Shown here: positions 1 through 64,000 of the stretch, piece by piece | How the letters are laid out: each line of letters begins with the position of its first letter | Numbering within the stretch: position 1 is the stretch's first letter | DNA from: a virus | Taxonomy: Duplodnaviria > Heunggongvirae > Uroviricota > Caudoviricetes | Length of the DNA: 64,000 nt | Reading direction: 5' to 3' (one strand) | IMG/VR virus record: IMGVR_UViG_3300029305_011445 | Notes under the pieces: generated by a model | Told to the model about the DNA's origin: nothing | Databases searched by the model: none | Seen by the model: only the letters and a program-made list of their open reading frames with translations | Made by a program: the position numbers and the translations under genes

Positions 1-123
1 TCATCTGCCAGTTTAATCATAGCTGTCGGGAAATATGTAGTTGCTGCTAAATCAGGATTCGATCCAGCGCACCCAGATAATAAGCACGTACATGCTGTAA
101 TAATCACAAATAATTTTTTCATT
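1..123 (-). CDS. lipoprotein, 5' part only (gene runs off window start)
   Basis: ATG at 123-121 on minus strand preceded by AAAGGAG; translation MKKLFVIITACTCLLSGCAG has a lipobox; consensus promoter motif at 156-167. Confidence 0.55.
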
Positions 124-155
124 GTTTTATTCTCCTTTTAAATTTGTTTTGTAAA

Positions 156-167
156 ATAAATATGGTA
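156..167 (-). promoter_or_regulatory. consensus promoter motif (ACCATATTTATT in gene orientation)
   Basis: exact copy ~30 nt upstream of lipoprotein start 123. Confidence 0.6.
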
Positions 168-170
168 TGT

Positions 171-593
171 CTAATTTGTGTTTAATAAATCATCGTACCA
201 ATCGATTATGGTGTCTTTTAAATCTCGGATTGAAGCATTTACATTCCAAATAACAACTCCATAAAACTTTTCTTTTGGAATCTCACCAAACGTTCTGCTA
301 TCTAAACTATTGTCCATATTATCTCCGATCACATACAATCCGTTTTCTGATGATAAATCTTCGTAATATCGTTTTACAATTAATTCGCACTCAATATCAA
401 GTTCTCCGGCTTTAATAATAACAATATCCTGATCTTCTGGCTTCGCTTTTATATCAACAATAAGATAATCACCATCATAAAGCGTTGGATACATAGATTC
501 TCCAACAACTTGAGTAATGCCCATGTGATTCGTTGAAATCACAAGAAGTGTAACGATTATAGTATTTATAAGTCTTTTAACACGTTTAAACAT
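171..593 (-). CDS. signal peptidase I (S26 family)
   Basis: N-terminal TM then GESMYPTL (catalytic Ser), VKRY (catalytic Lys), GDNxxNSLDSR box. Confidence 0.85.
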   Translation of the reverse strand: MFKRVKRLINTIIVTLLVISTNHMGITQVVGESMYPTLYDGDYLIVDIKAKPEDQDIVIIKAGELDIECELIVKRYYEDLSSENGLYVIGDNMDNSLDSRTFGEIPKEKFYGVVIWNVNASIRDLKDTIIDWYDDLLNTN

Positions 594-645
594 TTGTATA
601 CCTCTTTACATTTATTTTATGACTTAAAAACTTTGATTCGAAATA

Positions 646-897
646 TTACTGCTGCATAAGTTTTTTGGTGACGTATTCTAACGGAGCAGCATGATCCGGT
701 TCCTTCATTAACCGCACCCGTAATATCTGCAGCTGAGATCTATTTGAAATATCCGCTAATCGTTCATAAGTAAGAGACGATTGATTGGATTTAATTCGTT
801 GATAAAGATCTTCCCATTCTTTATCTGAAAACATTTGTGCCTGAATCATATATCCTCCTAAAGTTAAAACAAAAACACTATGTTTTATTAGGTCCAA
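646..897 (-). CDS. hypothetical protein
   Basis: 83 aa ORF, 6 nt from upstream gene, likely operon 904..1491>646..897>171..593. Confidence 0.5.
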   Translation of the reverse strand: MDLIKHSVFVLTLGGYMIQAQMFSDKEWEDLYQRIKSNQSSLTYERLADISNRSQLQILRVRLMKEPDHAAPLEYVTKKLMQQ

Positions 898-903
898 AAT
901 CGT

Positions 904-1491
904 TTAAAACGATGGTAAAAATTGTGTACCTGGGTTAATAGTTATGTTTTTATTAAAGGTTGCTTTGGAAAGCTCTGTTTGGTTGTCTTTAAACACATCA
1001 AATAATGCCGTCAATACTTCAATCGAATATGCTGATCGTTTCATTAAATCTAATCCGGAATCAATATTAAATTCACACGAGATTTTATCTGTATTTTTAC
1101 TATTTGTTAATCGTAGTTTCATAATCCCATCCCAGTGTTCTTCTACTCTTAGATAAAAGATGACATCCTTTGGTTCATAATGTATTCTGTAACTGGTAAC
1201 CCTTTGAGTCGAAATTAATTCATCGAACGAAAACAACAACCAATCACAATCTGCTTCGTACCCGGGCATCCATCGGTCTCTGTCGCCATGAACGCAGGAT
1301 AATACATATTTAATCAAATCATAATCAATCGATTCTTCTGCTTCGGAACGATTTATCGGTCGGTAATAAACCAATCGGTTATCAACGTAAAATTCAACCA
1401 TTGATGTTCCACCGTGTGGTCCTAGCCGGATCATGACATTGCGGTCTTCGTGCTTATATATATAATCTGTTGAAACTATTATGGTGTTCAT
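904..1491 (-). CDS. hypothetical protein
   Basis: ORF track start 1503 lies only 6 nt from promoter motif; second ATG (1491) has GGAGG RBS so start moved to MNTIIVS. Confidence 0.55.
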   Translation of the reverse strand: MNTIIVSTDYIYKHEDRNVMIRLGPHGGTSMVEFYVDNRLVYYRPINRSEAEESIDYDLIKYVLSCVHGDRDRWMPGYEADCDWLLFSFDELISTQRVTSYRIHYEPKDVIFYLRVEEHWDGIMKLRLTNSKNTDKISCEFNIDSGLDLMKRSAYSIEVLTALFDVFKDNQTELSKATFNKNITINPGTQFLPSF

Positions 1492-1509
1492 ATCTACCTC
1501 CATATACTG

Positions 1510-1521
1510 AATAAATATGGT
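1510..1521 (-). promoter_or_regulatory. consensus promoter motif
   Basis: exact copy 18 nt upstream of ATG 1491; limits TSS to within ~9 nt of motif. Confidence 0.6.
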
Positions 1522-1580
1522 TTAACTTCCCGCAAAACAAAAGAAACGCTTAAATAAAAATAAGAGGCCGTACAAGCCTC

Positions 1581-1958
1581 TTATTCTACACTAGTTTTGT
1601 CTTCAAGAATGTATATATCACCATCTTTTTCGCGGATATAATACTTTTCTTGCAATTCTTCTATTGAAACTGATTCATCTACGACGCAACGATATATGTA
1701 TCGTCCTGTTGGTGTTTGTTTTTCAAGTGAATTAAAAAACATTGGAATAAATGTAAACGAAAACCAACCGATTACTATCAAAACAATAGGGATGAAACGT
1801 TCATCATCAAGAGTTACCAAACAAACAAATACACCAAGTGCAAACGTAACAATTGCTGGTAAGAAAAAGTTTGTAAGAAAATAATTCTGATTCATATTTG
1901 TGCTCATGATTTCAATTTTTTCTAATATTGTAACGCCATCTATCATCTTATTTAACAT
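1581..1958 (-). CDS. small integral membrane protein
   Basis: two predicted TM helices; start trimmed to internal Met to avoid overlap with upstream LRR gene; hairpin terminator 1562-1582 follows. Confidence 0.45.
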   Translation of the reverse strand: MLNKMIDGVTILEKIEIMSTNMNQNYFLTNFFLPAIVTFALGVFVCLVTLDDERFIPIVLIVIGWFSFTFIPMFFNSLEKQTPTGRYIYRCVVDESVSIEELQEKYYIREKDGDIYILEDKTSVE

Positions 1959-1965
1959 CCTTAAT

Positions 1966-2862
1966 TTATTTGTTTTCGGAGTAATTGCAAATAACTTTTG
2001 TACTGTCATCATGAACAAGTTCTATACCTGCAATGAGATTGTTCCATTGTTCTTCTGTGCCTTTAAAATATATGGTTAATTCTACATTTCGGTCATCATC
2101 TGATGTCCAAAAAGAACATTCTCCAATATTTTCTAAAGATGCTGGTAAAATCAATGTTTTTAAGTTTTTGCAGTTTGAAAAAGCGTATTCGCCAATTTCT
2201 GTAACGCCATCAGGTACTGTAATATCCTCTATAGCAGTGCCACCTAAAGCCCAATCACCTATTTTTGTTACGTTTACAGGAATCGTAACATTTTTTAAAT
2301 TTTTACAATGACCTAAAAGACTTTTCGATATTTCTGTTATATTTTCAGGTAATTTGATAGATGTTAAATTTTCGCAACTAGCAAATACGTTTACGCCAAA
2401 TTCAGTTACACTATTTGGAATAATAACTTCTTCCAATTCATAACATTTCCAAAAAGTGTCTGATTCAATTTTTGTAACACCATCTGGGATTTCAATACGT
2501 TTTAAAGATGATTGACTAAATGCAAAACCACCAATTTCTGTTACAGAATTTGGAATTTCAATATATGAAATACCATTCCAATTGTTTAACTGTCGAACAA
2601 ATGTTGCCGTTTCAGGGATTTTCAGTGTCAAATTAGTCCCATATTGTTCTGAATCTTCTAAAAATGCATTCCATTCATCAGGATGAATATAATCAGTGCC
2701 TAAATTGAATCCATATTTTTCGGCAAACGCATTGTATCCAATTACAAGCTCTCCAGACTCATTAAATAAACCATACTTTTCTACTTCTTCTTTGCCGCAT
2801 CCTGTAAATAAGGTAAGTATTGTTACAAACAATAATCCGAAACTTACAATTTTCTTTTTCAT
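1966..2862 (-). CDS. leucine-rich-repeat (BspA-type) lipoprotein
   Basis: signal peptide with LFTGCGKEE lipobox; repeated IPxxVTxIGxxAF units typical of BspA-like LRR surface proteins. Confidence 0.75.
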   Translation of the reverse strand: MKKKIVSFGLLFVTILTLFTGCGKEEVEKYGLFNESGELVIGYNAFAEKYGFNLGTDYIHPDEWNAFLEDSEQYGTNLTLKIPETATFVRQLNNWNGISYIEIPNSVTEIGGFAFSQSSLKRIEIPDGVTKIESDTFWKCYELEEVIIPNSVTEFGVNVFASCENLTSIKLPENITEISKSLLGHCKNLKNVTIPVNVTKIGDWALGGTAIEDITVPDGVTEIGEYAFSNCKNLKTLILPASLENIGECSFWTSDDDRNVELTIYFKGTEEQWNNLIAGIELVHDDSTKVICNYSENK

Positions 2863-2910
2863 CTATATTCCTCGCTTCATATTATTTTAGAACAAATTTA
2901 CTTGTTTCAT

Positions 2911-2922
2911 CATAAATATGGT
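2911..2922 (-). promoter_or_regulatory. consensus promoter motif
   Basis: ACCATATTTATG upstream of 1966..2862; TTGTAA 9 nt further upstream. Confidence 0.6.
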
Positions 2923-2938
2923 TGGAATTGTTTACAAA

Positions 2939-2974
2939 GCAAAAAAAAACACCGGAAGCAATTAACCTCCGGTG
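2939..2974 (-). terminator. rho-independent terminator (CACCGGAAGCAATTAACCTCCGGTG + T-run on minus strand)
   Basis: GC-rich hairpin with A9 on plus strand, placed after the stop of 2989..4275 and before the next promoter motif. Confidence 0.7.
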
Positions 2975-2988
2975 CGAATATTTATGTT

Positions 2989-4275
2989 TTACTGATTTGA
3001 TACGATTAATACATACATTACTTCATCATCATCTTCGTCGACTTCTAGTGAAAGATAATTTGAATTTTTAAATGCTTCACTAAATTCTTGATAATTAGAT
3101 TCTGTATCGTATTCTTTGTTTGCATACCCATCACTTAAAAAATAGATACATGAATCATATGATGTCCAAATTCTATCATCAACAGAAACTGTATTTGTGC
3201 ATGAATATAAGTCACCAAGCATTGCTTTTGCCTCAGCAATTGTTAATTCATCCTCATTAAATTTGAAATTGCCATCAGCTGCAACAATATCAATTGCTTC
3301 ATCTTCATCGTATGCAAATGGGATACAAATTGCAGTCAATGTACAATCGTAAATCGGAATCACATCATCTGTTCTATTTTCAATAGTAACTTCAATTTCT
3401 TCTGAATCTTTACAAGTTCTACTGAATACATCGATTTTAAAATTCAAAGATTCACCCGGTTCTGCGGTCAAACTATCAATATATCCTTCATCAGCAACAA
3501 ATATATTATCAGCATTTAAAAGTTTGCTAATTTTATCTTTGCCTACAGTATATACGACACCGTCTAACTTAAATTCCATATAATTGTAACCAGAGAATGG
3601 TTCGTCATAGTCTAAATCGTTTACTTTTATACCAAGTTCATCTCTGTAACTAAAATCAATGTTTTTGAACATTCTGTAATCAGATGCAAGAAAAGCACTA
3701 ACCATATTATTTTCAAAATTCGCACTAAAGTTCACATAAGATTTGTCGTCATATTTATTACTGACATCTTCCATAAGTGCAACAAATTTATCTTTGTTTT
3801 CTTGATTTGTCGCTTCCATACCATTGATTTTAACATTCATTGCTGTCATTGCCTTATGACCACCTGTTAATTGCATATTAACAATGATACAATCCTTCAT
3901 TGGTGTAAACACATTTTTTTCTGGAGTCATTAAATCAAATGAAGCATAAGCATCATCGATTCCTGCTATTTTGCGATCACCAGATCCTGTATTGTAACCA
4001 ACTAAATTAGAATCACTTAAATATAAGTTACGATCTTTTTCATCTTCAAATACATCGACAATTTCACCTAATGTTGTTTCACCTAAAACAACTGTTTTAC
4101 CCATAAATTCTACAGTAAACAATGGATCCAGTTTTTCAACCTTTTCTTCCTGTTTTACAACACTATTGTTACTGTCGATACCATTTGAATCAGTTACATT
4201 TGATTCAGAACCGCACGCTGCAAATAAACTTGTTGTCATAATTAATGACAACAACAAACATAATTTCTTTTTCAT
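2989..4275 (-). CDS. lipoprotein, unknown function
   Basis: MKKKLCLLLSLIMTTSLFAACGSE lipobox; own promoter motif (4325-4336) and terminator (2939-2974). Confidence 0.7.
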   Translation of the reverse strand: MKKKLCLLLSLIMTTSLFAACGSESNVTDSNGIDSNNSVVKQEEKVEKLDPLFTVEFMGKTVVLGETTLGEIVDVFEDEKDRNLYLSDSNLVGYNTGSGDRKIAGIDDAYASFDLMTPEKNVFTPMKDCIIVNMQLTGGHKAMTAMNVKINGMEATNQENKDKFVALMEDVSNKYDDKSYVNFSANFENNMVSAFLASDYRMFKNIDFSYRDELGIKVNDLDYDEPFSGYNYMEFKLDGVVYTVGKDKISKLLNADNIFVADEGYIDSLTAEPGESLNFKIDVFSRTCKDSEEIEVTIENRTDDVIPIYDCTLTAICIPFAYDEDEAIDIVAADGNFKFNEDELTIAEAKAMLGDLYSCTNTVSVDDRIWTSYDSCIYFLSDGYANKEYDTESNYQEFSEAFKNSNYLSLEVDEDDDEVMYVLIVSNQ

Positions 4276-4324
4276 TTATTTTCCTCGTTTCATATAATTT
4301 TGGAATCAAATTATTTGATTCACT

Positions 4325-4336
4325 AATAAATATGGA
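4325..4336 (-). promoter_or_regulatory. consensus promoter motif
   Basis: TCCATATTTATT upstream of 2989..4275. Confidence 0.55.
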
Positions 4337-4348
4337 TATAGTATTATG

Positions 4349-4384
4349 CAAAACAAAAACACCGGAAGCAATTAGCTCACGGTG
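4349..4384 (-). terminator. rho-independent terminator, near-identical hairpin family member
   Basis: CACCGGAAGCAATTAGCTCACGGTG + A-run; differs at only a few positions from the hairpins at 2950 and 8748. Confidence 0.65.
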
Positions 4385-4554
4385 TAATTGTTTAATATAT
4401 TAATCTATATCGTTCCTAACATTATAAGCGAATGATTTTTTCTTCATTTAAATGTATCTTCTTCTGTTAATACTTTTAAAACAGAATGTTTCTTTTTGAC
4501 CGCTTTGTTTGAAAATCCCACTTTCCATTTATATTAATATATAATATATTTTAC

Positions 4555-5064
4555 TTAAATTTCTGTTATTTTTGATCTCAAAATTTCTTCTAACTCATAT
4601 TTTCTTTGGCTAAAAATCATACTTGGATTTTTGTTACCTTCTAAATAAACTACATAACAAATATCCCCTACCTTGATTTCTTTAGATTTTTTCCTATCTA
4701 CCCAAGCTCCTGAATTTTCTCCAAATATGATTTGCGTGTCATTTGATGTATCTTCATTACTAACAACTTGTTTATCAATACATTTTCTTTCCAAAATATA
4801 AAATTGACCTTTTTTCACTTTATTTATATCGGCATAAGTTTCTAACAATTTCTTTACACCTAGAAAATATCCAAAAGGAATGAGAATCGGCACACCCACA
4901 AATAAAAGCAATATTAATAATTTCTTAAGACTGTCAGCAAAGGTTAAGCCTACCCCAAATATAAATAGACCTGCTATACAAAACCCAATGTAACAAGGAA
5001 TTTGTTTATAATATTTTCCCTCTTCTAATAATTTATCTGTTGTAATTAATATTCTTTTTTGCAT
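4555..5064 (-). CDS. membrane protein, unknown function
   Basis: 169 aa ORF with 2 TM helices; 44 nt after upstream gene (operon). Confidence 0.5.
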   Translation of the reverse strand: MQKRILITTDKLLEEGKYYKQIPCYIGFCIAGLFIFGVGLTFADSLKKLLILLLFVGVPILIPFGYFLGVKKLLETYADINKVKKGQFYILERKCIDKQVVSNEDTSNDTQIIFGENSGAWVDRKKSKEIKVGDICYVVYLEGNKNPSMIFSQRKYELEEILRSKITEI

Positions 5065-5108
5065 TTTTTACTCCTATATTATTTTTAAATTAAACTCTTT
5101 TACATACA

Positions 5109-5963
5109 TTATTCAATTTCTTCTAAGGCAACATGATATCTATCAAAATTTTTACCTTGATAGTATACTTTTACTGTTTCACCTTTATAAGAACGTTCTG
5201 GTTCTCCCCAAAAACCTCTTGATGCAAAAATATGAATAATTCCATCTGGTGCTACATATTTGCATAATACAATATAACCCATAAATGTACGATTTTTATT
5301 ATCTGTTGGAATACCATAATCGTATGCTAATTTTTTGTTTATTTTTAAAAAGACAGGTTTAATTATACTATTAACTTTTATACGTCCAACTAATTCAACT
5401 CCACATGTTATAGCTTCAATATATTGATTACTTGCTATAAGTGTCTCTGCCTGCTTTTCGCTATCATATTTGAATTTATGTAAAACAGCATCGTGTGGTA
5501 AAATTGAATTCGTATCAACATAATAATTTTTAGGATTTTTTAAATCTACATATACTTTTAATTGTTTTGTAGATATTAATGCAGATGGATTATATAAAAG
5601 CGAATGACTCTTAAATAAATATTCTTTTCCTGTTTCATCTATATATTTACATATAATAAAATATGGATTCATAGATATTCTATCAATTTGTACTTTTTGA
5701 TATACATTTATATCAACATCTATAATTTCTGCATATACATATTTATTTGCTGTAATAAGTGATTCTTTTTTATTCTTTTTTATAGAATGAATCATTTTAC
5801 ATACAGCTCCTGCTATTAAAAATGTACTTATAACACCACAAAAAATAATACTAAATAACCACATATTTGGATTTATTAACCAGATAAGTAATCCCATTAC
5901 ATTTCCAAATAATCCTATTAATAAAAATAAATTACCCAAACTGTTTAATATACTTTTTTTCAT
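5109..5963 (-). CDS. membrane protein, unknown function
   Basis: 284 aa, two N-terminal TM helices. Confidence 0.5.
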   Translation of the reverse strand: MKKSILNSLGNLFLLIGLFGNVMGLLIWLINPNMWLFSIIFCGVISTFLIAGAVCKMIHSIKKNKKESLITANKYVYAEIIDVDINVYQKVQIDRISMNPYFIICKYIDETGKEYLFKSHSLLYNPSALISTKQLKVYVDLKNPKNYYVDTNSILPHDAVLHKFKYDSEKQAETLIASNQYIEAITCGVELVGRIKVNSIIKPVFLKINKKLAYDYGIPTDNKNRTFMGYIVLCKYVAPDGIIHIFASRGFWGEPERSYKGETVKVYYQGKNFDRYHVALEEIE

Positions 5964-6037
5964 AAAATAATCCTTTCTTTTGCATATTTATTAATACAAT
6001 TTTTTCGATTATTTATAATGCTATTCTTTATTTTGGT

Positions 6038-6478
6038 TTATTTTAATAAACCTTGTTTTTTAAAAACAAAAATGAATATAAATATTCCTATAAAAATAAA
6101 AACAGAAGATACTGTAGTTGCAGCTACACTAATTAATTTCCAGTCTTTATTCTCTGTCATAATTGTAGGATCTTCAGGGTCTACCCAAATAATTATCGTT
6201 GTTCCTTCTTCAATTGGATCTGACTCGTGGCTATAAATTGTTCTTTCATATTCTTTTCCGTTTACTTGATATTTTATTTCTTGATTGTAATAAGTGCGTG
6301 TAACGTTATCACTATCACTTTTTGTATATTCTCTATTTCCAGTTACAACTGCTTTAACTTCTAATGTACAATTTTCACTATTACTTTTTGCTGTTGGTAT
6401 AACAACGAATATTGTTAAACATAATAATACTAATCCTATTATTAGGAATAAAATACCAAAACTGATACCTTTTTTCAT
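6038..6478 (-). CDS. DUF3592-like small membrane protein
   Basis: N- and C-terminal TM helices flanking a soluble beta-rich core; has a truncated paralog at 7290-7680. Confidence 0.6.
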   Translation of the reverse strand: MKKGISFGILFLIIGLVLLCLTIFVVIPTAKSNSENCTLEVKAVVTGNREYTKSDSDNVTRTYYNQEIKYQVNGKEYERTIYSHESDPIEEGTTIIIWVDPEDPTIMTENKDWKLISVAATTVSSVFIFIGIFIFIFVFKKQGLLK

Positions 6479-6490
6479 AAGAGCACTCCT

Positions 6491-7144
6491 TTACTGTTCA
6501 CTTCTAACTGTTAAGATCATCGCATCTACGATTTCTTTAATCGCATCAATCTGTTCTTGTGGCTGTTCTCTGTCTTTAACTGCACCGATAATCGCACATG
6601 GCATTCCTTCATATACAAAAGAATAACCTTTTACATAAGATGTGTAGTGTTTAGCTGTTCCACAATCCATTGTACCTTCAAACGAATATACCTTGATTCC
6701 ATTAATTTCTAAATACTCTTCTGTAAGTTCGCCCATCTCATTAATCGTATCATAACCATCCATATTTCTTATAAATCTTTCAAATACGATATCAAATGCT
6801 TCTTTTTCATCTGCCGCACTGGCTACTTGAATACATGAAAAAGTAGCATATTTTACTTCATCTTCATACCATATCTGTGTAAATCCTGACTCGATTGGAT
6901 GCATACCTGGCGCATTTACATAAATGTCCCAGCCTGGCACTTTATATGTATTCGGCAACAATGAATCCTCTTCTTTTTCGCTTTCTACTACTTCTATCTC
7001 TTGCTTTTCACTAACTTCATCTTTATTATTTTCTTCTTCCTGCTGATTCACCTCCGGTGTGTCTGCTGCCTCTGTGTTTCCACCACATGCACATGTAAAA
7101 ATTAGTGTAACTAACATTAATAAGCTAACAATTCTTTTCTTCAT
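6491..7144 (-). CDS. lipoprotein, acidic, unknown function
   Basis: MKKRIVSLLMLVTLIFTCACGG lipobox; 12 nt upstream of 6038..6478 (operon). Confidence 0.7.
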   Translation of the reverse strand: MKKRIVSLLMLVTLIFTCACGGNTEAADTPEVNQQEEENNKDEVSEKQEIEVVESEKEEDSLLPNTYKVPGWDIYVNAPGMHPIESGFTQIWYEDEVKYATFSCIQVASAADEKEAFDIVFERFIRNMDGYDTINEMGELTEEYLEINGIKVYSFEGTMDCGTAKHYTSYVKGYSFVYEGMPCAIIGAVKDREQPQEQIDAIKEIVDAMILTVRSEQ

Positions 7145-7289
7145 TTAAGTCTCTCCTCGTCTATCGATTATTTATTTTTGATAAACCAGTTCGCCAAACT
7201 CCTGAGCTTTAGCTCAGTGAGTTAAGCGAACTTATACTCCTAACGGAGTATTTAATCAATCACACACCGAAGGTTTACCTTCGGGTGTT

Positions 7290-7680
7290 CTTGATTTTGT
7301 TCCGGTTATACATATAACTATACCACAGACAATAAAGGCAAATGACACGTCCAACGCTGCGCCTGATACCATCTTCCAGTCTTTATTTTGAGTCATAACC
7401 GTTGGATCATTTGGATCTATCCATATTATTATTTCTGACCCTCTTCAATAGCGTCTGATTCCTTACTATGAATTGTTTTTTCATACTCTTTACCGCCTAC
7501 TTCGTATTTAATTTCTGGATTATAATAGGTTCTGGTCACATCATCGCTGTCGCTTTTTGTATATTCTCTGTTCCCGGTCACAATTGCCGTAATTTCCACT
7601 GTACAGTTTTCACTGTTGTTTTTTGAAATTGGAATGACAACCAACACTGTTAAACTTAATAGTGCGATTCCTATTGCCAA
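7290..7680 (-). pseudogene. frameshifted or truncated paralog of 6038..6478
   Basis: 83-aa ORF 7429..7680 is ~75% identical to residues 1-83 of 6038..6478 and then terminates; the homologous C-terminal part continues in another frame down to ~7290. Confidence 0.5.
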
Positions 7681-7753
7681 AAATAAAATGGCAAATTTAC
7701 TATTTTTTTTTCATTAAATAGTCAATCATTTCTGTTCTCCTAAAAAAACAAAA

Positions 7754-8602
7754 TCAATTATAAAATGGAAGCCAATATATGATAGTTCCCATTATAGCAA
7801 CTACAAAAAAGGCTACTATCATTATTTTTTGTCCCATTTTAGTATGTTTCTCATACCTCTCCCATTGCTCAAGACCTAATATATCTTTTAATTCAAATTT
7901 TGGAAGAAATTCAAACTGAGTATTTACCGAGGAAGGCACTTTCTTTTTTACCATCTCGATAAACTCTTTGTCATACAGTTCATTTTCCTCTTTTAAAAGA
8001 GATTTTCCCGGCCACGGGTCTATATTTTCTCCCTTACTTAAGTAGTTAATGCAATCTACTATTTTTGATACACAAGCAAGCATTGTGATTGGAATATCTT
8101 TCTCATCTTTTATGTACAATGTTGCCATAAGATTCTCTTCCATTGTATCGGAATCCCATCTTTTTATTATCGCTATAAGATTTCCATCGTTATCGTATAG
8201 GCAAAAGGCATCGTTCATCCCAAAGAGCATATAGGATTTTTCATTATAATCTATTACATTTAATCCAATATTCTTATTTAATCCACGCTCTTCGCATTGT
8301 AAGGCATCCCAGTGATTAGTCATAACGCGTGTGCCGTTTTCATACACTCCAAATCCTATAGCCCATTCTCTTTTTGAAGAATAAGGGTATTTAAAGTTTA
8401 ATTCCTTTCTTTTAATGAGGATTGGTCTGTTTTTAAAACAATAGTTTTTATTGTTATATATCATCTGCGTATGAAAGCATTGTCCATTGGCAGCAATTGC
8501 AATTACATCCCCTGTCGTTTCGGATATGAACCACCATTTATTTAGCTGCTCTTTAAATAAGTTCTCTTGATATAATTTCAGAATCATAATCTTTTTCTCC
8601 AA
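7754..8602 (-). CDS. hypothetical protein with C-terminal TM helix
   Basis: 282 aa; own promoter motif at 8714-8725. Confidence 0.55.
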   Translation of the reverse strand: MEKKIMILKLYQENLFKEQLNKWWFISETTGDVIAIAANGQCFHTQMIYNNKNYCFKNRPILIKRKELNFKYPYSSKREWAIGFGVYENGTRVMTNHWDALQCEERGLNKNIGLNVIDYNEKSYMLFGMNDAFCLYDNDGNLIAIIKRWDSDTMEENLMATLYIKDEKDIPITMLACVSKIVDCINYLSKGENIDPWPGKSLLKEENELYDKEFIEMVKKKVPSSVNTQFEFLPKFELKDILGLEQWERYEKHTKMGQKIMIVAFFVVAIMGTIIYWLPFYN

Positions 8603-8713
8603 TTCTACAATTACGATAAACCTTACGGCATTTTACTTACAGCTCAAAATACTAATCTCATTTTATCTATTTCTCTCGTTTCATATTATTTTAGAGAAAA
8701 TTTGTTTGTTTAA

Positions 8714-8725
8714 CATAAATATGGT
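8714..8725 (-). promoter_or_regulatory. consensus promoter motif
   Basis: ACCATATTTATG upstream of 7754..8602. Confidence 0.55.
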
Positions 8726-8740
8726 TACATATTATACAAA

Positions 8741-8772
8741 GCAAAAACACCGGGAACGATAAGTCTCCGGTG
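8741..8772 (-). terminator. rho-independent terminator, same hairpin family
   Basis: CACCGGGAACGATAAGTCTCCGGTG + A-run, ~140 nt after the stop of 8910..10175. Confidence 0.65.
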
Positions 8773-8909
8773 CTATTTTCTTACTGCTTATTAGTTCTTG
8801 CTGCGAAAATTTAAAGTCACAATATTCACATATTTATACGATTACAAAAATGGGTCACAAATTAATTCGCCATCACAATTTAGATACTTAAAACCAACAG
8901 CTGACACTA

Positions 8910-10175
8910 TTATCTCTTTGCCTTCCCACAATTGCTACAAAATCTACCTTCATTTTCTGCACCACATTCACAGGTCCATTTAGCTATTGGTGCCGGCTTA
9001 CCACATTCGCTACAATATTTACCTGTATTTGTCGCACCGCATTCACATGACCAAAAGTTCTTTGGTGCTGGCATTGGTTTGCCGCATTCGCTACAGAATT
9101 TACCCGTATTTACATTACCACATTCACATGTCCAACCGTTAGTCGTAGGTGTAGGATTTGTCACAATAGTGTTCTGTGCCGAATTCTGTTCTGCCGGTGT
9201 CATTAGACCGCTTAAACTTCCAAGTGTGCCATTCATAGCATTCATGCCCATACCAACGCCCATGAATCCAGCCATTGCACCACCTTCATTTGATCCGGCG
9301 GCTTTGATACCTTCTGTAATGTTTCTTACAGCCATGCCACGTAATACATTCGGATCGGTACCCATCATAGCACCTTCGTTACGCATATTGATAAGTTTCT
9401 GTGACTCTTCATCGTAAGAAATACTACCGATACCAACGGCCTGAATCTCCATGCCACGCATCTTTGTCCAATCTTCATCCAAGATATTGGCCATGTATTT
9501 ACCAAGTTCTAATGCTTTTGATGACACATGAGAAACTCTTGTCCCATCTGCTGACATCTGATTAATTGCAGACTGTAATGCTTGTAAGAACTCATTGATA
9601 TATTGTTCATTAATTTCTTCGATTTCAACTTTATTTGCGTTTCTTGGAATCACTTCTGCATAAAACTGTAACGGATTCGTAATCTTAATTGAATACGAAC
9701 CATGTGTTCTTAGAAATAGCTCTGCATTATAGAAACTGTCAAAGTAGTTAATCGGATTTCTTGTACCGAATTTGATACCTTTAATTTCCTGCAAATTGAT
9801 ATAGAAAACCTTCTGCATTCTAGGTGTTTCTCCACCAAATTTAATACGATTAAATGCATCTTTTAATGAATCACCAAACTGACCATTAAATAATGATGGC
9901 GTTGATGAATTATCAACCTTGTAATATCCCGGTTCAGCTGTATAGTCAACAATTTTACCACCATCAACAAGCAACATCATTTGATTATCGTAAACATGAA
10001 TCATTGAACCATTTGAAACTGTTACGTCAGTTCCTTTTGTATTTTGTCCTTTTCGAACCAAAACACCATTTGTGAATACGGTTCTTTCACCCATATCGTT
10101 TGGTTCAATTACCTCTAACCAGGTATCGGCAAACGAATCGCCTACTGCGCTTTTAATTGCCTGAATAAGTCCCAT
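8910..10175 (-). CDS. SPFH/band-7 domain protein with four C-terminal zinc-ribbon repeats (YdjI-like)
   Basis: N-terminal SPFH-like domain; C-terminus has four repeats of W(T/S)CECG..N.GK(F/Y)CSECGKP. Confidence 0.7.
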   Translation of the reverse strand: MGLIQAIKSAVGDSFADTWLEVIEPNDMGERTVFTNGVLVRKGQNTKGTDVTVSNGSMIHVYDNQMMLLVDGGKIVDYTAEPGYYKVDNSSTPSLFNGQFGDSLKDAFNRIKFGGETPRMQKVFYINLQEIKGIKFGTRNPINYFDSFYNAELFLRTHGSYSIKITNPLQFYAEVIPRNANKVEIEEINEQYINEFLQALQSAINQMSADGTRVSHVSSKALELGKYMANILDEDWTKMRGMEIQAVGIGSISYDEESQKLINMRNEGAMMGTDPNVLRGMAVRNITEGIKAAGSNEGGAMAGFMGVGMGMNAMNGTLGSLSGLMTPAEQNSAQNTIVTNPTPTTNGWTCECGNVNTGKFCSECGKPMPAPKNFWSCECGATNTGKYCSECGKPAPIAKWTCECGAENEGRFCSNCGKAKR

Positions 10176-10229
10176 TTTATAGTCTCCTTATCTATTTTAT
10201 TTTTATTAAAACAGAATTTTGTTTCAAAA

Positions 10230-10241
10230 ATAAATATGGTG
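10230..10241 (-). promoter_or_regulatory. consensus promoter motif
   Basis: exact copy upstream of 8910..10175. Confidence 0.6.
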
Positions 10242-10307
10242 ATTATTTTTACAAAACAAAAATACTGTAAAAAAGACTTGCAGTCGTGCAAGTCTTTCTG
10301 TTTTGTT

Positions 10308-10718
10308 TTAATAATTAGATTCTGTTTCAGATGCAACAACCGGTTCATATGGAATAAGTTCAAATAATACTTCTGCATCAATTCCATTGATATGAATCAC
10401 TCCTGGCTTTAAATCGTATACAGTATCATTGACTACTGCTACAACTTTTTTGATACTTTTCCATTTGTTTAACAGTCTAATAACATCATATGGATTAGGA
10501 TTCTTTGAAATGCCGCATCCGGAATTACGTACCGGAAATTTATTGCTGCCAGTTACAAGGCACAAACAATTCGGGACTTCTTTTGACATCGTTACATAAG
10601 CTACGGTTCGGTATCGAATACTTTCATTATTTGTAACCTGCATATCGTAACAAATATGACTGTCGCTCCAATCAATGTTTAAAAACTCTTCTCTTGTCAT
10701 AGTTATGACTCCTTTCAT
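10308..10718 (-). CDS. hypothetical protein
   Basis: 136 aa ORF with own promoter motif (10738-10749) and upstream hairpin. Confidence 0.5.
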   Translation of the reverse strand: MKGVITMTREEFLNIDWSDSHICYDMQVTNNESIRYRTVAYVTMSKEVPNCLCLVTGSNKFPVRNSGCGISKNPNPYDVIRLLNKWKSIKKVVAVVNDTVYDLKPGVIHINGIDAEVLFELIPYEPVVASETESNY

Positions 10719-10737
10719 ATATATATTGTTTATGTAT

Positions 10738-10749
10738 AATAAATATGGT
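10738..10749 (-). promoter_or_regulatory. consensus promoter motif
   Basis: exact copy upstream of 10308..10718. Confidence 0.6.
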
Positions 10750-10840
10750 ATCCAACAAATAAAAAAGACTCACAACCATCGTTGCAAGTCTTTTTCTGCT
10801 TTCTCTGTTTCATTAAGTTTGTTCACAGCCACTTAATAAA

Positions 10841-12070
10841 TTAAGCAATTTCTACCAAATATCTGGCAGTTAACTGTTCTTCTTTGTAAACGATAATCTC
10901 ATCGTTACGAAGCATTGTACCTGCATGTGCATGCAAACAAGTAGCTCCTGGACAGGTACTCTGCAGTCTATTCCAATCGAAATTGTAATACTTTGGATCA
11001 AAAGAATACACGTCATAAGGTGTCCCATATGCACATTCATGAAGAATCATGAATCCGCTGTTTGCAGTACCCCTGGTCCAATATGACCCCTGTACCGAAG
11101 TATATCCGATAGATTTTCTTGCACGTGGGGCAAAATAAATACCATATCCAAACATTTTACCAGTGATAACAGCATTTGTTGGACGAAGTACTAAACCTGT
11201 TTTTAAAATATTCCAAACATTCTCGTTCCGGGTTCCATGCCAGAGTAATTTAATATCATTATCTGCCATACCATGGTCTGCAACAAATTTCTGGAACCGC
11301 TCTTCCTGTTTCTTATTAACAATGCGCCAAGCATTTTTGTAACGAGATTCATCTTCACCAAGTTCTTTCTTGATACGTTTGATATCCGCATCAGTAACTG
11401 GTGCGATTTCAATACCGAATGCTTCTAAAATAGTGTAATTATGCTCGTACTCATTTTCATCGATATCGGCTTCTTTGCTAACAATAACAACTTGACCGCG
11501 AAGTGTATCGAGCAATGACTGTTCCTTAGCAATAATATTGTTAAAATTTTCGTTGTCTGAAACAAGATGGTCTCGTACGTTACCCATTCGCCTCGGAATT
11601 ACTGCGTACAATTGCAATAACAAATCATTAAATTCTTTAACAGAGTCTACTTTTAATAAAGATTCGATTAACACCTGAGCCTCATCAATCATAGCCTGCG
11701 TTACCTGATTTGCCTGGACTTTGTAATTTGCAGCAATCACCTTTTTCGCATATGCCTGCAAACGTTCTACAATTTCAGCGATTGCTTTGTCATTAATTGG
11801 TAAATACTCATGATCTTTCTGTTTCACATCAGCAACAACATCAGCAATCAGCTCCGATTTATCTACGTAACCCTTCTTTACTTTGCTACGATAGATACTG
11901 TCCCATTCTCTGATTGGTTTTGTAATTGTGGTACAAGTAGAATCGATTCTGCCGTACTTGATTTCAATCACATCACCTTTCGGAGTCATGTCATAATACT
12001 TATTGTTGTTTTCTGCTGTCACCATTACAAGGTGTACCGGACGTAATTCACGTTCCATTTCTCTTCCCAT
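10841..12070 (-). CDS. poly(ADP-ribose) polymerase homolog (WGR + PARP regulatory + PARP catalytic domain)
   Basis: KLLWHGTRNENVWNILKTGL...GKMFGYGIYFA...DEIIVYK aligns residue-for-residue with the PARP1 active site (LLWHGSR...GKGIYFA...YNEYIVY), so the H-Y-E triad is intact; N-terminal YGRI WGR-like region. Confidence 0.85.
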   Translation of the reverse strand: MGREMERELRPVHLVMVTAENNNKYYDMTPKGDVIEIKYGRIDSTCTTITKPIREWDSIYRSKVKKGYVDKSELIADVVADVKQKDHEYLPINDKAIAEIVERLQAYAKKVIAANYKVQANQVTQAMIDEAQVLIESLLKVDSVKEFNDLLLQLYAVIPRRMGNVRDHLVSDNENFNNIIAKEQSLLDTLRGQVVIVSKEADIDENEYEHNYTILEAFGIEIAPVTDADIKRIKKELGEDESRYKNAWRIVNKKQEERFQKFVADHGMADNDIKLLWHGTRNENVWNILKTGLVLRPTNAVITGKMFGYGIYFAPRARKSIGYTSVQGSYWTRGTANSGFMILHECAYGTPYDVYSFDPKYYNFDWNRLQSTCPGATCLHAHAGTMLRNDEIIVYKEEQLTARYLVEIA

Positions 12071-12106
12071 AGTTTATCTGCTCCTTTCATGGGTTTTGTT
12101 TTGCAG

Positions 12107-12118
12107 AATAAATATGGT
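12107..12118 (-). promoter_or_regulatory. consensus promoter motif
   Basis: exact copy upstream of PARP gene. Confidence 0.6.
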
Positions 12119-12178
12119 ATGAGAGTATTTGAAACAATAAAAAGCCCGGACCATTTCTGATCCGGACCGTCTTTCATT

Positions 12179-13573
12179 TTACGTTGCTTTATTCATTGCA
12201 TTTAACTTCATTGCAACATCATAATAATTGTGATCTTTTTGATTTGCATAAAAATCTAAGATTGCATCAGGAACTTGTCGATCCTGTAAAAATTGAAGAA
12301 TCATATCTTTGATTTCTGACTCTTGTTTGGTTGGATCGAATATGTATGGGATGCGAAGGATGGGAATGCCGTTGTCTTTACAATATTTATTTTTTATACT
12401 GTCTCTATTAACAACTTTTTCAAATGAATATGTTCCAAAATGACGTCTATTTACAAAATGTTGTTCTCCATCATATTCAATAATCAACCTGTCATTTGGT
12501 AAATAAAAGTCAAACGACAAACGTTTTCGATTATTATGTACCACATTAATTGTATACTCAAATTGAAAATCAATATTATTATCTAATAAAAAATTATAGA
12601 TAAACCTTTCGGATTTTGGTGCATTCATATATGGATGTTTTGTTCCTTCAAGTGCTCTATGAGCGACTGTTGTTTCCCACTCTAATATTAAAACTCTATT
12701 TTCAGGATCGGTATATTGAATTCGCCACCATACTTTTTGATTGCTAGACACTGTTACATCTTTTGGTTTTAAATCTCCATTTTTTGTAAGGTGCCACTCT
12801 TTTGCTAAATCAGGTCGAAGCGTCGCTAAATCATTAAAGCCAACCCATACAGCTTGTCCCGTTAAATATGGACAATTTCTATTAAGAATCGTCCTATTCC
12901 CAATCTTAGACTCCCATTCAAAATCAAAATGTTTACCAGTAATTGGATCATCATATGGTAGGTACCACCACACTTTTTGATTCGAACCACATGTTACATC
13001 GCTTGGTTTTAAATTCTCATTCTTTGTAGGGTGCCATTCCATTGCTAAATCAGGACGAAGTGTTGCTAAATCATTAAAGCCAGTCCATACTTCTTTACCT
13101 GAAAGATATGGGCAGCCATTCCCTCGACTTCTATGATTTATTGCAACTTTCCATTCAAAATCAAAGTGCTTACCAGTAATTGGGTCATCATATGGTAAAT
13201 ACCACCATACTTTTTGATTGCTAGACACTGTTACATTTTCAGGTTTTAAATCTCCATTTTTTGTTGGATGCCATTCCATTGCTAAATCAGGGCGAAGTGT
13301 CGCTAAATCATTAAAACCTTTCCACACGGCTTTACCTAAAAGGTATGGACAGCCACTCCCTCGACTTCTATGATTTATTACAGCTTTCCATTCAAAGTCA
13401 AAATGTTTACCGGTAATTGGGTCATCATATGGTAAATACCACCATATCTTTCTACCACTACCCTCTGTTACATCTTCTGGTCTCAAATCACCATTCTTTG
13501 TTGGATGCCACTCTTTTGCCAGTTCTGGATGTGTTTCAGCCAGACTCAACTTTTGGTTCTTTTGCTTTGTCAT
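12179..13573 (-). CDS. zinc-ribbon-repeat protein fused to PD-(D/E)xK nuclease-like domain
   Basis: 3.5 tandem ~78-aa repeats (EWHPTKNGDL...KVWWYLPYDDPITGKHFDFEW...GCPYL.GK.VW.GFNDLATLRPDLA); C-terminal FDFYLPNDRLIIEYDGEQH resembles a PD-(D/E)xK/DUF559-type core. Confidence 0.65.
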   Translation of the reverse strand: MTKQKNQKLSLAETHPELAKEWHPTKNGDLRPEDVTEGSGRKIWWYLPYDDPITGKHFDFEWKAVINHRSRGSGCPYLLGKAVWKGFNDLATLRPDLAMEWHPTKNGDLKPENVTVSSNQKVWWYLPYDDPITGKHFDFEWKVAINHRSRGNGCPYLSGKEVWTGFNDLATLRPDLAMEWHPTKNENLKPSDVTCGSNQKVWWYLPYDDPITGKHFDFEWESKIGNRTILNRNCPYLTGQAVWVGFNDLATLRPDLAKEWHLTKNGDLKPKDVTVSSNQKVWWRIQYTDPENRVLILEWETTVAHRALEGTKHPYMNAPKSERFIYNFLLDNNIDFQFEYTINVVHNNRKRLSFDFYLPNDRLIIEYDGEQHFVNRRHFGTYSFEKVVNRDSIKNKYCKDNGIPILRIPYIFDPTKQESEIKDMILQFLQDRQVPDAILDFYANQKDHNYYDVAMKLNAMNKAT

Positions 13574-13625
13574 TATATATTTCCACCATATCGTATTTAT
13601 CTTGTTTCATTTCTTTTTGTGACAA

Positions 13626-13637
13626 TATAAATATGGT
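13626..13637 (-). promoter_or_regulatory. consensus promoter motif
   Basis: ACCATATTTATA upstream of 12179..13573. Confidence 0.55.
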
Positions 13638-13694
13638 GAAAGAAATCGCAAAACAAAAAAACACGCATCAAACGATACGTGTTTCTTCTTTGTT

Positions 13695-14147
13695 TTAATA
13701 ATGATGTTCCAATTCTCTGTGACTAATGTAGTTGCCATTCAAATCAAAGACATACTCATACTTGGTCCATGATAAATCTTCAGAACCATAAAATGTGGCT
13801 CTAACAATCTTTTTGTCACCTTCTACTTTTACAGAAGTCTCATCAACATCGGTACAATTTAACAAGAAATCAAGAGTGCTCATGCAATTTTGCTGCCACT
13901 TTGCTTTTGAAACAGGTTTTGTTGTTTCCTGCAACTTTTTGATCGCAAGTCTCATCGCCGCATGCCATCTTGTAGCATCATATTCATCTTCCGAATATGT
14001 TTTGCCAGGTGTAGGTGCTACAATGTAATTTTGCGGCAACCAACCTCTTTTGATACCTTCTAAGGTTGTAACAATATCTTCGTTTGACATATTTTCTAAT
14101 GCATCAAGATCTGCTGCATCATATTCTCTTACGGTGTACTCTCTCAT
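13695..14147 (-). CDS. hypothetical protein
   Basis: 150 aa ORF, 12 nt after 14160..14597 (operon). Confidence 0.5.
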   Translation of the reverse strand: MREYTVREYDAADLDALENMSNEDIVTTLEGIKRGWLPQNYIVAPTPGKTYSEDEYDATRWHAAMRLAIKKLQETTKPVSKAKWQQNCMSTLDFLLNCTDVDETSVKVEGDKKIVRATFYGSEDLSWTKYEYVFDLNGNYISHRELEHHY

Positions 14148-14159
14148 TTTGTGTCCCTT

Positions 14160-14597
14160 CTAGCGATTTGCTTTTGCCATAAACTCGTTTAACTCATCTC
14201 TTGTTGCCATTCTCCATGCTTTTACAATATAATGCTGAAATGGCATTCCTACGTTAAATGGTTCGTTAACAAAGTCAATTGCTTCAACATCGTTTGTTAA
14301 CAATACTTTGACCAACACATTTACTGGTGGCAATTCATCTGTAACAGATATCCATGTGTCTGTTTTTTCTGCTTCATTTGGATTGTAAGTTTTTGGCATT
14401 TTGCACCATGCTACTACTCTGTCACCATAATAAGCCCATTCATTGTTTGTGAGTCTATCAATTCCTGTTTCATATTCACCATCCATATTAATGAATGTTA
14501 CCCAGATTTCATCTGACATTAATAAATTGGTATCAACTAATTGCTGCTCCGGGAGTACTCCTGTTGTTACTGGAATCCAGTTTGTTATTGTAATCAT
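14160..14597 (-). CDS. hypothetical protein
   Basis: 145 aa ORF with promoter motif 14673-14684. Confidence 0.5.
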   Translation of the reverse strand: MITITNWIPVTTGVLPEQQLVDTNLLMSDEIWVTFINMDGEYETGIDRLTNNEWAYYGDRVVAWCKMPKTYNPNEAEKTDTWISVTDELPPVNVLVKVLLTNDVEAIDFVNEPFNVGMPFQHYIVKAWRMATRDELNEFMAKANR

Positions 14598-14672
14598 TTT
14601 ATTTCTCCTTTTGAATTAATAGATGTACCTTATTGAACATTAGTAGTTCAATAAGCATGTATTTTGATACGA

Positions 14673-14684
14673 AATAAATATGGG
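14673..14684 (-). promoter_or_regulatory. consensus promoter motif
   Basis: CCCATATTTATT upstream of 14160..14597. Confidence 0.55.
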
Positions 14685-14735
14685 ACGTGAGGAATAAAAA
14701 AATGAGCCACATCACTGTGACTCATTTCTTTTGTG

Positions 14736-16937
14736 TTAATTTTCTCTACTTGCGTAAAATGCTCGACGCAATGTGCAAATGTCATCAAGTTCAAGCTGAC
14801 CACTTGTTTCGTTACGATCTTTCATCCATGCGTAAAATTCCTGTGCAAGCGGAATGTCTAATGACACAGATTTCCCGATACAACCATTTTTGAATACCTG
14901 CTCTGATACTTTTCGCATCTGTTTCCAGAAGTTATAGTAATGAAGCTTTACTTTCACCATAAACCCTGTCGCATCTTCTAATACAAATCCTTCAATCTTT
15001 CGACCGTTAAGTTCATAATCCGGATGCATTACTTCTTTGTACCATTTACGGAACTCTGTCCAACTATTGATTTCAATGGCTTTTTCTTTTGGTGTTAACC
15101 CGAAACGATGTGCTACTGCCACCATATCGTTGTATTCATATTTCTTGAATTCCATCTCATTTGATACGATATCAAGTAAGATAAGCTTGCTTTCTGGATA
15201 TTCAATGATATGCGGATCATGTTCCATATCAACGCATTCAAAAACAAATGTTACATCATTTTCTTTGATGAATGATTTCATTGCTTCAAGTGTATCTGCA
15301 GCAACAGTTTTATGTAACATCTCTCTTACCCATCCGGCATAATCGCCTTCAACTGTTGATTTACTTGCAATAAGTAAGTTGTCACCATATTCATCGTAAC
15401 TAACCATGCCTAAGAATCCATTTTCTTTTACGTAACCAATTAATGGATACTGTAAATTCTTTTCTAACGAACTGAATAATGTTTCAGGACGTTCGTTAAC
15501 ATTAAAGAATTTTTCAAACGAGCGCATGCATACCTTGTTTCTAAAAGTGTCAATGAACAAACCTCTTGCTTTACAAGTCTGTTCGTTCCAAACTTTACCG
15601 TAAAATGCTTTTGATGTAAAATTGAATGATGAAATATTGCCAAACTGTTTCTCCTGTACATATGGATTATTACGTAACATAGTGACAAGTTCTTCAATTG
15701 TTTCAGGAACTTTATCTGTCACAATCTTTTCCTGTTTTGGTTCCACTTTTTTGAATACAGTATTTTTTGTTTCAAATGTATGAATACCATCAGAATCAAC
15801 CTGTACACATCTTAAATTGCCACCAAATTCAACTTCATTTTCCAGGTTGTACATACGTTCATTTGCCTGTACTGGAACACCAGTGATATTTCTATGTCCA
15901 TGAATCTGAGTGACAATACATGGGGCTGTTTCTAAGAATGTTTTCGCCACCTTGTCATAATCACTGTAGCGGCCAACACCATGGATCATCTGATCTGTTG
16001 AAATAAGTGTTAAGTTATCCGGTAATGTGCCCAAACCAGCATGTGTTACAAGGAAATATTTGTTTCCATAATGGTAATATGCACACTGTGCAAGTTTGCG
16101 ATAAAACTGTCTCAAGGTCTTTTTGCTAACACCTGCTTCAAGAAGCTGTGGTTTTGTGTTATTTTCAAACTCTTTTGATTTTGCTTCTTTATCATGTGCA
16201 AACAAATTGAGCCATCTTTCATGATTGCCTTCCAACAATAACACATTTTTACGATCCATGATTGTAAACAAGAATTCTAACACTGCTGCATTTTCAATGC
16301 CGCGATCAATGTAATCGCCAGTAAAAATGTAATATTCATCATCCTTGATGCCACCATTTGCGGCTAAATATTCCTGCAGCACAGAATGACATCCATGTAC
16401 ATCTCCAATATGATGAATCTTTTTGTAATGAGACAAATCAATTGGTTTCATCCAAATCGTATCAAGTTCATCCGGTGCAATGACTTTGATACCGGATGGT
16501 ACCTTTTCCGTTTTGAATCGTTCATACATTCTGTCGATTGCATAGTCTGGTACACGTTTTAACTCTTCTCTGAATACATTTCTACGTTTCACTTCTTCAA
16601 TTGGAAGCGTAGTAAAGTCGACAAGATAAATTCTGTAACGATAATCCTGACACAACTGTTTATATCGTGTTAATTCGGATGTTTTAGAATTTGTTGCATC
16701 AATTACTGTAAATGCACCTTTTTTCATACGGAATTCCAGCATTGAAAAAAGTGTTTCCCATGCAATATCAGAAACTCCCTGATCAATACCCATTGTGCCA
16801 TCGAGTTGCATCATTGGACTATTATACATAAGTCTCAATGTATCAGCACATAATGTATATGGTTCTAATCCATGTTCTTTGATCCAAGTGCTCTTGCCAC
16901 ATCCAGGTGCGCCTCGTAAAATTAATAATGTTCTCAT
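14736..16937 (-). CDS. Pnkp-like polynucleotide kinase-phosphatase-ligase (RNA/DNA end-healing and sealing)
   Basis: N-terminal P-loop GAPGCGKST kinase; central calcineurin-like phosphoesterase motifs GDVHG, GDYIDRG, GNHE; C-terminal adenylyltransferase-like domain with KENG (KxDG-like) motif, as in Clostridium thermocellum Pnkp. Confidence 0.8.
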   Translation of the reverse strand: MRTLLILRGAPGCGKSTWIKEHGLEPYTLCADTLRLMYNSPMMQLDGTMGIDQGVSDIAWETLFSMLEFRMKKGAFTVIDATNSKTSELTRYKQLCQDYRYRIYLVDFTTLPIEEVKRRNVFREELKRVPDYAIDRMYERFKTEKVPSGIKVIAPDELDTIWMKPIDLSHYKKIHHIGDVHGCHSVLQEYLAANGGIKDDEYYIFTGDYIDRGIENAAVLEFLFTIMDRKNVLLLEGNHERWLNLFAHDKEAKSKEFENNTKPQLLEAGVSKKTLRQFYRKLAQCAYYHYGNKYFLVTHAGLGTLPDNLTLISTDQMIHGVGRYSDYDKVAKTFLETAPCIVTQIHGHRNITGVPVQANERMYNLENEVEFGGNLRCVQVDSDGIHTFETKNTVFKKVEPKQEKIVTDKVPETIEELVTMLRNNPYVQEKQFGNISSFNFTSKAFYGKVWNEQTCKARGLFIDTFRNKVCMRSFEKFFNVNERPETLFSSLEKNLQYPLIGYVKENGFLGMVSYDEYGDNLLIASKSTVEGDYAGWVREMLHKTVAADTLEAMKSFIKENDVTFVFECVDMEHDPHIIEYPESKLILLDIVSNEMEFKKYEYNDMVAVAHRFGLTPKEKAIEINSWTEFRKWYKEVMHPDYELNGRKIEGFVLEDATGFMVKVKLHYYNFWKQMRKVSEQVFKNGCIGKSVSLDIPLAQEFYAWMKDRNETSGQLELDDICTLRRAFYASREN

Positions 16938-16978
16938 AATTGTTCTCTCCTTTTTTTTATAATCATTTTTCGATACAG

Positions 16979-16990
16979 AATAAATATGGG
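16979..16990 (-). promoter_or_regulatory. consensus promoter motif
   Basis: CCCATATTTATT upstream of Pnkp gene. Confidence 0.55.
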
Positions 16991-17062
16991 ATGTAAATAT
17001 AGAAACAAAAAAGCTTACACAAATTGCGCAAGCTTTTGGTGTTAAAATTCCGATTTCAAAGG

Positions 17063-17236
17063 CTATTCTTCTTCCTCTTCTAAGATTCTATCTGCATCTC
17101 TATCCAAATCTAAAACCTCATTTGCAACTAAATTTGCAGTAGTTCTATCACAATGAGCAATCATCATAATATGGTTTTCCATAACCGTCATAATATTATT
17201 ATGTGCTGCCTTAAATTCTTCCTTTGTTAATCTCAT
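17063..17236 (-). CDS. 57-aa acidic micro-protein
   Basis: ATG 17236 with GGAGG RBS, promoter motif 17320-17331 upstream; hand translation MRLTKEEFKAAHNNIMTVMENHIMMIAHCDRTTANLVANEVLDLDRDADRILEEEEE; below the 60-aa ORF-track cutoff. Confidence 0.4.
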   Translation of the reverse strand: MRLTKEEFKAAHNNIMTVMENHIMMIAHCDRTTANLVANEVLDLDRDADRILEEEEE

Positions 17237-17319
17237 TTTCTATTCCTCCATTTCTTGATAAAATCCTGATTCAAAGGATTCTTGCTTATCTCCTTTTGAA
17301 TCATATTAATAGTTTCAAT

Positions 17320-17331
17320 AATAAATATGGC
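17320..17331 (-). promoter_or_regulatory. consensus promoter motif
   Basis: GCCATATTTATT upstream of micro-ORF 17063..17236. Confidence 0.5.
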
Positions 17332-17388
17332 ACACGTATTTATAAAAATAAAAAGAGCCACCGTATCAAACAGTGACTCTAGTTCCTT

Positions 17389-18024
17389 TTATGCAGCAAA
17401 GCAAGGCTCTTTTAACCAATCCATATTGATTCCATCAGTACTTGGTACAAGAAGTTCGGCTCCTTTTCCAGCTGCAACCATTTTTGTCATGAGACGGCCT
17501 GGAACCGATTCAGCGCACATTGGATCGCGACTAATTGCGTATTTGCAGAAAGTGAGTAATTCTTCATCGTTCAATTTGAGTTCCTTTAATATAGTGCTCA
17601 TATTTGATCTGTTAGAAAAATAATAAGTTTTTCCTTTTCTGTTGTAACCATCATTGAACTGTTCATTAAAAAGATATACAGCAGTCTGTAAATTTGGAAT
17701 GATAACACCGTCTTCAATTAATAATTTTGTACGATAACAATATGTATCATTTTTCATAAGACCCATAACAACCTTCTTGTCGGTTAAATCCGGTTCAAAT
17801 GATTTACCGGCATCTTCCCAACCATAAATCATTTTCATTGCTTCTTTGAAATTGTCAGCACGACCGGCGTTCATATATCTTGTTTCGATATAAGCATAGC
17901 TACCAGATGGTTTGATAATGGTGTATTTCTGACCGGATGGTGTTGTAATTTTCCAAACGGTCCGGGTTCCACCATCATAACATCCATAGTATCTTGTTGA
18001 TTCGCATTGATAATTTTTTCTCAT
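17389..18024 (-). CDS. hypothetical protein
   Basis: 211 aa ORF with own promoter (18065-18076) and terminator hairpin. Confidence 0.55.
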   Translation of the reverse strand: MRKNYQCESTRYYGCYDGGTRTVWKITTPSGQKYTIIKPSGSYAYIETRYMNAGRADNFKEAMKMIYGWEDAGKSFEPDLTDKKVVMGLMKNDTYCYRTKLLIEDGVIIPNLQTAVYLFNEQFNDGYNRKGKTYYFSNRSNMSTILKELKLNDEELLTFCKYAISRDPMCAESVPGRLMTKMVAAGKGAELLVPSTDGINMDWLKEPCFAA

Positions 18025-18064
18025 AGTTCTTCGTCTCCTTTTCTTTGAATATATTTATTGTATC

Positions 18065-18076
18065 AATAAATATGGG
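18065..18076 (-). promoter_or_regulatory. consensus promoter motif
   Basis: CCCATATTTATT upstream of 17389..18024. Confidence 0.55.
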
Positions 18077-18153
18077 ATACAATATTTGAACAAAAAAAAG
18101 AGCCAATACATAAATGTATCAGCTCAGTTTTAAATTACAATTTAGCTTACTAA

Positions 18154-18405
18154 TCATTTAAGCCAAACTGGTTTGCTAAACCTATCAGTATATGTAATTT
18201 CTGTTACTTCTTCTGAATCAATATCATATGCATCATCCCAATATTTAAGTAAATCTTCTTCCTTTGGTAAATAGCATACAATAGTTACATACTCAACCCC
18301 ATAGGTTGTGCACCACCAAGGCATTTGAATATCTGCCATGTCTATTAATGGTCTATAGTCATCTACGGATTTTGTTTTAAATCTGTATCGCATTAAATTT
18401 CCCAT
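18154..18405 (-). CDS. hypothetical protein
   Basis: 83 aa; third gene of a tight three-gene operon. Confidence 0.45.
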   Translation of the reverse strand: MGNLMRYRFKTKSVDDYRPLIDMADIQMPWWCTTYGVEYVTIVCYLPKEEDLLKYWDDAYDIDSEEVTEITYTDRFSKPVWLK

Positions 18406-18419
18406 ATTACTACCTCTTT

Positions 18420-18827
18420 CTAAACTAGATCGTTATTTTGTTCATAAAAGAATACCCACAACGGAAATCCGCTGCTTACGTTACATTCTTTTTGAATCGC
18501 AGTTAACTTAACATTTGTTCCAAGATATAATGATAAAAACCGTTCGATATCTTCAGGTTTTCTGCTATCGAAATACTGTCCAGTATCACCAAAAACTTCC
18601 TGGCAACAAGAATTGAATTTCTTATAGTCCCACTGATACAATCGATCAGAATAAACAGCTGAGTGCTTGTCTTTCTGGTACTCATTTAAATATGTGACAA
18701 ATGGGTCGAAGCTGTATGGATAGTTAAAAGGTGTCTTCTTTACACGGCGTCCATGGATGTCAGTGAAATTTGGAACAATTTCGCCATCGTTTAAGCAATA
18801 TCGAATGTTATTTGTGTTATCATTCAT
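18420..18827 (-). CDS. hypothetical protein
   Basis: 135 aa; middle gene of operon. Confidence 0.5.
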   Translation of the reverse strand: MNDNTNNIRYCLNDGEIVPNFTDIHGRRVKKTPFNYPYSFDPFVTYLNEYQKDKHSAVYSDRLYQWDYKKFNSCCQEVFGDTGQYFDSRKPEDIERFLSLYLGTNVKLTAIQKECNVSSGFPLWVFFYEQNNDLV

Positions 18828-18851
18828 AGTTATTTTCTCCTTTCAATAAAA

Positions 18852-19070
18852 TTACGCAACCATAAATAATTGCCACAATTTTGGATGTTGCTCAATATTT
18901 TCTGCCAAACATTTTGCAATAACTGCATTTGCATTAGCCCCACTTCCGGTATCCATTACATAACCATGTTCCGAAATTAAAACGGATTTCATAAATTTTG
19001 CAAAATCTTCATCAGACATGTAACCTTTGTTACAAGCGTCGTTTAATAATTCTTTTGTTTCTTTGTTCAT
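18852..19070 (-). CDS. hypothetical small protein
   Basis: 72 aa; promoter motif 19111-19122. Confidence 0.45.
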   Translation of the reverse strand: MNKETKELLNDACNKGYMSDEDFAKFMKSVLISEHGYVMDTGSGANANAVIAKCLAENIEQHPKLWQLFMVA

Positions 19071-19110
19071 ATTTGTTTGTCTCCTTTTTCTTGAATATAT
19101 TTATTGATAC

Positions 19111-19122
19111 AATAAATATGGT
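19111..19122 (-). promoter_or_regulatory. consensus promoter motif
   Basis: exact copy upstream of 18852..19070 operon. Confidence 0.6.
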
Positions 19123-19175
19123 TTGTAATATAAAAAAAAGAGATCAAACCATAATTGGTTTAACCTCTTGTTGCT

Positions 19176-19661
19176 CTACACTTCTTGTTCACAGTATCTT
19201 TTAAATCGATTTGTACATTTATCATCTGGCTCATTGTTACAAGACCCATACAGTTCTTTACATTTCTCGCACGTAAGAACTTCTGATAATAATATGATAG
19301 AACAATCTCCATGTTCCATTAATTCTTCAAATTCAGATATGAATTCGTAAAAAGTAACAGCGTCCATTTCTTGTATTTGATCACAAATTGATTGTTTCAT
19401 TTTATCTAAATTGTTCATTAGAATGTTCTCCTTTATTAAATTAGATTCATTTGATATGTATTCTTTGTGTAAATTATCCGCAAACTCTTTGTCGCAAAAT
19501 ATTTCTCCCATTTTAATTACATGAGCAATATTTCTGGGCATTGTTCCGGTCTCCCATTTTGAAATCGTGTTTTCTGAAACACCAATTAATTCTGCAAGTT
19601 GTTTTTGCGTCAGACTGAGTTGTTTTCGTTTTTGCTTAATACTACTATTAAATTCATTCAT
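19176..19661 (-). CDS. XRE-family HTH transcriptional regulator with Cys-rich C-terminus
   Basis: LSLTQKQLAELIGVSENTISKWETG helix-turn-helix; GGAGG RBS; upstream motif is a G-to-A variant (CCATAAATATGAA, 19678-19690). Confidence 0.75.
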   Translation of the reverse strand: MNEFNSSIKQKRKQLSLTQKQLAELIGVSENTISKWETGTMPRNIAHVIKMGEIFCDKEFADNLHKEYISNESNLIKENILMNNLDKMKQSICDQIQEMDAVTFYEFISEFEELMEHGDCSIILLSEVLTCEKCKELYGSCNNEPDDKCTNRFKRYCEQEV

Positions 19662-19803
19662 TTGTTCTTTATTGCCTCCATAAATATGAAACAGTTTTCT
19701 TTAGTTATGGGTTTAATTATATCACAATCAATATATTATTCCAAATATAAAAACCACCAGAAATTCTGATGGCTTTTAATTTTGCATATTCGCTTTGTAA
19801 TTT

Positions 19804-21162
19804 TTACAATGTCATTCGTTTTGCGGCTTCCACACATAAAGCACTTCTCTGCGCCTCTTCTTCTTCGAACGTAATCTGTGCACAAAGTTTTGAGCCCTTC
19901 ATCTTTTCTGCAGCAAATACTAATCCATTGTTTCGTTTGTCTAAGTATCTGGCATCAATCTGATTCGGATCACCCAGTAACACCACTTTTGTTCCTTCTC
20001 CCGCTCTTGTTACAATTTCAAGTGCCTGATGTACTGTCATATTCTGTGCTTCGTCGACAATCAAATATGTGTTTGGCAATGAACGTCCGCGAAGATATCC
20101 TACTGCCGCAATATTTACAATGCCCTTACCCATAACGTATTCAATCTGTTCTGCGGCAAGATCTAAGTCGCGTTCTTTGCCTGCAAAAATAGTTTTCATA
20201 TTATCCATAAATGGAGCAATGAGTGGATCCATTTTTTCTTCTAATGTTCCAGGTAAGAAACCTAAATCATTGTCAGAAATTGTATTGGTACGAGTAATCA
20301 TGACACTTTCGTATTTCTGATCTTTGTTTCGTTTCTTATTATCCATTGATGCATAAGTCTGTTCTAAGGCGCATGCAATTGCAAGTAAAGTTTTACCGGT
20401 ACCAGCCGGACCTTTACAAATAACAAGTGGAATTTCATCAGCCGGAGCTAAAAGTGCATGCATCAGCATTTTCTGTGGTGCATTTCTGCCTTCGATTCCA
20501 TATGCTGTTAACTCTTTATCATTAAGACGATATAACATTCCACTCTTGTGAACACATAATGCAGAAACATTACCATTCTTTAAAATTACATATTCATTTT
20601 CTTCTAATTCAATATCTTCTGGAACCGGATATTCTGTTGCTCCATAAATATCAAACATTGGGTCTGGCCACTCAATGAAGCATCTTCCTGTATATGCTTC
20701 ATCATCTTCGATCATTTCATTTTTGTAACTCTGTACTGTTACACCACATGCTGATGCATTGATTCTCATCGAAATGTCATTTGTAACAAGAATTACCGGC
20801 ATTGGGTACTTGTCACTCTTTTCCATACCAAGGACTGCAGCGATGATTCGATTATCTGCCACAGATAATGAATATCCATAAGGCAAGCAGTCTTCAATAC
20901 AATTTGTTTCAAGAAAAAGTGTTCCACCATTATGAAGATCAACGCCATCGATAAGGTTACCTTCCTGTCGCAAGGCATCTAAGATTCGAATACTCTCTCT
21001 GGCATTGAATCCAGCTTCACCTTTGTCGTTTTTGTGAGTATCTAGTTCCTGCAATGTTGTACCTGTGATAACTACATAGTTATCCGCAAATCCATAGATT
21101 GCATTTGGACTTGTCATTAAAATGTTTGTGTCGAGAACGTAAGTTTTCTTTGAGTTTTCCAA
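19804..21162 (-). CDS. PhoH2-type protein (N-terminal PIN nuclease domain + PhoH-like P-loop ATPase)
   Basis: YVLDTNILM PIN start; GPAGTGKT Walker A; DEAQN Walker B-like. Confidence 0.85.
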   Translation of the reverse strand: MENSKKTYVLDTNILMTSPNAIYGFADNYVVITGTTLQELDTHKNDKGEAGFNARESIRILDALRQEGNLIDGVDLHNGGTLFLETNCIEDCLPYGYSLSVADNRIIAAVLGMEKSDKYPMPVILVTNDISMRINASACGVTVQSYKNEMIEDDEAYTGRCFIEWPDPMFDIYGATEYPVPEDIELEENEYVILKNGNVSALCVHKSGMLYRLNDKELTAYGIEGRNAPQKMLMHALLAPADEIPLVICKGPAGTGKTLLAIACALEQTYASMDNKKRNKDQKYESVMITRTNTISDNDLGFLPGTLEEKMDPLIAPFMDNMKTIFAGKERDLDLAAEQIEYVMGKGIVNIAAVGYLRGRSLPNTYLIVDEAQNMTVHQALEIVTRAGEGTKVVLLGDPNQIDARYLDKRNNGLVFAAEKMKGSKLCAQITFEEEEAQRSALCVEAAKRMTL

Positions 21163-21237
21163 TTGAAAATGCCTCCTGCAATATAATAATATATTTTATT
21201 AGGCTCAAAACTTCTTTTATCGAAGTCTATCGCATGA

Positions 21238-21249
21238 AATAAATATGGT
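21238..21249 (-). promoter_or_regulatory. consensus promoter motif
   Basis: exact copy upstream of PIN-PhoH gene. Confidence 0.6.
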
Positions 21250-21305
21250 TTTCGCTTGTTGCAAAGCAGAAAAAAAACAGCCACTTTGCAGTGACTGTTT
21301 ATTAA

Positions 21306-21914
21306 TTACTCGTTACTATTTTCAGAATTGCATTCTTTCCAGACTGTATAAGCTTTTTTCTTATTCAGCCAATGATAAGCCATTTTTCTCGCTTTTGAAG
21401 AGCCATACTGTTTCGAAAAATAAGATTCTTCATATGCCATATTTTCTAACATAACCGTAACAAATGATTTTGTTTTGGAATCCATTGCAACCCCGGCGTC
21501 ACGTTTTTTATACCACCATTGCAATTCACCGTCTAAAGTAAAACTTTTCCCACTATATACTTGTCCGGCAGCAAGATAATCACACACTAATTCCAATGCG
21601 TATTTGAATGGCATCTGCAAATGTACTGTTCCTTTGTCAAACGAGTCCTGCCAATATTCGTAATGGTGCTTATTACGGCCTTTATGATGTAGCCAAGCCA
21701 TAGATATTCCATTATTTGCTTCTTTACACGCGTCAATTGGAGAGCGAGTGCCTTGATAATATTTTACTGATTCAAAAAACTCCGTTGGTGAATATTTGGA
21801 TAAGTCATGTACAATTCCCTGCCAATAAAGACCGGCTCTTATGCAGTTTTTGAATACAGCAATCTTATGTTTTGTAATAGTAACAAAATGTTTCCATATA
21901 TTTTTTATTTTCAT
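21306..21914 (-). CDS. hypothetical protein (possible HD-like metal-dependent hydrolase)
   Basis: 202 aa; GIVHDLSKY resembles an HD motif but is weak; no consensus motif upstream, only the UvrD-like gene's terminator hairpin. Confidence 0.45.
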   Translation of the reverse strand: MKIKNIWKHFVTITKHKIAVFKNCIRAGLYWQGIVHDLSKYSPTEFFESVKYYQGTRSPIDACKEANNGISMAWLHHKGRNKHHYEYWQDSFDKGTVHLQMPFKYALELVCDYLAAGQVYSGKSFTLDGELQWWYKKRDAGVAMDSKTKSFVTVMLENMAYEESYFSKQYGSSKARKMAYHWLNKKKAYTVWKECNSENSNE

Positions 21915-21969
21915 GGTTTTCTCCTTTTAAACAAACCCCAGAAACATATGTTACTGGGGCTCGTTTTTC

Positions 21970-24171
21970 TTATAAATCTAATGTTAACTGTTTTGCGTTT
22001 TTGGTTAACGAATCATATTGTTTCTTTTCTGCATCTGTAAGAGGTCTACTCTTCCCTGATGCTTTGGATGATTTTGTCGTTTTTCCACCACCTTTGTATG
22101 ACGGTGAATATGGACTTCGTTTTGTCATTCCTAATCCAGTAACAGTTGATCCGGAAGCCACAGATGCATCAAGTTCTGCCATGCGTTTTGCTTTCGCTTC
22201 TGCACGTTTATTTCTTGCACTTTCATTTTTGGCGGCACGGCGTTCTAATTCACGCTGTGCTTTTGCCTGTTTCATTGCAAGAATTTCAGCCTCGAACTCT
22301 TTTTCTTTGTCGGTTACTTTGTATAAATCATGTAAAAACTGATTGTATGTTTCACCGGCAAACTCATCCGAATATGCTACGTACTCGCTAACAACATGTA
22401 ACAGTTCTTTAGCTCTCGTCATAGATACGAATAAAAGACGTCGTCTTTCTTCTACTTCCATCACATTACGAGCTTTGTGAAGTACACGACTGTCGTAATC
22501 AGAGATACTATTGATTACAACTGGCCATTCAAGACCCTTAGATGAATGAGCAGTAATCAGTGTCACACCTTCATATCGCTGATCCATCTTTGCTTCCGTA
22601 TCCTTGCCAAATCGTTTAAAATTCTGAATAAATTCGATCTCTTTTGCAAGAGCAGATTTGTTCGGATCATCCGGATCAATCTTTGTATCTTCATCGTAAA
22701 CCATATCTAACCATTTCTGATATAATTCATCGTCTCCGATATTAATTGCTTCCAGATATTCGTGCCACTTACGTAACTGGTTCTCAGGTGTCATAAGTTC
22801 AAAGCTACTGAAGCTGCGACGTAATTCATCGATTTCAGCTGAAATCTCATCATCAGTCAACTCTTCGTAAATTTTGCCATCGTATTTTGGTACGAGATAT
22901 TCAAAATAACTCTGAGTTGCGTCCGGATCAAAGAACGCGTCACAAAGTTTCATTGCACCACGGACACGGCTATTTTCGATCAATTTAACCGGAGCCATAA
23001 TTACCCATGGAATATTAGCTTTTGATAACGCTGCAGAATACTTACCAAGATCTTTTTTGCCAAAAGTGATTACCGCAATATCGCGGTATTCATATTTGCC
23101 AGACTCGATAAGTTCTTTGATAATTTCAACAGAATGTTCGATTTTTTCAGATTCTGTCTCAAATCCTTTGATAACTGTTTTTCCACCTTTGCCTTTTGCA
23201 GCAATAAGAGGCTTGTCGATTCTGTTTACATTGAGTGCAACAAGTTTATTTGCCTGTTCAATGATTTCTTCGTAAGAACGATAATTCTGTGACATTAATA
23301 ATTTAGTTACAGGCTTGCCGATTTTTTCCTCGAAGTGAATCATATTATCAGGATTTGCGTTACGGAATCCATAAATTGACTGATTATCGTCACCGATTAC
23401 CATAATGGATTCGATAGATCCACCGTTGTCAGTCATACATGCTACCAAACGTTTTACAAATTCCATATTCATATCGTTGGAATCCTGGAACTCATCGATT
23501 ACCACATGTTTGATTTTCAAACTGTTTAAGTAATCTGGGTTTAAATCTAAAAGTTTAAGACCCATTGGCTCCTGATCAGCAAATGTAATCAAGCCTTCAC
23601 TGTTTAAAATCTTATTGTATGTATCATACAAATCAATGAAACAAGAAATAGACTGATCTGACATTTTACTATAAATACCAGCATCTTGGCATAACTCTTT
23701 TACTTTTTCGGCAGCACCGACCTCTGTGACATCAAGATTGGCGGATTTGATTAAATCAAATACTTTCAAAGCAATTGTTAATGCGCCCTGTGCTCCTTTT
23801 GCACCGGCGTTCATTTCAACAGGAATTGCATAATTCAAACCGTCTACTTTATTTTCACCGGTAACAAGTGGCAATACTTTTGCCGCAACACGAGTTGGAT
23901 TCGTATCAATTACAGTTGGAACATTCAAAAATCCCAACTGGTCATGAAATTTCTTAATTAAATCCATATCAAACGCATTAAATGTCATAGTTGGAATTTT
24001 TTCTGGATCTACATGAAATCCTTTTGTTGCAAATGCACCTGCTAATCTTTCGCGCATTTCCCTTGCTGCAGCATCCGTAAATGTTACTAATAAAATGTGG
24101 CTTAAAATGCTTTCCAGCCAGCTTTCTTTTTGCGCCTGAGTTGCGGTGCGTTTCTTAGTTTCTTTCGCCAT
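21970..24171 (-). CDS. UvrD/PcrA-like SF1 helicase homolog lacking Q-motif and Walker A
   Basis: motifs Ia (VTFTDAAAREM), II (VIDEFQDSN), IV (QNYRS), V (VTLITAHSSKGLEWPVV), VI (LLFVSMTRAKELLHV) present but protein starts ~35 aa downstream of where GxxGxGKT would be; lysine-rich C-terminal tail. Confidence 0.75.
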   Translation of the reverse strand: MAKETKKRTATQAQKESWLESILSHILLVTFTDAAAREMRERLAGAFATKGFHVDPEKIPTMTFNAFDMDLIKKFHDQLGFLNVPTVIDTNPTRVAAKVLPLVTGENKVDGLNYAIPVEMNAGAKGAQGALTIALKVFDLIKSANLDVTEVGAAEKVKELCQDAGIYSKMSDQSISCFIDLYDTYNKILNSEGLITFADQEPMGLKLLDLNPDYLNSLKIKHVVIDEFQDSNDMNMEFVKRLVACMTDNGGSIESIMVIGDDNQSIYGFRNANPDNMIHFEEKIGKPVTKLLMSQNYRSYEEIIEQANKLVALNVNRIDKPLIAAKGKGGKTVIKGFETESEKIEHSVEIIKELIESGKYEYRDIAVITFGKKDLGKYSAALSKANIPWVIMAPVKLIENSRVRGAMKLCDAFFDPDATQSYFEYLVPKYDGKIYEELTDDEISAEIDELRRSFSSFELMTPENQLRKWHEYLEAINIGDDELYQKWLDMVYDEDTKIDPDDPNKSALAKEIEFIQNFKRFGKDTEAKMDQRYEGVTLITAHSSKGLEWPVVINSISDYDSRVLHKARNVMEVEERRRLLFVSMTRAKELLHVVSEYVAYSDEFAGETYNQFLHDLYKVTDKEKEFEAEILAMKQAKAQRELERRAAKNESARNKRAEAKAKRMAELDASVASGSTVTGLGMTKRSPYSPSYKGGGKTTKSSKASGKSRPLTDAEKKQYDSLTKNAKQLTLDL

Positions 24172-24209
24172 AGTGTATATCCTCCTTTTAATTGTTTTTA
24201 CTATTGCTA

Positions 24210-24221
24210 AATAAATATGGT
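24210..24221 (-). promoter_or_regulatory. consensus promoter motif
   Basis: exact copy upstream of UvrD-like gene. Confidence 0.6.
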
Positions 24222-24278
24222 ATATGAAAGATAAAAAATAAAAGGCCGAAACGTTTTCGTAACGACCTTTGGTTAAAG

Positions 24279-26033
24279 CTAAATCTTAAATTTGTTTACT
24301 TCTGTGCTTAATTTTGCAGCAATATTACTACAATTATCAGCTTCTATATTAATATCTGAAACAGAAGTTGTTAAATCAACGGTATGCGAAGCAACATTAC
24401 TGATACCGTTTGCAGTTTCTTCGATAGCAACACTGATTGCTTCGCTATTCTCTTTTAAGCCCTGCATATGAACATTGAGATTTTTGCATTCTTCTGCAAA
24501 AGTATTCATAATACTACTTAAGTGTTTAGCATCACGTTGATAATTTTCACTGGTTGTTAATAACTTATCATATCCAATCATAGCAACAGATTCCATAAAT
24601 GTTAACATTTCCTCTGCCTTTTGAGCCAATTCTGTAACTGTTTGAATAACATCTTCGCTTACGGTTTGGATTTCGGTCGCAGTTTCTGCTGAATGAGTTG
24701 CTAATTTTCCGATTTCACTTGCTACAACTGCAAATCCGCGACCAGCTTCTCCGGCTCTTGCTGCTTCTATTGATGCGTTTAATGATAACAAATTTGTCTG
24801 AGTGGTAATCTCTAAAATATTTTCAGTCATTGTCTTGATATCTTCAACTCGTTTGGACCGTTCAATCATTTCACTTACAGCAACACGCATTGCTTCAGCT
24901 TGTGTTTTCGCATCAATCTGCTCTTTTGTCGCCGTTTCATTAATAGTGTTTGCATTATTAGCGATTTTCAAGGTATTACTTTCTTCAATGCCTGCAGCTT
25001 CCGCAACCTGTTCTACTGATGTAACCACATCTTTAATAGCAGTATCCATCTGCGTCAAGGAAGCACTGATTTCTTCAATTGCAGCACCCATTTGTTCCAT
25101 TGTTGCAGAGACATCTGTGACTCTTGTTTCTGCATCTTTTAATTGTCCCGAAACCGTGTTTGACGATGTATGAAGCTCTGTTGAATTGTCATTAATATTT
25201 ATCATAATTCCGCGAATATAGACTAAAAATTTATTTACGTTATCAGCAATTAATTCTAATTCATCTCCGGTAGCTACATTAATTGTTTGAGTTAAGTCGC
25301 CTTCGTTACTTGCTAATTCGTGTAACTTTTCATTTACTCTCTTCATATTTTTAATGATTCTGTTTACAATTAAATAAACAATGATTGTGGCAACAATAAC
25401 ACCGAGTCCGGATACAGTAATTAATTCGATTACAACAGATTGTATATTATCCTTAATATATGTAGCGTCATAATCACATCCTAAGATGCCAAGTTGATTA
25501 CCTTCGCTATCATAAACTGGAACATAAGATGTGATATAAGCTTTATCACCATCCAATGTAAATTCTGATTCAGATAAGGCTGTTCCATTAAATACAGATA
25601 CCAAATATTCGTAATCTACTTCAAATAATTCTCCGATTTGTGCACGTTCTTCTGAATCTTCATCACTATCGACTCCATAGAATACATCTGTACCATTGGT
25701 ATAAAGAGTATATAAATAAGCGACGTTATATGTATTTTTAATTCTAGTAAGATCTTCCAATACGTCTTTATATTCTTTCGTTTCTTCAGCACCTTTATTT
25801 AATTTACTAAGAGAATCAGTATTAATTGATTTAGAAGCAAATTCAGCAACAATCATAGCTTCTTCACCACCAAGTGTTAAAAAGCCTTCGCTGATTTTAT
25901 AAAATGACTGTAATGTTAACATGGAACATAAAATAATAATGATAATGTTGATTGGTATAAGAATCTGCCATCTGATACTTAATTTTCTGCTCCCGTTATT
26001 CATTCGATGAAAAATACTTTTCTTTTTATTCAT
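24279..26033 (-). CDS. methyl-accepting chemotaxis protein with periplasmic sensor
   Basis: two TM helices around a sensor domain, then HAMP and signalling domain with [31 protein letters not shown]. Confidence 0.85.
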
Positions 26034-26086
26034 ATGATCCTCCTATACAAATTGTTAGACCTGATAGATATCAGGTCATAACAATA

Positions 26087-27865
26087 TCAATCCAATTTAA
26101 ATTTACGAACTTCATTTGTAAGTTCATCTGCAATCGCCTTATTATCCAATGCTGTTTTTTGAATTTCTGATACATCTGCATTTATCGCAGTTGTTGTATT
26201 TGCGATGCTGTTAACACCAGTTGTACTTTCTTCAATTGCAATATTGATCGCATTCATGTTTTCTAAGATCTTATGAATTGCCTGCTCAATATAATCCGTA
26301 GAATTGCAAAAAGCTTCCATCTGACGTCCCATTGTTTCAACATCTGTTTTATATGCAATACCTGTGTCTTTTAATTCATCGTATCCTTTCATTGCAACTT
26401 CATCTAAAAATGTAAGCATTCTTTCAGTTTGTTCGGCTAAAAGTTCTACAGCTGCAATTACTTCGTCGCTAACTTTTTTAATTTCATTCGCTGCATCCGC
26501 AGAAGTGTTTGCGAGTTTTCCAATTTCTGTTGCAACAACAGCAAATCCGCGACCGGATTGTCCGGCACGCGCGGCTTCGATACTTGCATTTAATGCTAAA
26601 AGATTTGTTTGGCTTGCAATTTCCAAAATATTCTCTGTTAATTTTGAAATTTGTGTTACAGCGTTGGAGCGTTCAAGACTTTCCTTGACATCAATTGTTA
26701 ATTGATCTGAAAGTTCTTTTGCTTTCGTAATATTTTCATCAACCTGTGACTCAATATTTGAAGCCTTTTTAACCGTTGCACGTGCGTCCATTTCACTCTG
26801 TTTTGCATATTTGGCAACATCGCCGGTTGTATCTGATACCTGTTTAATTAACGAACTAATTTCCACAATTGATGCACTCGTTTCTTCCATTGCAGCACTC
26901 ATCTGTTCCATTGTAGAAGAAACATCTGCGATTTCACTTTCTGAATCTGTAACCTTTTCTGTGATTGCAACTACAGAATCAGATAATTTAAGAGAATCAT
27001 CGCGAATACTAACCATAATAGCTCTAATATATGACAACAATGTGTTTACGTTTCCTGCAATTAATTCTAATTCATCGCCCGAATGAATATCTAAAGATTG
27101 TGTTAAGTCTCCGTTGTTGTTAGCAAGTTCACATATTTTTTCATTTACTTGGCGAATATTTTTAATGATGCCTTTTACGATTAAGCAAATAATTAATGAA
27201 TCAAATAGCAATGTTACAACTAGCACAAGAACCAATCTCGAAATCATTTGATATCTTATAGTCAAAATATTAGATGCGTCATAATCAATACATAATACTG
27301 CAGTTACATTTTCATCTGCATCAATAATTGGCTGATATACGGATAACAAATGTACATCATCTCCAAGATTTTTAATTACGGGGCTATTTGCTACAGTTCC
27401 GGAAAACGCTTTATTGATTAAATCAGAATCAACTAAATTCGTAGCAGCAGTTCCTACTTGTTTCGATGAATCAATATCGCTATTTAATCCATAAACAATT
27501 GAACCATTATTCGTTTTGTGTAAAGTATAAAACTGTTTCAAGTGTCCCTGTTCTAATAACATTTGTAGCGTTGTATTTATTGAAATAGCGTTTTCTTCAC
27601 TTAACAAGTTTTCATAATTAAGAGCTTCTGCGTCAATCAAATCTGACGCAATGGCCGCTATAGATTTTGCATTTTCAATTGCTAGATCACGATATTTATC
27701 GTTATAACCTTTTACGCTACTGTAACCAACTACAAAACAACCTGATATTACAACTAAAATAACAGGAACGAGTATTTTAAGTTGCAACGAAAATCGTCTT
27801 ACCTTTTGTTTTTCTTTTTTATCCCTCATTTTCTTTCTCTCCACTAAAAATTTTACTAAATTCAC
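26087..27865 (-). CDS. methyl-accepting chemotaxis protein (paralog)
   Basis: same architecture; [32 protein letters not shown]; start overlaps stop of upstream small ORF (ATGA). Confidence 0.85.
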
Positions 27866-28044
27866 TCACCTAATTCATATGTTACTTGTAACTGCACTTT
27901 ATTTTTAACAGCATTTTCGATTAACAGATTTAATATATCGCTTTTACTTAATCCGGTATCTTCATGCCATTTTTCTAACATTTTCATATTATCCGGCGTA
28001 AAACCAACACAGGTCTTAATAGATGCGTTTTGTTTTTTTCGCAT
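27862..28044 (-). CDS. small protein cotranscribed with sigma factor (possible RHH-like regulator)
   Basis: ATG 28044 with AGGAG RBS 14 nt after the sigma stop; 60 aa; [15 protein letters not shown] helix. Confidence 0.45.
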
Positions 28045-28058
28045 GCGTGTTCTCCTTT

Positions 28059-29102
28059 CTATAAAAACTGTTTCAATTCGGTATAAGCTTTTCCGGTTCG
28101 GCAAAACTTAATAAAACGAGCTTCTACTTGACGAACACGTTCCCTTGTGAGACCATGATAATCGCCAATTGCTTCGAGAGTCTGAATTGTACGGCCATGT
28201 AATCCGAATCTTTTATACAAGATGTCTCTATTTCGGTTAACATTTGCAGGATTGGTTCGCCCACGCTCAAGAAATCTCTCAATCAATTCATCAAATTTTT
28301 CTGCCAGTTCTTTGTTTTCAGCAACAGCACTAATATCAAAATTTTCATCTGCAATGAAATCAATCATTTCAGATGATTCATCAATATCAGTAGATATAGC
28401 GCGGTTTAACGAATCTGTGTTTGCATTAAAATACGCACTGATAATATTGTTATACTGAAAGTCATTACATCCGAGTTTTTCTACCACATATTCTTTCGGT
28501 GGTAGAACATTAGAATTTGTTTCATCTTGAAACTCTTTAACGACTCTTGCGTAACGATAGACTTGTTCACTCATATGAACAGGAATTCGGATAATTGTAT
28601 CACCATCCATAATCGCTCTTGTAATGGACTGGCGAATCCAATGATAAGCATAGGTTGCAAATTTGAACCCCTTATCCGGGTCGAAACGATCAATGGCTTT
28701 CAAAAGTCCAAAGTTTCCTTCCATAATAATGTCCAATTCTGTAAGAGTTTTAGTATGTTTCATATATTTTTTTGCAACATAAACAACAAGTTTTAAGTTG
28801 TGTAAAAAAATCTTTTCTCTTGCTTCTGTGTCGCCTTCTTTTGCTTTTCGTGCCAAGTCACAAACTTCTTCATTTGATAACAACTGGTATTTTGCGATTT
28901 CTTTTAAATAACCAGCCATGTGATCAGATAAGTAGTGAGACTGGAATTCAACGCTTTCTTCAACCTTTTTAGAAGAAAGTGATTCGATTTCTGATAATTC
29001 GTCATTGTTATTAGTTGCATTATATTCATATAAAGATTCGGTTTCAAAATTTCCCTGATCCAAATCCTCGTGCTCTAAAACAAATTCATTCGTTAATGTC
29101 AT
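28059..29102 (-). CDS. RNA polymerase sigma-70 family factor with ~100-aa acidic N-terminal extension
   Basis: region 2 DIIMEGNFGLLKAIDRFDPDKGFKFATYAYHWIRQSITRAI; region 4 LTRERVRQVEARFIKF; exact promoter motif 29146-29157 ~45 nt upstream. Confidence 0.85.
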   Translation of the reverse strand: MTLTNEFVLEHEDLDQGNFETESLYEYNATNNNDELSEIESLSSKKVEESVEFQSHYLSDHMAGYLKEIAKYQLLSNEEVCDLARKAKEGDTEAREKIFLHNLKLVVYVAKKYMKHTKTLTELDIIMEGNFGLLKAIDRFDPDKGFKFATYAYHWIRQSITRAIMDGDTIIRIPVHMSEQVYRYARVVKEFQDETNSNVLPPKEYVVEKLGCNDFQYNNIISAYFNANTDSLNRAISTDIDESSEMIDFIADENFDISAVAENKELAEKFDELIERFLERGRTNPANVNRNRDILYKRFGLHGRTIQTLEAIGDYHGLTRERVRQVEARFIKFCRTGKAYTELKQFL

Positions 29103-29145
29103 AAATTCCTCCTATTGCGAAATATTTTATTTCGCGCCTTCCTGT

Positions 29146-29157
29146 TATAAATATGGT
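29146..29157 (-). promoter_or_regulatory. consensus promoter motif
   Basis: ACCATATTTATA ~45 nt upstream of the sigma-factor gene. Confidence 0.6.
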
Positions 29158-29282
29158 TATGAGTTTTGCAAACTAATCCGCAAAATTAATTGTTAAATTA
29201 TATCCGTTTTATATAACGCTCATATCCAAAATATATTAGGTTCAAAAATGCGCTAAACGAAGGTAAAATTTAATTTTATCAA

Positions 29283-29300
29283 CTTGGAAGTACTTCCAAG
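29283..29300. promoter_or_regulatory. perfect 18-bp palindrome CTTGGAAGTACTTCCAAG plus three GTACAAAA repeats (29302-29372) in the sigma/parA divergent region
   Basis: seen directly; ~160 nt upstream of parA, in a 300-bp ORF-free region. Confidence 0.6.
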
Positions 29301-29462
29301 CGTACAAAAACAGTTAAAACGTACAAAAGGAAGTGCTTCGCATAGAACAAAACAAGGAGAAATGTACAAAAAGAAATATATTTAAAATATTCTTATTGCA
29401 TATAACTGAAATATCGCTTATAATTTTCACTGTTAAAAAACTTTTGCGGGGAGAAAAAAGAA

Positions 29463-30332
29463 ATGATTATTACAACAAATACATCAAAGGGTGGCGAAAC
29501 AAAAACAAGCAGTACTGTCACGTTCGGTTCAATATTAGCTGTTGCCGGATATAAAGTGTTACTTGTTGATTCTGATCCGCAGCAAAATTTAACATATTTA
29601 TGTGCGACAGAAGATACAAATGTGAACCCTCCAATTGTTATTTATGATTTACTATTGCGAAGTTCAGTTGATGATAGTGAGCTAAAAGATGCAATTGTGA
29701 CAACAAAAATAAAAAACATGGATATGATTCCAGCAAATGATAGTTTGTATTTAGCACCATATCATTTATACGACAAAGTAGTTCACGAAGGCGAGACACA
29801 AAGTATATTAAATTTACGAAACAACTTAATGCGCATTCAAGAAATATTCGAATATGATTACATACTTATTGACACTCCACCTACGAAATCATATGCAGTT
29901 AATGCAACACTTGCTGCAGCAGATTATGTTGTTACCGGTATTTCACCGGATAATTTATCGTGGCAGGGTTTATCTGCGATGATACAAGCAGTTGATGACA
30001 ATAATGTTACTTATGCAAGAGATACGCAAGTTGCAGGTGTATTTTTAACAAGAGTCAACCCTCGTACAAATCGATACCGAGAAATGAGTGCTGGTTACAA
30101 ACAACTCTTAGGAGATATTTTCTTAAATAGTTTTGTTCGTACAAATGAAGAAATGGGTAAAGCGAACTCTTATATGGTTCCTATTGTATTGTTTAATAAA
30201 CGATGCGAAGTGATCGAGGACTATATTAATGTAATGATTGAATTAGGATTGCTTGACACAAATGATTGGCATTATCTCGAATTGCGGAAGTATTTAAGAA
30301 GCAACAATAGGCAGAAAGAAAGCGAGGATTAA
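29463..30332 (+). CDS. parA: ParA/MinD-family partition ATPase
   Basis: deviant Walker A-like SKGGETKTSS near N-terminus, LLVDSDPQ, ParA-like size (289 aa), immediately followed by parB. Confidence 0.75.
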   Translation: MIITTNTSKGGETKTSSTVTFGSILAVAGYKVLLVDSDPQQNLTYLCATEDTNVNPPIVIYDLLLRSSVDDSELKDAIVTTKIKNMDMIPANDSLYLAPYHLYDKVVHEGETQSILNLRNNLMRIQEIFEYDYILIDTPPTKSYAVNATLAAADYVVTGISPDNLSWQGLSAMIQAVDDNNVTYARDTQVAGVFLTRVNPRTNRYREMSAGYKQLLGDIFLNSFVRTNEEMGKANSYMVPIVLFNKRCEVIEDYINVMIELGLLDTNDWHYLELRKYLRSNNRQKESED

Positions 30333-30335
30333 TAT

Positions 30336-31433
30336 ATGGCAGCAAACAGACAACCTATGATGCCGGGAATGACAAGTATCGGACAAATTGGAACAAGAGG
30401 TACCGGGTTAGGACAAATTCAGGCACAGAAAGCATCTGGTATCAATTATATTCCATACGATAATATTATCCCAAATAAGAAAAATAAACGATATGACCAA
30501 ATTGACATTGAATCGTTAAGTTATTCTATTGAAGATAGAGATTTGCTTCATAATTTAGTTGTTACGCCTTCCGAAACAAGTGGTATGTATGATTTAATAA
30601 GTGGTGAGCGAAGATGGCGCGCAATTGGACTGCTTAGAGATAGAAATCCAAAACGTTTTGAAGAATTATTTCCAGGTGGACTCATCCCATGTAAAGTTCA
30701 AGTACTCGATAATGTGGATGATGAAATTTCTTTGATAGTTGCAAACACTGAAGTTCGAAATATTAGTGTTAAAGATAAATTAAATGATGTAAGGCGGTTG
30801 GCAGAATTATACGCAATCAAATATGAAAATGAACCAAAGACAAATGTTTCTGAAATGATTGCAAAGCAATTAGCAATGTCAGAACGTCAGATTCGTAAAT
30901 ATATGAGTCTTGACAAACTAGTTCCAGAATTAATGCAAGCATTTGATGATGATATTTTAAATATCGAAGCAGCAAGTAAAATTGCTCTTCTAGGAGAGAC
31001 AGAACAATTGTATCTTGTTGATATATTAAACGAAACAGAAAAAATTACTGAAGATGATATTGTTGCTGCAAAGGCGTTACAGGTTCAAAAAGAGACTGCG
31101 TTAAAAGAAATCGATACAAAGCAGGAAGAAATTGCAGCATTAGAAGAAATGAAATCCATCGCAAAAACTACAGATGAAACTGAGTTCATTAATACTAGAA
31201 TTGAAGAACGTTTAAAAGCAATTGATGATACGAAGCAAAAATTATCTGATAGACAAATGCGAAAGCTTCGAAAAGTTGCGAAGGCTGGTAAAATTGTAGA
31301 TCAAACAACAGAAGCGATTGATAAACTCCAAAATATGATTGAACCAATCAAATCTGATACGACAATTATTCTTCGTCTTGAGATGCTACAAATGAAATTG
31401 AACCGATTGATTGAACAAGTAAAAAAAGAATAA
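30336..31433 (+). CDS. parB: ParB-family partition protein
   Basis: ParB/Srx N-domain GERRWRAIGLL; coiled-coil C-terminus; 3 nt after parA. Confidence 0.8.
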   Translation: MAANRQPMMPGMTSIGQIGTRGTGLGQIQAQKASGINYIPYDNIIPNKKNKRYDQIDIESLSYSIEDRDLLHNLVVTPSETSGMYDLISGERRWRAIGLLRDRNPKRFEELFPGGLIPCKVQVLDNVDDEISLIVANTEVRNISVKDKLNDVRRLAELYAIKYENEPKTNVSEMIAKQLAMSERQIRKYMSLDKLVPELMQAFDDDILNIEAASKIALLGETEQLYLVDILNETEKITEDDIVAAKALQVQKETALKEIDTKQEEIAALEEMKSIAKTTDETEFINTRIEERLKAIDDTKQKLSDRQMRKLRKVAKAGKIVDQTTEAIDKLQNMIEPIKSDTTIILRLEMLQMKLNRLIEQVKKE

Positions 31434-31449
31434 TACAAATAAAGAAAAT

Positions 31450-31469
31450 GGAGCAGGATATCCTGCTCC
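31450..31469. terminator. bidirectional terminator between parB and SPFH gene
   Basis: GGAGCAGGATATCCTGCTCC perfect hairpin between convergent genes. Confidence 0.7.
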
Positions 31470-31475
31470 ATTCTT

Positions 31476-32510
31476 TTAACGGTTCTTAAATTTCTGTTCC
31501 AATCTTTCTTTTGCTTCATTAACTGTCTGAGAAATATTAGAAAGATTTTTTGTAACATTACTGCGCTCCGGTTCGTCACAACACTCATCACTATGAGTTT
31601 CGTCCACTTTCGATTTCGGAGTTGTGTCAATATCTTTTGTGATATTCAACACTTCACCAATGTATGAAAGGTTTGATGCGCTTTCTGTCAAATTTGTAGG
31701 AATAATAAGTTTTGTAGCGCGACCATCTCCCAATGCTTTTAATGCATCAAGCTGTCTCAATTGCATTACAGCCTGGTTTACAGGAACTGAAGTTAATTTA
31801 CTCAAGCCTTCTGCTTCGGCTTCGTATTTGAGACGAATACTCTCTGCCTCACCAGTTGCTCTTGCGATAGCGGCGTCACGTTCTGCTTCTGCCTTGAGAA
31901 TCATTGCTTGCTTATCGCCTTCTGCACGCATTATAGATGCCTGTTTATGAGCTTCTGCTTCAAGCAATGTCTGTCGTTTTTCACGTTCTGCACGCATCTG
32001 TTTTTCCATGGATTCTTGAATATCTTTTGGTGGAATAATATTTTTCAATTCTACACGATTAACTTTGATACCCCATTTATCTGTTGCTTCGTCCAAGATT
32101 TGACGCATTTTTACATTAATAACGTCTCTGGATGTTAAAGTTTCGTCTAATTCTAATTCGCCGATAAGGTTTCGTAATGTAGTGGCAGTAAGTGTTGCTA
32201 ATGCTTCGATCGGATTATTAACACCGTATGTGTAAAGCTTTGGATCAAAAACATTGTAATATACAACAGTATCAATCTGCATTGTAACATTGTCTTTTGT
32301 GATTACCGGCTGTGGCGGGAAATCGCCTAACTGTTCTTTTAACGAGACACGCTTAGCTACTCGATTAAGAACAGGGATCATAAAATGTAAACCATTGTTC
32401 CAGGTTGCTTGATATGATCCTAAAAATTCAATTACATAAGCATTTGCTTGCGGTACAATTTTAATGCAACTACATACAAGCAAAATCAAAAGAATAACAA
32501 CATAACCCAT
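31476..32510 (-). CDS. SPFH/band-7 (stomatin/HflC-like) membrane protein
   Basis: N-terminal TM, SPFH core, EAEA-rich coiled coil; variant promoter motif 32578-32592. Confidence 0.8.
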   Translation of the reverse strand: MGYVVILLILLVCSCIKIVPQANAYVIEFLGSYQATWNNGLHFMIPVLNRVAKRVSLKEQLGDFPPQPVITKDNVTMQIDTVVYYNVFDPKLYTYGVNNPIEALATLTATTLRNLIGELELDETLTSRDVINVKMRQILDEATDKWGIKVNRVELKNIIPPKDIQESMEKQMRAEREKRQTLLEAEAHKQASIMRAEGDKQAMILKAEAERDAAIARATGEAESIRLKYEAEAEGLSKLTSVPVNQAVMQLRQLDALKALGDGRATKLIIPTNLTESASNLSYIGEVLNITKDIDTTPKSKVDETHSDECCDEPERSNVTKNLSNISQTVNEAKERLEQKFKNR

Positions 32511-32655
32511 TTGGTTACCTCCTTATTTTGTAATAAATTTTATAATGTCAAACTTTAACAAAACGAAGTTTGATCTCGTATTAAATATGGATTTGATATT
32601 AACAAAGTAAAATCATTTACATATTGAATCAGCAGATTTATCAAGTGTGATGCAT

Positions 32656-32667
32656 ACCATATTTATT
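32656..32667 (+). promoter_or_regulatory. consensus promoter motif
   Basis: exact copy upstream of 32705..33817; divergent from the SPFH gene's variant motif. Confidence 0.6.
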
Positions 32668-32704
32668 TTTGTAATTAAAATTGAATACAAAAGGAGAATA
32701 AAAC

Positions 32705-33817
32705 ATGGATCAGAAAGTTAACAAATGCGTTGGTAAAGGAAATGGTGAAAATCATAGCAATTGGGAACGAAAATTTAAATCATTACCATTGATTGTAGAT
32801 TATGAAGAATTCGTTAAATTCGGTCGCAAAATCGCAAATGATGATATGAACTCATGGGATCTACGTGCTGTTTGTGTTGCAATGCTTACGGCGCAAATAG
32901 ATAACCGTGAAGATGTGATAGAGAAATGCCTGGATCGTTTAATGACCGATTCACAAACGCGTAGCGCAATTACAAATTGTATAAACCGTAATTACACGCG
33001 TTATGGAATTGATGAATTACGTAAAATATACGATTCGATTTCTTATGACGATGTGCATTGTGCTATTGAAGCTGCAACTAGAAACATTTGGAAATATCAA
33101 ATGAAGCCAGAACCGTTATTACGTTGGTGTGATGGAACAATTCCATATCAACAGGGTAGATTTGTAAATACGTTTTTAAGTTGTAGACTTAAAGACGCGT
33201 ACAAACAATATACTCTAAGTATTGCGAAAGAGTTTTATCCAACATTATCTTACGGCTCGTTAAAACTTTATATCAAAATTAGAAAAGAGTCAAAGTACAT
33301 GATAACATTATCAACAGAGACAACGTCTTCTTTAGATACGTTTTGTTTAAATCATGACATCAAGGCAACTTGGGGACAAATAGTAGCTATGCAAAAGAGT
33401 TTTGGTTACGAAACGGAAGAAGATAAAGTTGCGATTGCTCGCCATGAACAAGCCGTTTGGAATGCGACGCATAGGAGTGAAATATTGTTTTGGAAACAAA
33501 CAGATGCAAATAATATTACGGAAGACGAACTTGAAGATACATTGTTATTGATCCGTGATAAAATGCAGTATGACGATGCAGAAATTGCATGTCTTAGAAA
33601 CTGGGTTAATACAGCTCGGTATGAAGGTCGTGCGATATCGAGTTTTGCATGTATGCCGGTTACATTTGATAAAAGGTATCGAATCCGAAAATCGGATAGT
33701 GACATCGTTATTAGTAAACGTGTTCGAAAAGATATTATTAATGTATTAGGTTCAGATTTAAACAGAGTGACCAAAACGTTATCTAAAAATCTCGGTGGAA
33801 AAATCATTATACCGTAA
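32705..33817 (+). CDS. hypothetical protein
   Basis: 370 aa; exact promoter motif 32656-32667; AAGGAG RBS. Confidence 0.55.
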   Translation: MDQKVNKCVGKGNGENHSNWERKFKSLPLIVDYEEFVKFGRKIANDDMNSWDLRAVCVAMLTAQIDNREDVIEKCLDRLMTDSQTRSAITNCINRNYTRYGIDELRKIYDSISYDDVHCAIEAATRNIWKYQMKPEPLLRWCDGTIPYQQGRFVNTFLSCRLKDAYKQYTLSIAKEFYPTLSYGSLKLYIKIRKESKYMITLSTETTSSLDTFCLNHDIKATWGQIVAMQKSFGYETEEDKVAIARHEQAVWNATHRSEILFWKQTDANNITEDELEDTLLLIRDKMQYDDAEIACLRNWVNTARYEGRAISSFACMPVTFDKRYRIRKSDSDIVISKRVRKDIINVLGSDLNRVTKTLSKNLGGKIIIP

Positions 33818-33854
33818 ACAAAAAACGGACCAGAATAACTCTGATCCGTTTTTT

Positions 33855-34286
33855 TTATGCTTCGTAAAATTCATATTCGCGATATAATTCTGGTCTGGAA
33901 TCATATTCTCTATGGTTCTCAGTTGTTGCGACCAAGGTGTCAATGATTGCAAGAAATTCGTCTTTAGATTCAATATCCATTGTGTCATTATTGACTGTTT
34001 CGAAATTACCCGGGTCGTCAGCGACAGGAATGTAACGATATGATTTGATTTTCCCGTCTACAATGGATAATGAGATAGGAGAAACAAGTAATGTAAATGT
34101 TTTTACCCCATTACTCATTCGGTCCCATATACATAAATATTTCTTTGCATGATCAATAACATCCTCATCGAAATTATGATTGATAATATCTGTTGCTGCA
34201 TCAAATAATAAGTCAACAACCTTTTTATATGATTCACGAAGACGTTCTGTTTCTGTTTCTAAAATCGTATACTTCATTTTACCCAT
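33855..34286 (-). CDS. hypothetical protein
   Basis: 143 aa; no consensus motif upstream. Confidence 0.45.
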   Translation of the reverse strand: MGKMKYTILETETERLRESYKKVVDLLFDAATDIINHNFDEDVIDHAKKYLCIWDRMSNGVKTFTLLVSPISLSIVDGKIKSYRYIPVADDPGNFETVNNDTMDIESKDEFLAIIDTLVATTENHREYDSRPELYREYEFYEA

Positions 34287-34383
34287 ACAGTCTATCCTTT
34301 CTTTACATCAATAATCATTTTATCTTTTATTAGGACCAAAATTATCGGAAGCGAAGATTATGGTGCAAATATAAAATAATTAT

Positions 34384-36462
34384 TTAATGTTCTGGATCGA
34401 AGCTTTCTGATATAGGAACATCTGGCTCCAAAGGATTCTTTTCTTGCGATTTTAAAAAGTCATCATATGCATCTTTAGCACAGATGTACATGTATCTTTC
34501 CTCATCCGGTAGCGATTCATAATAATCATTTGCTAAAAGATGATATTCTTCATTCCCTAGTAACTCTATAAACTTCGGAGAAATTTTATATTGTTCTAAT
34601 TTATCAATGGAGTCTTGTACATTTCTTGTTTCCAGGTTTTTCTTTACAAGAATTAATCGTTCTCTGGATGTTAAATCTGGATATTCTTCTTTTATCTTTT
34701 CTGTTTCGTATCTAAAAAGTTCATTCTCTAAATGTTTGTTGCCGTACTCACTCAACTCTTTTGCAAACTTATGATTCACGATCAATTCGTTACCAAAAGT
34801 TTTATAGTAAAATTCACGATATAAGCTTTCAACGTGTTTATATTCTTTTTCAGTTACCAATCCTTCACATTCCTGAATAAATTCTTCAAGCGTAAATACG
34901 GCTGATCCCGTATTTGTTGGATACGGTTCATCTTTTCTGTTTGTAGGTAAGTTGTCTATAAACTTTACACCGTATAAGGAACCACCAATATGGTTTGCAT
35001 CTTTTACAGCAACAGAATCTTCAAGTAGCAGTTCTGGATGTTTATCAAAAAATTTACGTGCATCTCCAGTTGCTGCTTCGATAATGATTCCGCGACCATA
35101 AAGAACATCTAATTCATGAAAGATAGAGCGTTTCATTTGACTATAATCCCAAGAACCATCACGATTTTGTTTTAAACGATAATCGCAGCTACAAGAACTG
35201 TCTGCAACATAAAACGACATTCCTGCATCGATTAAATCTTCACCAATAGTTGAAAGCTTTGAGGCAAAATCAAGCGGATTCTTCGCTGAAACAATAATAC
35301 AATGTCCGGATGGGGATTTTTCAAAGCTTTGTGATTTGTGCATGTAGCCACCGATGGTGTATTGTTCTGATTCCGGAAGTGGAACCTCGTTAAATACAAT
35401 ATTTCCATTTTCTAATCTGCTCCGACGTTCACTTGTAATATGTTTAATTGAAGATGCTTGGATTCCCTGCATATATTTATGGCAAAATGCTTCATATCGA
35501 ACGCGTGCAATATCGCGCTCCGTAATAATTATTTCATCAGGTTGAACCCAAACAATAAATGACTTTGGTTGCATTAAATGAATCCCAGCTTTATAAAAAT
35601 CGTTACGGAATTTCACGAGATTGCGAAGTTGTTTTTCATTCCAACATTCATTGTGGTTAACAATATTTGTGCCTGATTTCTGAAACTCTAAAGGTACAAT
35701 ATTATTATCCTGAAGAATTGATAATTCGCCAATAAAAAGTGCATAGACGTAATTCATTACTTTCTTTTCATCTTCAGGCGTTAGTAATTTATGTAACGCT
35801 GGTTTAATAATTTCATCACAGGTTCTTTGATATCTGTCGTACGAAAAATTTAATTCTCCAAACGGTGCAAAACATGCAATCAACGCTGCAATTTTTTCAT
35901 ATGGATTGGACCGACTATTAATAAAATCAATACGTTCTTGCCAACCTTTCATTTCTTTGTCACTAATCTGGTTTCTCATCCAAGGAAATGTAAGAGCAAT
36001 TCGTTCTAAATAATCTGGATGAAATGGCCAATATGTAAGAGAGAAACATTCAAGGAGATCTTTAATCTTAAAAGGTTTATAACCAGCTAGATTATCAATA
36101 AAGGCTTCGTTTCGGAAATTCATAGTCATCATGTCATCTTTAGGAGAACGACAATAATCTTCAGAAAACTCAAGGCGAGCGTAAGATAATGGATGCATCC
36201 AATATTTTTCACCTTTGTAATAATTTGTTAGATGTTCTGTTTTCGCAAAATTAAAGAAGTCCTTATACATCTGATCCACTTGTTTGAAACGATGCCGGTC
36301 ATCTTCTGGAATAAATAATTCACCAGCTGGTCGCATATCTCTGCGTAATAATTTATATGCGCCATATTCTGTGAGCTCAAGGCTTGTCTCTTTTTTCTTT
36401 TCGCTTGCTTCATCTGGTTTTGTACCGAGTGCGTTTTTTATTGATTGAAATATTCCAGCCAT
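34384..36462 (-). CDS. large hypothetical protein (692 aa)
   Basis: long ORF; upstream has only a terminator hairpin, no consensus motif. Confidence 0.6.
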   Translation of the reverse strand: MAGIFQSIKNALGTKPDEASEKKKETSLELTEYGAYKLLRRDMRPAGELFIPEDDRHRFKQVDQMYKDFFNFAKTEHLTNYYKGEKYWMHPLSYARLEFSEDYCRSPKDDMMTMNFRNEAFIDNLAGYKPFKIKDLLECFSLTYWPFHPDYLERIALTFPWMRNQISDKEMKGWQERIDFINSRSNPYEKIAALIACFAPFGELNFSYDRYQRTCDEIIKPALHKLLTPEDEKKVMNYVYALFIGELSILQDNNIVPLEFQKSGTNIVNHNECWNEKQLRNLVKFRNDFYKAGIHLMQPKSFIVWVQPDEIIITERDIARVRYEAFCHKYMQGIQASSIKHITSERRSRLENGNIVFNEVPLPESEQYTIGGYMHKSQSFEKSPSGHCIIVSAKNPLDFASKLSTIGEDLIDAGMSFYVADSSCSCDYRLKQNRDGSWDYSQMKRSIFHELDVLYGRGIIIEAATGDARKFFDKHPELLLEDSVAVKDANHIGGSLYGVKFIDNLPTNRKDEPYPTNTGSAVFTLEEFIQECEGLVTEKEYKHVESLYREFYYKTFGNELIVNHKFAKELSEYGNKHLENELFRYETEKIKEEYPDLTSRERLILVKKNLETRNVQDSIDKLEQYKISPKFIELLGNEEYHLLANDYYESLPDEERYMYICAKDAYDDFLKSQEKNPLEPDVPISESFDPEH

Positions 36463-36577
36463 AACATCTCCTTTATGCTTGTAAAATATTATACGTTAAA
36501 AGAATATCACAGGTTTTTGTTTTTTACAAGAAACGGAGCAGAGTGTTATTAACTCTGCTCGTCTCTATATTCTTAGA

Positions 36578-38455
36578 TTAAACAAGATCCGAATCACTAA
36601 AATCAAAGCCACGATCATTTTCAATAAAATCATCCATTGCATCTTCAATTGATTCAATCGTAATATCAGTTATTTCAGAAATTCCTCGTGCGGCTTCAAA
36701 TTCTTCCTCAAATTGTCTATCGTGTTCTTCTTCTAGCTCGGCGCCAGCTTCTGTTCTGGCGATGATTGGATCCGCGCCTTCTGGAACAATTGATGTACGT
36801 GGAGCGTCAAATACATCACGATCTTCAACTTTTGTTTTATTAATTTCAATATCATTTTTCTTTTGTTGAACCGCAACCTGAATAGCAGCAATATCGATAC
36901 GGGTATCTTTGATTGCATTTGGAACAATATTGAACATTGTTGGTTCTGCAAGTTTGTAATAAGTTTCTGCCTTACTTTGTTCATTTTGGATATTTTTCAT
37001 CCATATTTCAGTCTCATCTTTTTCTTTTAAGTCAAAAGTACGCTGAATTACATCTACTGTTCCAGGAATTCTTATTTCGCAAGAACGGTTTGATGTTTTC
37101 TCCGGATCGATATCATCAATATCCGGTTCGTCAATACGAACCATATCATTGCGCTCTAACTCAAAAGCTTCTTCCATGGCACCAACACATTCGTTAAAAT
37201 ACTGTTCCCTTAATGCGAATGATTTAAAATCTTGATATTCCACAGCTTCAACAAAAGTTTTAATATTTGCATATTTTGCAATAAGCATTTCGTCGTTTTT
37301 ATCAAGGTTAAGATATCCACTTTCTTCTTCACGAGCTTTATCTAATAATTCCTTGTAATCTTCCGACTCTAATTCTAAAATACCACATTCTTTTTCGATA
37401 GCGATTTCTGTTAATTTTCTGTATAAATCATAGCGCATTCCCATACAGCTATATTCGCGTCCGGAGATGGCCTTGTAATCACCAAGATTTTCCATCAGTT
37501 TTACAAATTCATCATACTGAGCCGCATCTTTAAGGTTATATGATTTAACAGCCATTTTATCAAGAATAGGTTCGCCCTTTTCGTCTAATTCGAAATAACG
37601 ATGATTGACAATAGAATTTCCGGTAAAAATAATTGCGTTTTTAAAGTTCTCAGACTGCGTTGTTGTTCCAACATTGTAAATTGCCAGTTGTTCGTAGCGT
37701 TCTCCATTTGATGCTTTGTAAATTGCCTGCTGCAACATTTCACGGGATTCGCTTCGTTCGTTAAAATAATCCGCAACCGAAGGATGACTTCGGAACAAAA
37801 TATAACGCTCCTTTAGTTTATCGAATTCACTTTTTTCAGAAAGATCTGTGCTAATCGCAAGTTCTGCTGGGATTGCAACACTAAACATGTTTGTTTCTTC
37901 GCTTAATGTCATGATACTCTTAATTTGCATTTCGTTGGCAATATCCTGATAAACCTTTGCATCAGTAAAGCTTTGGAATCGCATTTCAATCATATTGCAA
38001 TTTTTAAACTCTTTATTCGCTTCATCAATAGTTGGTGGTTGAGCTTCTTTGTATCTTTCGATAGTATCAGAAATAATTTCTTGAATTTTGTCACGATCAC
38101 CTTTTACAAGAATGACTTTTTCTCCATTTTCATCTAAAACAAATTCGCCGAACGCATCCTTCTGATATACGTTGTCCTTAAACTGAATTGTTGTAAGGTT
38201 TCTTTCACCGAAATTTTCAGCATTACCAAATTGAAATACGATGTTTTCTTCGTTTAATCTTGCAGCAATTTTACTTATTGCGTCTGTTGGAACATCTATT
38301 TGACCAATAGAACCACCTTTGTTGAAATACTCACCCAGTGGGCTATTTAATCCACCAAGTTTTAAAATAACAGCATTCGCAATACTAACAAATAATTGTG
38401 TGCCGGTTGTTACTGCATGTACGCCAAAATTTAATCCGAGTTGTTCACCTGCCAT
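36578..38455 (-). CDS. large hypothetical protein (625 aa), acidic C-terminus
   Basis: long ORF with promoter motif 38510-38521. Confidence 0.6.
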   Translation of the reverse strand: MAGEQLGLNFGVHAVTTGTQLFVSIANAVILKLGGLNSPLGEYFNKGGSIGQIDVPTDAISKIAARLNEENIVFQFGNAENFGERNLTTIQFKDNVYQKDAFGEFVLDENGEKVILVKGDRDKIQEIISDTIERYKEAQPPTIDEANKEFKNCNMIEMRFQSFTDAKVYQDIANEMQIKSIMTLSEETNMFSVAIPAELAISTDLSEKSEFDKLKERYILFRSHPSVADYFNERSESREMLQQAIYKASNGERYEQLAIYNVGTTTQSENFKNAIIFTGNSIVNHRYFELDEKGEPILDKMAVKSYNLKDAAQYDEFVKLMENLGDYKAISGREYSCMGMRYDLYRKLTEIAIEKECGILELESEDYKELLDKAREEESGYLNLDKNDEMLIAKYANIKTFVEAVEYQDFKSFALREQYFNECVGAMEEAFELERNDMVRIDEPDIDDIDPEKTSNRSCEIRIPGTVDVIQRTFDLKEKDETEIWMKNIQNEQSKAETYYKLAEPTMFNIVPNAIKDTRIDIAAIQVAVQQKKNDIEINKTKVEDRDVFDAPRTSIVPEGADPIIARTEAGAELEEEHDRQFEEEFEAARGISEITDITIESIEDAMDDFIENDRGFDFSDSDLV

Positions 38456-38509
38456 AAATTTTCCCTCGCTTTCGTTTTCGTTTATATTTTTAATTCTTTA
38501 TATCCTGAA

Positions 38510-38521
38510 AATAAATATGGC
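38510..38521 (-). promoter_or_regulatory. consensus promoter motif
   Basis: GCCATATTTATT upstream of 36578..38455; TTGTAA 8 nt further upstream. Confidence 0.55.
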
Positions 38522-38663
38522 ATGCGGATTTACAAAATAAATCCGCATACTATCACCCTCAACAAGTTGAGCGATATGGCATACAAGATTACAAAACAAA
38601 TTTCACATATAGTTAAAACAAAAACAAAAAGAACCCACCGTCCGGTGAGTTCTTTGTTTCATG

Positions 38664-40319
38664 TTATACATTTTCGGCTCCTGCTGGTCGAATATCAATA
38701 ACCTGAATCTGAATCTGTGTATTACCGTTATAAACGTTTAATGAAATCTTGCCTAAAACATCTACTGTATCAGGAGTTCCCATTTCACGATAACTTTCAG
38801 CACCGCCAAACCAAACAAGTGGTGCATCGTTATTCATAAGTTTAATATGCTCTTTGGTTTCACCCATTGTAAACACATTTGTTACTGGCACATGATTGAA
38901 TCGAACCAATAACTCTGGATTACCTTGACCATATGGCTGATAACGGTTAATCTCTTTTGTCAAAGCTTTGATATCTGACAAAGTTCCATCGATATCGTAT
39001 TCAATCGAATCAATAACTTCCGGAACAGGAGCAGTAGCGTTAACTGCTGCAATAAATTCATCCAGTTTATCGCGCCGGAGTGTAATACCACAAGCACCAG
39101 CATGTCCACCGTAAGTGTCGATAAGATCAGCATGCTGATTTAAGATTTCAAGGATGTTTGTGCTTAAAACAGAACGTCCGGAACCTTTAACCAATTCATC
39201 CGAGCCGGTTTTTGGAGCAAGTACAATACTTGGTCGATTGTACTTTTCTGTTAATTTACCGGATACAAGCCCGGCGATGCCAGAAGTACAATATTCATCA
39301 AGAATAACCAGAAAATGATCGTTTTCGTGACCAATCATAAGATGAGATGCTCGCTCAACAGCTTCTTTTTCTTGCTGCTTACGTTCTTTATTCCGTTCAA
39401 TTGCAAGTTTACACTGCTCAATAAGCTCCGGAGATTCTTCTGTTGCGGATAAAAGATTCATGATAAATCTAGGCCCGTCATCGTAAAGTCGACCGGATGC
39501 ATTAATGATTGGCGCAAGACCAAATGCGATACCGATAGAAGAGATGTATTCCATTTTCATTTCAGACATCAATGTCTTTAATCCAACAGTACCAAATCCT
39601 TTTTCCATCGCATCGATACCTTCTTTAACGATAAGTCTATTATCGCCTGTCAAAGATACTACATCGCCAATTGTGCCAATAGCTGCGAAACATGCCATCT
39701 TTTTACGAAGAATCCATTTGTATTTTGGACTCATCCATGGGCATTTATCTAACAACATATTTGCAAATCGAAATGTAATACCAGCTCCGCACAAATCATC
39801 AAAATCACCACCGGTTACATGTGGATCCACAATAACATTTGCATCAGGTAAAATCCATTCACCAGTAATTTCGTCTTTCGGCGGAGTGTGATGATCTAAA
39901 ATAATCACATCCATTCCGAGTTCACGAGCTCTTGCAACAGGCTCGACTGCAGCGATACCATTGTCCTGCAAAACCAAAAGTTTCACACCTTTTCCATGAT
40001 ACCATTCGATGTGATTAGTTTTTACTCCGAACCCATCAGTAAATCGTTTCGGTGGATAAATGATACAGTTGTTAATGTGTAATGCTGGAATAAAAATTTT
40101 ATCTTGGCCTAACGAATTAACTCCATCGCAGTCATAATCACCATGCATTGCAATTATGTTACCGTTTTTTGCGTGGTACAGGAAAAGATCTGTTGCTTCA
40201 TCCAATCCTGGATACTGGTATTTGTGTTCATCGAAACGTAATGTTGCGGCATCAATACCAGTATTAAATTGTACGATACGCCCAATATCTGTTTCGTTTG
40301 TTTTCTTGATCCATTTCAT
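38664..40319 (-). CDS. DHH/DHHA1-family phosphoesterase (RecJ-like exonuclease or NrnA-like)
   Basis: HGDYDCDGVNS (DxD), ILDHHTP (DHH), YGGHAGACG (GGGH of DHHA1). Confidence 0.75.
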   Translation of the reverse strand: MKWIKKTNETDIGRIVQFNTGIDAATLRFDEHKYQYPGLDEATDLFLYHAKNGNIIAMHGDYDCDGVNSLGQDKIFIPALHINNCIIYPPKRFTDGFGVKTNHIEWYHGKGVKLLVLQDNGIAAVEPVARARELGMDVIILDHHTPPKDEITGEWILPDANVIVDPHVTGGDFDDLCGAGITFRFANMLLDKCPWMSPKYKWILRKKMACFAAIGTIGDVVSLTGDNRLIVKEGIDAMEKGFGTVGLKTLMSEMKMEYISSIGIAFGLAPIINASGRLYDDGPRFIMNLLSATEESPELIEQCKLAIERNKERKQQEKEAVERASHLMIGHENDHFLVILDEYCTSGIAGLVSGKLTEKYNRPSIVLAPKTGSDELVKGSGRSVLSTNILEILNQHADLIDTYGGHAGACGITLRRDKLDEFIAAVNATAPVPEVIDSIEYDIDGTLSDIKALTKEINRYQPYGQGNPELLVRFNHVPVTNVFTMGETKEHIKLMNNDAPLVWFGGAESYREMGTPDTVDVLGKISLNVYNGNTQIQIQVIDIRPAGAENV

Positions 40320-40371
40320 AATTTCACTCTCCCTTCTTTGTTCTCGTTTGTGATAGGATCACTGTTACGAA

Positions 40372-40383
40372 AATAAATATGGT
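40372..40383 (-). promoter_or_regulatory. consensus promoter motif
   Basis: exact copy upstream of DHH gene. Confidence 0.6.
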
Positions 40384-40384
40384 A

Positions 40385-40960
40385 TGTGGCACATTATCAC
40401 AATATAACATGTCATTTGTATGGTTTAAACATAACAATGAATTAAACATACATCATATGTACGGCCTTATCTGTAACAATAATATATTTATATAAAAATA
40501 TATTTATATAAATAATATATTGTATCAGAATTAATACTGTAATCAAAATAATATTGTAACAAATAATAATTGTAACAATAATAATACTGAATCAATAATA
40601 TTGTTTAACTATAGTTACAATGTATCTAGTATTACATAGTAAACAGGATTTATTATAATCTCGTAACAGTAATAATACCGAACCAATAATATTGTTTAAC
40701 TATAGTTACAATGTATCTAGTGTTACATAGTAAACAGGATTCATTATAATCTCGTAACATTAGTAATACTGAATCAATACAACACTGTAACAATAATAAT
40801 ACTGAACCAATAATACTGTTACGTAACTATAGTTACAATGTATCTAGTGTTACATAGTAAACAGGATTCATTATAATCTCGTAACAACAATAATACTGTT
40901 ACAGAATAATACTGAATCAGATATTATTTGTTACAAGATAAGGTCCATTTTTGGGTGCGG
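40385..40960. repeat. complex tandem-repeat region: three ~115-125-bp direct repeats plus >=10 TGTAACA/TTGTTACA heptads
   Basis: units starting ~40587, ~40676, ~40800 share ...aatattgtttaactatagttacaatgtatctagtgttacatagtaaacaggattcattataatctcgtaaca; each contains 12-bp palindrome TAACTATAGTTA. Confidence 0.8.
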
Positions 40961-41031
40961 CGAAGTAAATTTTTCAAATTCGGCAATTTGTACAAAAAAA
41001 AAAAGAGACTCAATCGAGTCTCCCTTATAAA

Positions 41032-41136
41032 TTATTTTTCTTCATCATCTTTTACAGTAATGATGATCTGCTGTGGTAATAAGCCTAAAAGCGGGCTCAC
41101 TTCTTCCCCAACAGTTCTTTTGATTTCAATCTGCAT
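41032..41136 (-). CDS. 34-aa micro-protein
   Basis: track ORF trimmed to ATG 41136 (AAGGAG RBS) because promoter motif 41169-41180 lies inside the longer ORF; MQIEIKRTVGEEVSPLLGLLPQQIIITVKDDEEK; hairpin terminator after stop. Confidence 0.4.
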   Translation of the reverse strand: MQIEIKRTVGEEVSPLLGLLPQQIIITVKDDEEK

Positions 41137-41168
41137 ACTTTTGTCTCCTTTTCGTATTTTCTTGATGT

Positions 41169-41180
41169 AATAAATATGGC
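41169..41180 (-). promoter_or_regulatory. consensus promoter motif
   Basis: GCCATATTTATT upstream of micro-ORF 41032..41136. Confidence 0.5.
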
Positions 41181-41221
41181 ACATGAATATTACAAAACAA
41201 ATTACTTTGCAAGATGATAAA

Positions 41222-41233
41222 ACCATATTTAAA
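41222..41233 (+). promoter_or_regulatory. consensus promoter motif
   Basis: ACCATATTTAAA upstream of 41270. Confidence 0.55.
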
Positions 41234-41269
41234 ATACAGTTTTCATAAATCGAAAAACAGGAGGATAAA

Positions 41270-42781
41270 TTGATGAAAAAGAATTATGGCAGAATTATTA
41301 CTGCTGCATTAATGGTGTTGACATTAAGCGTATTTACTGGATGTGGTTCTTTTTGGTCGTTAGACTTTTTAAGCAAAGTACCAACGGCAGAGGAATTATT
41401 AGATCAGTCTTATGAAGTAACGCAGGACACCTATCTTGACGCAGATATGAAGATGGACATCAAAGCACTTATGGATATGAGTGGATTGATGGGTGAGTCA
41501 TCTGGATCGAGTGCAACAATGGAAATGGCAATCTGTTTAGATGCTAATATTGTCAGTGACAATACGACTCAGCACATGAAGGGTGACATGGACGTTAATG
41601 TTTTTGGAATGAATATGCAAATTCCGGTAGAAACATATACCGCTATCCATGATGATACCGCTACAGTTTTTGATTATAGCGCTGATTATGAAATATGGAC
41701 AATGGATGAAACGAGCATTGAAGATTCGTCATTTATTGATTTAATGAGTATTATTAAAGGATTACCGGCTGAGATGTTTGAATCTTATGAGCTAAAAGAG
41801 CTTGAAGATAAAGATGCAGATTACATCATTACAGGTGTAATTGATATGGCGAGTCTTATGAATTTATTAGGATCTGATACAGAGTCATTACTTGGTACTA
41901 CTGAATTAACAACAGATGCATTCGACGTTAGTAAGCTGGTAATGAATGCAACAATCGTTTTTGATAAAGAAACTTTAATGCCTGTTTCGTATGCGTTTTA
42001 TATCGATCCAGAATCTGTAACAGTAGAAGACGCTGGTGTTGAAAAATTTGATATTGAAATTGTTATCAATGATGTAAATGAAACTGGAAAAGTTATAATA
42101 CCAGACGATGTGATTGATGCAGCAATTGGTAATTCAATAGATTACGAATCAGAATCAGAACCGGATATCATAATTGAAACCGGAGATGGTGTTGTTTTAG
42201 TCGAACCTGAATCAGAAGATGTTAATCCGGAAATTGTTTTGGATCAGGATGTTGATGGAATCGATAACTGGACTACATATGAATTCAATGTAAATGGAAC
42301 AACAATGCTGCTTCCTTGTACGTATGCAGAATTTAAAAATGCAACAGGATGGGCGATGAAACCTGCAGATGAAAAATCATATTTAGAAGGTGGTTATTAT
42401 ACATCTGTTAATCTTTACAACGAAGCTGAGGATTTAATGTGTTATATCAGTATTGCAAATCCTACAGATGGTGATCTTTGTTACGCAGATGCAACAGTGA
42501 TGAAAATTAATCAATCATCATATAATGTTGAGCAGGGTTCACATGTAATTACATTCCCGTATAATTTAAAAGTTGGTATGGAAATTACTCCTGATATGCT
42601 CAAGACGTTAATTGGTGAACCATCTGATACATATGAATATCTTGACAATCCAGATTATCAATCGTATACATATACTTGGAACGAGCATGAAAGATATATC
42701 AATGATAGTTTTGAAGTCAATATTGTAAATAATGTTATTGAAGAAATTGAATTAAGTGCTGAAAGTTATGCATTCCAGTAA
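41270..42781 (+). CDS. acidic lipoprotein, unknown function
   Basis: MMKKNYGRIITAALMVLTLSVFTGCGS lipobox; promoter motif 41222-41233; terminator 42789-42816. Confidence 0.7.
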   Translation: MMKKNYGRIITAALMVLTLSVFTGCGSFWSLDFLSKVPTAEELLDQSYEVTQDTYLDADMKMDIKALMDMSGLMGESSGSSATMEMAICLDANIVSDNTTQHMKGDMDVNVFGMNMQIPVETYTAIHDDTATVFDYSADYEIWTMDETSIEDSSFIDLMSIIKGLPAEMFESYELKELEDKDADYIITGVIDMASLMNLLGSDTESLLGTTELTTDAFDVSKLVMNATIVFDKETLMPVSYAFYIDPESVTVEDAGVEKFDIEIVINDVNETGKVIIPDDVIDAAIGNSIDYESESEPDIIIETGDGVVLVEPESEDVNPEIVLDQDVDGIDNWTTYEFNVNGTTMLLPCTYAEFKNATGWAMKPADEKSYLEGGYYTSVNLYNEAEDLMCYISIANPTDGDLCYADATVMKINQSSYNVEQGSHVITFPYNLKVGMEITPDMLKTLIGEPSDTYEYLDNPDYQSYTYTWNEHERYINDSFEVNIVNNVIEEIELSAESYAFQ

Positions 42782-42788
42782 GATTTGA

Positions 42789-42816
42789 CACGGAGTTTTA
42801 TAGCTCCGTGTTTTTC
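42789..42816 (+). terminator. rho-independent terminator
   Basis: CACGGAGTTTTATAGCTCCGTG + T-run. Confidence 0.75.
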
Positions 42817-42832
42817 TTTGTGTAAACATTTA

Positions 42833-42844
42833 ACCATATTTAAT
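42833..42844 (+). promoter_or_regulatory. consensus promoter motif
   Basis: ACCATATTTAAT upstream of 42873; TTGTGTAAACA just upstream. Confidence 0.55.
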
Positions 42845-42872
42845 TTATAAAATATAAACAGGAGGTTTCGTT

Positions 42873-43601
42873 ATGGAATATAACAGAGCACAAATCAAAC
42901 ATGTAGCGAAAGAAGCTGCAAAAGGCAATCGTTGGCGTTGGTGGAAAATGTTAATATTTGGATCTTTAATTGCATCGGGTATTTCGGTTATTGGAAATAT
43001 AGTTTCTGCAATTCTTGCCGGACTTGGTGATTTTGGTGCATTAATGGGAAGTGTTATTGCACTCGCAGTATCTATTGTATCTGCTGCAGCAACAATGATT
43101 GCAACATTTACCGTAATCAAATTAACATTGAATATTTATGATGGTAAACCAAAGGAATTTGATCCGGTATTATTTGGTTCTTTAGATGGTACACCGCTTC
43201 CAGATGACACGAAATACGACGCATCATATTGGAAAGATGTTATTTTTATTAATTTTGTAATGACTGCAGGAATATTTTTAGGTACGATTTTATTTGTTAT
43301 TCCTGGTATCTATTTCATGTTCTGCTATTGTATGTCATTATATGTAAAAGCTGATCATCCAGAATATGACTGGAAAGAGTGTATGAAAGCATCGAAAGAA
43401 ATGATGATTGGACAAAAATGGAAATATATTATTTTTGTGTTATCATTTATTTTATGGGAATATGCTGTTGCATTTACCTTTGGTATCGCTGGTATCTGGG
43501 TAGCACCGTATATGGCAATTGCTTCCGCTGGTTTTTATCGATATGTTAGCAATACGGCTATCAAGCCGATTGAATCAAATACTTCACAGCCAGAAGTTTA
43601 A
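42873..43601 (+). CDS. integral membrane protein (DUF975-like)
   Basis: 5-6 TM helices; promoter motif 42833-42844. Confidence 0.55.
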   Translation: MEYNRAQIKHVAKEAAKGNRWRWWKMLIFGSLIASGISVIGNIVSAILAGLGDFGALMGSVIALAVSIVSAAATMIATFTVIKLTLNIYDGKPKEFDPVLFGSLDGTPLPDDTKYDASYWKDVIFINFVMTAGIFLGTILFVIPGIYFMFCYCMSLYVKADHPEYDWKECMKASKEMMIGQKWKYIIFVLSFILWEYAVAFTFGIAGIWVAPYMAIASAGFYRYVSNTAIKPIESNTSQPEV

Positions 43602-43664
43602 TAGTAAAAAATATATTCCAAAGCGAGTCTGTCATGGGCTCGCTTTTAGTTTGTAAAAAATATT

Positions 43665-43676
43665 TCCATATTTATT
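43665..43676 (+). promoter_or_regulatory. consensus promoter motif
   Basis: TCCATATTTATT upstream of the 43700/MCP operon. Confidence 0.55.
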
Positions 43677-43699
43677 TCAAATAATCAAAGAAAGGAGCT

Positions 43700-44008
43700 A
43701 TGTACGTGGGCCGATGGATTACGTTAAAACTTACAAATAATTGGTACATTAAAACAAATGGTATTGAATTTAAGTTGCAACAAAAAATCATGAAAGAAAA
43801 TGAACATGGAGAGATGGTTGAAAAGCGTAGCAAATCAAAATATTTTGGGACACTCAGTGATTGTATCGAGTGTGCTGCAAGATTAATTGCATGCGAAAAT
43901 GCTGAATCAGACACGCTTGAATTAAAAGAGTATATCAAGCTTGTAGATCAAACGTTTGAAACATTAAAAGCATTAGTTGTTTCTCTGGAAAAACATGATG
44001 AAAAATAA
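43700..44008 (+). CDS. hypothetical protein
   Basis: 102 aa, AAAGGAG RBS, promoter motif 43665-43676; 20 nt before the MCP gene. Confidence 0.5.
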
Positions 44009-44028
44009 TTAAAAAGGTGGGTTTAAAA

Positions 44029-45639
44029 ATGAGGGAAAAGAAAAGCAGAAAATCGTTATTGTCTTCGTTTAAGACACAATTACTGGCAATGAGTATTTTA
44101 CCAATGTTATTTTCGTTATTGGTTGTTCTTATTGTAGCAATTACTGGGATGAGAAATCTTGCACAAACTATGATGTATGACAAATTTGAATGTACATCAA
44201 TTTTAGTGCAAAACTCCTCTCAGGATACAATTGATGCGGAAATGAAGGCGATTGCAGAAGAACAGGATATGATACTTTCATTCTTGAAGCAGGGAAAGAT
44301 TGTTTATTCAACCAATCTGGAATTAATTGGATCTGCTTCCGATATTACCGAAACAGAACATTCATTAGTAAGACATACAGTTAATAACATTGAATATTTA
44401 TCAGCAACTTTTGAAATGCGGGATGGATCGACATTACTTGTTAGTGAAGAACGTAATACTTATTTAAATTTATTATCTCCGTATCAAGTGAAAATGTTTT
44501 GGACCGGCGTTGCGATGTTAATCAGTGCGATCATAATTATCTTCGTATTAAGCACTCGTATTGCAAAAATACTTGGGGCTGTAAGAGATATCGTTCATGA
44601 GGTTGGTAGGGGTAATCTTAATAATGATTATGATGAGAAATTATTATCTCGAAAAGATGAAATTGGTTCTATTTATCGAAATACAAAAAGCATGGATGAA
44701 ATGTTTATGGACGTTGTGTCAAAAATGCGATCAACGATTAATGGATTAAATGATTCTGCAGAAACTATTAAAGTATCTGTAGATACTTGTCTTGAAAATA
44801 CGAACGGAATAGAATCAGCTGTTGAAGAAGTTGCGCAAGGTGCCTCACAACAAGCAAATGAGTGTACAACCGGAACAGGTGCTACTGCAGAAATTAATCA
44901 GTTTATAGATGGTGTTGTTATCGAATCAAATGGGCTTAAAGCGGTTTCTGATAACATGTTCAGATTGAAAGATGTATCTCTTGAATCATTAAATCAACTG
45001 GTTGAGCATAATGAGGACAACACAATTGCAATAAAAGATATTGCGAAACAGATTGCAGAAACGAATGAATCGATCACAAATGTAATTGAAATCATTCAAA
45101 AGATTGAACAAATTAGTAGCCAAACAAATTTACTTTCGTTAAACGCGTCTATTGAAGCAGCAAGAGCTGGAGAAGCAGGACGTGGTTTTGCGGTTGTAGC
45201 GAGTGAAATTGGGAAACTTGCGGAACAAACATCAGCGTTGACAAAAGAAATTACAGATCATGTTGCAATTCTTAATTTAAATTCGGAAAATTCATTGCAG
45301 ATGATGTCCGGAGTTAGTGAGAGCGCTATCGCACAGTCGAAATTAATTACGTTGACCAAAGATGGTTTCTCTGAATTAGATCAAAATATCAATCAATCTG
45401 TTTCTAGCATTAATGCCATCGCTAAAGCAATGGATGAGTTATCTACTCAGTCTGCAAATTTAGTTGATACATTATCAAGTTTATCTGCAATCTCTGAGGA
45501 AAATGCAGCATCCGCAGAAGAGTGCTCTGCATCTGTTGTATCTCTTAATGGCACCATGGAAGATTTGAAGCAAAAGGTTAATGTGCTCGAAGGGAATAAA
45601 AATGCATTAATTAAACTTGTGGAATTTTTCCATGTTTAA
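44029..45639 (+). CDS. methyl-accepting chemotaxis protein
   Basis: start moved to ATG 44029 (AAAGGTGG RBS); TM helix, [35 protein letters not shown]. Confidence 0.85.
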
Positions 45640-45739
45640 TAATTGATCGGAGACGCGGACAATATCCGCGTCTTCTTCGTTTCGTGATTACATGGTCCTA
45701 ATAAGTGTAAAACAAGTTCTTAATAGGAGGTGATAAAAT

Positions 45740-45967
45740 GTGAAAGAATTAAATGTAGGTGATAAAATTGTAATTATAAAAGCCGATGGTGGCGCATTAT
45801 CATATTATCCAGTAGGAACAATCGGAACAATTGTTAAAATTCGAGACAAGGCAAACAAAACTCCATTATCGTTAAATTATTTAGTCCGTATTGGAAAAGT
45901 GGAGCTCTGGTATAAAGAGTCTGCAATTGCGTTGTTAGAAGAAAAACAGTCAAGTATTGCATTATAA
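45740..45967 (+). CDS. hypothetical small protein
   Basis: 75 aa, GTG start 9 nt after AGGAGG; no consensus motif upstream. Confidence 0.4.
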   Translation: MKELNVGDKIVIIKADGGALSYYPVGTIGTIVKIRDKANKTPLSLNYLVRIGKVELWYKESAIALLEEKQSSIAL

Positions 45968-46031
45968 AGGTACTAGAAAACAAAAGAGAAACATAGTATA
46001 ATGCAAATAAGATATAAGAAAGGAACGGAAT

Positions 46032-46868
46032 ATGAAAACAATTTTACTTACAGTAGACGACCTGGTTTCGTTAAAATTATCGAACCCGGGTGCTGTTATT
46101 CGTTTGTATTACAAAAAGAATGAAACAATCCCTGTTTCAGAAGTTGCACTGTTACATAATATGGATGTGCAATTCATCGAAATTGATTCATTCACAGATT
46201 TGGTTTTTGATATTGGGATGGTTGTAGGAGAACAGAAGACGAAAGGCGAGGAAATTGAATTGTTCTATGGCCCGAACATTAATATTCCAGAACAGTTTGT
46301 GAAGTCATTAGGTATTAAAAAACTTGGCAGTATGAAGCAAAGCTCTGCAACTAAACTCAAGAAAGATACTGAGAAAAAACCAGTATCGAGAAAGAAATCG
46401 CAGCAGAAAGAAACTATTTCAAATATTGAAAATGTAAAAAACGGTACTAAGAAAGAATCTGTTAAATTAGAGCCGGAGATGACCGAGGTTCCTAAAAAAC
46501 GAGGACGAAAAAAGGGAGACGCTCAAAAAACAGAATCAAAAGAGACTGTAGTGACGGTTGAAGAAACTAAAGTTATAGCTTCGAAACCAGAAGAAACTAT
46601 TAAAAAACAAGTTGCTGTAACTGGTGATACATCAATGTTTTTAAAACAGATGAGTGTGCGTGGCTCAGATTTGGTTGATGAATCTGTTAGTGATGATGAA
46701 TTACTACAATCATTGATTCAGATCTTTAAGGATGCAAGAGCTTTAAATCCAAAAGATTTGGTTCAGATGTTATTTGATCGATTTTCTGAAAACGATGCAG
46801 AAATTATTTACAAATGGGTTAAACCGAATGCAAAACGATTGCACGCATTGGCTCAAGAAATTGAATAA
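46032..46868 (+). CDS. hypothetical protein with lysine-rich middle region
   Basis: 278 aa; upstream has a sigma-A-like TATAAT (catagTATAATgc) but no consensus motif. Confidence 0.55.
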   Translation: MKTILLTVDDLVSLKLSNPGAVIRLYYKKNETIPVSEVALLHNMDVQFIEIDSFTDLVFDIGMVVGEQKTKGEEIELFYGPNINIPEQFVKSLGIKKLGSMKQSSATKLKKDTEKKPVSRKKSQQKETISNIENVKNGTKKESVKLEPEMTEVPKKRGRKKGDAQKTESKETVVTVEETKVIASKPEETIKKQVAVTGDTSMFLKQMSVRGSDLVDESVSDDELLQSLIQIFKDARALNPKDLVQMLFDRFSENDAEIIYKWVKPNAKRLHALAQEIE

Positions 46869-46883
46869 AATAGAAATAAAACA

Positions 46884-46920
46884 GAAACGAAGCAGTTCTA
46901 TTCCGCTTCGTTTCTTTTGT
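46884..46920 (+). terminator. rho-independent terminator
   Basis: GAAACGAAGCAGTTCTATTCCGCTTCGTTTC + TTTTGTTTTG; same stem family as 48253-48285. Confidence 0.75.
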
Positions 46921-46984
46921 TTTGGCCCTAATCGATTATAAAGAATGTAAGTTTTTAAAATATCTTTTAAAGGAGTACGATTAA

Positions 46985-47944
46985 ATGAGCAAAATTCTTT
47001 TATACACAGTACAGGATGCAAAATTGACAGAGGTTGCTATTAAAGATTCGAAAATTCTTGATAGTATCTCAGATAAACACGGGTTAACTGAATATTTGGG
47101 ATACAGACCAATTTTTTGTACGAAATTAGATGAAACATCAATATCCGAATCTTGGTTTCGTGTTTGGGCGACATCACCTCGTTATCCGGAAATTATACAT
47201 ATTTTTGAGGTGGACGAATCGGAATGTATTCCTCTCAATGTAATTGAATGGTCAAATCATTGTTTATCCAAAAAACAATCTGTAGCAGAGCATTCAAATT
47301 CAATCTTTTGTGCGAATAACCCTAGCTCTACAGAATATTTAATTAAGAAGTTACCTGATGAAAAATTATCGATTCCGGTAAGTGCATTATATACGGATAC
47401 AGATTGTGCAAAGATGCTTTGTGACGCATTTAACATTCCATCAGATGATATTTGTAACACAATTGCTGAAATGCAAACCGAGTGGCATAAAATGATGGAC
47501 TCAGGAAGACTTGGCTCAACATCTAAAACAGTAACAATGCTTGATTTGGTTTATGGATCTCTTTGTTTTACAGGATTAGTTCCATTCTTATGGCATGTTG
47601 CAACTTCTGTTTATACAAATAACACGGCTCCTTTGCCAATTTGGACATTAGAATATGCTACGGATATTTTATCTGAATCACAATTTGCTCGTGCCCAGGA
47701 ATTATTAGTTAAATGGGATAAAGGAATTGAAAATGGTGATACATTTTCGACAGATGAATTTTTCGAGATGAGGCGATGTTTTATTGCCGCATTAGACCAG
47801 TTGGCTATGGATAAAATGAACCAGATTCCAGCGGAATTAAAACTTAATCGAAATGATAAATGTTTTTGCGGATCCGGGAAGAAGCTGAAACAGTGTCATG
47901 GTCGACAGATGACAATGGACGATACAATTAAATCATTTTTATAA
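46985..47944 (+). CDS. hypothetical protein with C-terminal SEC-C zinc motif
   Basis: C-terminal CFCGSGKKLKQCHG. Confidence 0.55.
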   Translation: MSKILLYTVQDAKLTEVAIKDSKILDSISDKHGLTEYLGYRPIFCTKLDETSISESWFRVWATSPRYPEIIHIFEVDESECIPLNVIEWSNHCLSKKQSVAEHSNSIFCANNPSSTEYLIKKLPDEKLSIPVSALYTDTDCAKMLCDAFNIPSDDICNTIAEMQTEWHKMMDSGRLGSTSKTVTMLDLVYGSLCFTGLVPFLWHVATSVYTNNTAPLPIWTLEYATDILSESQFARAQELLVKWDKGIENGDTFSTDEFFEMRRCFIAALDQLAMDKMNQIPAELKLNRNDKCFCGSGKKLKQCHGRQMTMDDTIKSFL

Positions 47945-48004
47945 ACAGAAGCCTGCAGTTTTATCTGCAGGTTTTTATTTACCTATGATAGTACATAATG
48001 GCAT

Positions 48005-48016
48005 ACCATATTTATT
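48005..48016 (+). promoter_or_regulatory. consensus promoter motif
   Basis: exact copy upstream of 48052. Confidence 0.6.
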
Positions 48017-48051
48017 TTTGCAAATATTAATAAAACAAAGGAGACGCCATT

Positions 48052-48246
48052 ATGGCTAAGACAAGAGAAATTGCGTGCATTCATTATGTGTGTGAAGGTA
48101 ATTGTGATCTTGGAAAGGATGGCACTTTTAGAAAGCATTGTCAGATTTGTAAAACATACAAAAAGAAACCAGGTGGCAAGCCGGCACGTACAGATAATCG
48201 CAGACAAAAAACAGAACGTATCCAGAGAAAAGAACGATATGAGTAA
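48052..48246 (+). CDS. small basic zinc-ribbon protein
   Basis: 64 aa, CIHYVCEGNC...CQIC plus Arg/Lys-rich tail; promoter motif 48005-48016; terminator 48253-48285. Confidence 0.45.
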   Translation: MAKTREIACIHYVCEGNCDLGKDGTFRKHCQICKTYKKKPGGKPARTDNRRQKTERIQRKERYE

Positions 48247-48252
48247 AACATA

Positions 48253-48285
48253 GAGACGGAGCAGTAATGCTTCGTTTCTTTTTGT
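48253..48285 (+). terminator. rho-independent terminator
   Basis: GAGACGGAGCAGTAATGCTTCGTTTC (two G-U wobbles) + TTTTTGTTTT. Confidence 0.65.
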
Positions 48286-48309
48286 TTTGAACCTAATAAT
48301 TAGTGTGAG

Positions 48310-48897
48310 GTGAAAATTATGAAACAAATAACAGATCATTTGGGAAATAAATACAAAACACAAACAGAAATGTGTAAAAAATACGGCATTAGTTCTGCGA
48401 CATATACGAGTCGAATTAAGAAGGGTTGGAGTAAAAAGAAAGCATTAACGACACCTACTGGCAAAAAGAGTAATAAATCGAATATTACGAAAGGGAAATC
48501 AGGGAGCGCACAGGCTAAAGTAAAGGATATCCAGACTTCGTTTAAACCGTTAACTAATCGTCCGGCACAAGAATATATGCGATACTTGGATTTTATGAAT
48601 CAGCGATTACTTGTATTAAAATCTATGACTTTAAAACAATGTACAAATAAAGTTGATAAAGAGATTGCGGATGAAGCGTATAATGCGGTAATTTTACGAA
48701 ACAAACAAATTATGAAACAACTGAATACGTTATGGTTTGTTGCGAGTGATGATTATTTTTCCGGAAATACAGGAACGATGGCAACAACAACCTTTAATTC
48801 AATAGAATCTCAGTTCAAAAATATAGAGAACCAGAAGGGGCTATTTTACACAGTATATGTTTGGTTTGTTGGTAAATTTAACATAAAGAGAAAATAG
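48310..48897 (+). CDS. hypothetical protein, possible HTH
   Basis: 195 aa; KYGISSATYTSRIKKGWS resembles a small HTH; no consensus motif upstream. Confidence 0.5.
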   Translation: MKIMKQITDHLGNKYKTQTEMCKKYGISSATYTSRIKKGWSKKKALTTPTGKKSNKSNITKGKSGSAQAKVKDIQTSFKPLTNRPAQEYMRYLDFMNQRLLVLKSMTLKQCTNKVDKEIADEAYNAVILRNKQIMKQLNTLWFVASDDYFSGNTGTMATTTFNSIESQFKNIENQKGLFYTVYVWFVGKFNIKRK

Positions 48898-48948
48898 TTT
48901 TGGTTTGCAAAAAACAAATTCATATTTATATTGTTAGGAGGAATGATT

Positions 48949-49137
48949 ATGTTTGGATCAAATAGTAAACAGCAGTGTGGATTTTCCACATGCTTAAATC
49001 AAAATTGTGGTATTTTGTTTTGTAGCAAAAATATAAAACGTAATAAGAATCGAGATAAGCGATTTGGGTTTTATGAAAATACAAAACACTGTTTAAAGTC
49101 AAAATTGAAAGGTGTGTTGACCGGTCATGGAAAATAA
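48949..49137 (+). CDS. small Cys-containing protein
   Basis: start ATG 48949 (AGGAGG +8); variant motif TCATATTTATA at 48917-48931. Confidence 0.35.
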   Translation: MFGSNSKQQCGFSTCLNQNCGILFCSKNIKRNKNRDKRFGFYENTKHCLKSKLKGVLTGHGK

Positions 49138-49816
49138 TGTAATAGTGCAAAATATTGAAACAGAGTTACCTTTGGTTACAGGCCGAACAATGTTAGGCCT
49201 TCTTATGGTTCAGGGCGAATTACAAGCTGGATATGATCGGTACAAAGATGAAGAAGTAGAAGAAGTGTTGATGCGCGTAAAAGAATATTCGCAATGGGCA
49301 TATGATCAAGGTCTTATTTCTGAACAAAATAAGATGTTATCTGTGCATCAAGCAGAATGTATCAAACAGATCAATGCATTGCAATCCACGCATTCATTCG
49401 GAGATATTTTAGGTCCGTTACAAAGTTTTATGTATGAAGATGGAGCAAATGTAAATAGGGTCCTTTCGCGTCAAGAGTGGTCGGCATTTCATTCTTGTGT
49501 ATGTGACATTTTAATTAACATGACAAGCCCGAACCGAAAAGAGCGTTTTAACGAACTAATTTGTGACGTAAGAAGTAGTATCGTATTATATTGTTTCAAT
49601 ATATGGCTGGAACAAAATATTGATGAATGTAAAGATCTTCGATACGGTGAGCAATTACGAAAATGGGTAAGTAGTAAAATGGGGATTAAAGTTCGAGATA
49701 TTATGGATGAGGCGGTGGCGAAAGCGATAGCTCATAAAGATATAAAATATATTTTGTTTGCAGGAGATGTTTTGCCAGATATTGTTCGAAATAAGAATAA
49801 TGATTACGTAGAATAA
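49127..49816 (+). CDS. hypothetical protein
   Basis: 229 aa, overlaps previous ORF by 11 nt. Confidence 0.5.
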   Translation: MENNVIVQNIETELPLVTGRTMLGLLMVQGELQAGYDRYKDEEVEEVLMRVKEYSQWAYDQGLISEQNKMLSVHQAECIKQINALQSTHSFGDILGPLQSFMYEDGANVNRVLSRQEWSAFHSCVCDILINMTSPNRKERFNELICDVRSSIVLYCFNIWLEQNIDECKDLRYGEQLRKWVSSKMGIKVRDIMDEAVAKAIAHKDIKYILFAGDVLPDIVRNKNNDYVE

Positions 49817-49825
49817 TATTTGATT

Positions 49826-49874
49826 AAGGTATATACTTTATAAGGTATATACCTTTTATAAAGTATATATAGTG
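49826..49874. repeat. left inverted-repeat arm bounding the ori-like module
   Basis: AAGGTATATACCTTttatAAAGTATATATAGTG (49842-49874) is the reverse complement of 51211-51244 (CACTATATATACTTcgtgcgAGGTATATACCTT) apart from the 4-6 nt spacer; AAGGTATATACCTT is itself palindromic. Confidence 0.75.
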
Positions 49875-50002
49875 AAACTGTACTCTTTCGGGTCGGATGG
49901 TTTTTCTGCCTTTTATTCCGACACGTAAGATTGTCTTTTAATAATTTTGGTTTCGAAGTTTTAAGTGTCAGTACTAACTGGCACTTTTTCTTTACCCGTT
50001 AT

Positions 50003-50071
50003 CTCTGGTTTCGGAACATCTCTGGTTTCGGAGTACTTCTGGTTTCGGGGTATCTCTGGTTTCGGGGTATA
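50003..50071. repeat. 4x tandem 17-18-nt repeat (a)TCTCTGGTTTCGGrgTA
   Basis: tctggtttcgg at ~50003, 50020, 50038, 50055. Confidence 0.8.
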
Positions 50072-50242
50072 TCTTATCTCAACATTCCTTATCCCTAATA
50101 TACCTTTCTTCAAATGTATCACTATGCCATATCTTTGTTTCAAACAATTTTGGGACAGTAAATTCTCGCATCAAGAAATGTTCGAAGCAGTAGTATTGCA
50201 GCGCACTTGTTTCGAGACTTTTTCGGTTTCATATATCATTTC

Positions 50243-50890
50243 TACATCACTTAACTGAGGCAGTTATGTTGATATCAGTACTACTTTATTCTTTAATACA
50301 CCATGTAGCTGATGTAATTTGAAACCAGAATTGTTATAGATGCATCATCTAGTTGGGGTGGTTATTTTTGTTTCGCGGATGTTTACGAAGCCAAATACCT
50401 CATGTTAGTGATGTAGTTCTGAAACTAAGGTTATATTAGATACATCATCTAGCTGGGGTAGTTATAATTATTGATACAGAATATTTCGGATCAAATATAT
50501 CATCTAAGTGGGGTAGTTTTGGAGCCGGAACATCCATAGATACATCATCTAACTGGGGTAGTGGAGTATTGATTCTATAATTTTTCTGATATAAATACAT
50601 CATGTAGCTGAGGCATTTCTGGTTTCGTATTATCTTCTCTACCTCGTCTTATTGGTGTGATTGGCTATTAAATACATCATCTAGCTGATGTAGTTGTCAT
50701 GAGATAATGATAAATTTAGCACCATGATATATCACGTAGCTGAGGTAGTTTGAAACCAGAATTATTATAGATACCTCATCTAACTGGGGTAGTTATATTT
50801 CGGTACAGAGGAAATTTTTAATAAATACATCACGTAGATGAAGTAGTACGTACCAAAATAATAGGTACCTCATTTTGCCGGGTTAATTAT
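50243..50890. repeat. iteron-like array: ~13 degenerate copies of a ~24-bp element (consensus aTACATCAtcTAgCTGgGGTAGTt) at 43-77-bp spacing
   Basis: copies at ~50243, 50296, 50339, 50395, 50440, 50494, 50539, 50593, 50670, 50727, 50772, 50823, 50866; two subtypes (..TAGCTGATGTAGTT with CATCA/TGATG inverted arms, and ..TAaCTGGGGTAGTT); longer unit TGAAACCAGAATTrTTATAGATrC repeated at ~50320 and ~50750. Confidence 0.8.
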
Positions 50891-51210
50891 CACTCGAAAC
50901 CAGCATTCCCAGTTTCAGATATATTTGCTAGAAGAATTGATTGTATAGTGCATGTGGTGTTGTTCGCTAGAAGAGTTATATCGAAACAAGAGGTGTTGCA
51001 AAAAAAAAAAAAGAATTATGTGTGCAGGTAAGATTTTGAGAAAAGGAAAAGTGAGAAAGGGATGTTATTTTAAAACCAGATAGATTAGTTTGAAAGATGG
51101 CGGTGCAAAATACGGTGCACCTAAAAAAAACAAAAAAAAAGACGAATCCGCTTCGGAAATCGGTGCAGGAAAAGCGCACCGAAAAGAACCCGAAACGAAA
51201 GGTACATGTT

Positions 51211-51263
51211 TCACTATATATACTTCGTGCGAGGTATATACCTTGTAAAGTATATACCTTATT
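51211..51263. repeat. right inverted-repeat arm bounding the ori-like module, immediately upstream of the relaxase promoter
   Basis: see left arm; followed by a second AAAGTATATACCTT copy and then promoter motif 51280-51291. Confidence 0.75.
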
Positions 51264-51279
51264 TTTCGATAAATCACAT

Positions 51280-51291
51280 ACCATATTTATT
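51280..51291 (+). promoter_or_regulatory. consensus promoter motif
   Basis: exact copy upstream of relaxase gene. Confidence 0.6.
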
Positions 51292-51328
51292 CCCGGAACA
51301 AAAATTAATAGAAAGGTTGGTGCAGAAA

Positions 51329-52630
51329 ATGAGAGCACATGAACATACTGGAACAAGAAATAATACAACAAACTTTACTGCAAAACCTGTAAAACTTGCG
51401 CATCGAAATCAAATAAAGGGTATGACAATCCATAATGGTCGACTTGAAGCTGAAACAGGGAAGGATCTTCGTGAAAATGTAGATGAAAAAAGAACTCATT
51501 TAAACGACGTTTTGATTGGTGACAAAACAATGGATCTGTATTACGAAACTATTAAACGAATTTCCGGGAAAGATATATCAAAAGAAGATGTTGAAGATTT
51601 AGAATTTGAAAATATCAAATTTGCAAATGGAAGAAAAGTTCGAAAAGATGCAAATGTGCTGGAATGCCAATCCCAGTATCCAGGAAAAATGGTACACGCA
51701 AAACTTGATGAATACGGAAAGGTTCAGATTTTACCAGAAGGAACTGAATTTTCAGATGCTGATATCGATAAAGGCGGAGACGATGTTTTTTCGTATCCAG
51801 CAGATATGGAAGAATTTAATCGTTGGAAAGAGTTAACAATGAATTATATGGCGGAACGATTTGGTGGCAGAGAAAATATCATTCAAGCGGTATGTCATAT
51901 GGATGAAAGTATTCCCCACATCCATGCATATATCGTTCCGATGTATCACGACGTCAAGAGTAATACAGATAAACTTTCTTTGAAACATTATCTATCCGGG
52001 CCAAGATGCTTTGATGAATTACAAACCGAGTATGCAGCGTATATGAGTGAATTAGGTTATCGCCGCGGAACAAAAAGTTCTCCGGTTAAAGTAACCCCTC
52101 AGACAGCCACTCAGTTTCGAAACAGTGCTGCACGCGTACTATCTACAGTTCCAGACTCCCCTACTGCGGCAAGACAATTTGTAAACGAATTAAGTGACCA
52201 AGAATTATACGAAGAACTAAGAGGAGCTGGCGTGCAATTATATATTGCAAAAGATAAAGTCAAGAAAACAGAAACAGCATTGGCAAGCAGCAATCGTATT
52301 ATTACAAAACAATCTGATACAATCAAGAAAAAAGATGAAGAAATTAAACATCTCAAAGAACAGATTGAAGAACAAAAAAGAGAACTTGCAAAAGCACAAC
52401 TTCAAGCTCAACGTAGATTATGCGAAAAACAAGGGCTTCAAAAATGTGATGACAAAGAAGCTGTTGATGTGTATTTGCAATTTCAGGAACAATTAGTTGA
52501 AGATGGATTAGAGGTATTAAAGCTCGCCGGTCTCGACATCAATTTAAACGGTATTGATGATCGTGTCGAAAATTACATTGATAAAGACAATAATGGTATC
52601 GATGATAGACTAGAAGATAATAATAATTAA
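51329..52630 (+). CDS. MobV/Pre-family relaxase (plasmid recombination/mobilization enzyme)
   Basis: start moved to MRAHEH (ATG 51329, AAAGGTTGG RBS); motif III HMDESIPHIHAYIVP (HxDExxPHxH); N-terminal LAHRNQ (HxxR-like); C-terminal coiled coil. Confidence 0.8.
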   Translation: MRAHEHTGTRNNTTNFTAKPVKLAHRNQIKGMTIHNGRLEAETGKDLRENVDEKRTHLNDVLIGDKTMDLYYETIKRISGKDISKEDVEDLEFENIKFANGRKVRKDANVLECQSQYPGKMVHAKLDEYGKVQILPEGTEFSDADIDKGGDDVFSYPADMEEFNRWKELTMNYMAERFGGRENIIQAVCHMDESIPHIHAYIVPMYHDVKSNTDKLSLKHYLSGPRCFDELQTEYAAYMSELGYRRGTKSSPVKVTPQTATQFRNSAARVLSTVPDSPTAARQFVNELSDQELYEELRGAGVQLYIAKDKVKKTETALASSNRIITKQSDTIKKKDEEIKHLKEQIEEQKRELAKAQLQAQRRLCEKQGLQKCDDKEAVDVYLQFQEQLVEDGLEVLKLAGLDINLNGIDDRVENYIDKDNNGIDDRLEDNNN

Positions 52631-52637
52631 ACAAAAG

Positions 52638-52667
52638 GAAACCGCTACGGAATTCTCTGTAGCGGTT
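52638..52667. terminator. bidirectional terminator between relaxase gene and sigma/small-ORF operon
   Basis: AAACCGCTACGGAATTCTCTGTAGCGGTTT. Confidence 0.7.
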
Positions 52668-52854
52668 TATCTTTTGAAGAATAAGAGAATCCATACCGAA
52701 CTGGATCCAGACGTTCTGTCTTGCGGGTTTCTTTTGAAAACGGATAATCAAATGCAGAACACCATTCTCGTGTAGAAACAACACGGTTTGTTTTTATACA
52801 TTTTAAAAGCCCTGATGATTTGTTACAAAAACGACACATTATACAACTATCCAT
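52645..52854 (-). CDS. small Cys-rich protein overlapping 3' end of sigma gene (candidate anti-sigma or partner)
   Basis: ATG 52854 overlaps sigma stop (ATGGATAGTTGTATAA coupling); CIMCRFCNKSSGLLKC; the bidirectional terminator hairpin 52638-52667 is placed after this ORF, not directly after the sigma gene. Confidence 0.4.
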   Translation of the reverse strand: MDSCIMCRFCNKSSGLLKCIKTNRVVSTREWCSAFDYPFSKETRKTERLDPVRYGFSYSSKDKPLQRIP

Positions 52855-53597
52855 TGATTAACCTCCTTACTCTGTTTCATCTTGTTTAAAGCTTTTCTGT
52901 GAATCTGAGAAATTCTGGATTCGGTTACATTAAGAACCAGCGCAATTTCCGCAATTGTCATATCTTCGTAATAAATCATTCGAATCACGTCGCGTTCTCG
53001 GTCCGTAAGTTTGCTCATTGCTAAATCCAGTATGCGATGTAAATCTTCTTGTAGCGCATTTAATTCACAAACATTAAATGAATCATGACCCAGTATATCA
53101 AATGAATACTCATCACCATCTGGTGAGAATAAAATTGCATCCAAAGATGATGCCTCTTCTAAAGTAGCTAATTGTTCCAAATTCGTAAATTCTTTACTTG
53201 AAAGTTTACTAACAGATAACAACTGTTGACGAGTATAATTAGGACCGTATGTATCTTGTGCTATAATACAAAATTGTTTGAATCGCTTTTGTTGATCCCT
53301 GGTACTACGTTTAATCTGATCAAAAGTTCTTAAGTTATCAACAATAGACCCTTTGATCCTATGAGATGCATAAGTTTCAAATTTAACATCCAAAGACGGG
53401 TTGTATTTTTCAATCGCGTCAAGAAGACCTAAAATACCGAAGCTTTCATAATCCGACTGTTCTAAAAGATACGAAGCCGTTTTTGCATATAATTGTGCAG
53501 CCAAAAGCTTTACTAGACCGGCATATTCTTTTATCAATAATTCCCGATACCGGGGTTCTCCGGTCTCTTTATATAATTCAAGATTCGTTTTATCCAT
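52839..53597 (-). CDS. FliA/WhiG (sigma-28) family sigma factor
   Basis: 252 aa; region 2 ILGLLDAIEKYNPSLDVKFETYASHRIKGSIVDNLR; region 4 MTIAEIALVLNVTESRISQIHRKAL; variant motif AATAAATATGTT at 53625-53640. Confidence 0.8.
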   Translation of the reverse strand: MDKTNLELYKETGEPRYRELLIKEYAGLVKLLAAQLYAKTASYLLEQSDYESFGILGLLDAIEKYNPSLDVKFETYASHRIKGSIVDNLRTFDQIKRSTRDQQKRFKQFCIIAQDTYGPNYTRQQLLSVSKLSSKEFTNLEQLATLEEASSLDAILFSPDGDEYSFDILGHDSFNVCELNALQEDLHRILDLAMSKLTDRERDVIRMIYYEDMTIAEIALVLNVTESRISQIHRKALNKMKQSKEVNQWIVV

Positions 53598-53676
53598 TTC
53601 CTAAAACTCCTTATAAATTCATTTGTAATAAATATGTTTGAAATTCATACAAAGTAATTCCTTTGTAACGATAGCA

Positions 53677-53688
53677 ACCATATTTATT
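53677..53688 (+). promoter_or_regulatory. consensus promoter motif
   Basis: exact copy upstream of RecU-like gene. Confidence 0.6.
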
Positions 53689-53722
53689 AATGAAGACAAT
53701 ATTTAAAACGGGAGTATTCGAA

Positions 53723-54214
53723 TTGAAAAATACAGGAAAAATATTTGAAGATGATTTTAAAGCATCTGTTCCAAGAGACGTTTACTACTTACGATTACAT
53801 GATTCGTCCATTGGGTTTGATATTGCACATAGCACGCAGCGGTTTTCGTTAAAATCACCGTACGATGCAGTGCTTTGTAAAAATGGAAAAATGTATGCAC
53901 TTGAATTGAAAAGCCACAAAGGTAAAAGCATGTCATTTGGTGATAAAAAGGATAAAGTAATCAAAATGAGACAGGTCGAAAACTTATTAGCAGCAAAAGA
54001 AGTGGGCGGTGCTGTAGCGGGACTCATATTAAACTTTAGTGATTACGAAGAAACATATTTTATTGATGCTAGAAAGTTTTATGATTTTACACAAACCTGT
54101 GGTAAGAAAAGTATCAATCTTGATAATGTGAGAGAGTTCGGTATTAAAATTCCATGCGAAAAGAAAAAGACTCATTATCGATATGATTTAAATCCAATCT
54201 TAAAGAATAGTTAA
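53723..54214 (+). CDS. PD-(D/E)xK nuclease, RecU/Holliday-junction-resolvase-like
   Basis: DAVLCKNGKMYALELKSHKG (D...E-L-K core); track start ATG 53690 is only 1 nt after promoter motif 53677-53688, so in-frame TTG 53723 with GGGAG RBS preferred. Confidence 0.5.
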   Translation: MKNTGKIFEDDFKASVPRDVYYLRLHDSSIGFDIAHSTQRFSLKSPYDAVLCKNGKMYALELKSHKGKSMSFGDKKDKVIKMRQVENLLAAKEVGGAVAGLILNFSDYEETYFIDARKFYDFTQTCGKKSINLDNVREFGIKIPCEKKKTHYRYDLNPILKNS

Positions 54215-54235
54215 AAAATCAATATAGGTCTATAT

Positions 54236-54247
54236 ACCATATTTATT
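54236..54247 (+). promoter_or_regulatory. consensus promoter motif
   Basis: exact copy upstream of micro-ORF 54282. Confidence 0.55.
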
Positions 54248-54281
54248 TTCGTAAACAACTGATTCGAAAGGAGATAGTGTT

Positions 54282-54425
54282 ATGAATAATATAACGTTAG
54301 TGGATCATCCGGAACAATATGGTATTGTAGACGAAGAATATGAATTAACTGTTTTAGCGCAACAGAAATTACATCGAAAACGAAAAAATTGTGAAACAGA
54401 ATCAGAAGAGGCTTACAGTTTGTAA
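54282..54425 (+). CDS. 47-aa micro-protein
   Basis: AAAGGAG RBS, ATG 54282, MNNITLVDHPEQYGIVDEEYELTVLAQQKLHRKRKNCETESEEAYSL; promoter motif 54236-54247; hairpin GCTTACAGTTTGTAAGC + T-run right after stop. Confidence 0.45.
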   Translation: MNNITLVDHPEQYGIVDEEYELTVLAQQKLHRKRKNCETESEEAYSL

Positions 54426-54456
54426 GCTTCTTTTTTTTAGTTTGCCAGGCTTACAT

Positions 54457-54468
54457 ACCATATTTATG
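54457..54468 (+). promoter_or_regulatory. consensus promoter motif
   Basis: ACCATATTTATG upstream of SleB-like gene. Confidence 0.6.
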
Positions 54469-54502
54469 AAGCCAAATTATTGTGTAAGAAAGGAGATACA
54501 TA

Positions 54503-55189
54503 ATGAAATTAATAAAAAGAGCAGCAATTGATGCATTATTTGTGTTTGTATTAATGAACAGTACAATTCCGGATTCAGCAGCAAATGGATTCAATTTAGA
54601 CTTGTTAACGCAACATAAGAACGGAACAGTTTCAGAAGCAACAGATTTGGATTTAGACTTACATCCAGTCAAGTTTAGCACTGTTAAAAGATCTTTTGAG
54701 TCAGATTCAGTTGCGAGCATAACAAAGAAAATGCCACTATATGTAGCATCTGGTGAAGAAACTCTTTTAACAAATGATTCAGATTCCAAAACAATAACCC
54801 AAGATGTCATAGAACCTAAAAATCGTTGGAACATCGAATTAACAGAAGACGAGATTGAGTTACTCGCAAAAATCTTATGGCTTGAAGCACGTGGAGAACC
54901 AGAAGATGGTCAACGTGCGGTTGTTGAAGTTATATTCAATCGTATTGTATCAGATAAATTTCCAGACACATTATATGATGTATTAAGTCAAGATGATCCG
55001 GTTCAATTTTGTTCATGGAAAAATCGAGATAATGCAACGCCTACCGAAAAGGAATATGAATCAATCAATACTGTACTAAACGGAGAATCAGAATTGCTAA
55101 AAGAAAACACAGTATTTTTTGCAACATCTCCGCATAATAAAAATATTGATATTCAAATTGGTGGACATTATTTTTGTTACAAAGAGTAA
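54503..55189 (+). CDS. SleB/CwlJ-type cell-wall hydrolase with signal peptide
   Basis: LAKILWLEARGEPEDGQRAVVEVIFNRI...YDVLSQ...QFCSW hydrolase_2 signature; promoter motif 54457-54468. Confidence 0.8.
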   Translation: MKLIKRAAIDALFVFVLMNSTIPDSAANGFNLDLLTQHKNGTVSEATDLDLDLHPVKFSTVKRSFESDSVASITKKMPLYVASGEETLLTNDSDSKTITQDVIEPKNRWNIELTEDEIELLAKILWLEARGEPEDGQRAVVEVIFNRIVSDKFPDTLYDVLSQDDPVQFCSWKNRDNATPTEKEYESINTVLNGESELLKENTVFFATSPHNKNIDIQIGGHYFCYKE

Positions 55190-55275
55190 CAACATGAAAA
55201 CACACTGAGATTTTTCTCAGTGTGTTTTTTATAAGGACAAATTTTATAAGAGCGAACGAATTAGTATATTCATAT

Positions 55276-55287
55276 ACCATATTTATT
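55276..55287 (+). promoter_or_regulatory. consensus promoter motif
   Basis: exact copy upstream of 55326. Confidence 0.6.
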
Positions 55288-55325
55288 CTTGTATCAAATA
55301 AATTTATAAGAAAGGAGAATAGCCT

Positions 55326-55511
55326 ATGGAAAGTATTAAACAATTAATTTACGGTGTCATCGCTTTAATGTTAGGTTTATCATTTGCAAGATGGGGCGTT
55401 GCTTTAGCACATCCTGTAGCAGCAATGATTTATATTAGCATTGCAATGGTATCATTGTTTGTTGCGGCGATGTGGTTTACATTTGTTGTAACAGATGAAC
55501 TTTTTAAATAA
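55326..55511 (+). CDS. small membrane protein (2 TM)
   Basis: 61 aa hydrophobic; AAAGGAG RBS; promoter motif 55276-55287; terminator before and after. Confidence 0.5.
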   Translation: MESIKQLIYGVIALMLGLSFARWGVALAHPVAAMIYISIAMVSLFVAAMWFTFVVTDELFK

Positions 55512-55519
55512 TAATTACA

Positions 55520-55553
55520 ACACCGGATGATTTTTCGTTCGGTGTTTTTTTGT
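55520..55553 (+). terminator. rho-independent terminator
   Basis: ACACCGGATGATTTTTCGTTCGGTGT + T7. Confidence 0.75.
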
Positions 55554-55576
55554 TAATTATTTTGCAACAATAACAT

Positions 55577-55588
55577 ACCATATTTATT
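55577..55588 (+). promoter_or_regulatory. consensus promoter motif
   Basis: exact copy ~150 nt upstream of 55740. Confidence 0.55.
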
Positions 55589-55739
55589 CTGTCACAAAAT
55601 ACAAGAATGGAGTCAGACATACAACAAGTTCCAGATGCGGACAGTAGCGAGCGAAGCAAGCCGTGAAAAGGATCCGGAACGCACTACCATTCACCAAATA
55701 ATCCGACCGAAACAAGGCGGAAATTAGGAGGAAAAGAAT

Positions 55740-56936
55740 ATGGCAAAGAAAACACAGAGTATCGCAACAATGGTAGCAGGTCAGAAAAGAACTGGTCGTG
55801 AGATTATTGGTCTCATTGCGGAAAACAAAGTTGACGCAAATAAGAAATATGTGTTAACAGCGTATGATGCAGAGGAAGGTGAACTCACCTTCACAGAACA
55901 GTTACCAGACGACGCGCCAGAAGGTACAGTTGCTAACGTAGTTAAGATTACTGAGGCAAATGCAGCAGTAATGCGTTATGTAGTAAACCCTAACGAGAAA
56001 CCGGTTCCAGAGGCTTCTGTTATCAATAAAGATGGCGAGAAGTATTTAAAGATCGGTGAACGTGAAGTATACCTTGGTACTATTGAAGCGGAAAAGGTTG
56101 TTGCCGGTTACACAGGAGAAATTATTCTTGGTGTAAAGAGTGACGAAGAAGGTCAGATCGGATTACTTCGTTATGACGTACAGTTTGACAAATTTGACTC
56201 GGCTCCATTTGCAACAATTTCAGCAGATGCGAAAGTTGTTGTGGTTGCTGAAAATACTTACATTATCAATAATGTAATCAAAGATGTTGAACAGATTGAT
56301 GCAAATGGCAATAAGATTGTCGATGAGAACGGTGACGTTGTAACAAAACCACATTTAGTTGCTGCAGAGTTATTGCAGTATACTGGTAATGGACATTTAA
56401 TCTCCAGACTCTCAGATTATGAAGAATATTATGATGAGGATGAAGATGAATATTACAATGAGGCCGTATCAGCACTCAATGTTCCAATTGAAAGCGTACG
56501 TCTTGTTGAGCAGGGCGAACGTAAAGATCTTGCAATTGTTACAACAAAAGAAGTTGATGACGATGGCTATCTTGTAACCGCAGCGAATGCAACAATCATC
56601 TTATTCAGATTAAGTGATTATGCAAGAGTTGGATCCTTTGAAGTTACGGATGCAGAAGCTAAGGTTTATCTTGGTGGATCATTCCGCAAGGCTCCGGTTG
56701 TAACTGTAAAAGATTCCGGTCAGATTTTGATCCGTGACAACTACGGTTTACATGTGGTGAAAACTGCGGCTGTTGTAACTGCAATGGAAGGTTACAACTA
56801 TTTCTGTGGAACAGAAGTGAAAAAAGATGATGACGAGAATGAAGTTGTCATCTACACATACGCAAACAAAGATTCAGCAGTGAAGTCATTCAAGATGACA
56901 AAATCTGATAGAGGTATTTTGTTTGAAATGATGTAA
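55740..56936 (+). CDS. acidic hypothetical protein (398 aa)
   Basis: AGGAGG RBS; promoter motif 55577-55588 is ~150 nt upstream (long leader). Confidence 0.6.
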   Translation: MAKKTQSIATMVAGQKRTGREIIGLIAENKVDANKKYVLTAYDAEEGELTFTEQLPDDAPEGTVANVVKITEANAAVMRYVVNPNEKPVPEASVINKDGEKYLKIGEREVYLGTIEAEKVVAGYTGEIILGVKSDEEGQIGLLRYDVQFDKFDSAPFATISADAKVVVVAENTYIINNVIKDVEQIDANGNKIVDENGDVVTKPHLVAAELLQYTGNGHLISRLSDYEEYYDEDEDEYYNEAVSALNVPIESVRLVEQGERKDLAIVTTKEVDDDGYLVTAANATIILFRLSDYARVGSFEVTDAEAKVYLGGSFRKAPVVTVKDSGQILIRDNYGLHVVKTAAVVTAMEGYNYFCGTEVKKDDDENEVVIYTYANKDSAVKSFKMTKSDRGILFEMM

Positions 56937-56996
56937 TTCATAATTCAAAGAACACTCAGCCTTTGGGCTGGGTGTTTTTTGTTTGCATTTTTAAGC

Positions 56997-57008
56997 ACCA
57001 TATTTATT
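56997..57008 (+). promoter_or_regulatory. consensus promoter motif
   Basis: exact copy upstream of HTH ORF 57033. Confidence 0.6.
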
Positions 57009-57032
57009 CATAAATGTATATAAAGATGGAGA

Positions 57033-57344
57033 TATGAAATAAAAAACAACACAATCGATACACGACAAACCGGGTTCAATATTTTCTCGAAGCGAGAAAA
57101 TCTCGGACTCAGTCGTAGTAAACTTGCAGAATTATTAAATGTATCTGTGGTGATGGTGTATAAATGGGAATCTGGAGAAAAAATGCCTGGTGTTAGTACA
57201 TTTTTAATGATGTCACATTTATTTAAAACGCCCTTGGATCAAATAATTATCGCTGACAAAATTAAAATGCAAGATTATTACACAAGAGTCAAAGAATTTG
57301 AAGCAGAAATAAACGAACCAGAAGAAGATTTTGAACTAGAATAA
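57033..57344 (+). CDS. XRE-family HTH regulator interrupted by an in-frame TAA at codon 3 (possible pseudogene or non-canonical start)
   Basis: ATG AAA TAA then in-frame ...IFSKRENLGLSRSKLAELLNVSVVMVYKWESGEKMPGVSTF (complete HTH) with no canonical start between the stop and the HTH; promoter motif 56997-57008 and AAAGATGGAG RBS point at the ATG 57033. Confidence 0.4.
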   Translation, partial: YEIKNNTIDTRQTGFNIFSKRENLGLSRSKLAELLNVSVVMVYKWESGEKMPGVSTFLMMSHLFKTPLDQIIIADKIKMQDYYTRVKEFEAEINEPEEDFELE

Positions 57345-57358
57345 GGACTAGATAGATA

Positions 57359-57811
57359 ATGAGTTGGATAGAAGAGCTTAAAAAGAGAGCAGAAGCAACT
57401 TTGGGACGTCCCCACGAACAAAAAGAAAGCAATAATAACATACTATCAATGAATAAGCAACAATCGCAACAATTATCATTTGACGAAATAAATAAAATTG
57501 TAAAAGAGTTATTTGTTTCAAGATATAAGATTCCAAAAGATTATGAAGTGGAAGTATTTGGCGGTAAAATAATGTTGTGCGGAAACAACGAGATACAAAC
57601 ACTTGGTGTGTTCACATACACGAACCCGGAATGTATTTTTATTGAAGAAAATATAATGAAGAGATATTTGGGAATCAAAAGGGATGATTATCAGGTAATA
57701 TGTGAATCAGATATATCAGTTCAAGATGAATGTTTGATGGATATAAAACCGTTAGAATCATACATAGATACAGAATATGATGAATTAGATATTGATATTG
57801 AACTGGATTAG
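57359..57811 (+). CDS. hypothetical acidic protein
   Basis: 150 aa, 14 nt after the HTH ORF (operon); terminator 57838-57877 follows. Confidence 0.55.
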   Translation: MSWIEELKKRAEATLGRPHEQKESNNNILSMNKQQSQQLSFDEINKIVKELFVSRYKIPKDYEVEVFGGKIMLCGNNEIQTLGVFTYTNPECIFIEENIMKRYLGIKRDDYQVICESDISVQDECLMDIKPLESYIDTEYDELDIDIELD

Positions 57812-57914
57812 CATCTTAAATTCACAAAATGCAAAGAAAAAATACCCAATTTTAATTAATTGGGTATTTTTTTTTAACAAAGTGTTGACATTTGTATTCA
57901 TATTGTATACCATG

Positions 57915-58112
57915 TATGTGAACGGGATATATAGTATATATCCAAAGAACACTTCGAAGATATTAAATTTACATATGCTATTTGTGACGGCATTGATGTC
58001 ACAACGGTTATCTGTTACAACCGTAATGTTAAACAGCGTTGGTTTATAATTTAAATCATCGAAAATATAAGAAATTTTACCTACTAAGTCAATTTGCTTA
58101 GTAGGTTTTTTT
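57915..58112 (+). ncRNA. candidate small RNA between two terminators
   Basis: perfect TTGACA (57885-57890) then TGtATACCATgtatg; ~190 nt; ends at strong hairpin CCTACTAAGTCAATTTGCTTAGTAGG + T7 (58080-58112); only an RBS-less overlapping ORF. Confidence 0.3.
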
Positions 58113-58137
58113 ATTGCTCATTTTTATAATTCCACAT

Positions 58138-58149
58138 GCCATATTTATT
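58138..58149 (+). promoter_or_regulatory. consensus promoter motif
   Basis: GCCATATTTATT upstream of 58192. Confidence 0.55.
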
Positions 58150-58191
58150 TTGATTCAAAATCGATTTCAAAAGAAAAGGAGAAAAATAAGT

Positions 58192-58941
58192 ATGAAACAG
58201 AATTATATTGATATCGAATTTATTAAAAAATGGGTAAACATTAGTGAAGAAGAACTTATGAGGCGTCTTGTGAAAGATGCAGTTGCTTTGCAGAAAGAAG
58301 CTGAAGAAAACAAAGCAGCATTAGAAACACAGGAACGACTTAATGATCCAAAATATCCTGGTATCGTTCTTAAGTTCTGGAGACAGGTTCCATATTTGCG
58401 TCAGTATTTTACCGATGATGAGATTGTTGTAGTTGCTGCAAAACATCTTAGCATCAGAGATTTGACGCAGGAGCATTTTGTTCGCGGTTTTAGATGCAAA
58501 GAAGATATTGAGCATATCGAAAAACATGCGAATATGGAATTTTTACGTCATGAACGTAGACACAGATTTGAAGAATACAAAAGCGGTTGGAAACGTGAAG
58601 TCGAAGACGAAGCCGATGTATTCTTAATGGCAAGTCAGTATCAGAGTTGTCACGATGGTAATCCGGTACGAGAATTATTAGAATCAAAGCTTCCGTATCT
58701 GAAGAAATACACAACAGAAGTGCATTCTTTAAACAAAAATAATGATTGGATCTATATTAAATTAAATGACCACTCATTGTATTGTCCTGTATCAGCATTA
58801 TTTGCAAAAGATGCTGATAAGATTGTCTCGACGCATCTTAATTATTGGCATGGTTATGGCAGTGGCAAATATGATAAACGTGAACAGGCATTTATCGAAT
58901 CGGATACTGTAAAAGAGTTTTTAGCGGATGTAAAAGGATAA
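58192..58941 (+). CDS. hypothetical protein
   Basis: start moved to ATG 58192 (AAAGGAG RBS) downstream of promoter motif 58138-58149. Confidence 0.6.
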   Translation: MKQNYIDIEFIKKWVNISEEELMRRLVKDAVALQKEAEENKAALETQERLNDPKYPGIVLKFWRQVPYLRQYFTDDEIVVVAAKHLSIRDLTQEHFVRGFRCKEDIEHIEKHANMEFLRHERRHRFEEYKSGWKREVEDEADVFLMASQYQSCHDGNPVRELLESKLPYLKKYTTEVHSLNKNNDWIYIKLNDHSLYCPVSALFAKDADKIVSTHLNYWHGYGSGKYDKREQAFIESDTVKEFLADVKG

Positions 58942-58958
58942 ACCATAACAAGAAGAAG

Positions 58959-58991
58959 AGTCGGTACATTTATTGTACCGACTTTTTTTTA
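58959..58991 (+). terminator. rho-independent terminator
   Basis: AGTCGGTACATTTATTGTACCGACT + T8. Confidence 0.75.
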
Positions 58992-59000
58992 TTGCAACAA

Positions 59001-59012
59001 ACCATATTTATT
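59001..59012 (+). promoter_or_regulatory. consensus promoter motif
   Basis: exact copy upstream of 59050. Confidence 0.6.
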
Positions 59013-59049
59013 TTGAAACGATATATTAATTAACGAAAGGAGAAATACA

Positions 59050-59361
59050 ATGATCCAATGGAAACAATTAACAGTAGATTGGTCCACTTTCCCGATGCAA
59101 AGTGATATAACATCATTTGATCGTAAAGGAGAAGTTTATGTAACACTTACAAACGAATCATTTAAACATGATGATAAGTTATATCGTGTTTGTATTGTTG
59201 ATCACAGACGTTCCAAAACAAAAGAGTTCATTCGATGGAGTGAATCATTACATACGCTTCCATCAGAATATGGTCCATATGTTTACGCACGTGGCAGAAA
59301 AGTGTATGTTGGTGCATTATTGAAAAACGTAAGAGAAGGAGAACCAAACTATGAAAATTAA
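59050..59361 (+). CDS. hypothetical protein
   Basis: 103 aa; AAAGGAG RBS; promoter motif 59001-59012. Confidence 0.55.
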   Translation: MIQWKQLTVDWSTFPMQSDITSFDRKGEVYVTLTNESFKHDDKLYRVCIVDHRRSKTKEFIRWSESLHTLPSEYGPYVYARGRKVYVGALLKNVREGEPNYEN

Positions 59362-60262
59362 TGAACTTAACGGCTTATATGTAGCCTATTCATTATGGAG
59401 AGATTATCGTATCTTAATTTGCGCAAATGAAGAATTAGAAGCAAAAGCTGCTGCAGAAAGTTATGGTAACGACGTTTGTATCGAAGATTTTGTTGTTTCA
59501 ACACTTGATGAGGCATTAGAAGGTGTTGGTGGCGACATTAATAAGTTACGATTTGATTGTGACTACGTTGTTGTTCCAAGCGAAGATGATATCTTTAATG
59601 CTTTTGTTGAATCCACCGCATCATTAGTAAATGCTTCAAAGCTTACTGCCTCATCAAAATTTGTAATTTCTTTTGACGGTAGTTGCTATTTAGCAATCGT
59701 ATATGATTCTGATGCAGACAATCATGAAGAAGTAATATTGATGCGTGGTGACCATGATAATGTTGAAAAAGTTTGTAATACATTAGAAGAACGATTTGGC
59801 ATTTGTGATGACCCATTTTTTACATTCCGTCTCGAAGGTTCTATTCGATTCAACAAAACAATTCCGAAAGAACATTGTGCTCTTAGTATTGGTGGATTTG
59901 AGATGACAATGGCCGGCAAATCGGTACAGTTTGATTTCGAAGAATGGAAAGCAAATATCGATGAAGATGAGCCGAATTTGCTTCATTTTGAATGTAAAAA
60001 TCCAGATGAAGATACATTCGAGGATATTGCCTGTATCAACAAATTTATGTTATCAAAAGTGGAAGCAATCACAGAATTTTATGTAGAATCTACAGAACTT
60101 GATGAGAACAATCATGAACTTGGCGAACAGACTTTGTTACCAATTAACATTGAATCACTTAAATTTGTGTTACCATATGAAGATTTCAAATCAATTTCTG
60201 TATCAAAAGAAGTTGTAACAAAATTTGTTGAGTCAGAATGGAAGGATAATACCGATGAGTAA
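59351..60262 (+). CDS. hypothetical acidic protein
   Basis: 303 aa, overlaps upstream gene by 11 nt (operon). Confidence 0.55.
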   Translation: MKINELNGLYVAYSLWRDYRILICANEELEAKAAAESYGNDVCIEDFVVSTLDEALEGVGGDINKLRFDCDYVVVPSEDDIFNAFVESTASLVNASKLTASSKFVISFDGSCYLAIVYDSDADNHEEVILMRGDHDNVEKVCNTLEERFGICDDPFFTFRLEGSIRFNKTIPKEHCALSIGGFEMTMAGKSVQFDFEEWKANIDEDEPNLLHFECKNPDEDTFEDIACINKFMLSKVEAITEFYVESTELDENNHELGEQTLLPINIESLKFVLPYEDFKSISVSKEVVTKFVESEWKDNTDE

Positions 60263-60821
60263 AACATACCCGGAAAAATGTATAACATGTTCATATTTTG
60301 AACATTTTGCTTCATGTTACGCATGTTCCACATGCAAAGTGCTACAAAATTCTATTGTTAACGATATTAATGAAAGTGAATCAATATTGTTACAATTGAC
60401 ACCTGAATCGATTATAACAATGGAAGTACATGGCAAAACAAAAACATATCGTCCTATTAAAGATACCGATGATAGTTGGGACATGGATGTTGTAGGTGAA
60501 GAAAATGCGTCGTATGGACTTAGTTGCAAAAGCTTGAAAGAGCTAAAATATTTGCTACTTGCTGATTACGCAACAGAGATTATTACGAAAGTGACATCGT
60601 CTCATGTTATTAAGATTAAGTCAATGAAAGTAAAATGCATTGAGAATCAACATAACAATACCAACTTTACCGAAGGTAAAGAATACGAAGCGTCTACAGA
60701 AGGTATTCGTTGTGACTGGGGCGGTATGTGGACCAAATTTAAAGATTGGAACAAACCTAAAAGTTTCAATGTTGGTGACGTATTCGAATTTGCTATGTGT
60801 AAGTTCGAGGTTATCGCGTAA
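60255..60821 (+). CDS. hypothetical protein with Cys-rich N-terminus
   Basis: ATGA overlap with upstream stop; CITCSYFEHFASCYACSTC. Confidence 0.5.
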   Translation: MSKTYPEKCITCSYFEHFASCYACSTCKVLQNSIVNDINESESILLQLTPESIITMEVHGKTKTYRPIKDTDDSWDMDVVGEENASYGLSCKSLKELKYLLLADYATEIITKVTSSHVIKIKSMKVKCIENQHNNTNFTEGKEYEASTEGIRCDWGGMWTKFKDWNKPKSFNVGDVFEFAMCKFEVIA

Positions 60822-60872
60822 AGCAAAAGAAAAGAGTCGGTACATAATTATTGTATCAACTCTTTTCTTTGT

Positions 60873-61082
60873 TTATTTCATTAACTCATTTCGATTGTCA
60901 CTCGTAACAACAATCATTCCATTTTCTACTCTACCAGTGATTCGCCAGCCGCAATGTCTACACGTTCTTTCAAACGTATTATCTTCAACAATAAATTTGC
61001 TGCCATTGCCTACTGTATCATCACCGCAAACAGGACATATTGCTACAGTTTCTGTTATTTTTCCAATTGAACTCATATCCAT
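60873..61082 (-). CDS. small zinc-ribbon protein
   Basis: start trimmed to ATG 61082 (AAGGAG RBS) because promoter motif 61132-61143 lies within the longer track ORF; CPVCGDD...CRHCGW. Confidence 0.5.
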   Translation of the reverse strand: MDMSSIGKITETVAICPVCGDDTVGNGSKFIVEDNTFERTCRHCGWRITGRVENGMIVVTSDNRNELMK

Positions 61083-61131
61083 AATATTTATCTCCTTTTG
61101 ATTTGATTTAAGGTGTTTTTTTTCGTTGCAA

Positions 61132-61143
61132 TATAAATATGGT
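61132..61143 (-). promoter_or_regulatory. consensus promoter motif
   Basis: ACCATATTTATA upstream of 60873..61082. Confidence 0.55.
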
Positions 61144-61210
61144 ATATAAGGTTTAAAAAATAAGTAAAACATAGAAATGGGGCCAAAATTATTTGTTTGC
61201 CAAATGTTTA

Positions 61211-61222
61211 ACCATATTTATT
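61211..61222 (+). promoter_or_regulatory. consensus promoter motif
   Basis: exact copy upstream of 61255. Confidence 0.6.
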
Positions 61223-61254
61223 TGTAGAGATAAAATGAAAATATGGAGGCAATT

Positions 61255-62115
61255 ATGAATTTATTTGAAGGATTAGAGATGTTTGGTCTCAAAACAGAAG
61301 GGTCCAGTTTATTTGAAGACGATAAGAAAACTGAAACAAACGCAGACGGATCAAAAACAGCTGTTGAGAAAATTCCAACAGAGGATGAGTTTTTAATTGA
61401 AAAGAAAATAAAATGTCCTATTTGTGACAAAGAATTTAAGACACGTGCAATCAAGAATGGTAAATTAAGACGATTAGAATCAGATCCGGATCTTCGTCCA
61501 AGGTACCAGTATATTGATTCCATTAAATATGATATCTATTCATGTCCGCATTGTGGTTATACGGCAATGCCACGGTATTTTGACCATTTATCTTCGGTAC
61601 AAGCAAAACTGATTAAAGAAAAACTTTGCGCCAATTTCAAGGCAACAGAAGAAACTGTGCCGGAAACATATGATTACGATTATGCAATTGACCGATATAA
61701 GTTGGCATTATATGGCGCTGTTGCAAAGATGGGTAAGGCGAGTGAAAAGGCATATAACTGTTTAAAACTTGCATGGCTGTATCGTGGCAAAGCTGAAAGT
61801 TTAGATAAAACTGCTGCAGATTATGAAGCAACATTAAAAGCATGCAAAGACCAGGAAGAAATGTTTTATGGTCAAGCATATGAAGGTTTCATGAAAGCGG
61901 TATCAGCCGAAATGTTCCCAATGTGTGGTATGGATCAGAATACCATGGATTATTTATTAGCATACATGGCAGCACATTTTAAGCGATATGATGTTGCATC
62001 AAAGTGTATTGCAAACATTTTACAGTCATCATCAGCACAAAGTAAGACCAAAGAGCGTGCCAGAGATTTAAAGGAACAGATTGTAGCTGAGATTAAAAAG
62101 AGTAAGGAGCAATAA
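61255..62115 (+). CDS. zinc-ribbon plus helical-repeat protein (DUF2225-like)
   Basis: start at ATG 61255 (GGAGG RBS); CPICDKEF...CPHCGY; promoter motif 61211-61222. Confidence 0.55.
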   Translation: MNLFEGLEMFGLKTEGSSLFEDDKKTETNADGSKTAVEKIPTEDEFLIEKKIKCPICDKEFKTRAIKNGKLRRLESDPDLRPRYQYIDSIKYDIYSCPHCGYTAMPRYFDHLSSVQAKLIKEKLCANFKATEETVPETYDYDYAIDRYKLALYGAVAKMGKASEKAYNCLKLAWLYRGKAESLDKTAADYEATLKACKDQEEMFYGQAYEGFMKAVSAEMFPMCGMDQNTMDYLLAYMAAHFKRYDVASKCIANILQSSSAQSKTKERARDLKEQIVAEIKKSKEQ

Positions 62116-62117
62116 CA

Positions 62118-62588
62118 ATGGCAAAGAAATTTAGATACATTATGTGTGGCATGTTTTGTGGAACAGATGGTGAACAGTATGAGATTAACTTGCCGTCACA
62201 TTTGATGCATGATACAGAAGCAAAAGCAATGGTTGATGGAAATTTTGGTTATCGATTTGTATGGTTCGCCGGATCAAACGAACCCGAAATTATTGTCTAT
62301 GAAAGAGAGAATTTTGAAGTCATTGAAGATGGTGGCGGAAAACATTTGAAGCAGTGGGTTGAGGGAAATGTTGTTAAGATATATACTTTTGATGAGTTTA
62401 AAGCTGTAGGCGGATATATTCGTATGTTAAAACCGGAGCTTAAAGGATGTGGGTACATTGATGCTGAAACAGATTTTCTTGATACAAATAAAACGTTTCT
62501 GGATGTATTTTTAAATATGCAGAAGCAGAAATTGTATTATATTGATCATTTAGCATATTCGATTGAAACAATTGAAGATGAATTTTAA
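62118..62588 (+). CDS. hypothetical protein
   Basis: 156 aa, 3 nt after upstream gene; terminator 62604-62640. Confidence 0.55.
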   Translation: MAKKFRYIMCGMFCGTDGEQYEINLPSHLMHDTEAKAMVDGNFGYRFVWFAGSNEPEIIVYERENFEVIEDGGGKHLKQWVEGNVVKIYTFDEFKAVGGYIRMLKPELKGCGYIDAETDFLDTNKTFLDVFLNMQKQKLYYIDHLAYSIETIEDEF

Positions 62589-62800
62589 ATAATGCAAATA
62601 AAAAGAACCGGTGCGAGAGTGTACCGGTTCTTTGTTGTTTTGTTACGATTTGATTTATGGATATTGTATGTATCCTTTTTATAATGCTTATATCGCTTAT
62701 GTGTAACATTAGCGTTTTGATACATAATAATTGTTGCAGACATTCCACAATTCATAATTCGTGTTTCACCAATTCGTTCTTTTACTTTGTTTTTACCCAT
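62585..62800 (-). CDS. possible small basic protein (doubtful)
   Basis: 71 aa ORF preceded by variant motif AATTAAATATGGAC (62843-62858) but its 3' third runs through the terminator hairpin of the convergent gene. Confidence 0.25.
   Translation of the reverse strand: MGKNKVKERIGETRIMNCGMSATIIMYQNANVTHKRYKHYKKDTYNIHKSNRNKTTKNRYTLAPVLFICII
62604..62640 (+). terminator. rho-independent terminator
   Basis: AGAACCGGTGCGAGAGTGTACCGGTTCT + TTGTTGTTTTG. Confidence 0.7.
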
Positions 62801-62945
62801 TAGCTTAAATATTATCCTTATTCGATTACTTTTATTTGTTTCAAATTAAATATGGACATATGAAGGACAAAGCAATAGATTAAGATATCTGCTTTTATAG
62901 AATTACACAATAATAAAGGAGCCAAGGATTTCTTGGCTCCTAAAT

Positions 62946-63605
62946 TTACACTGCTTCAAATTCTTTCAATGAAGCTTTAAAACATTCCATTACTTTGGGA
63001 TTAAACACACCACAATTACCATTTAAAATCATTGAAACGGCTTTTTCACGTTCCACTGCACCACGATAGATCTTTTGGTTTACTAAAGCATCGTAAACAT
63101 CTGCAATGCCAACAATATGCGCCCAGATTGGAATCTTTTCTCCAATCAATCCTTCTGGGTATCCTTTTCCATCCCAGCGTTCATGATGATATTTACAAAT
63201 ATCAAAGCAATAACGATAGAATTCGTCTTCATATTGAACGAATCGGTCTAAAATTTCACAACCATACAAAGTATGTCTTTTAACTTCTGCAAATTCATCA
63301 CTAGTTAATTTTCCAGGTTTCATCAAAATCTCATCTGGTATCACAATTTTACCGATATCATGCAACGCTGATGCAGTAGTAATAAGTTTACAATCTGCCT
63401 CTGTAATGCCATATTCCGGATACAAATTCATAACCTTACGAATCATGATATTCGTATAAGCTTGAATTCTCTTTACATGTTCGCCAGATTCCAAATCACG
63501 GAATTCGCAAATAGAACTAAGGATAGCTACTAAAAAACTAATCGTATTATCTAGTTGTTCTTCCTGTGTAATGTCTGATATAACCGTGGCGCTCTGAAAC
63601 TTCAT
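62946..63605 (-). CDS. HD-GYP domain phosphodiesterase
   Basis: start trimmed to MKFQS (63605); LHDIGK, HHERWDGKGYP, DVYDAL. Confidence 0.8.
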   Translation of the reverse strand: MKFQSATVISDITQEEQLDNTISFLVAILSSICEFRDLESGEHVKRIQAYTNIMIRKVMNLYPEYGITEADCKLITTASALHDIGKIVIPDEILMKPGKLTSDEFAEVKRHTLYGCEILDRFVQYEDEFYRYCFDICKYHHERWDGKGYPEGLIGEKIPIWAHIVGIADVYDALVNQKIYRGAVEREKAVSMILNGNCGVFNPKVMECFKASLKEFEAV

Positions 63606-63811
63606 AATGTACGTTCCTTTTCCTTCTGATACATAAATAAAACTATAAACAGTCCAATAATAATGCAAATAGGCATCATCATATTAATGAGCAATGCCCA
63701 TGTCTCTGATAAAAACAGATCTAAAACGATAGCGATAATCTTACCTGATAAACCACCTGCAATAATTGCTAATACAATCCATTTAATCCAACGTTTTTCT
63801 ATACTATCCAT
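63602..63811 (-). CDS. small membrane protein (2 TM) translationally coupled to HD-GYP gene
   Basis: 69 aa hydrophobic; stop overlaps HD-GYP start by 4 nt. Confidence 0.5.
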   Translation of the reverse strand: MDSIEKRWIKWIVLAIIAGGLSGKIIAIVLDLFLSETWALLINMMMPICIIIGLFIVLFMYQKEKERTL

Positions 63812-63813
63812 TT

Positions 63814-64000
63814 TTATTCTCCTTTATCGATATCCTTTTTCATTTCCGGATCCGGAGTTCCTTCCTGGCTTGTATGAGTTGATTCCAAAACATCATCACG
63901 ATAATCTCGTAAATATTCCATTGAATAAGGAGTGAGATTCATAGTTTGAGCTTTGTACGTAAATGGTTGTCCACATTCATCGCATGCAGCAGTTAAATCA
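63814..64000 (-). CDS. 3' end of a gene running off the window end (zinc-ribbon-containing C-terminus)
   Basis: open frame from window end to TAA at 63814-63816: ...LTAACDECGQPFTYKAQTMNLTPYSMEYLRDYRDDVLESTHTSQEGTPDPEMKKDIDKGE. Confidence 0.4.
   Translation of the reverse strand, partial: DLTAACDECGQPFTYKAQTMNLTPYSMEYLRDYRDDVLESTHTSQEGTPDPEMKKDIDKGE

Follow-up and report, generated by a model that had tools for sequence, protein, structure and literature searches.

The locus analysed here is headed by a gene for a σ factor and forms a unit of ~4.9 kb on the minus strand, in which a promoter box is followed by genes encoding a 347-aa σ factor, a 60-aa ribbon-helix-helix (RHH) protein and two chemoreceptors (MCP1 and MCP2), and then by an intrinsic terminator. 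We regard it as an even call that this locus serves a plasmid-like element as an operon for transcription control, with a loop between σ factor and promoter box, feedback by the RHH protein and chemoreceptors as cargo. The window, i.e., the whole stretch of 64,000 nucleotides that was analysed, is part of a large uncultured plasmid-like element of at least 158 kb, whose host is an uncultured low-GC Firmicute. The element carries the plasmid hallmarks ParA/ParB, parS-like repeats and a MobV relaxase. Neither phage structural genes nor che genes were found within the 64-kb window. The relevant features are:

24231..24270, minus strand: intrinsic terminator closing the unit (stem 24241-24270, U-tract 24231-24240)
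24279..26033, minus strand: MCP2, paralogous chemoreceptor of 584 aa with MCPsignal and HAMP domains
26051..26085, minus strand: stable hairpin in the MCP1-MCP2 spacer, without a proper U-tract
26087..27829, minus strand: MCP1, transmembrane chemoreceptor of 580 aa with two transmembrane segments, periplasmic sensor, HAMP and MCP signalling domain
27862..28044, minus strand: 60-aa RHH protein; ATG, with AAGGAG ribosome-binding site directly after the σ stop codon
28059..29102, minus strand: RpoD/SigA-like (group 1/2-type) σ factor of 347 aa with Pfam regions 1.2, 2 and 4
29116..29136, minus strand: palindrome/hairpin GCGAAATA-AAA-TATTTCGC in the 5' leader, between promoter box and ribosome-binding site
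29147..29172, minus strand: operon promoter box TTTGCA-N10-CCATATTTAT (TTTGCA 29167-29172, CCATATTTAT 29147-29156)
29286..29340, no strand assigned: two GGAAGYACTTCC palindromes, probably parS, in the parA-σ intergenic region outside the operon
43666..45639, plus strand: second unit driven by the motif, with its box at 43666 followed by a 102-aa ORF and MCP3 (44029..45639)
52839..53597, minus strand: σ factor of the FliA/WhiG (σ28) family, the second on the element

Organization of the predicted operon and its chemoreceptors

The order of the four minus-strand ORFs had been proposed beforehand, and both the order and the coordinates proved to be real. The promoter motif that the original prediction placed at 29146 corresponds to CCATATTTA(T) at 29147-29156, with TTTGCA upstream at 29167-29172. 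A scan of the sense strand from 24221 to 29147, allowing up to one mismatch, yielded no further copy, in agreement with the claim that neither MCP gene is preceded by a consensus motif, and a σ28-type promoter was not found upstream of any MCP gene. A hairpin followed by a U-tract occurs within the unit only after MCP2. The next exact motif copy lies beyond this terminator (24212-24220), upstream of a UvrD-like gene. Both MCP genes are thus located, as suggested, behind the element's σ factor inside a σ-headed unit that lacks an internal promoter box, and we infer from this arrangement that the σ, RHH and MCP genes are co-transcribed as one unit.

Two additional hairpins are present in this unit. 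The leader palindrome (dG -8.0, compared to -3.6 ± 1.9 for shuffled sequences) is not conserved in the relatives L001 or L005, and its role is therefore uncertain. The hairpin in the MCP1-MCP2 spacer (dG -17.1 versus -6.6 ± 2.4 for shuffles) is followed by UUUGUAUAGGAGG. It may terminate transcription in part, stabilise the RNA or mark a site of processing, and could lead to a drop in MCP2 expression.

The assignment of both downstream genes as chemoreceptors was confirmed by matches to PF00015 (98.5 and 99.8 bits for MCP1 and MCP2) and to HAMP. Transmembrane segments are found at approximately residues 20-45 and 195-225, homologues carry sCache_3_2, and the signalling-tip motif, which starts with QTNLL[AS], is intact in MCP1, MCP2 and MCP3. 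MCP2 shares 39% identity with MCP1 overall and 26% in the sensor domain. An MCP1 start codon overlapping the stop of the small ORF had been postulated, but the codon at this position (27865) is GTG and not ATG. MCP1 most likely starts at the ATG at 27829, with GTG 27865 as the alternative: the former is preceded by the ribosome-binding site GGAGAG, is used by public gene calls (580 aa) and fits the N-terminus of the L001 orthologue. The third MCP gene was correctly placed in another motif-driven unit, where it is the second gene under the motif at 43666 and starts with ATG at 44029.

The number of MCP genes behind the RHH gene differs between related metagenomic elements: the window has two and L001 has one, whereas L005 and L185 lack them and have a terminator directly after the RHH gene. 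The single MCP of L001, in the equivalent position, is 53% identical to MCP1, and MCP1-like genes also occur in other contexts (L186, L103). Because two, one or no MCP genes follow a retained σ-RHH pair, this pair is, as judged from the sequences, the conserved core of the locus and the MCPs are lineage-specific optional cargo. The idea of chemoreceptors wired behind a σ factor therefore holds for this element, but not as a conserved design.

The σ factor, the promoter box and the RHH partner

The 28059..29102 product was rightly predicted to belong to the σ70 family, since it matches the Pfam models Sigma70_r1_2, r2 and r4 above their cut-offs (PF00140, 25.4 bits; PF04542, 55.2 bits; PF04545, 28.3 bits). 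There was no match to Pfam Sigma70_r3, yet the region 3.0 motif PVHMxE aligns with SigA. Residues 25-347 are colinear with residues 61-370 of B. subtilis SigA (7ckq). In this alignment, the DNA-contact motifs IRQxITR, PVHMxE and TRERxRQxE are kept, and the canonical SigA/σ70 residues for the -35, extended -10 and -10 elements are retained. NCBIfam models for RpoS and RpoD cover the full length with scores that stay under their cut-offs (rpoS_proteo, 205.1 versus 378.7; PRK09210 RpoD, 197.2 versus 572). By these scores, the protein is a relative and not an RpoD or RpoS orthologue. We also considered MzaA of the MZA defence system and rejected this assignment: the score was 185.5 (cut-off 800), the PADLOC match is generic, and no Mza partner genes are located nearby.

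An unusual acidic N-terminal extension of ~100 aa had been claimed for this protein. The part before region 1.2 comprises ~64 aa with 16 D/E and 2 K/R residues (pI 4.05), takes the place of region 1.1 and does not exceed the N-terminus of SigA in length. Because residues 25-347 align to SigA 61-370, it does not constitute an extension relative to a primary σ factor. The N-terminus at the region 1.1 position is acidic and poorly conserved (36-67 aa), and the region 1.1 domain PF03979 was not matched. The σ factor belongs to the element and not to the host, as anticipated: its neighbours are ParA/ParB, the parS-like repeats and the MobV relaxase, and a scan of species-representative genomes with σ-derived patterns revealed no close relative. 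Exact or one-mismatch copies of the GGAAGYACTTCC palindrome are confined in the window to the parA-σ intergenic region. L001 has three copies and L005 approximately 12. L007, which encodes a diverged ParB, has a palindrome that differs from GGAAGYACTTCC.

The 9-mer CCATATTTA occurs 39 times in the window, compared to 1.40 copies expected, a number reached by none of 100 shuffles. The promoter box lies upstream of most genes in the window. A ribosome-binding site and start codon follow 32 of the 39 copies at a median distance of 40 nt, and most copies are preceded by a terminator hairpin. An upstream box at a fixed gap of 9-10 nt reads TTGYA in 13 copies and TTG in seven more; of random positions, 2% have TTGYA with a gap of 8-11 nt. 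The motif is also dense in relatives (L001, 12 copies in 21 kb; L005, 8 in 14 kb; L008, 6 in 12 kb; L021, 6 in 16 kb). The σ gene is preceded by the motif or a one-base variant in five of them (L001, L005, L185, L007 and L008), and the TTTGCA-N10-CCATATTTAT-type arrangement before the σ gene is common to L001, L005 and L185. The motif hence accompanies this RpoD-like σ subfamily across elements. A one-mismatch copy, ACATATTTA at 53637, is located upstream of the FliA-like σ gene.

As originally described, a small ORF with a strong ribosome-binding site (ATG plus AAGGAG) is situated 14 nt after the TAG stop codon of the σ gene. Its product has the architecture of the RHH superfamily, an N-terminal β-strand and two helices within ~45-60 aa. 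An HMM of the family matched CopG in the PDB (E=0.019, 36 residues), and Pfam RHH_3/RHH_4 matched three of eight family members with E values of 0.005-0.01, below threshold. Within the family, the K-T-C residues of the ribbon hardly vary, and a conserved strand-like segment (LQVTY) extends C-terminally beyond the minimal RHH fold. Searches of Pfam, NCBIfam, PHROGs and PADLOC gave no anti-σ family match for the 60-aa protein. The protein that had been suggested as an anti-σ factor or co-factor is a conserved partner of the σ factor, but its fold is that of an RHH (CopG/Arc-like) protein and not that of a known anti-σ family.

Related small proteins are rare (only seven among 1.84 billion representatives). 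Apart from the window, four independent lineages have the RHH gene directly behind the σ gene, with the ribosome-binding site immediately after the stop codon; in L021, the homologue is located behind a Rep-like gene instead of a σ gene. Identities of the σ factor and the RHH protein are 60% and 59% to L001, and 49% and 58% to L005, while the flanking ParA, ParB, UvrD-like and PhoH proteins show 73-94% in the same comparisons. We did not find a clearly conserved operator for the RHH protein; the candidates are AT-rich TATATA boxes that precede the promoter in four lineages.

Proposed mechanism and alternative readings

Sequence data and comparisons show in which order the genes lie, that the unit has one promoter box and one terminator, that the small protein has an RHH fold, that its pairing with the σ factor is conserved and that the MCPs vary in number. 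Building on this, we propose that the σ factor joins the core RNA polymerase of the host and guides it to the CCATATTTA promoters before most genes of the element. Because the σ factor's own promoter carries the box, this would generate positive feedback. The RHH protein, translationally coupled to the σ factor and made in step with it, would bind DNA near the σ promoter or at related sites and thereby restrain or tune the loop. We infer both that the box is read by the element's RpoD-like σ factor and that the RHH protein binds DNA of the element. The MCP genes would have been inserted as accessory cargo behind the RHH gene and ahead of the terminator of the operon. Lacking a promoter of their own, they would be expressed in proportion to the transcriptional activity of the element, and the receptors would enter the chemoreceptor arrays of the host. 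Because the MCPs are part of the σ operon, the chemical sensing of the host and the transcription programme of the element are probably co-expressed.

RHH antitoxins bind DNA with the N-terminal ribbon and their partner with a C-terminal tail, and the additional conserved LQVTY segment of the small protein could point to a function mainly by contact with the σ factor, as an anti-σ factor or specificity co-factor. The σ-RHH adjacency and tight translational coupling kept in five lineages would fit such a function, as would the parallel divergence of both proteins next to flanking ParA, ParB, UvrD-like and PhoH proteins at 73-94% identity. Moreover, a plasmid σ factor can be toxic and need restraint, as is the case for SigN (PMC10601692). 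We nevertheless consider action mainly by contact unlikely: the weighty sequence and structure matches are DNA-binding RHH proteins, Pfam, NCBIfam and PHROGs offer no similarity to an anti-σ family, the near-invariant K-T-C residues fit a conserved DNA target, and the homologue in L021 has no adjacent σ gene. More speculatively still, and with a rather slim chance of being correct, σ factor and RHH protein could form a toxin-antitoxin-like stability or control pair beside the partition locus. A self-amplifying, potentially harmful σ factor would then be held by the RHH protein through binding of both promoter DNA and σ factor. The chemoreceptors in some lineages and, elsewhere, the FliA-like σ factor would have been hitched onto this pair, and host swimming would follow the state of the element toward niches that favour it.

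Another question is which σ factor reads the CCATATTTA box. Since the RpoD-like σ factor keeps canonical contact residues, the basis for discrimination is unclear and host SigA could also read these promoters; the FliA-like σ factor encoded in the window is a candidate reader as well. The box might therefore be served by SigA, possibly helped by a DNA-binding factor (e.g., the RHH protein) at the invariant CCATAT part, or by the FliA-like protein, leaving the RpoD-like σ factor with another task such as competing for core polymerase. A reading as TTGYAN-N16/17-TATTnn, which is SigA-like plus an extra invariant spacer element, is possible for approximately half of the boxes, and SigN competes efficiently with SigA (PMC10601692). 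However, an invariant 9-bp core is atypical for SigA promoters and the spacing of the box does not fit the σ28 consensus. The box or a one-base variant precedes every σ gene of the subfamily examined, and the box and near variants occur on contigs with this subfamily (and on L021) but not at other inspected loci, e.g., L103 and L025. In our judgement, a different reader is improbable. Much doubt also attaches to an only apparent operon, in which the spacer hairpin terminates transcription and the MCPs are expressed apart from the σ factor via unrecognised internal promoters. The hairpin is stable, but lacks the U-tract of the element's real terminators. Weak σ70-like matches do occur within coding regions, but are no more common than in shuffled sequence (40 versus 49.4), and the unit contains neither a motif copy nor a σ28 promoter. 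Although MCP1-like genes exist in other contexts, the gap between the RHH stop codon and the MCP1 start is 33 nt in the window and 15 nt in L001, distances too short to accommodate an MCP1 promoter.

To our knowledge, σ factors borne by plasmids or phages are known, but a defined regulon has been described for few of them. The element described here apparently harbours a self-contained transcription system, with an RpoD-like σ factor and, for most genes, an invariant 9-bp promoter core and a terminator. The conserved RHH partner of the σ factor has no described counterpart, and the MCPs are a clear case of sensory genes captured into a regulator's own operon. If the proposed σ-box loop with RHH feedback is true, it would illustrate how uncultured gut-type Firmicutes can harbour a large extrachromosomal element that shields its own gene expression from the host while reprogramming host chemotaxis, and the element would be a source of orthogonal σ factor, promoter and regulator parts for Firmicutes.

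Comparison with known systems

SigN (ZpdN) of the B. subtilis plasmid pBS32 is expressed from a SigN-dependent promoter of its own, resulting in positive feedback, and controls a plasmid regulon (PMC6751061; PMC10601692). Its over-accumulation is harmful because of competition with SigA (PMC10601692). Both are plasmid-type σ factors whose own gene lies behind a promoter type specific for the element, use of the box by the window σ factor being predicted, and both σ genes are located beside a partition locus (alfA on pBS32, parAB in the window). Published control of SigN is exerted by LexA and AbrB, and a co-transcribed RHH partner is not described (PMC6751061; PMC10601692). In contrast to the 199-aa two-domain SigN, the window σ factor is a 347-aa RpoD/SigA-like protein that appears to comprise regions 1.2 to 4, and the SigN operon of pBS32 contains no chemoreceptor genes. 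The similarity to SigN is only remote, and we rejected homology: a two-sequence BLASTP comparison aligned 71 aa of region 2 with 28% identity (E 5e-5), and size and architecture differ.

The window RHH protein differs from the plasmid RHH regulators CopG (pMV158) and omega (pSM19035) in lacking significant Pfam membership, in its extra conserved C-terminal segment and in its partner gene, which encodes a σ factor and not a replication, partition or toxin protein. For its operator, the analysis yielded only the candidate AT-rich boxes.

Chemoreceptors on mobile elements can plug into the Che pathway of the host, and plasmid-borne examples are NahY on NAH7 and McpT on pGRT1, both from Proteobacteria and associated with genes for catabolism or tolerance. 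The window element is likewise a mobile element carrying MCP genes but, unlike these plasmids, has two of them in its own σ operon, in addition to a third MCP and a FliA-like σ factor. Phage programmes with their own σ factor and a compact promoter include T4 gp55 with TATAAATA and SPO1 gp28. The window element shares with them an element-encoded σ factor and a short, near-invariant promoter element before many genes. Its σ factor, however, appears full-length and is RpoD-like instead of minimal and diverged, and its context is plasmid-like.

Layout of the sigma operon

We compared the ORF positions and Pfam domains of the locus with the original prediction, and the four minus-strand ORFs were indeed found in the claimed order.

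Features of the sigma operon and example sites of the promoter motif
28059..29102, minus strand: sigma factor, 347 aa; Pfam Sigma70 regions 1.2, 2 and 4
27862..28044, minus strand: small ORF, 60 aa; AAGGAG ribosome-binding site (RBS), ATG 14 nt past the sigma TAG
ending at 26087, minus strand: chemoreceptor MCP1, 580 or 592 aa by the start chosen; Pfam MCPsignal and HAMP
24279..26033, minus strand: chemoreceptor MCP2, 584 aa; Pfam MCPsignal and HAMP
24231-24270, minus strand: terminator hairpin with U-tract, 3' of MCP2
21970-24171, minus strand: UvrD-like helicase, the next gene past the operon, without Walker A (GxGKT)
24212-24220, 43666-43674 and 59002-59010: example motif sites (39 sites in the whole window)

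The MCP1 start had been placed at an ATG overlapping the stop of the small ORF. This has to be corrected, since the codon at 27865 is GTG; public gene calls choose the ATG at 27829, which has a GGAGAG RBS and agrees with the N-terminus of the orthologue. In line with the original prediction, no consensus promoter motif lies ahead of either MCP: from 29147 to 24221 the sense strand is free of copies with up to one mismatch, and the next copy, at 24220 past the operon terminator, serves the UvrD-like gene. The third MCP starts at ATG 44029, as had been proposed, and is the second gene in a unit under the motif at 43666. Sigma-28-type promoters were found neither ahead of the MCPs nor elsewhere in the window and were therefore rejected as drivers of the MCPs. 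Matches to sigma-70-like promoters were not commoner than in shuffled sequence. One of them matches 11 of 12 consensus positions (TTGAAA-17-TATAAT; 29019-29047, minus strand) and falls inside the sigma ORF, among its first 30 codons. Chance may account for it, because shuffled sequence yields more matches in total; an active promoter here would give rise to a transcript without the sigma start codon. A stable hairpin (dG -17.1) lies in the spacer between MCP1 and MCP2 but lacks a U-tract. On the sequence, the genes from sigma to MCP2 form a four-gene unit with a single box and a single predicted terminator.

Conservation of the sigma gene and its neighbours

A megablast search of plasmids and phages with the locus gave no matches, and in the corresponding tblastn search the sigma factor reached at most 38% identity, which is not above its identity to host RpoD. 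Close relatives were found neither in viral contigs nor in two scans each of genome and metagenome contigs. All related loci were obtained by exact-protein look-up, and the closest sigma relatives were traced to their contigs.

Gene arrangement of related metagenomic loci, with sigma identity
L001, 60%: ParB-ParA divergent from sigma, 61-aa ORF, one MCP, UvrD-like, PhoH
L005, 49%: ParB-ParA divergent from sigma, 59-aa ORF, terminator, UvrD-like; no MCP
L185, 50%: sigma, small ORF (frameshifted), terminator; no MCP
L018, 38%: sigma, 58-aa homologue; neighbourhood differs

These arrangements identify the pair of sigma and small ORF as the conserved core, and the MCPs, as judged from gene order, are cargo, variable in number, that follows the small ORF and precedes the operon terminator. 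In one case (L021), a homologue of the small ORF follows a Rep-like gene, with no sigma there. In L185 (1216-1400), on a contig of 1.5x coverage, a frameshift interrupts the homologue; this reflects an assembly error or else marks a pseudogene. The C-terminal strand segment seems to be absent as well. A comparison of window 19000-33000 with L001 and L005 revealed that sigma (60%/49% identity), the small protein (59%/58%) and MCP1 (53%, L001 only) are far more diverged (49-60%) than the flanking ParA (82%/79%), ParB (76%/73%), UvrD-like (83%/81%) and PhoH (94%/78%) proteins (73-94%). Both element types are present in the same JGI samples.

The small ORF had been proposed to encode an anti-sigma factor or co-factor. 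Its conserved pairing with sigma speaks for such a partnership, but family searches did not reveal any similarity to anti-sigma families. Scanned in full with phmmer, 1.84 billion representatives yielded only seven small relatives (57-63 aa), whose alignment contains an invariant or nearly invariant K-T-C-[IV]-x-[LFI], followed by N, L and W, then TGLSK and finally LI. The family profile matches the CopG repressor (1b01, 2cpg; E=0.02) across the strand, helix A and helix B, and also a designed ribbon-helix-helix (RHH) protein and MazE9. Structure prediction, which had been suggested as a check, supports an RHH fold: the AlphaFold2 model built with the alignment (pLDDT 82.8) has two helices (17-30 and 34-47), and CopG chains were its top matches in Foldseek. 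The small protein is thus of the RHH type, and beyond this fold it has a further conserved segment at the C-terminus, [LI]Q[VI]. Both the fold and the conserved, translationally coupled sigma-RHH pairing are shown at the sequence level. An assignment as DnaB_2 domain was rejected in favour of RHH, since the Pfam match is sub-threshold (21.5 vs 22) and covers the helix pair only. Two long repeat proteins (P0124 and P0126) were likewise dismissed as relatives because of spurious helix-repeat matches.

The L001 MCP is orthologous to MCP1, with 53% identity over the whole protein, 38% for the sensor and 60% for the signalling domain. MCP2 is an older paralogue, which shares 39% of its residues with MCP1 overall and 26% within the sensor domain. 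The sensor domains of MCP1 and MCP2 span residues ~45-195. The signalling tips are intact. MCP1-like genes with 49-51% identity were found in other contexts, too: in the locus L186 a motif copy comes after such a gene, and in L103 and L104 (672-kb contig) the MCP gene adjoins YjfB_motility, FliG_C and PilZ genes. The MCP of L103 (ENA k141_293346, 672,646 bp; 10001-12804), located by YjfB_motility and FliG_C-domain genes, is 49% identical to MCP1. Its vicinity and that of L104 include a PilZ protein, a D12 methyltransferase and a reverse transcriptase with an LRR_5 protein, resembling window 1966-2862; most other ORFs of the L103 contig are unannotated, and the contig is not motif-driven. The nearest named MCP relatives (~40% identity) come from other public assemblies and have sCache_3_2 sensors. 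The only named match among the matches listed belongs to an Agathobacter MAG, which hints at a host of the Lachnospiraceae type.

The sigma factor and the promoter box

The N-terminus of sigma had been described as an unusual acidic extension of ~100 aa. We found the acidic segment to comprise only ~64 aa (16 D/E, 2 K/R, pI 4.05). Residues 25-347 of sigma are colinear with residues 61-370 of B. subtilis SigA, and residues 35-347 align with positions 72-369 in the Firmicute RpoD model, which has 370 positions; the segment therefore corresponds in position to region 1.1 rather than extending the protein. It is poorly conserved, with 36 to 67 aa among relatives. RpoS and RpoD models match the full length of the protein with scores under the equivalog cut-offs. 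Furthermore, sigma retains IRQxITR, PVHMxE and TRERxRQxE, which we take to be the sigma-70 segments contacting the -10, extended -10 and -35 elements, and the WW pair is altered to HW by the change of one tryptophan. Membership in a defence system (MzaA, GajB) was rejected, since only generic domains matched.

The box of the sigma operon consists of CCATATTTA(T) at 29147-29156 (minus strand) and TTTGCA at 29167-29172; its motif copy is CCATATTTAT at 29147. The 9-mer motif occurs 39 times in 64 kb compared to 1.40 expected copies, a number reached in none of 100 shuffles. An RBS and a start codon are located downstream of 32 copies (median distance 40 nt), and the majority have a hairpin with U-tract just upstream. 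At a fixed gap of 9-10 nt, an upstream box reads TTGYA at 13 sites and TTG at 7 more; TTGYA at a gap of 8-11 nt occurs at only 2% of random positions. The resulting order begins with a terminator hairpin and its U-tract. In many cases TTTGYAA comes next; the invariant CCATATTTA(T) stands ~10 nt further on, and the RBS and the gene follow after another ~25-40 nt. Most genes of the element therefore resemble their own promoter-to-terminator cassette.

The motif was also found in related loci, with 12 copies in 21 kb of L001, 8 in 14 kb of L005, 6 in 12 kb of L008 and 6 in 16 kb of L021. The motif or a one-base variant precedes the sigma gene in L001, L005, L185, L007 and L008, and its core is kept on related contigs despite a sigma identity of only 40%. 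In the unrelated loci inspected, it was absent from promoter positions. L025 (a Brachyspira bin) and L103 were rejected as motif-driven relatives, since their CCATAT matches are chance matches within coding sequence. That the motif travels with the sigma subfamily supports, but does not prove, the view that the box is recognised by sigma, which would thereby activate its own gene. Host SigA or a second, FliA-like sigma of the element are possible readers as well; the gene of the latter has a one-mismatch copy, ACATATTTA, upstream at 53637.

Nature of the element and a model for the operon

The genes for ParA and ParB are divergent from the sigma gene. The parA-sigma intergenic region contains two GGAAGYACTTCC palindromes (29286-29297 and 29329-29340), with no other exact or one-mismatch copy in the window. 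Three copies are present in L001 (9559-10000) and ~12 in L005 (3717-4697), whereas L007 (6787-7880), which has a diverged ParB, carries ~13 copies of TTGAACTAGTTCAA in their place. The iterated palindromes, of 12-14 bp each, are probably parS centromeres, since iteration by parA and replacement where ParB has diverged both fit parS. For the same reasons, we rejected GGAAGYACTTCC as the RHH operator. A palindrome in the 5' leader was discarded as a conserved operator because it is missing in L001 and L005.

Further features bearing on the nature of the element
51206-52630, plus strand: MobV-type (MobV/Mob_Pre) relaxase; 96.2 bits, cut-off 100
52839..53597, minus strand: second sigma, FliA/WhiG (sigma-28) family; TIGR02479, 177.6 bits, cut-off 189.6
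14736-16937, 10841-12070, 19804-21162 and 12179-13573: nucleic-acid/stress enzyme cluster

The relaxase is 31% identical to that of the related locus L006 (1-1122). L006 has a sigma gene from the subfamily of the window sigma, divergent from parA; Rce1-like and T2SSE/F-like genes come next. Other window genes encode UvrD-like, PIN-PhoH, Pnkp/RNA-ligase, PARP, RecJ and RecU proteins, two SPFH proteins and a cell-wall hydrolase. Relative to the Pfam UvrD model, the UvrD-like protein starts only at about position 46, and this N-terminus is kept in L001 and L005 (81-83% identity). The enzyme cluster comprises a Pnkp-like fusion of kinase, phosphatase and T4 RNA ligase, a protein with a PARP domain, PIN-PhoH, and a protein containing four treble-clef zinc fingers of the DUF4379 type. 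Its composition is reminiscent of gene sets for RNA repair or counter-defence. Twelve contigs, which derive from at least 8 samples, contain the identical sigma-RHH-MCP stretch; the two longest measure 135,915 and 157,780 bp. The element is present in the JGI samples 3300031555 and 3300032167. The window contains neither tRNAs nor Rfam families. Since none of eight large unknown proteins matched PHROG structural families, a phage identity was rejected. Judged from 64 kb of sequence, the element may be a phage-plasmid, but a large plasmid-like replicon that can be mobilised is the best description. The FliA-like sigma and the three MCPs suggest that it interferes with host motility.

In our model, sigma would guide core RNAP to the promoters with CCATATTTA, its own among them, resulting in positive feedback. 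The RHH protein would supply DNA-binding feedback, for which the AT-rich TATATA boxes, conserved at 40-75 nt ahead of the promoter box, are candidate sites, and the MCPs would be made in step with the sigma loop and use the host Che machinery. We give this model of self-activation, RHH feedback and MCPs in step an even chance. That sigma and RHH act as a toxin-antitoxin-like control pair, coupling host chemotaxis to the state of the element, appears improbable to us.

Plasmid-borne MCPs such as NahY and McpT are known; to our knowledge, none lies inside a sigma operon. The nearest analogues of the RHH partner are CopG and omega. For sigma, the nearest functional analogue is SigN, the plasmid sigma factor of B. 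subtilis pBS32, although SigN has only 199 aa and, with 28% identity over 71 aa, no useful homology to the window sigma. Positive feedback has been demonstrated for SigN (PMC6751061, PMC10601692). On pBS32 (L188, 21324-23582), sigN immediately precedes alfA and alfB, the actin-like partition genes, an arrangement that parallels the position of the window sigma gene beside parAB.

What the first reader, a model, noticed from the sequence alone, without database searches (positions are those of the whole stretch)
40385..40960. 600-bp heptad-rich tandem-repeat region between DHH nuclease promoter and a micro-ORF
Three ~120-bp direct repeats each carry the perfect palindrome TAACTATAGTTA and multiple (T)TGTAACA heptads. 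Further TGTAACA/TGTTACA copies are packed at 7-11-nt spacing at 40440-40590 and 40890-40930. Dense heptad arrays in direct and inverted orientation are how RHH-type centromere-binding proteins recognise parS (pSM19035 omega-like), and the element encodes a small RHH-like ORF (27862..28044). Alternatives are a second iteron origin, a phage pac site or a recombination hotspot.
Basis: seen in the sequence. Interest (0 to 1): 0.6.

Follow-up and report, generated by a model that had tools for sequence, protein, structure and literature searches.

The report
Origin-like repeat array beside RecJ-like gene

Summary
The repeats are real. Three long direct repeats (spaced 91 and 127 nt) each carry TAACTATAGTTA. 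About 17 short units (TAYTG[T/A]A[A/T]CA+ATAATA) sit 14-17 nt apart, not 7-11. A 44-nt A/T-only dyad is the least stable duplex in the 64-kb window. The block lies between the promoter of a RecJ-like DHH operon and the terminator of a 34-aa ORF, on a ≥136-kb ParAB/MobV/sigma-encoding element with no close relative in plasmid, phage or genome collections. Relatives whose DHH is only 43-48% identical keep the same design (short-repeat arrays plus the locus's longest A/T-only run) at the head of the DHH/p625 operon, but with diverged repeat sequences. The closest relative (75%) lacks it at that site. ParB's centromere is probably elsewhere: a GGAAGTACTTCC palindrome upstream of parA, present in 1-10 copies in close relatives. 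The array unit also occurs at a fixed offset after the element's own promoter box (CCATATTTAT, 34 exact copies), and this matching appears lineage-specific. Best reading (about 0.4): an iteron-plus-unwinding-element origin or origin-control hub whose binding protein is unidentified. Rivals are an operator or titration array, an RHH-type centromere, and neutral expansion. GC skew gives no independent support.

The parts
38664..40319 (-). RecJ-like DHH/DHHA1/RecJ_OB gene; first gene of the operon that reads away from the array
   Evidence: Pfam hits to DHH, DHHA1 and RecJ_OB. TIGR00644 recJ E 1e-98, below the trusted cut-off. Homologues at 43-75% identity are found in all related loci.
36578..38455 (-). 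p625: fast-evolving, acidic protein of unknown function; second gene of the operon and a member of the only other protein family that travels with the array
   Evidence: A chain of blastp hits links it to L004_550, L015_609, L081_634, L008_690, L012_581 and L009_518. It has no Pfam, PHROG, NCBIfam or PDB hit. Only 5 hits were found among 1.8e9 representative proteins.
40358..40382 (-). DHH-operon promoter: element-specific box CCATATTTAT (40373-40382 on the sense strand) followed by one array-type unit, TTTCGTAACAG
   Evidence: One of 34 exact boxes in the window. The unit-like site scores 12.9 and 7.4 with the array PWM.
40470..40529 (.). A/T-rich 60-nt dyad flanked by two inverted cores (CTGTAACA ... 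TGTATCAG). It contains the 44-nt A/T-only run 40478-40521 and is the candidate DNA-unwinding element
   Evidence: Inverted repeat I2, 30-nt arms with no gap. DNA fold -11.2 kcal/mol, z = -4.9. Longest A/T-only run and least stable duplex in 64 kb. Equivalent runs of 22-65 nt occur in relatives.
40520..40600 (+). First block of five short units (starts 40520, 40537, 40554, 40570, 40587), 14-17 nt apart
   Evidence: TRF period 17 x4.1; core map; unit PWM.
40601..40660 (+). 60-nt module 1: TTTAACTATAGTTACAA palindrome, TGTATCTAG, TATTACATAGTAAACA, and a sigma-70-like promoter ATTACA-17-TATAAT (40631-40659)
40661..40691 (+). Two short units (starts 40661 and 40678)
40692..40751 (+). 60-nt module 2, with promoter-like GTTACA-17-TATAAT at 40722-40750
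40752..40818 (+). Five short units (starts 40752, 40769, 40785, 40802, 40816). The last forms the 10-bp palindrome GTTACGTAAC
40819..40878 (+). 60-nt module 3, with promoter-like GTTACA-17-TATAAT at 40849-40877
40879..40940 (+). Last four short units (starts 40879, 40896, 40912, 40928) at the right edge of the array. An independent contig (L002) ends at 40961
41001..41026 (-). Intrinsic terminator of the small ORF (11-bp stem followed by a T run)
41032..41136 (-). 34-aa ORF (MQIEIKRTVGEEVSPLLGLLPQQIIITVKDDEEK), convergent with the array's promoter-like sites. A small ORF also sits at this position in L004
   Evidence: Called as a gene in L001; sequence. L004 has a 39-aa ORF at the same position. 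No family hit.
41170..41179 (-). Element-specific promoter box of the small ORF

Best explanation
The block (I call it Region D) is a conserved cis-acting hub of a family of large plasmid-like elements from gut Clostridia. It combines an array of about 17 short dyad-core binding sites, recently enlarged by a threefold tandem duplication, with an easily melted A/T-only dyad. I read it as a replication origin or origin-control locus of the iteron-plus-unwinding-element type. In this model an element-encoded sequence-specific protein coats the 14-17-nt units, and the strain opens the adjacent 44-nt A/T-only dyad, where the host replisome is loaded. Single copies of the same site at the +1 region of many of the element's own promoters, including the DHH/p625 operon that starts 50 nt from the array, would couple gene expression to occupancy of the array, as operator-like iteron copies do in iteron plasmids. 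Shown: the anatomy, the conservation of the architecture, the link to the DHH/p625 operon head, the sharing of the motif with promoters, and the separateness from the ParB centromere. Inferred: protein binding, unwinding, and initiation of replication. The binding protein is unidentified; the fast-evolving p625 family is the only candidate that travels with the array, and it has no recognisable fold.
For: (1) Anatomy typical of iteron origins: at least 17 same-orientation repeats 14-17 nt apart next to the longest A/T-only run and least stable duplex in 64 kb. The region is non-coding, has no Rfam match and the repeats have no significant fold. (2) The architecture is conserved while the repeat sequence diverges. 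In L008 (DHH 44% identical), L012-14 (43%), L015 (44%) and L081, the longest A/T-only run of each ~21-kb locus (43, 22, 65 and 50 nt) lies 150-750 nt upstream of DHH and is flanked by arrays of 13-18-nt units. L008 also has AACTATAGTT palindromes and three 56-nt repeats. In L009 the same structure (53-nt A/T-only run plus TGTAAC cores) has moved and sits upstream of a p625-family gene. Conserved design with fast-changing specificity is what co-evolving protein/site pairs show. (3) It is not the ParB centromere, because separate parS-type palindrome clusters lie upstream of parA in every lineage. (4) Rep_3 with its own iterons exists only in L081/82. It is absent from the window and the other loci, so it is not a backbone gene, whereas Region D is. 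(5) The array sits at the only large divergence of gene polarity in the window: 50 of 55 genes point away from it. (6) The unit recurs at a fixed offset (+9/10) after the promoter box (Mann-Whitney p=7e-9). The match is lineage-specific: window promoters score 2.2 with their own PWM versus -0.1 with the L014 PWM (p=0.0017), and L014/12 promoters match their own array (p=2.6e-5) but not the window's (p=0.13, n.s.).
Against: No initiator gene was identified in 64 kb, and the rest of the ≥136-kb element was not examined. There is no DnaA-box cluster. The GC-skew minimum at 40-41 kb is only a coding-strand effect: counter-oriented genes have the same coding-strand skew (0.176 vs 0.181). In L081 gene polarity does not switch at the bona fide Rep_3 origin nor exactly at Region D, so polarity is weak evidence. 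L081 has both a Rep_3 origin and Region D, so Region D need not be the vegetative origin. The closest relative (L004-7, DHH 75% identical) has no array at the syntenic site or within 10 kb. The 14-17-nt spacing is not helically phased as in classical iterons. The three long copies are 95% identical, so they are a recent amplification that says nothing about constraint. A second repeat-rich backbone region next to MobV (49.8-51.2 kb) is also a possible origin.
Confidence: 0.4

Rival explanations
1. Operator or titration hub with no direct role in replication. The units bind a global transcription factor of the element, or its own sigma-RNA polymerase, which also sits at the +1 region of many element promoters. 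The array would buffer or sense the concentration of that factor and control the adjacent DHH/p625 operon.
For: The unit motif is shared with the promoter +1 region at a fixed offset, and the match is lineage-specific. The DHH promoter carries a unit. The array always lies at the head of the DHH/p625 operon. The element encodes at least two sigma factors and uses one highly conserved promoter.
Against: Operators rarely need about 17 sites spread over 500 nt, or a 44-65-nt A/T-only dyad that is conserved across lineages. L004 keeps the DHH promoter without the array. The covariation test rests on only 11 promoters in the second lineage (p=0.098 for the paired test).
Confidence: 0.25
2. A centromere (parC/parS-like) bound by a small RHH protein, in the manner of omega of pSM19035 or ParR.
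For: It is a dense array of short repeats in one orientation. An RHH-like 60-aa ORF exists at 27862-28044. A ParA ATPase is present. The motif also occurs at promoters, as omega sites do.
Against: The ParAB operon has its own conserved palindrome cluster that varies in copy number. The cores are 14-17 nt apart, not contiguous heptads. The RHH-like ORF lies 12 kb away and has no orthologue in L008, L012/14, L015 or L081, which do have arrays. The array is 5-9 kb from parAB in all lineages. A centromere does not explain the conserved A/T-only dyad.
Confidence: 0.12
3. A largely neutral A/T-rich minisatellite: slippage or duplication of promoter-derived sequence in a variable intergenic junction, with no function of its own.
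For: The three long copies are 95% identical, so the amplification is recent. The array is absent from the closest relative. The segment between the DHH promoter and the MCP gene differs between the window and L004, and one contig ends exactly at the array edge. The units resemble promoter cores.
Against: The same composite design recurs at the same operon head in five lineages with only 43-48% protein identity and with different repeat sequences. The array is identical in two independent samples.
Confidence: 0.1
4. A phage packaging (pac/cos) site or an accessory part of oriT.
For: Terminase small subunits and relaxosome accessory proteins bind repeat arrays. In L015 the array and the MobV-proximal repeats share one 3-kb non-coding region.
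Against: The window and all relatives' loci lack terminase and structural genes. The array is 10 kb from MobV in the window, and MobV has its own conserved repeat region.
Confidence: 0.05

Closest known systems
Iteron-type theta origins (pSC101, R6K gamma, F oriS, P1 oriR, RK2 oriV; Rep_3/RepA-type initiators). Comparison from own knowledge, plus the Rep_3 origin seen here in L081
   Same: Multiple same-orientation direct repeats next to an A/T-rich unwinding element. Related copies of the site lie in promoter regions. The repeat sequence diverges fast between relatives.
   Different: No Rep gene is adjacent or anywhere in the 64-kb window. The units are 14-17 nt apart rather than 17-22-bp repeats in helical phase. 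The units are interleaved with 60-nt modules. There are no DnaA boxes. The A/T-only element is a perfect-type dyad. L081 has true Rep_3 iterons (TAGTCTTTTA) in addition to this array.
Transcription-coupled phage origins: T7 primary origin (tandem phi1.1A/B promoters plus an A/T-rich stretch) and T4 oriF/oriG (middle promoter plus downstream unwinding element). Own knowledge, not tested
   Same: Promoter-type sequences of the element's own transcription system lie next to an unwinding element, and the element encodes its own sigma factors and one dominant promoter.
   Different: The units lack the CCATATTTAT box itself. Their polarity points away from the A/T-only dyad in the window. No priming transcript has been shown.
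omega/parS of pSM19035 (inc18) and ParR/parC of R1 or pSK41: RHH centromere and operator arrays. Own knowledge
   Same: Arrays of short repeats upstream of promoters, a possible dual operator/cis-site role, and an RHH-like small ORF on the element.
   Different: Omega sites are 7-10 contiguous 7-bp heptads, whereas here the cores are 14-17 nt apart. The cognate small protein is not linked to or co-conserved with the array. A separate ParB-type centromere exists.
ParB-parS and F sopC (tandem 43-bp repeats, each with a 16-bp inverted repeat). Own knowledge
   Same: Tandem long repeats that each carry a palindrome (TAACTATAGTTA; TGTTACATAGTAAACA has parS-like outer arms).
   Different: The palindrome that co-varies with this ParB lineage is GGAAGTACTTCC upstream of parA, not the array motifs.
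'Hodor' gut Bacillota megaplasmids, whose predicted oriV is a large A/T-rich non-coding region next to Rep_3 (PMC12934698)
   Same: Large uncultured gut Bacillota plasmids with ParA/ParB and a long A/T-rich non-coding putative origin.
   Different: Hodors are 211-389 kb and are defined by Rep_3, ParM/StbA, sortases, a T4SS and an MOBH-like relaxase. The paper mentions neither DHH/RecJ nor MobV. The window has MobV and no Rep_3. Membership was not tested beyond this.

Membership tests
Iteron-type plasmid origin | Three or more direct repeats (iterons) of one sequence family in the same orientation | tested here: met
   17 units with consensus TACTGTAACAATAATA, 14-17 nt apart. AATAATAYTG occurs 8 times in the region and once elsewhere.
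Iteron-type plasmid origin | An adjacent A/T-rich DNA-unwinding element | tested here: met
   A 44-nt A/T-only run at 40478-40521, the least stable duplex in the window, conserved in relatives. Actual unwinding was not testable.
Iteron-type plasmid origin | A cognate initiator (Rep) gene next to the iterons | tested here: not met
   No Rep family was found by Pfam, NCBIfam or PHROGs in the flanking ORFs. tblastn with the L081 Rep_3 finds nothing in the window. The neighbours are RecJ-like DHH and the unknown p625.
Iteron-type plasmid origin | Supports autonomous replication; the replication bubble or copy-number peak maps there | not testable with these tools
   Needs cloning, 2D gels or read-depth profiles. 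GC skew is uninformative here.
omega-type (RHH) heptad centromere/operator | Seven or more contiguous 7-bp repeats | tested here: not met
   Core spacing is 14-17 nt.
omega-type (RHH) heptad centromere/operator | A cognate RHH protein encoded with the par/regulated genes and co-inherited with the sites | tested here: inconclusive
   p60 is RHH-compatible, but its CopG matches are not significant. It lies 12 kb away. An orthologue was found only in L076, and none in four array-bearing relatives.
ParB-parS centromere | A palindromic site that co-varies with the ParB lineage, usually clustered near parAB | tested here: not met
   That description fits TTGGAAGTACTTCCAA (29284-29299), which has 3 and about 10 copies in relatives with 76% and 73% identical ParB, and lineage-specific palindromes in L012/14 and L015. 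The array motifs occur only in the array.
Known structured RNA (Rfam) | A match to a covariance model, or a significant fold | tested here: not met
   No hit with E<0.6. Repeat folds have z between +0.2 and -1.4.
Phage pac/cos site | Adjacent terminase or packaging genes | tested here: not met
   No phage structural or terminase families in the window or the relatives' loci. The rest of the element was not seen.

The most novel reading that the evidence does not exclude
Region D is a new kind of origin or control hub built from tandem mimics of the element's own promoter core (the 3' end of the -10 box plus the +1 region) placed beside an unwinding dyad. It would be read by the element's own transcription machinery or by a factor that marks every promoter, so that replication (or copy-number sensing) and global transcription of a sigma-encoding megaplasmid family share one recognition code. 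That code co-evolves between array and promoters, and the orphan p625 family may be the missing initiator.
Probability: 0.15. Interest if true: 0.75.

Novelty: new variant of a known kind. Interest (0 to 1): 0.45.

Why it matters
The element belongs to a widespread family of 130-290-kb extrachromosomal elements from gut Clostridia that I could not find described. Relatives occur in dozens of human, ruminant and other metagenome assemblies. Its replication system is unknown. Pinning down a conserved cis hub, together with its separate parS cluster, its MobV-proximal repeat region and a single dominant promoter, gives concrete parts for building vectors, for predicting incompatibility and copy number, and for assigning such contigs in metagenomes. 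If the shared code between array and promoters holds up, it would be an unusual direct coupling of transcription and replication control on a plasmid.

Tried and rejected
(1) GC skew as evidence for an origin. The cumulative minimum falls at 40-41 kb, but counter-oriented genes have the same coding-strand skew as co-oriented ones, so I rejected it as independent evidence.

(2) DNA similarity searches of 38-43 kb against PLSDB and INPHARED found nothing. Searches for DHH relatives in GTDB genomes and IMG/VR also found nothing.

(3) A DNA probe for two TAACTATAGTTA palindromes 75-105 nt apart returned 53 metagenome loci, almost all from one unrelated A/T-rich sample. It also hit chromosomal arrays in a rabbit-gut Clostridia MAG. 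None was related to the element, and the source contigs themselves were not in that collection.

(4) The ParB-centromere reading, suggested by the parS-like outer arms of TGTTACATAGTAAACA, was rejected after I found the conserved parA-proximal palindrome cluster.

(5) The idea that the three sigma-70-like promoters (10/12 matches) inside the modules drive a conserved transcript was rejected, because such promoters are absent or sporadic in the relatives' arrays. There is no Rfam hit, and the downstream small ORF is not toxin-like.

(6) Searches for an initiator found nothing. p625, p692, p370 and p143 have no hit in Pfam, PHROGs, NCBIfam or PDB, whether searched by sequence or by profile. The word-indexed homologue search found only a fragment of p625 itself, and the exhaustive search found 5 hits with no annotation.

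(7) The annotated megaplasmids with the nearest DHH (R. albus pRUMAL01 and B. proteoclasticus pCY360, 30% identity) have no array near that gene.

(8) Cluster-member look-up gave no accession or organism.

(9) Copy-to-copy comparison of the long repeats cannot show constraint because they are 95% identical.

Full report
OBSERVATION. The region 40385-40960 is non-coding and has 24% G+C against 34% for the window. It lies between the promoter of a RecJ-like DHH gene (38664-40319, minus strand; Pfam DHH, DHHA1 and RecJ_OB; TIGR00644 E 1e-98) and the terminator (41001-41026) of a 34-aa ORF (41032-41136, minus strand).

The repeats are real. Three long direct repeats lie at 40594-40701, 40685-40792 and 40812-40919, with TRF periods of 91 and 127. 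In register they are identical in 95% of columns. Each carries TAACTATAGTTA, which occurs nowhere else in 64 kb. TGTAACA/TGTTACA occurs 8 times against 0.33 expected.

First, the elementary unit is a 14-17-nt repeat, TAYTG(T/A)A(A/T)CA plus ATAATA. There are 17 clear copies in one orientation, spaced 14-17 nt apart, so they are not heptads at 7-11 nt. The long repeat is a recent triplication of [17-nt unit][14-nt unit][60-nt module]. Second, the left end holds a 60-nt A/T-rich dyad (40470-40529; z = -4.9). Its 44-nt A/T-only run is the longest in the window and the least stable duplex at the 40-, 100- and 300-nt scales. There is no Rfam match, and the repeats do not fold better than shuffled sequence.

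THE ELEMENT. The window is part of a contig of at least 136-158 kb. It encodes ParA and ParB (29463-31433), two sigma-70-family factors, three MCPs, UvrD, PhoH/PIN, a Pnkp/RNA-ligase protein, a PARP-like protein, RecU and a MobV relaxase (51206-52630). No phage structural genes were found. It has no close relative in PLSDB, INPHARED, GTDB genomes or IMG/VR. The nearest annotated DHH genes, at 30% identity, are on rumen Clostridia megaplasmids. The region is 100% identical in two independent samples.

Almost every gene is preceded by one promoter. CCATATTTAT occurs 34 times exactly against 0.41 expected, always upstream of a gene on its sense strand. Its extended consensus is ttTTGyaaa-N~10-aCCATATTTATT-yTGwAwCAAAAt. 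The same box, (C/A)CATATTTA(T/G/A), is used throughout the related elements.

COMPARATIVE EVIDENCE. Homologues of the DHH protein define a family of contigs up to about 290 kb. The shared backbone is: MobV, a repeat-rich non-coding region, Region D, DHH, a fast-evolving large ORF (the p625 family), ParB/ParA, and a sigma factor.

Four lineages with DHH only 43-44% identical (L008, L012-14, L015) or ParB 48% identical (L081) have the same design upstream of DHH. The longest A/T-only run of each locus (43, 22, 65 and 50 nt) is flanked by arrays of 13-18-nt units, but the unit sequences differ. L008 has TATAACTATAG units, AACTATAGTT palindromes and three 56-nt repeats. L012/14 have TTAGAATACAAAAC x~20. 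L015 has TTTGTAACATATA. In L009 the structure sits upstream of a p625-family gene instead of DHH. So the array travels with the head of the DHH/p625 operon. The closest relative (L004-7, DHH 75% identical) lacks it at the syntenic site and within 10 kb, and the segment to the right of the DHH promoter differs between the two elements.

WHAT IT IS NOT. It is not the ParB centromere. A perfect 16-bp palindrome, TTGGAAGTACTTCCAA, lies upstream of parA (29284-29299). Relatives with 76% and 73% identical ParB have 3 and about 10 copies of GGAAGT(A/G)CTTCC at the same place. More distant lineages have their own palindrome clusters there: TTTGAACTAGTTCAAA in L012/14 and GGGTCACTGAGTGACCC in L015. None resembles the array motifs.

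Its best sequence and fold matches are to CopG, though not significant, and the AF2 model shows a strand plus two helices. It is 12 kb away, however, and has no orthologue in four array-bearing relatives.

GC skew does not help. The cumulative minimum at 40-41 kb disappears as evidence once coding strand is accounted for. The remaining polarity signal (50 of 55 genes point away from the array) is weakened by L081, where polarity switches neither at the bona fide Rep_3 origin nor exactly at Region D.

THE PROMOTER LINK. A PWM built only from the array units is enriched at a fixed offset (+9/10) after the promoter box. The median best score is 3.95 against -1.05 for random positions (p=7e-9). 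It also exceeds upstream controls (p=4e-7) and antisense controls (p=0.005). The DHH promoter itself carries TTTCGTAACAG.

In L012/14 the sequence after the box is GGATAACAAAAC, which resembles that lineage's own array unit. In a reciprocal test, window promoters fit the window array better than the L014 array (p=0.0017). L014/12 promoters fit their own array (p=2.6e-5 against random) but not the window's (p=0.13). The paired test in the second lineage is underpowered (n=11, p=0.098). This suggests that one factor reads both the array and the promoter +1 sites, or that the arrays are built from promoter-core sequence.

INTERPRETATION. The best-supported reading (about 0.4) is an origin or origin-control hub of the iteron-plus-unwinding-element type whose binding protein is unknown. 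It is a backbone feature, it combines a binding-site array with the most meltable DNA, and its design is conserved while its specificity drifts. The only canonical initiator seen in the family (Rep_3 in L081/82, with its own TAGTCTTTTA iterons) is lineage-specific.

Several points count against this reading. No initiator was found. There are no DnaA boxes. The array is absent from L004. It coexists with a Rep_3 origin in L081. And there is a second candidate region next to MobV.

The rivals are an operator or titration array for a global factor (0.25), an RHH-type centromere (0.12), a neutral promoter-derived minisatellite (0.10), and a pac site or oriT accessory (0.05). The three sigma-70-like promoters in the modules are one amplified feature and are not conserved in relatives.

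COMPARISON AND NOVELTY. The region works most like iteron origins. A possible parallel is the promoter-plus-unwinding-element origins of T7 and T4 (own knowledge, untested here). It fails the membership test for iteron origins on the adjacent Rep gene. It fails the tests for omega-type and ParB-type centromeres on site geometry and on covariation. The recently described Hodor gut megaplasmids (PMC12934698) are a different class. I found no description of this element family. I rate it a new variant of a known kind, with moderate interest. The promoter-mimic reading would make it considerably more interesting if confirmed.

Noticed in passing
whole window (e.g. 156, 1511, 2912 ... 61212); also L004, L008, L012/14, L015, L081: One element-specific promoter precedes nearly every gene. 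CCATATTTAT occurs 34 times exactly against 0.41 expected, always on the sense strand 25-60 nt upstream of the start codon. Its extended consensus is ttTTGyaaa-N~10-aCCATATTTATT-yTGwAwCAAAAt. The box is conserved across the whole family, and the element encodes at least two sigma-70-family factors (28059-29102, 52839-53597). The box resembles the CATA...T -10 elements of sporulation sigma factors (own knowledge, untested).
   Followed up: partly
window 49816-51205; L008 4162-6050; L009 6843-7781; L011 834-2163; L081 18574-19825: A second conserved repeat-rich non-coding region lies upstream of the MobV relaxase. It contains AAGGTATATACCTT palindromes (49817-49870 and again at 51225-51245), a 17-nt tandem repeat TATCTCTGGTTTCGGAG x4.4 (50000-50074), and about 13 dispersed hairpin-like units ATACATCATCTAGCTGGGGTAGTT (50225-50870). 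It is a candidate oriT or ssi region, or an alternative origin.
   Followed up: partly
window 29284-29299 (plus a degenerate copy near 29327); L078 1175-1306; L076 8290-8970: A probable ParB centromere: the palindrome TTGGAAGTACTTCCAA upstream of parA. It has 3 and about 10 copies in relatives with 76% and 73% identical ParB. Other lineages have different palindromes at the same place. parA itself appears to have a host-type TTGCAT-17-TATAAT promoter (read from the sequence; it did not reach the threshold of my promoter scan) rather than the element-specific box.
   Followed up: yes
window 27862-28044 (-): A 60-aa ORF just downstream of the sigma gene looks RHH-like. Its best sequence and fold matches are to CopG (not significant), with a weak Pfam DnaB_2 hit. 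An orthologue (58% identical) sits at the same position in L076. Its target is unknown.
   Followed up: partly
L081 1531-3468 (also L082): One relative carries a canonical Rep_3 initiator with about 9 TAGTCTTTTA iterons and a 27-nt A/T-only run, in addition to the DHH-proximal array. It is either a multi-replicon element or evidence that the array is not the vegetative origin.
   Followed up: partly
window 40961 / L002 contig end; L004 9486-10000: An independent contig (L002) ends exactly at the right edge of the array. In the 75% relative the array, the lipoprotein gene, DUF975 and a 102-aa ORF are all missing between the DHH promoter and the MCP gene. The right flank of the DHH promoter is therefore a variable junction.
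   Followed up: partly
L071 1-330, L074 1440-1740, L075 5830-6200 (rabbit-gut Clostridia MAG Lapin-017 bin20): Several intergenic loci, chromosomal at least for L074 (next to ArgRS, Dus and RadC), carry arrays of 14-bp palindromes ATAACTATAGTTAT and ATTACAATAGTAAT, each followed by TAAAAC. The core matches the window's palindrome but the context is unrelated. Whether this reflects a shared host factor or coincidence is unknown.
   Followed up: partly
window 36578-38455 (-) and homologues in L004, L008, L009, L012, L015, L081: The p625 family consists of large, very acidic proteins that evolve quickly (17-28% identity between lineages). Only 5 hits were found among 1.8 billion representative proteins, with no recognisable domain. 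It always lies in the operon headed by the array.
   Followed up: partly
window 12725-13510 (inside ORF 12179-13573): A 237-nt tandem repeat x3.3 (80% matches) inside a coding region corresponds to four DUF4379 treble-clef zinc-finger domains.
   Followed up: no
window 40350-40362: The small palindrome GTGAT-AGG-ATCAC lies in the 5' UTR of the DHH gene, between the unit-like +1 site and the ribosome-binding site.
   Followed up: no
window 10841-12070, 14736-16937, 24279-27865, 44017-45639: The cargo is unusual for a plasmid-like element: a PARP-catalytic-domain protein, a Pnkp-like kinase/phosphatase/RNA-ligase fusion, and three methyl-accepting chemotaxis proteins.
   Followed up: no

What the first reader, a model, noticed from the sequence alone, without database searches (positions are those of the whole stretch)
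49826..51263. ORF-free 1.4-kb module bounded by 33-bp inverted repeats, lying between the cargo genes and the MobV relaxase
The left arm AAGGTATATACCTTttatAAAGTATATATAGTG (49842-49874) is the reverse complement of the right arm 51211-51244 apart from the short spacer. Each arm contains the self-palindromic 14-mer AAGGTATATACCTT, with an extra copy on each side. The right arm sits ~35 nt upstream of the relaxase promoter, the classic position of a MobV oriT or operator. Inverted repeats framing a repeat-laden segment could mark (a) oriT plus oriV of a mobilisable module, (b) an invertible or excisable segment acted on by the adjacent Pre/Mob enzyme (Pre proteins do catalyse site-specific recombination), or (c) a non-autonomous insertion.
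Basis: seen in the sequence. Interest (0 to 1): 0.75.

Follow-up and report, generated by a model that had tools for sequence, protein, structure and literature searches.

The report
Repeat-packed control region of a relaxase
The 1.5-kb gene-free stretch is a real, conserved block of protein-binding DNA repeats in front of a DNA-nicking (relaxase) gene of a giant phage- or plasmid-like element; it most likely marks where that enzyme starts DNA transfer or replication, and it is not a jumping or flipping segment.

Summary
The inverted arms run about 90 nt (49825-49914 / 51170-51261), not 33. Between them lie 4.4 tandem 17-bp iterons and 13 same-orientation copies of a 24-nt quasi-palindrome. 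No ORF in the interval matches a protein family.

The left arm, on the relaxase-coding strand, mimics the pMV158 oriT: hairpin ACTTTAT...ATAAAGTATA followed by TAGTG. The right arm overlaps the -35 area of the relaxase promoter (CCATATTT box, 51281-51288). The relaxase keeps the MobM catalytic motifs.

Every large relative of this relaxase clade (26-38% identity) has a 0.3-2-kb array of palindromes upstream, and several also have iterons. One relative also has flanking inverted arms. More distant Mob_Pre loci almost all lack arrays. In seven strain variants of one relative the palindromes vary at 3.9% of columns, against 12.8% for the rest of the module.

Best reading: the relaxase's own nick-and-operator region (oriT and/or rolling-circle origin), plus arrays bound by proteins not yet identified. 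Inversion or excision found no support here, and insertion is unlikely. A separate vegetative origin is better placed at 40.3-41.3 kb. This is a new variant of a known kind, and the function of the arrays is unresolved.

The parts
49825..49914 (.). Left inverted arm. It holds three 14-bp boxes (49826-49839 AAGGTATATACTTT, 49842-49855 AAGGTATATACCTT, 49860-49873 AAAGTATATATAGT) followed by GTGAAACTGTACTCTTTCGGGTCGG.
   Evidence: (I1)
49830..49869 (+). Hairpin of the left arm. The outer arms are TATATACTTTATAA / TTATAAAGTATATA, 14 nt and perfect. As single-stranded DNA dG is -10.1 kcal/mol with z = -4.3. It matches ACTTTAT...ATAAAGTATA of the pMV158 oriT IR1.
   Evidence: (I10); PMC3105389
49870..49878 (+). 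TAGTGAAAC, the unpaired tail just 3' of the hairpin. This is the putative nick region, by analogy with pMV158 ATAGTGTG/T. Inferred only.
49963..49992 (+). Terminator-like hairpin plus T-run. It probably ends transcription of the upstream gene after the left arm.
50000..50074 (+). 4.4 tandem 17-bp iterons, consensus TATCTCTGGTTTCGGAG (core TCTGGTTTCGG, four exact copies).
   Evidence: (D5, D6)
50242..50888 (+). Array of 13 copies of the 24-nt quasi-palindrome ATACATCATCTAGCTGGGGTAGTT. Spacing alternates about 45 and 55 bp, giving a 100-bp super-unit. Reversed iteron cores (GAAACCAGA) are interleaved at 50319-50329 and 50750-50760, with one more just past the array at 50894-50904.
   Evidence: (D1-D4, D7)
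51000..51182 (+). Purine-rich stretch next to the relaxase gene. It contains A13 (51000-51012), A8CA9 (51123-51140) and two G+C hairpins, GGTGCA..TGCACC (51102-51121) and CGGTGCA..GCGCACCG (51160-51182).
51170..51261 (.). Right inverted arm, the mirror of the left one. Boxes lie at 51213-51226, 51231-51244 and 51247-51260. The nick-like GTTTCACTA (51208-51216) lies on the inner side and reads TAGTGAAAC on the - strand.
51281..51288 (+). CCATATTT, the element-wide promoter box of the relaxase gene. The outermost box of the right arm covers the expected -35 area, so it could act as an operator.
51329..52630 (+). MobV-family relaxase, 433 aa, with motifs H35-N-G-R38 and H190-M-D-E-x-x-P-H-x-H199.

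Best explanation
The interval 49817-51328 is cis-acting DNA that belongs to the adjacent MobV-family HUH nickase. It is not a gene, an RNA or a mobile insertion.

Shown:
- Two inverted arms of about 90 nt flank the interval. Each arm carries three 14-bp palindromic boxes that fold into a strong hairpin, followed on the inner side by TAGTGAAAC.
- The left arm, on the relaxase-coding strand, reproduces the layout of the pMV158 oriT: hairpin, then ATAGTG, then the nick.
- The right arm abuts the relaxase promoter box.
- The relaxase keeps the catalytic His and HxDE..PHxH motifs.
- The segment between the arms holds iterons and 13 quasi-palindromes. Such arrays are conserved upstream of this relaxase clade, and the palindromes are under purifying selection in relatives.

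Inferred:
- The relaxase binds the arm hairpins and nicks next to TAGTG. The resulting 5' end leads strand transfer (oriT function), or the 3'-OH primes rolling-circle synthesis, as relaxases of integrative elements can do.
- Binding at the right arm represses the enzyme's own promoter.
- The iterons and palindromes are double-stranded binding sites for further proteins not yet identified, possibly including the dimeric relaxase. Together they would build a large nucleoprotein complex that assists or limits initiation.

Because the nick-like motif is on the inner side of both arms, initiation at either arm would send the repeat module out first.
For: Arms. The alignment scores 95 against a shuffle maximum of 35. 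The 14-mer occurs 6 times against 0.37 expected. Only the arms are strongly structured as single-stranded DNA in a sliding-window fold, with z about -4.6.

oriT likeness. pMV158 reads ACTTTATgaatATAAAGTATAGTGTG/T (PMC3105389). The window reads ACTTTAT..ATAAAGTATATATAGTG. The pattern ACTTTAT-N4-20-ATAAAGTATA occurs only at the left arm, against 0.01 expected. In pMV158 the oriT overlaps the mobM promoters, and the authors propose that MobM binding to it silences mobM expression (PMC5863519).

Enzyme. Mob_Pre scores 7.7e-17. NCBIfam MobV scores 96 bits against a cut-off of 100. The MobM structure sequence aligns over HMDESIPHIH. H35, N36, R38, H190, D192, E193, P196, H197 and H199 are invariant in 14 clade members.

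Promoter. CCATATTT occurs 47 times against 4.7 expected, mostly 35-55 nt before start codons. One copy lies at 51281 and none lies inside the module.

Conservation. Arrays upstream of the relaxase are present in L005, L007, L008, L009, L011, L013 and L044-L050. L005 also has flanking inverted arms, scoring 54 against a shuffle maximum of 27. Among the 80 IMG/VR loci (viral-contig collection) with Mob_Pre relatives, only L044-L050 carry palindrome arrays. Of the other 73, one (L066) has an unrelated 41-bp tandem repeat and the rest have nothing comparable.

Selection. Palindrome columns are variable at 3.9%, against 12.8% for the rest of the module (Fisher p = 5e-5) and 5.7% for the relaxase gene.
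Against: No nick site has been demonstrated. The sequence after TAGTG (AAAC) differs from pMV158 (TG/TT).

The coding-strand copy, which resembles pMV158 best, lies 1.45 kb from the gene. The copy next to the gene has the opposite orientation, which is not the canonical layout.

The array motifs resemble neither the arm boxes nor any known relaxase site. The 12-nt centre of the palindrome is better conserved across relatives than the relaxase itself (26% identity to L044). This points to another binding protein, which was not found.

No coupling protein or mating-pore gene was seen in the 64 kb. The pMV158 family is small rolling-circle plasmids, whereas this element is at least 136 kb. In relatives the relaxase shares its promoter type with RecJ, SSB, FEN and RNase T genes, which fits replication or repair as well as transfer. 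L007-L009 have arrays but no flanking arms.
Confidence: 0.5

Rival explanations
1. Vegetative origin or copy-control locus that does not depend on the relaxase. An unidentified initiator would bind the 17-bp iterons and the palindromes, and the A-runs would serve as the unwinding element. The oriT-like arms would merely be neighbours.
For: Tandem iterons are present, with reversed copies giving the module an overall dyad symmetry. AT skew flips from -0.42 to +0.47 across the module. L005 has more than 25 forward and many reversed iterons. In L044 the module appears to lie between divergently transcribed genes, judged by reading the sequence. The relaxase neighbours replication and repair genes.
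Against: No Rep-family protein was found among the neighbours or the large unknown proteins. No DnaA box lies in the module. The gene-strand and GC-skew switch of the window is at about 40-41 kb, where another AT-rich repeat region lies, and its palindrome TAACTATAGTTA recurs in L005. The 17-bp spacing is out of helical phase, and iteron counts above 50 in L005 are unusual for an origin.
Confidence: 0.2
2. Centromere-like partition site. The 13 spaced palindromes would act like F sopC and be bound by the element's ParB.
For: ParA (29463-30332) and ParB (30336-31433) are encoded in the window. Many spaced palindromic sites arranged in tandem super-units are typical of sopC-type centromeres (from memory). 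The arrays evolve by tandem duplication: L005 has 102-bp units that are 100% identical.
Against: The array is 19 kb from parAB. parAB has its own perfect 18-bp palindrome CTTGGAAGTACTTCCAAG just upstream. In L011, parB is likewise followed by different repeats, while the hairpin array sits next to the relaxase. The one gene consistently next to the array is the relaxase, not parB.
Confidence: 0.1
3. The palindromes act as hairpins in a single strand. They would fold either in the transferred or rolling-circle-displaced + strand (priming or single-strand-origin function) or in a long non-coding RNA.
For: Pooled over all loci, stems show G.T pairs more often than A.C (64 against 23), and the + strand folds slightly better (Wilcoxon p = 1e-3 to 1e-5). 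The + strand is the relaxase-coding strand, which is the transferred strand in pMV158 (PMC5863519).
Against: In the window itself both strands fold equally and weakly (-1.4 kcal/mol as DNA). The consensus copy has an A.G mismatch in mid-stem. Sliding-window z-scores over the array are unremarkable. L007 shows the opposite bias, and the copies are not independent. There is no Rfam match and no promoter box inside the module, and a terminator lies before it.
Confidence: 0.08
4. Invertible or excisable segment recombined at the arms by the Pre/Mob enzyme, or a non-autonomous transposon bounded by terminal inverted repeats.
For: Long inverted arms are present. Pre proteins are known to recombine at their RSA/oriT sites (established knowledge).
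Against: The one assembly that spans the module (L001) has the window's orientation, and L002 and L003 agree at the right arm. All seven variants of the related L044 module are collinear. No serine or tyrosine recombinase or transposase family was found among the neighbours scanned. No target-site duplication is visible, and there is a single copy in 64 kb. Comparable modules with diverged motifs occupy the same place in distant relatives.
Confidence: 0.04

Closest known systems
oriT / mobM control region of pMV158 (MOBV1 relaxase MobM)
   Same: The relaxase has the same catalytic motifs. An A+T-rich hairpin (ACTTTAT / ATAAAGT) is followed by ATAGTG on the coding strand. The repeats overlap the relaxase promoter, which allows self-repression.
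   Different: Here the oriT-like unit is duplicated in inverted orientation 1.3 kb apart. The copy most like pMV158 is the distal one. Between the two copies lie iterons and 13 palindromes, which pMV158 lacks. The host element is at least 136 kb rather than a 5.5-kb rolling-circle plasmid.
Relaxase-driven rolling-circle replication of integrative elements (ICEBs1 NicK/oriT); recalled from memory, not tested here
   Same: An HUH relaxase acts next to its own gene. A UvrD/PcrA-like helicase is encoded in the window at 21970-24171. In relatives the relaxase shares its promoter type with replication and repair genes.
   Different: The relaxase family is different. No repeat arrays or twin inverted nick regions are described for ICEBs1. 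Nothing here shows that replication occurs.
Repeat-array centromeres and maintenance elements (F sopC, 12 x 43 bp; EBV oriP family of repeats); from memory
   Same: There are many regularly spaced palindromic protein-binding sites in tandem super-units. The sites are more conserved than the spacers.
   Different: The array is not adjacent to parAB, which has its own palindrome. It is mixed with a second, asymmetric iteron motif and is tied to a relaxase gene.
Iteron-type plasmid origins (pSC101, P1, F); from memory
   Same: Direct repeats occur together with inverted or palindromic sites close to the promoter of the adjacent gene.
   Different: There is no Rep-family gene and no DnaA box. The 17-18-bp spacing is out of helical phase. 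Repeat numbers are very large in relatives.

Membership tests
MOBV (Mob_Pre) relaxase | N-terminal motif I (HxxR, with the catalytic His) and motif III (HxDE...PHxH) | tested here: met
   H35-N-G-R38 and H190-M-D-E-S-I-P-H-I-H199 are present. They align to MobM (4lvi) and are invariant in 14 clade members. Pfam Mob_Pre scores 62 bits against a cut-off of 25.5. NCBIfam MobV scores 96.2 bits, just under its cut-off of 100.
MOBV1-type oriT (pMV158 type) | Inverted repeat forming a hairpin 5' of the nick, followed by a short conserved single-stranded tail | tested here: met
   The left arm on the + strand has a 17-pair stem, dG -10.1 kcal/mol, z = -4.3, and an unpaired tail TAGTGAAAC. ACTTTAT..ATAAAGTATA is shared with pMV158.
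MOBV1-type oriT (pMV158 type) | Conserved nick sequence GTGTG/TT | tested here: inconclusive
   ATAGTG is shared, but AAAC follows in place of TG/TTATAC.
MOBV1-type oriT (pMV158 type) | Lies directly upstream of the relaxase gene on its coding strand and overlaps its promoter | tested here: inconclusive
   The arm that overlaps the promoter (51170-51261) has the nick-like motif on the non-coding strand. The coding-strand copy is 1.45 kb upstream.
MOBV1-type oriT (pMV158 type) | Site-specific cleavage by the cognate relaxase, and mobilisation | not testable with these tools
   This needs a nicking assay and a mating assay.
Iteron-type oriV | Tandem direct repeats next to a gene for a Rep initiator | tested here: not met
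   Iterons are present, but no Rep family was found in ORF 49127-49816 or the other neighbours.
Iteron-type oriV | DnaA boxes and an A+T-rich unwinding element | tested here: not met
   No TTATCCACA with up to 1 mismatch lies within 49817-51328. G+C of the module is 0.347, the same as its flanks. Only two A-runs are present.
ParABS centromere (sopC-like) | Array of palindromic ParB sites adjacent to the parAB operon | tested here: not met
   The palindromes are arrayed, but parAB is 19 kb away and has its own 18-bp palindrome.
Invertible DNA segment | Adjacent site-specific recombinase, and both orientations present in a population | tested here: not met
   No recombinase family was found among the neighbours scanned. 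The only orientation seen is that of the window: L001 across the module, L002 and L003 at the right arm, and seven collinear variants of the related L044 module. The sampling is small.
MITE / non-autonomous transposon | Terminal inverted repeats with a target-site duplication, and several copies per genome | tested here: not met
   Inverted arms are present, but the flanks (..TTTGATT | ATTTTTCG..) are not duplicated. The motifs are confined to this locus in 64 kb.
CRISPR array | Near-identical repeats, unique spacers of constant length, usually cas genes | tested here: not met
   The repeats are 63-100% alike, the 'spacers' resemble each other (D3, D4 and D7), and their lengths alternate.
Known structured RNA | Match to an Rfam covariance model | tested here: not met
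   There is no match at gathering score. The best E-value is 0.27 at 23.6 bits against a gathering score of 100.

The most novel reading that the evidence does not exclude
The module and the MobV-type enzyme together form the replication origin and initiator of a family of giant phage-plasmid-like elements (75 kb to over 300 kb). A relaxase-family HUH nickase would have been recruited as a replication initiator. It would act at twin, inverted nick sites that bracket a dyad-symmetric field of iterons and palindromes, which set the frequency or direction of initiation.
Probability: 0.2. Interest if true: 0.8.

Novelty: new variant of a known kind. Interest (0 to 1): 0.55.

Why it matters
The relaxase-plus-oriT unit is textbook. 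A 0.3-2-kb field of palindromes, in several relatives with iterons, conserved upstream of one relaxase clade and bracketed in two elements by inverted oriT-like arms, was not found in the papers searched.

The elements that carry it are large, uncultivated and common in metagenomes. One relaxase cluster has 620 members, on contigs of up to 316 kb. These elements mix plasmid traits (ParAB, relaxase) with phage-like traits (own sigma factors, one promoter motif before most genes, and relatives classified as viral in IMG/VR, the viral-contig collection).

If the module is their origin of transfer or replication, it gives a handle for three things:
- recognising and orienting these genomes;
- building vectors for their hosts;
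- asking how an HUH nickase is controlled by a large array of binding sites.

The palindromes are clearly selected, yet no binding protein is known, which makes this a well-defined experimental question.

Tried and rejected
- DNA similarity of the module and of 24 kb around it to PLSDB plasmids and GenBank phages found nothing.
- Single-protein searches of genome contigs and viral contigs with the relaxase found no close relative.
- A scan of metagenome contigs for the 18-mer shared by both arms gave 30 hits, all chance; none is related by blastn or tblastn. The search for inversion variants of this exact element therefore failed.
- pMV158 (NC_010096) is not in the plasmid collection, so its oriT was taken from the papers.
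- Rfam and tRNA scans were negative.
- The sigma-70-type promoter scan was at chance level. The real promoter signal turned out to be the CCATATTT box.
- CCATATTT was first considered as a conserved nick site. This was rejected because it precedes most genes of the window.
- Hairpin function of the palindromes was tested with G.T against A.C counts and strand-specific energies. The pooled data show a bias, but the window shows none and the copies are not independent, so this is left as a minor rival.
- The 81-aa ORF at 51097-51342, called by the source annotation, is rejected as a gene. It is lysine-rich because of the A-runs, has no family hit and spans the arm.
- ORF 49127-49816 as a Rep or binding protein: no family, no solved relative, and not conserved next to the arrays of relatives.
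- A search for a Rep among the large unknown proteins found nothing.
Full report
**What is there**

The interval between the stop codon of ORF 49127-49816 and the start of the relaxase gene at 51329 is 1512 bp. It contains:
- A pair of inverted arms. The repeat finder reports 49825-49904 / 51182-51261, 80 nt and 79% complementary. A gapped alignment extends them to 49825-49914 / 51170-51261, with score 95 against a maximum of 35 in 100 shuffles.
- Three 14-bp boxes of the AAGGTATATACCTT type in each arm, at about 17-18-bp spacing, followed on the inner side by an identical 18-mer AAGTATATATAGTGAAAC.
- A terminator-like hairpin at 49963-49992.
- 4.4 tandem 17-bp iterons at 50000-50074, with core TCTGGTTTCGG.
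- 13 same-orientation copies of the quasi-palindrome ATACATCATCTAGCTGGGGTAGTT at 50242-50888. Spacing alternates about 45 and 55 bp. Reversed iteron cores are interleaved with the copies.
- A purine-rich stretch with an A13 run, an A8CA9 run and two G+C hairpins.

None of these motifs is common in the window. The 14-mer occurs 6 times against 0.37 expected, and the palindrome 7 times against 0.06 expected. The short ORFs inside the interval have no family match.

**The neighbouring enzyme**

The 433-aa protein is a Mob_Pre/MobV relaxase:
- Pfam Mob_Pre scores 7.7e-17, and NCBIfam MobV scores 96 bits against a cut-off of 100.
- It aligns to the MobM relaxase domain (PDB 4lvi) across HMDESIPHIH.
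- In an alignment of 14 clade members, H35-N36-x-R38 and H190-x-D-E-x-x-P-H-x-H199 are invariant.

It is thus very probably an active nickase.

**The arms look like an oriT**

The minimal pMV158 oriT is ACTTTATGAATATAAAGTATAGTGTG/ (PMC3105389). It lies on the coding strand upstream of mobM and overlaps the mobM promoters, and the authors propose that MobM binding there silences its own expression (PMC5863519).

The left arm reads, on the relaxase-coding strand, ACTTTAT-N16-ATAAAGTATATATAGTG-AAAC. The pattern ACTTTAT-N4-20-ATAAAGTATA occurs only there in the window, against 0.01 expected. As single-stranded DNA this arm forms a 17-pair hairpin (-10.1 kcal/mol, z = -4.3) that leaves TAGTGAAAC unpaired. 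In a sliding-window fold the two arms are the only strongly structured parts of the interval.

Related relaxase genes also have ACTTT/AAAGT-type hairpin boxes just upstream, for example L004 with ACTTTAcaTAAAGT, and L006, L008 and L013. The nick position itself is only inferred.

**The promoter**

The 8-mer CCATATTT occurs 47 times in the window against 4.7 expected. About 38 copies lie 35-55 nt upstream of start codons on the gene's strand, preceded by a T-rich TTTTGTTTTG(C/T)A element. One copy sits at 51281-51288, 19 nt beyond the right arm, so the outermost arm box covers the expected -35 area. No copy lies inside the module.

Variants of the box precede the relaxase genes of the relatives. 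In L008 and L011 they also precede RecJ, SSB, FEN and RNase T genes. The module is therefore probably not transcribed from within. The relaxase appears to be expressed with the element's replication and repair genes.

**What the element is**

- The window is essentially identical to a 136-kb JGI metagenome contig, and the same protein also occurs on a 158-kb contig.
- It encodes ParA and ParB, three chemoreceptors, a PARP, Pnkp/RNA ligase, PhoH, a UvrD-like helicase, RecJ, RecU and two sigma factors.
- It has no DNA match in PLSDB or GenBank phages.
- Its helicase is about 25% identical to those of large Bacillus and Listeria myoviruses.
- Relatives of the relaxase sit on contigs up to 316 kb, and some are classified as viral in IMG/VR, the viral-contig collection.

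I treat it as a giant phage-plasmid-like element. Capsid or mating genes were not seen in the 64 kb.

**Comparative evidence**

This is the main new result. Every large-element relative of the relaxase that could be fetched has a gene-free repeat array directly upstream.

| Locus | Relaxase identity | Array upstream of the relaxase |
|---|---|---|
| L005 | 30% | More than 25 forward 18-bp iterons, then at least 10 palindromes TATCATGTAGATGATA interleaved with reversed iterons in 102-bp units; flanking inverted arms 7858-7895 / 9898-9934 (score 54, shuffle maximum 27) |
| L007, L008, L009 | 31-32% | 10, 25 and 20 copies of GGTATCA-N8-TGATACC |
| L011 | 32% | 11 copies of TACCAnTAAGrTGGTA |
| L013 | 30% | Copies of GTGTCAGTTAGGTGGCAC |
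| L044-L050 (IMG/VR) | 26% | 2.1-kb module with 9 forward and 3-4 reversed copies of ATATCATCTAGCTGGTA, TTTCG-type iterons, a pyrimidine-rich left half and a purine-rich right half |

Further points:
- The 12-nt centre of the L044 palindrome, ATCATCTAGCTG, is the same as in the window consensus. The best window copy, at 50672, shares the full 14-nt ATCATCTAGCTGAT.
- L004 (37% identity, in a MAG contig with Abi and MatE genes) has only a short classical upstream region.
- Of the 80 IMG/VR loci with Mob_Pre relatives, only L044-L050 have such arrays. One other locus, L066, has an unrelated 41-bp tandem repeat.
- In the seven L044-L050 variants, 91-95% identical over the module, palindrome columns vary at 3.9%. 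The rest of the module varies at 12.8% (Fisher p = 5e-5) and the relaxase gene at 5.7%. The sites are under purifying selection.

The array is therefore a functional trait tied to this relaxase clade, not an accident of this contig.

**What the arrays are not**

- *Insertion.* The position is conserved and the sequences have diverged. There is no target-site duplication, and only one copy in the window.
- *Invertible segment.* There is no evidence for one. L001 is collinear across the module, L002 and L003 match the window at the right arm, the seven L044-type variants are collinear, and no recombinase was found nearby. The sampling is small.
- *Known RNA.* There is no Rfam match.
- *Strand folding.* Pooled over all loci, stems favour G.T over A.C (64 against 23) and the + strand folds slightly better. 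In the window both strands fold equally and weakly. The consensus copy carries an A.G mismatch, and the array is not unusually structured. I therefore read the palindromes as double-stranded binding sites.
- *ParB centromere.* parAB lies 19 kb away and has its own perfect 18-bp palindrome. In L011, parB also has separate repeats.
- *Independent vegetative origin.* No Rep gene and no DnaA box is present. The strand and GC-skew switch of the window lies at 40-41 kb, next to a second gene-free, A+T-rich repeat region. Its palindrome TAACTATAGTTA recurs in L005.

**Most likely mechanism**

Confidence is about 0.5. The relaxase recognises the arm hairpins. It nicks beside TAGTG to start strand transfer and/or rolling-circle synthesis. 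It represses its own promoter through the right arm. The iterons and palindromes bind further, unidentified protein(s) to form a large complex that helps or limits initiation.

Which of transfer or replication is served, and what binds the arrays, remains open. That this relaxase shares a promoter type with replication and repair genes, and that no other initiator was found, keeps alive the more novel reading that this is the element's relaxase-driven replication origin (probability about 0.2).

**Verdict**

The feature is real. The inversion idea found no support here, and the insertion idea is unlikely. This is a new variant of a known kind, of moderate interest.

Noticed in passing
whole window; e.g. 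41223, 42834, 43666, 48006, 51281, 53678, 54458 (+) and 40375, 38513, 29149, 24213, 16982 (-): The 8-mer CCATATTT(ATT), preceded by a T-rich TTTTGTTTTG(C/T)A element, occurs 47 times against 4.7 expected. Most copies lie 35-55 nt upstream of start codons on the gene's strand. This looks like an element-specific promoter, and two sigma-factor genes are present (28059-29102 and 52839-53597). Variants precede relaxase, RecJ, SSB, FEN and RNase T genes in relatives.
   Followed up: partly
window 40320-41270; L005 4150-5650: A second gene-free, A+T-rich repeat region lies between RecJ (- strand) and the + strand genes, at the GC-skew minimum. It has three copies of TAACTATAGTTA (40606, 40697, 40824) within repeats of about 100 nt. 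The same palindrome recurs in the equivalent region of L005. It is a candidate vegetative origin or a regulatory switch region.
   Followed up: partly
window 29283-29371: A perfect 18-bp palindrome CTTGGAAGTACTTCCAAG lies inside two 43-bp repeats, about 100 bp upstream of parA (29463-30332) and parB (30336-31433). It is a candidate parS or par operator.
   Followed up: partly
window 51000-51182; L044 3400-3520: Between the palindrome array and the right arm lie A13 and A8CA9 runs and two G+C hairpins built on GGTGCA (87-nt fold z = -4.5). L044 has GGTTGCAAA / GGTGCA boxes in the same relative position, which suggests a third conserved motif.
   Followed up: no
window 8910-16937: A cluster of unusual cargo genes: an SPFH protein, a PARP-domain protein (10841-12070), an HNH/DUF4379 zinc-finger nuclease (12179-13573) and a Pnkp-like kinase-phosphatase-RNA ligase (14736-16937). 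IMG/VR relatives carry PARG and an intein-containing RtcB next to the relaxase. The family therefore seems to carry ADP-ribosylation and RNA-repair functions.
   Followed up: no
window 24279-27865 and 44017-45639: Three methyl-accepting chemotaxis protein genes are carried on an extrachromosomal, phage-like element.
   Followed up: no
L046, inside the palindrome copy equivalent to L044 2895: One strain variant carries a 74-bp insertion that has its own inverted repeat (GGAGAGATTAGGTTTAAACCTAACTCTCC). It splits one palindrome copy.
   Followed up: no
L005 8413-8512 and 9324-9422: Runs of N interrupt both repeat arrays of L005. The true copy numbers there are unknown and probably higher.
   Followed up: no
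L066 3218-3545: A distant Mob_Pre locus in IMG/VR has about eight tandem 41-bp repeats some 450 nt upstream of the gene. This is a different kind of array from the one studied here.
   Followed up: no
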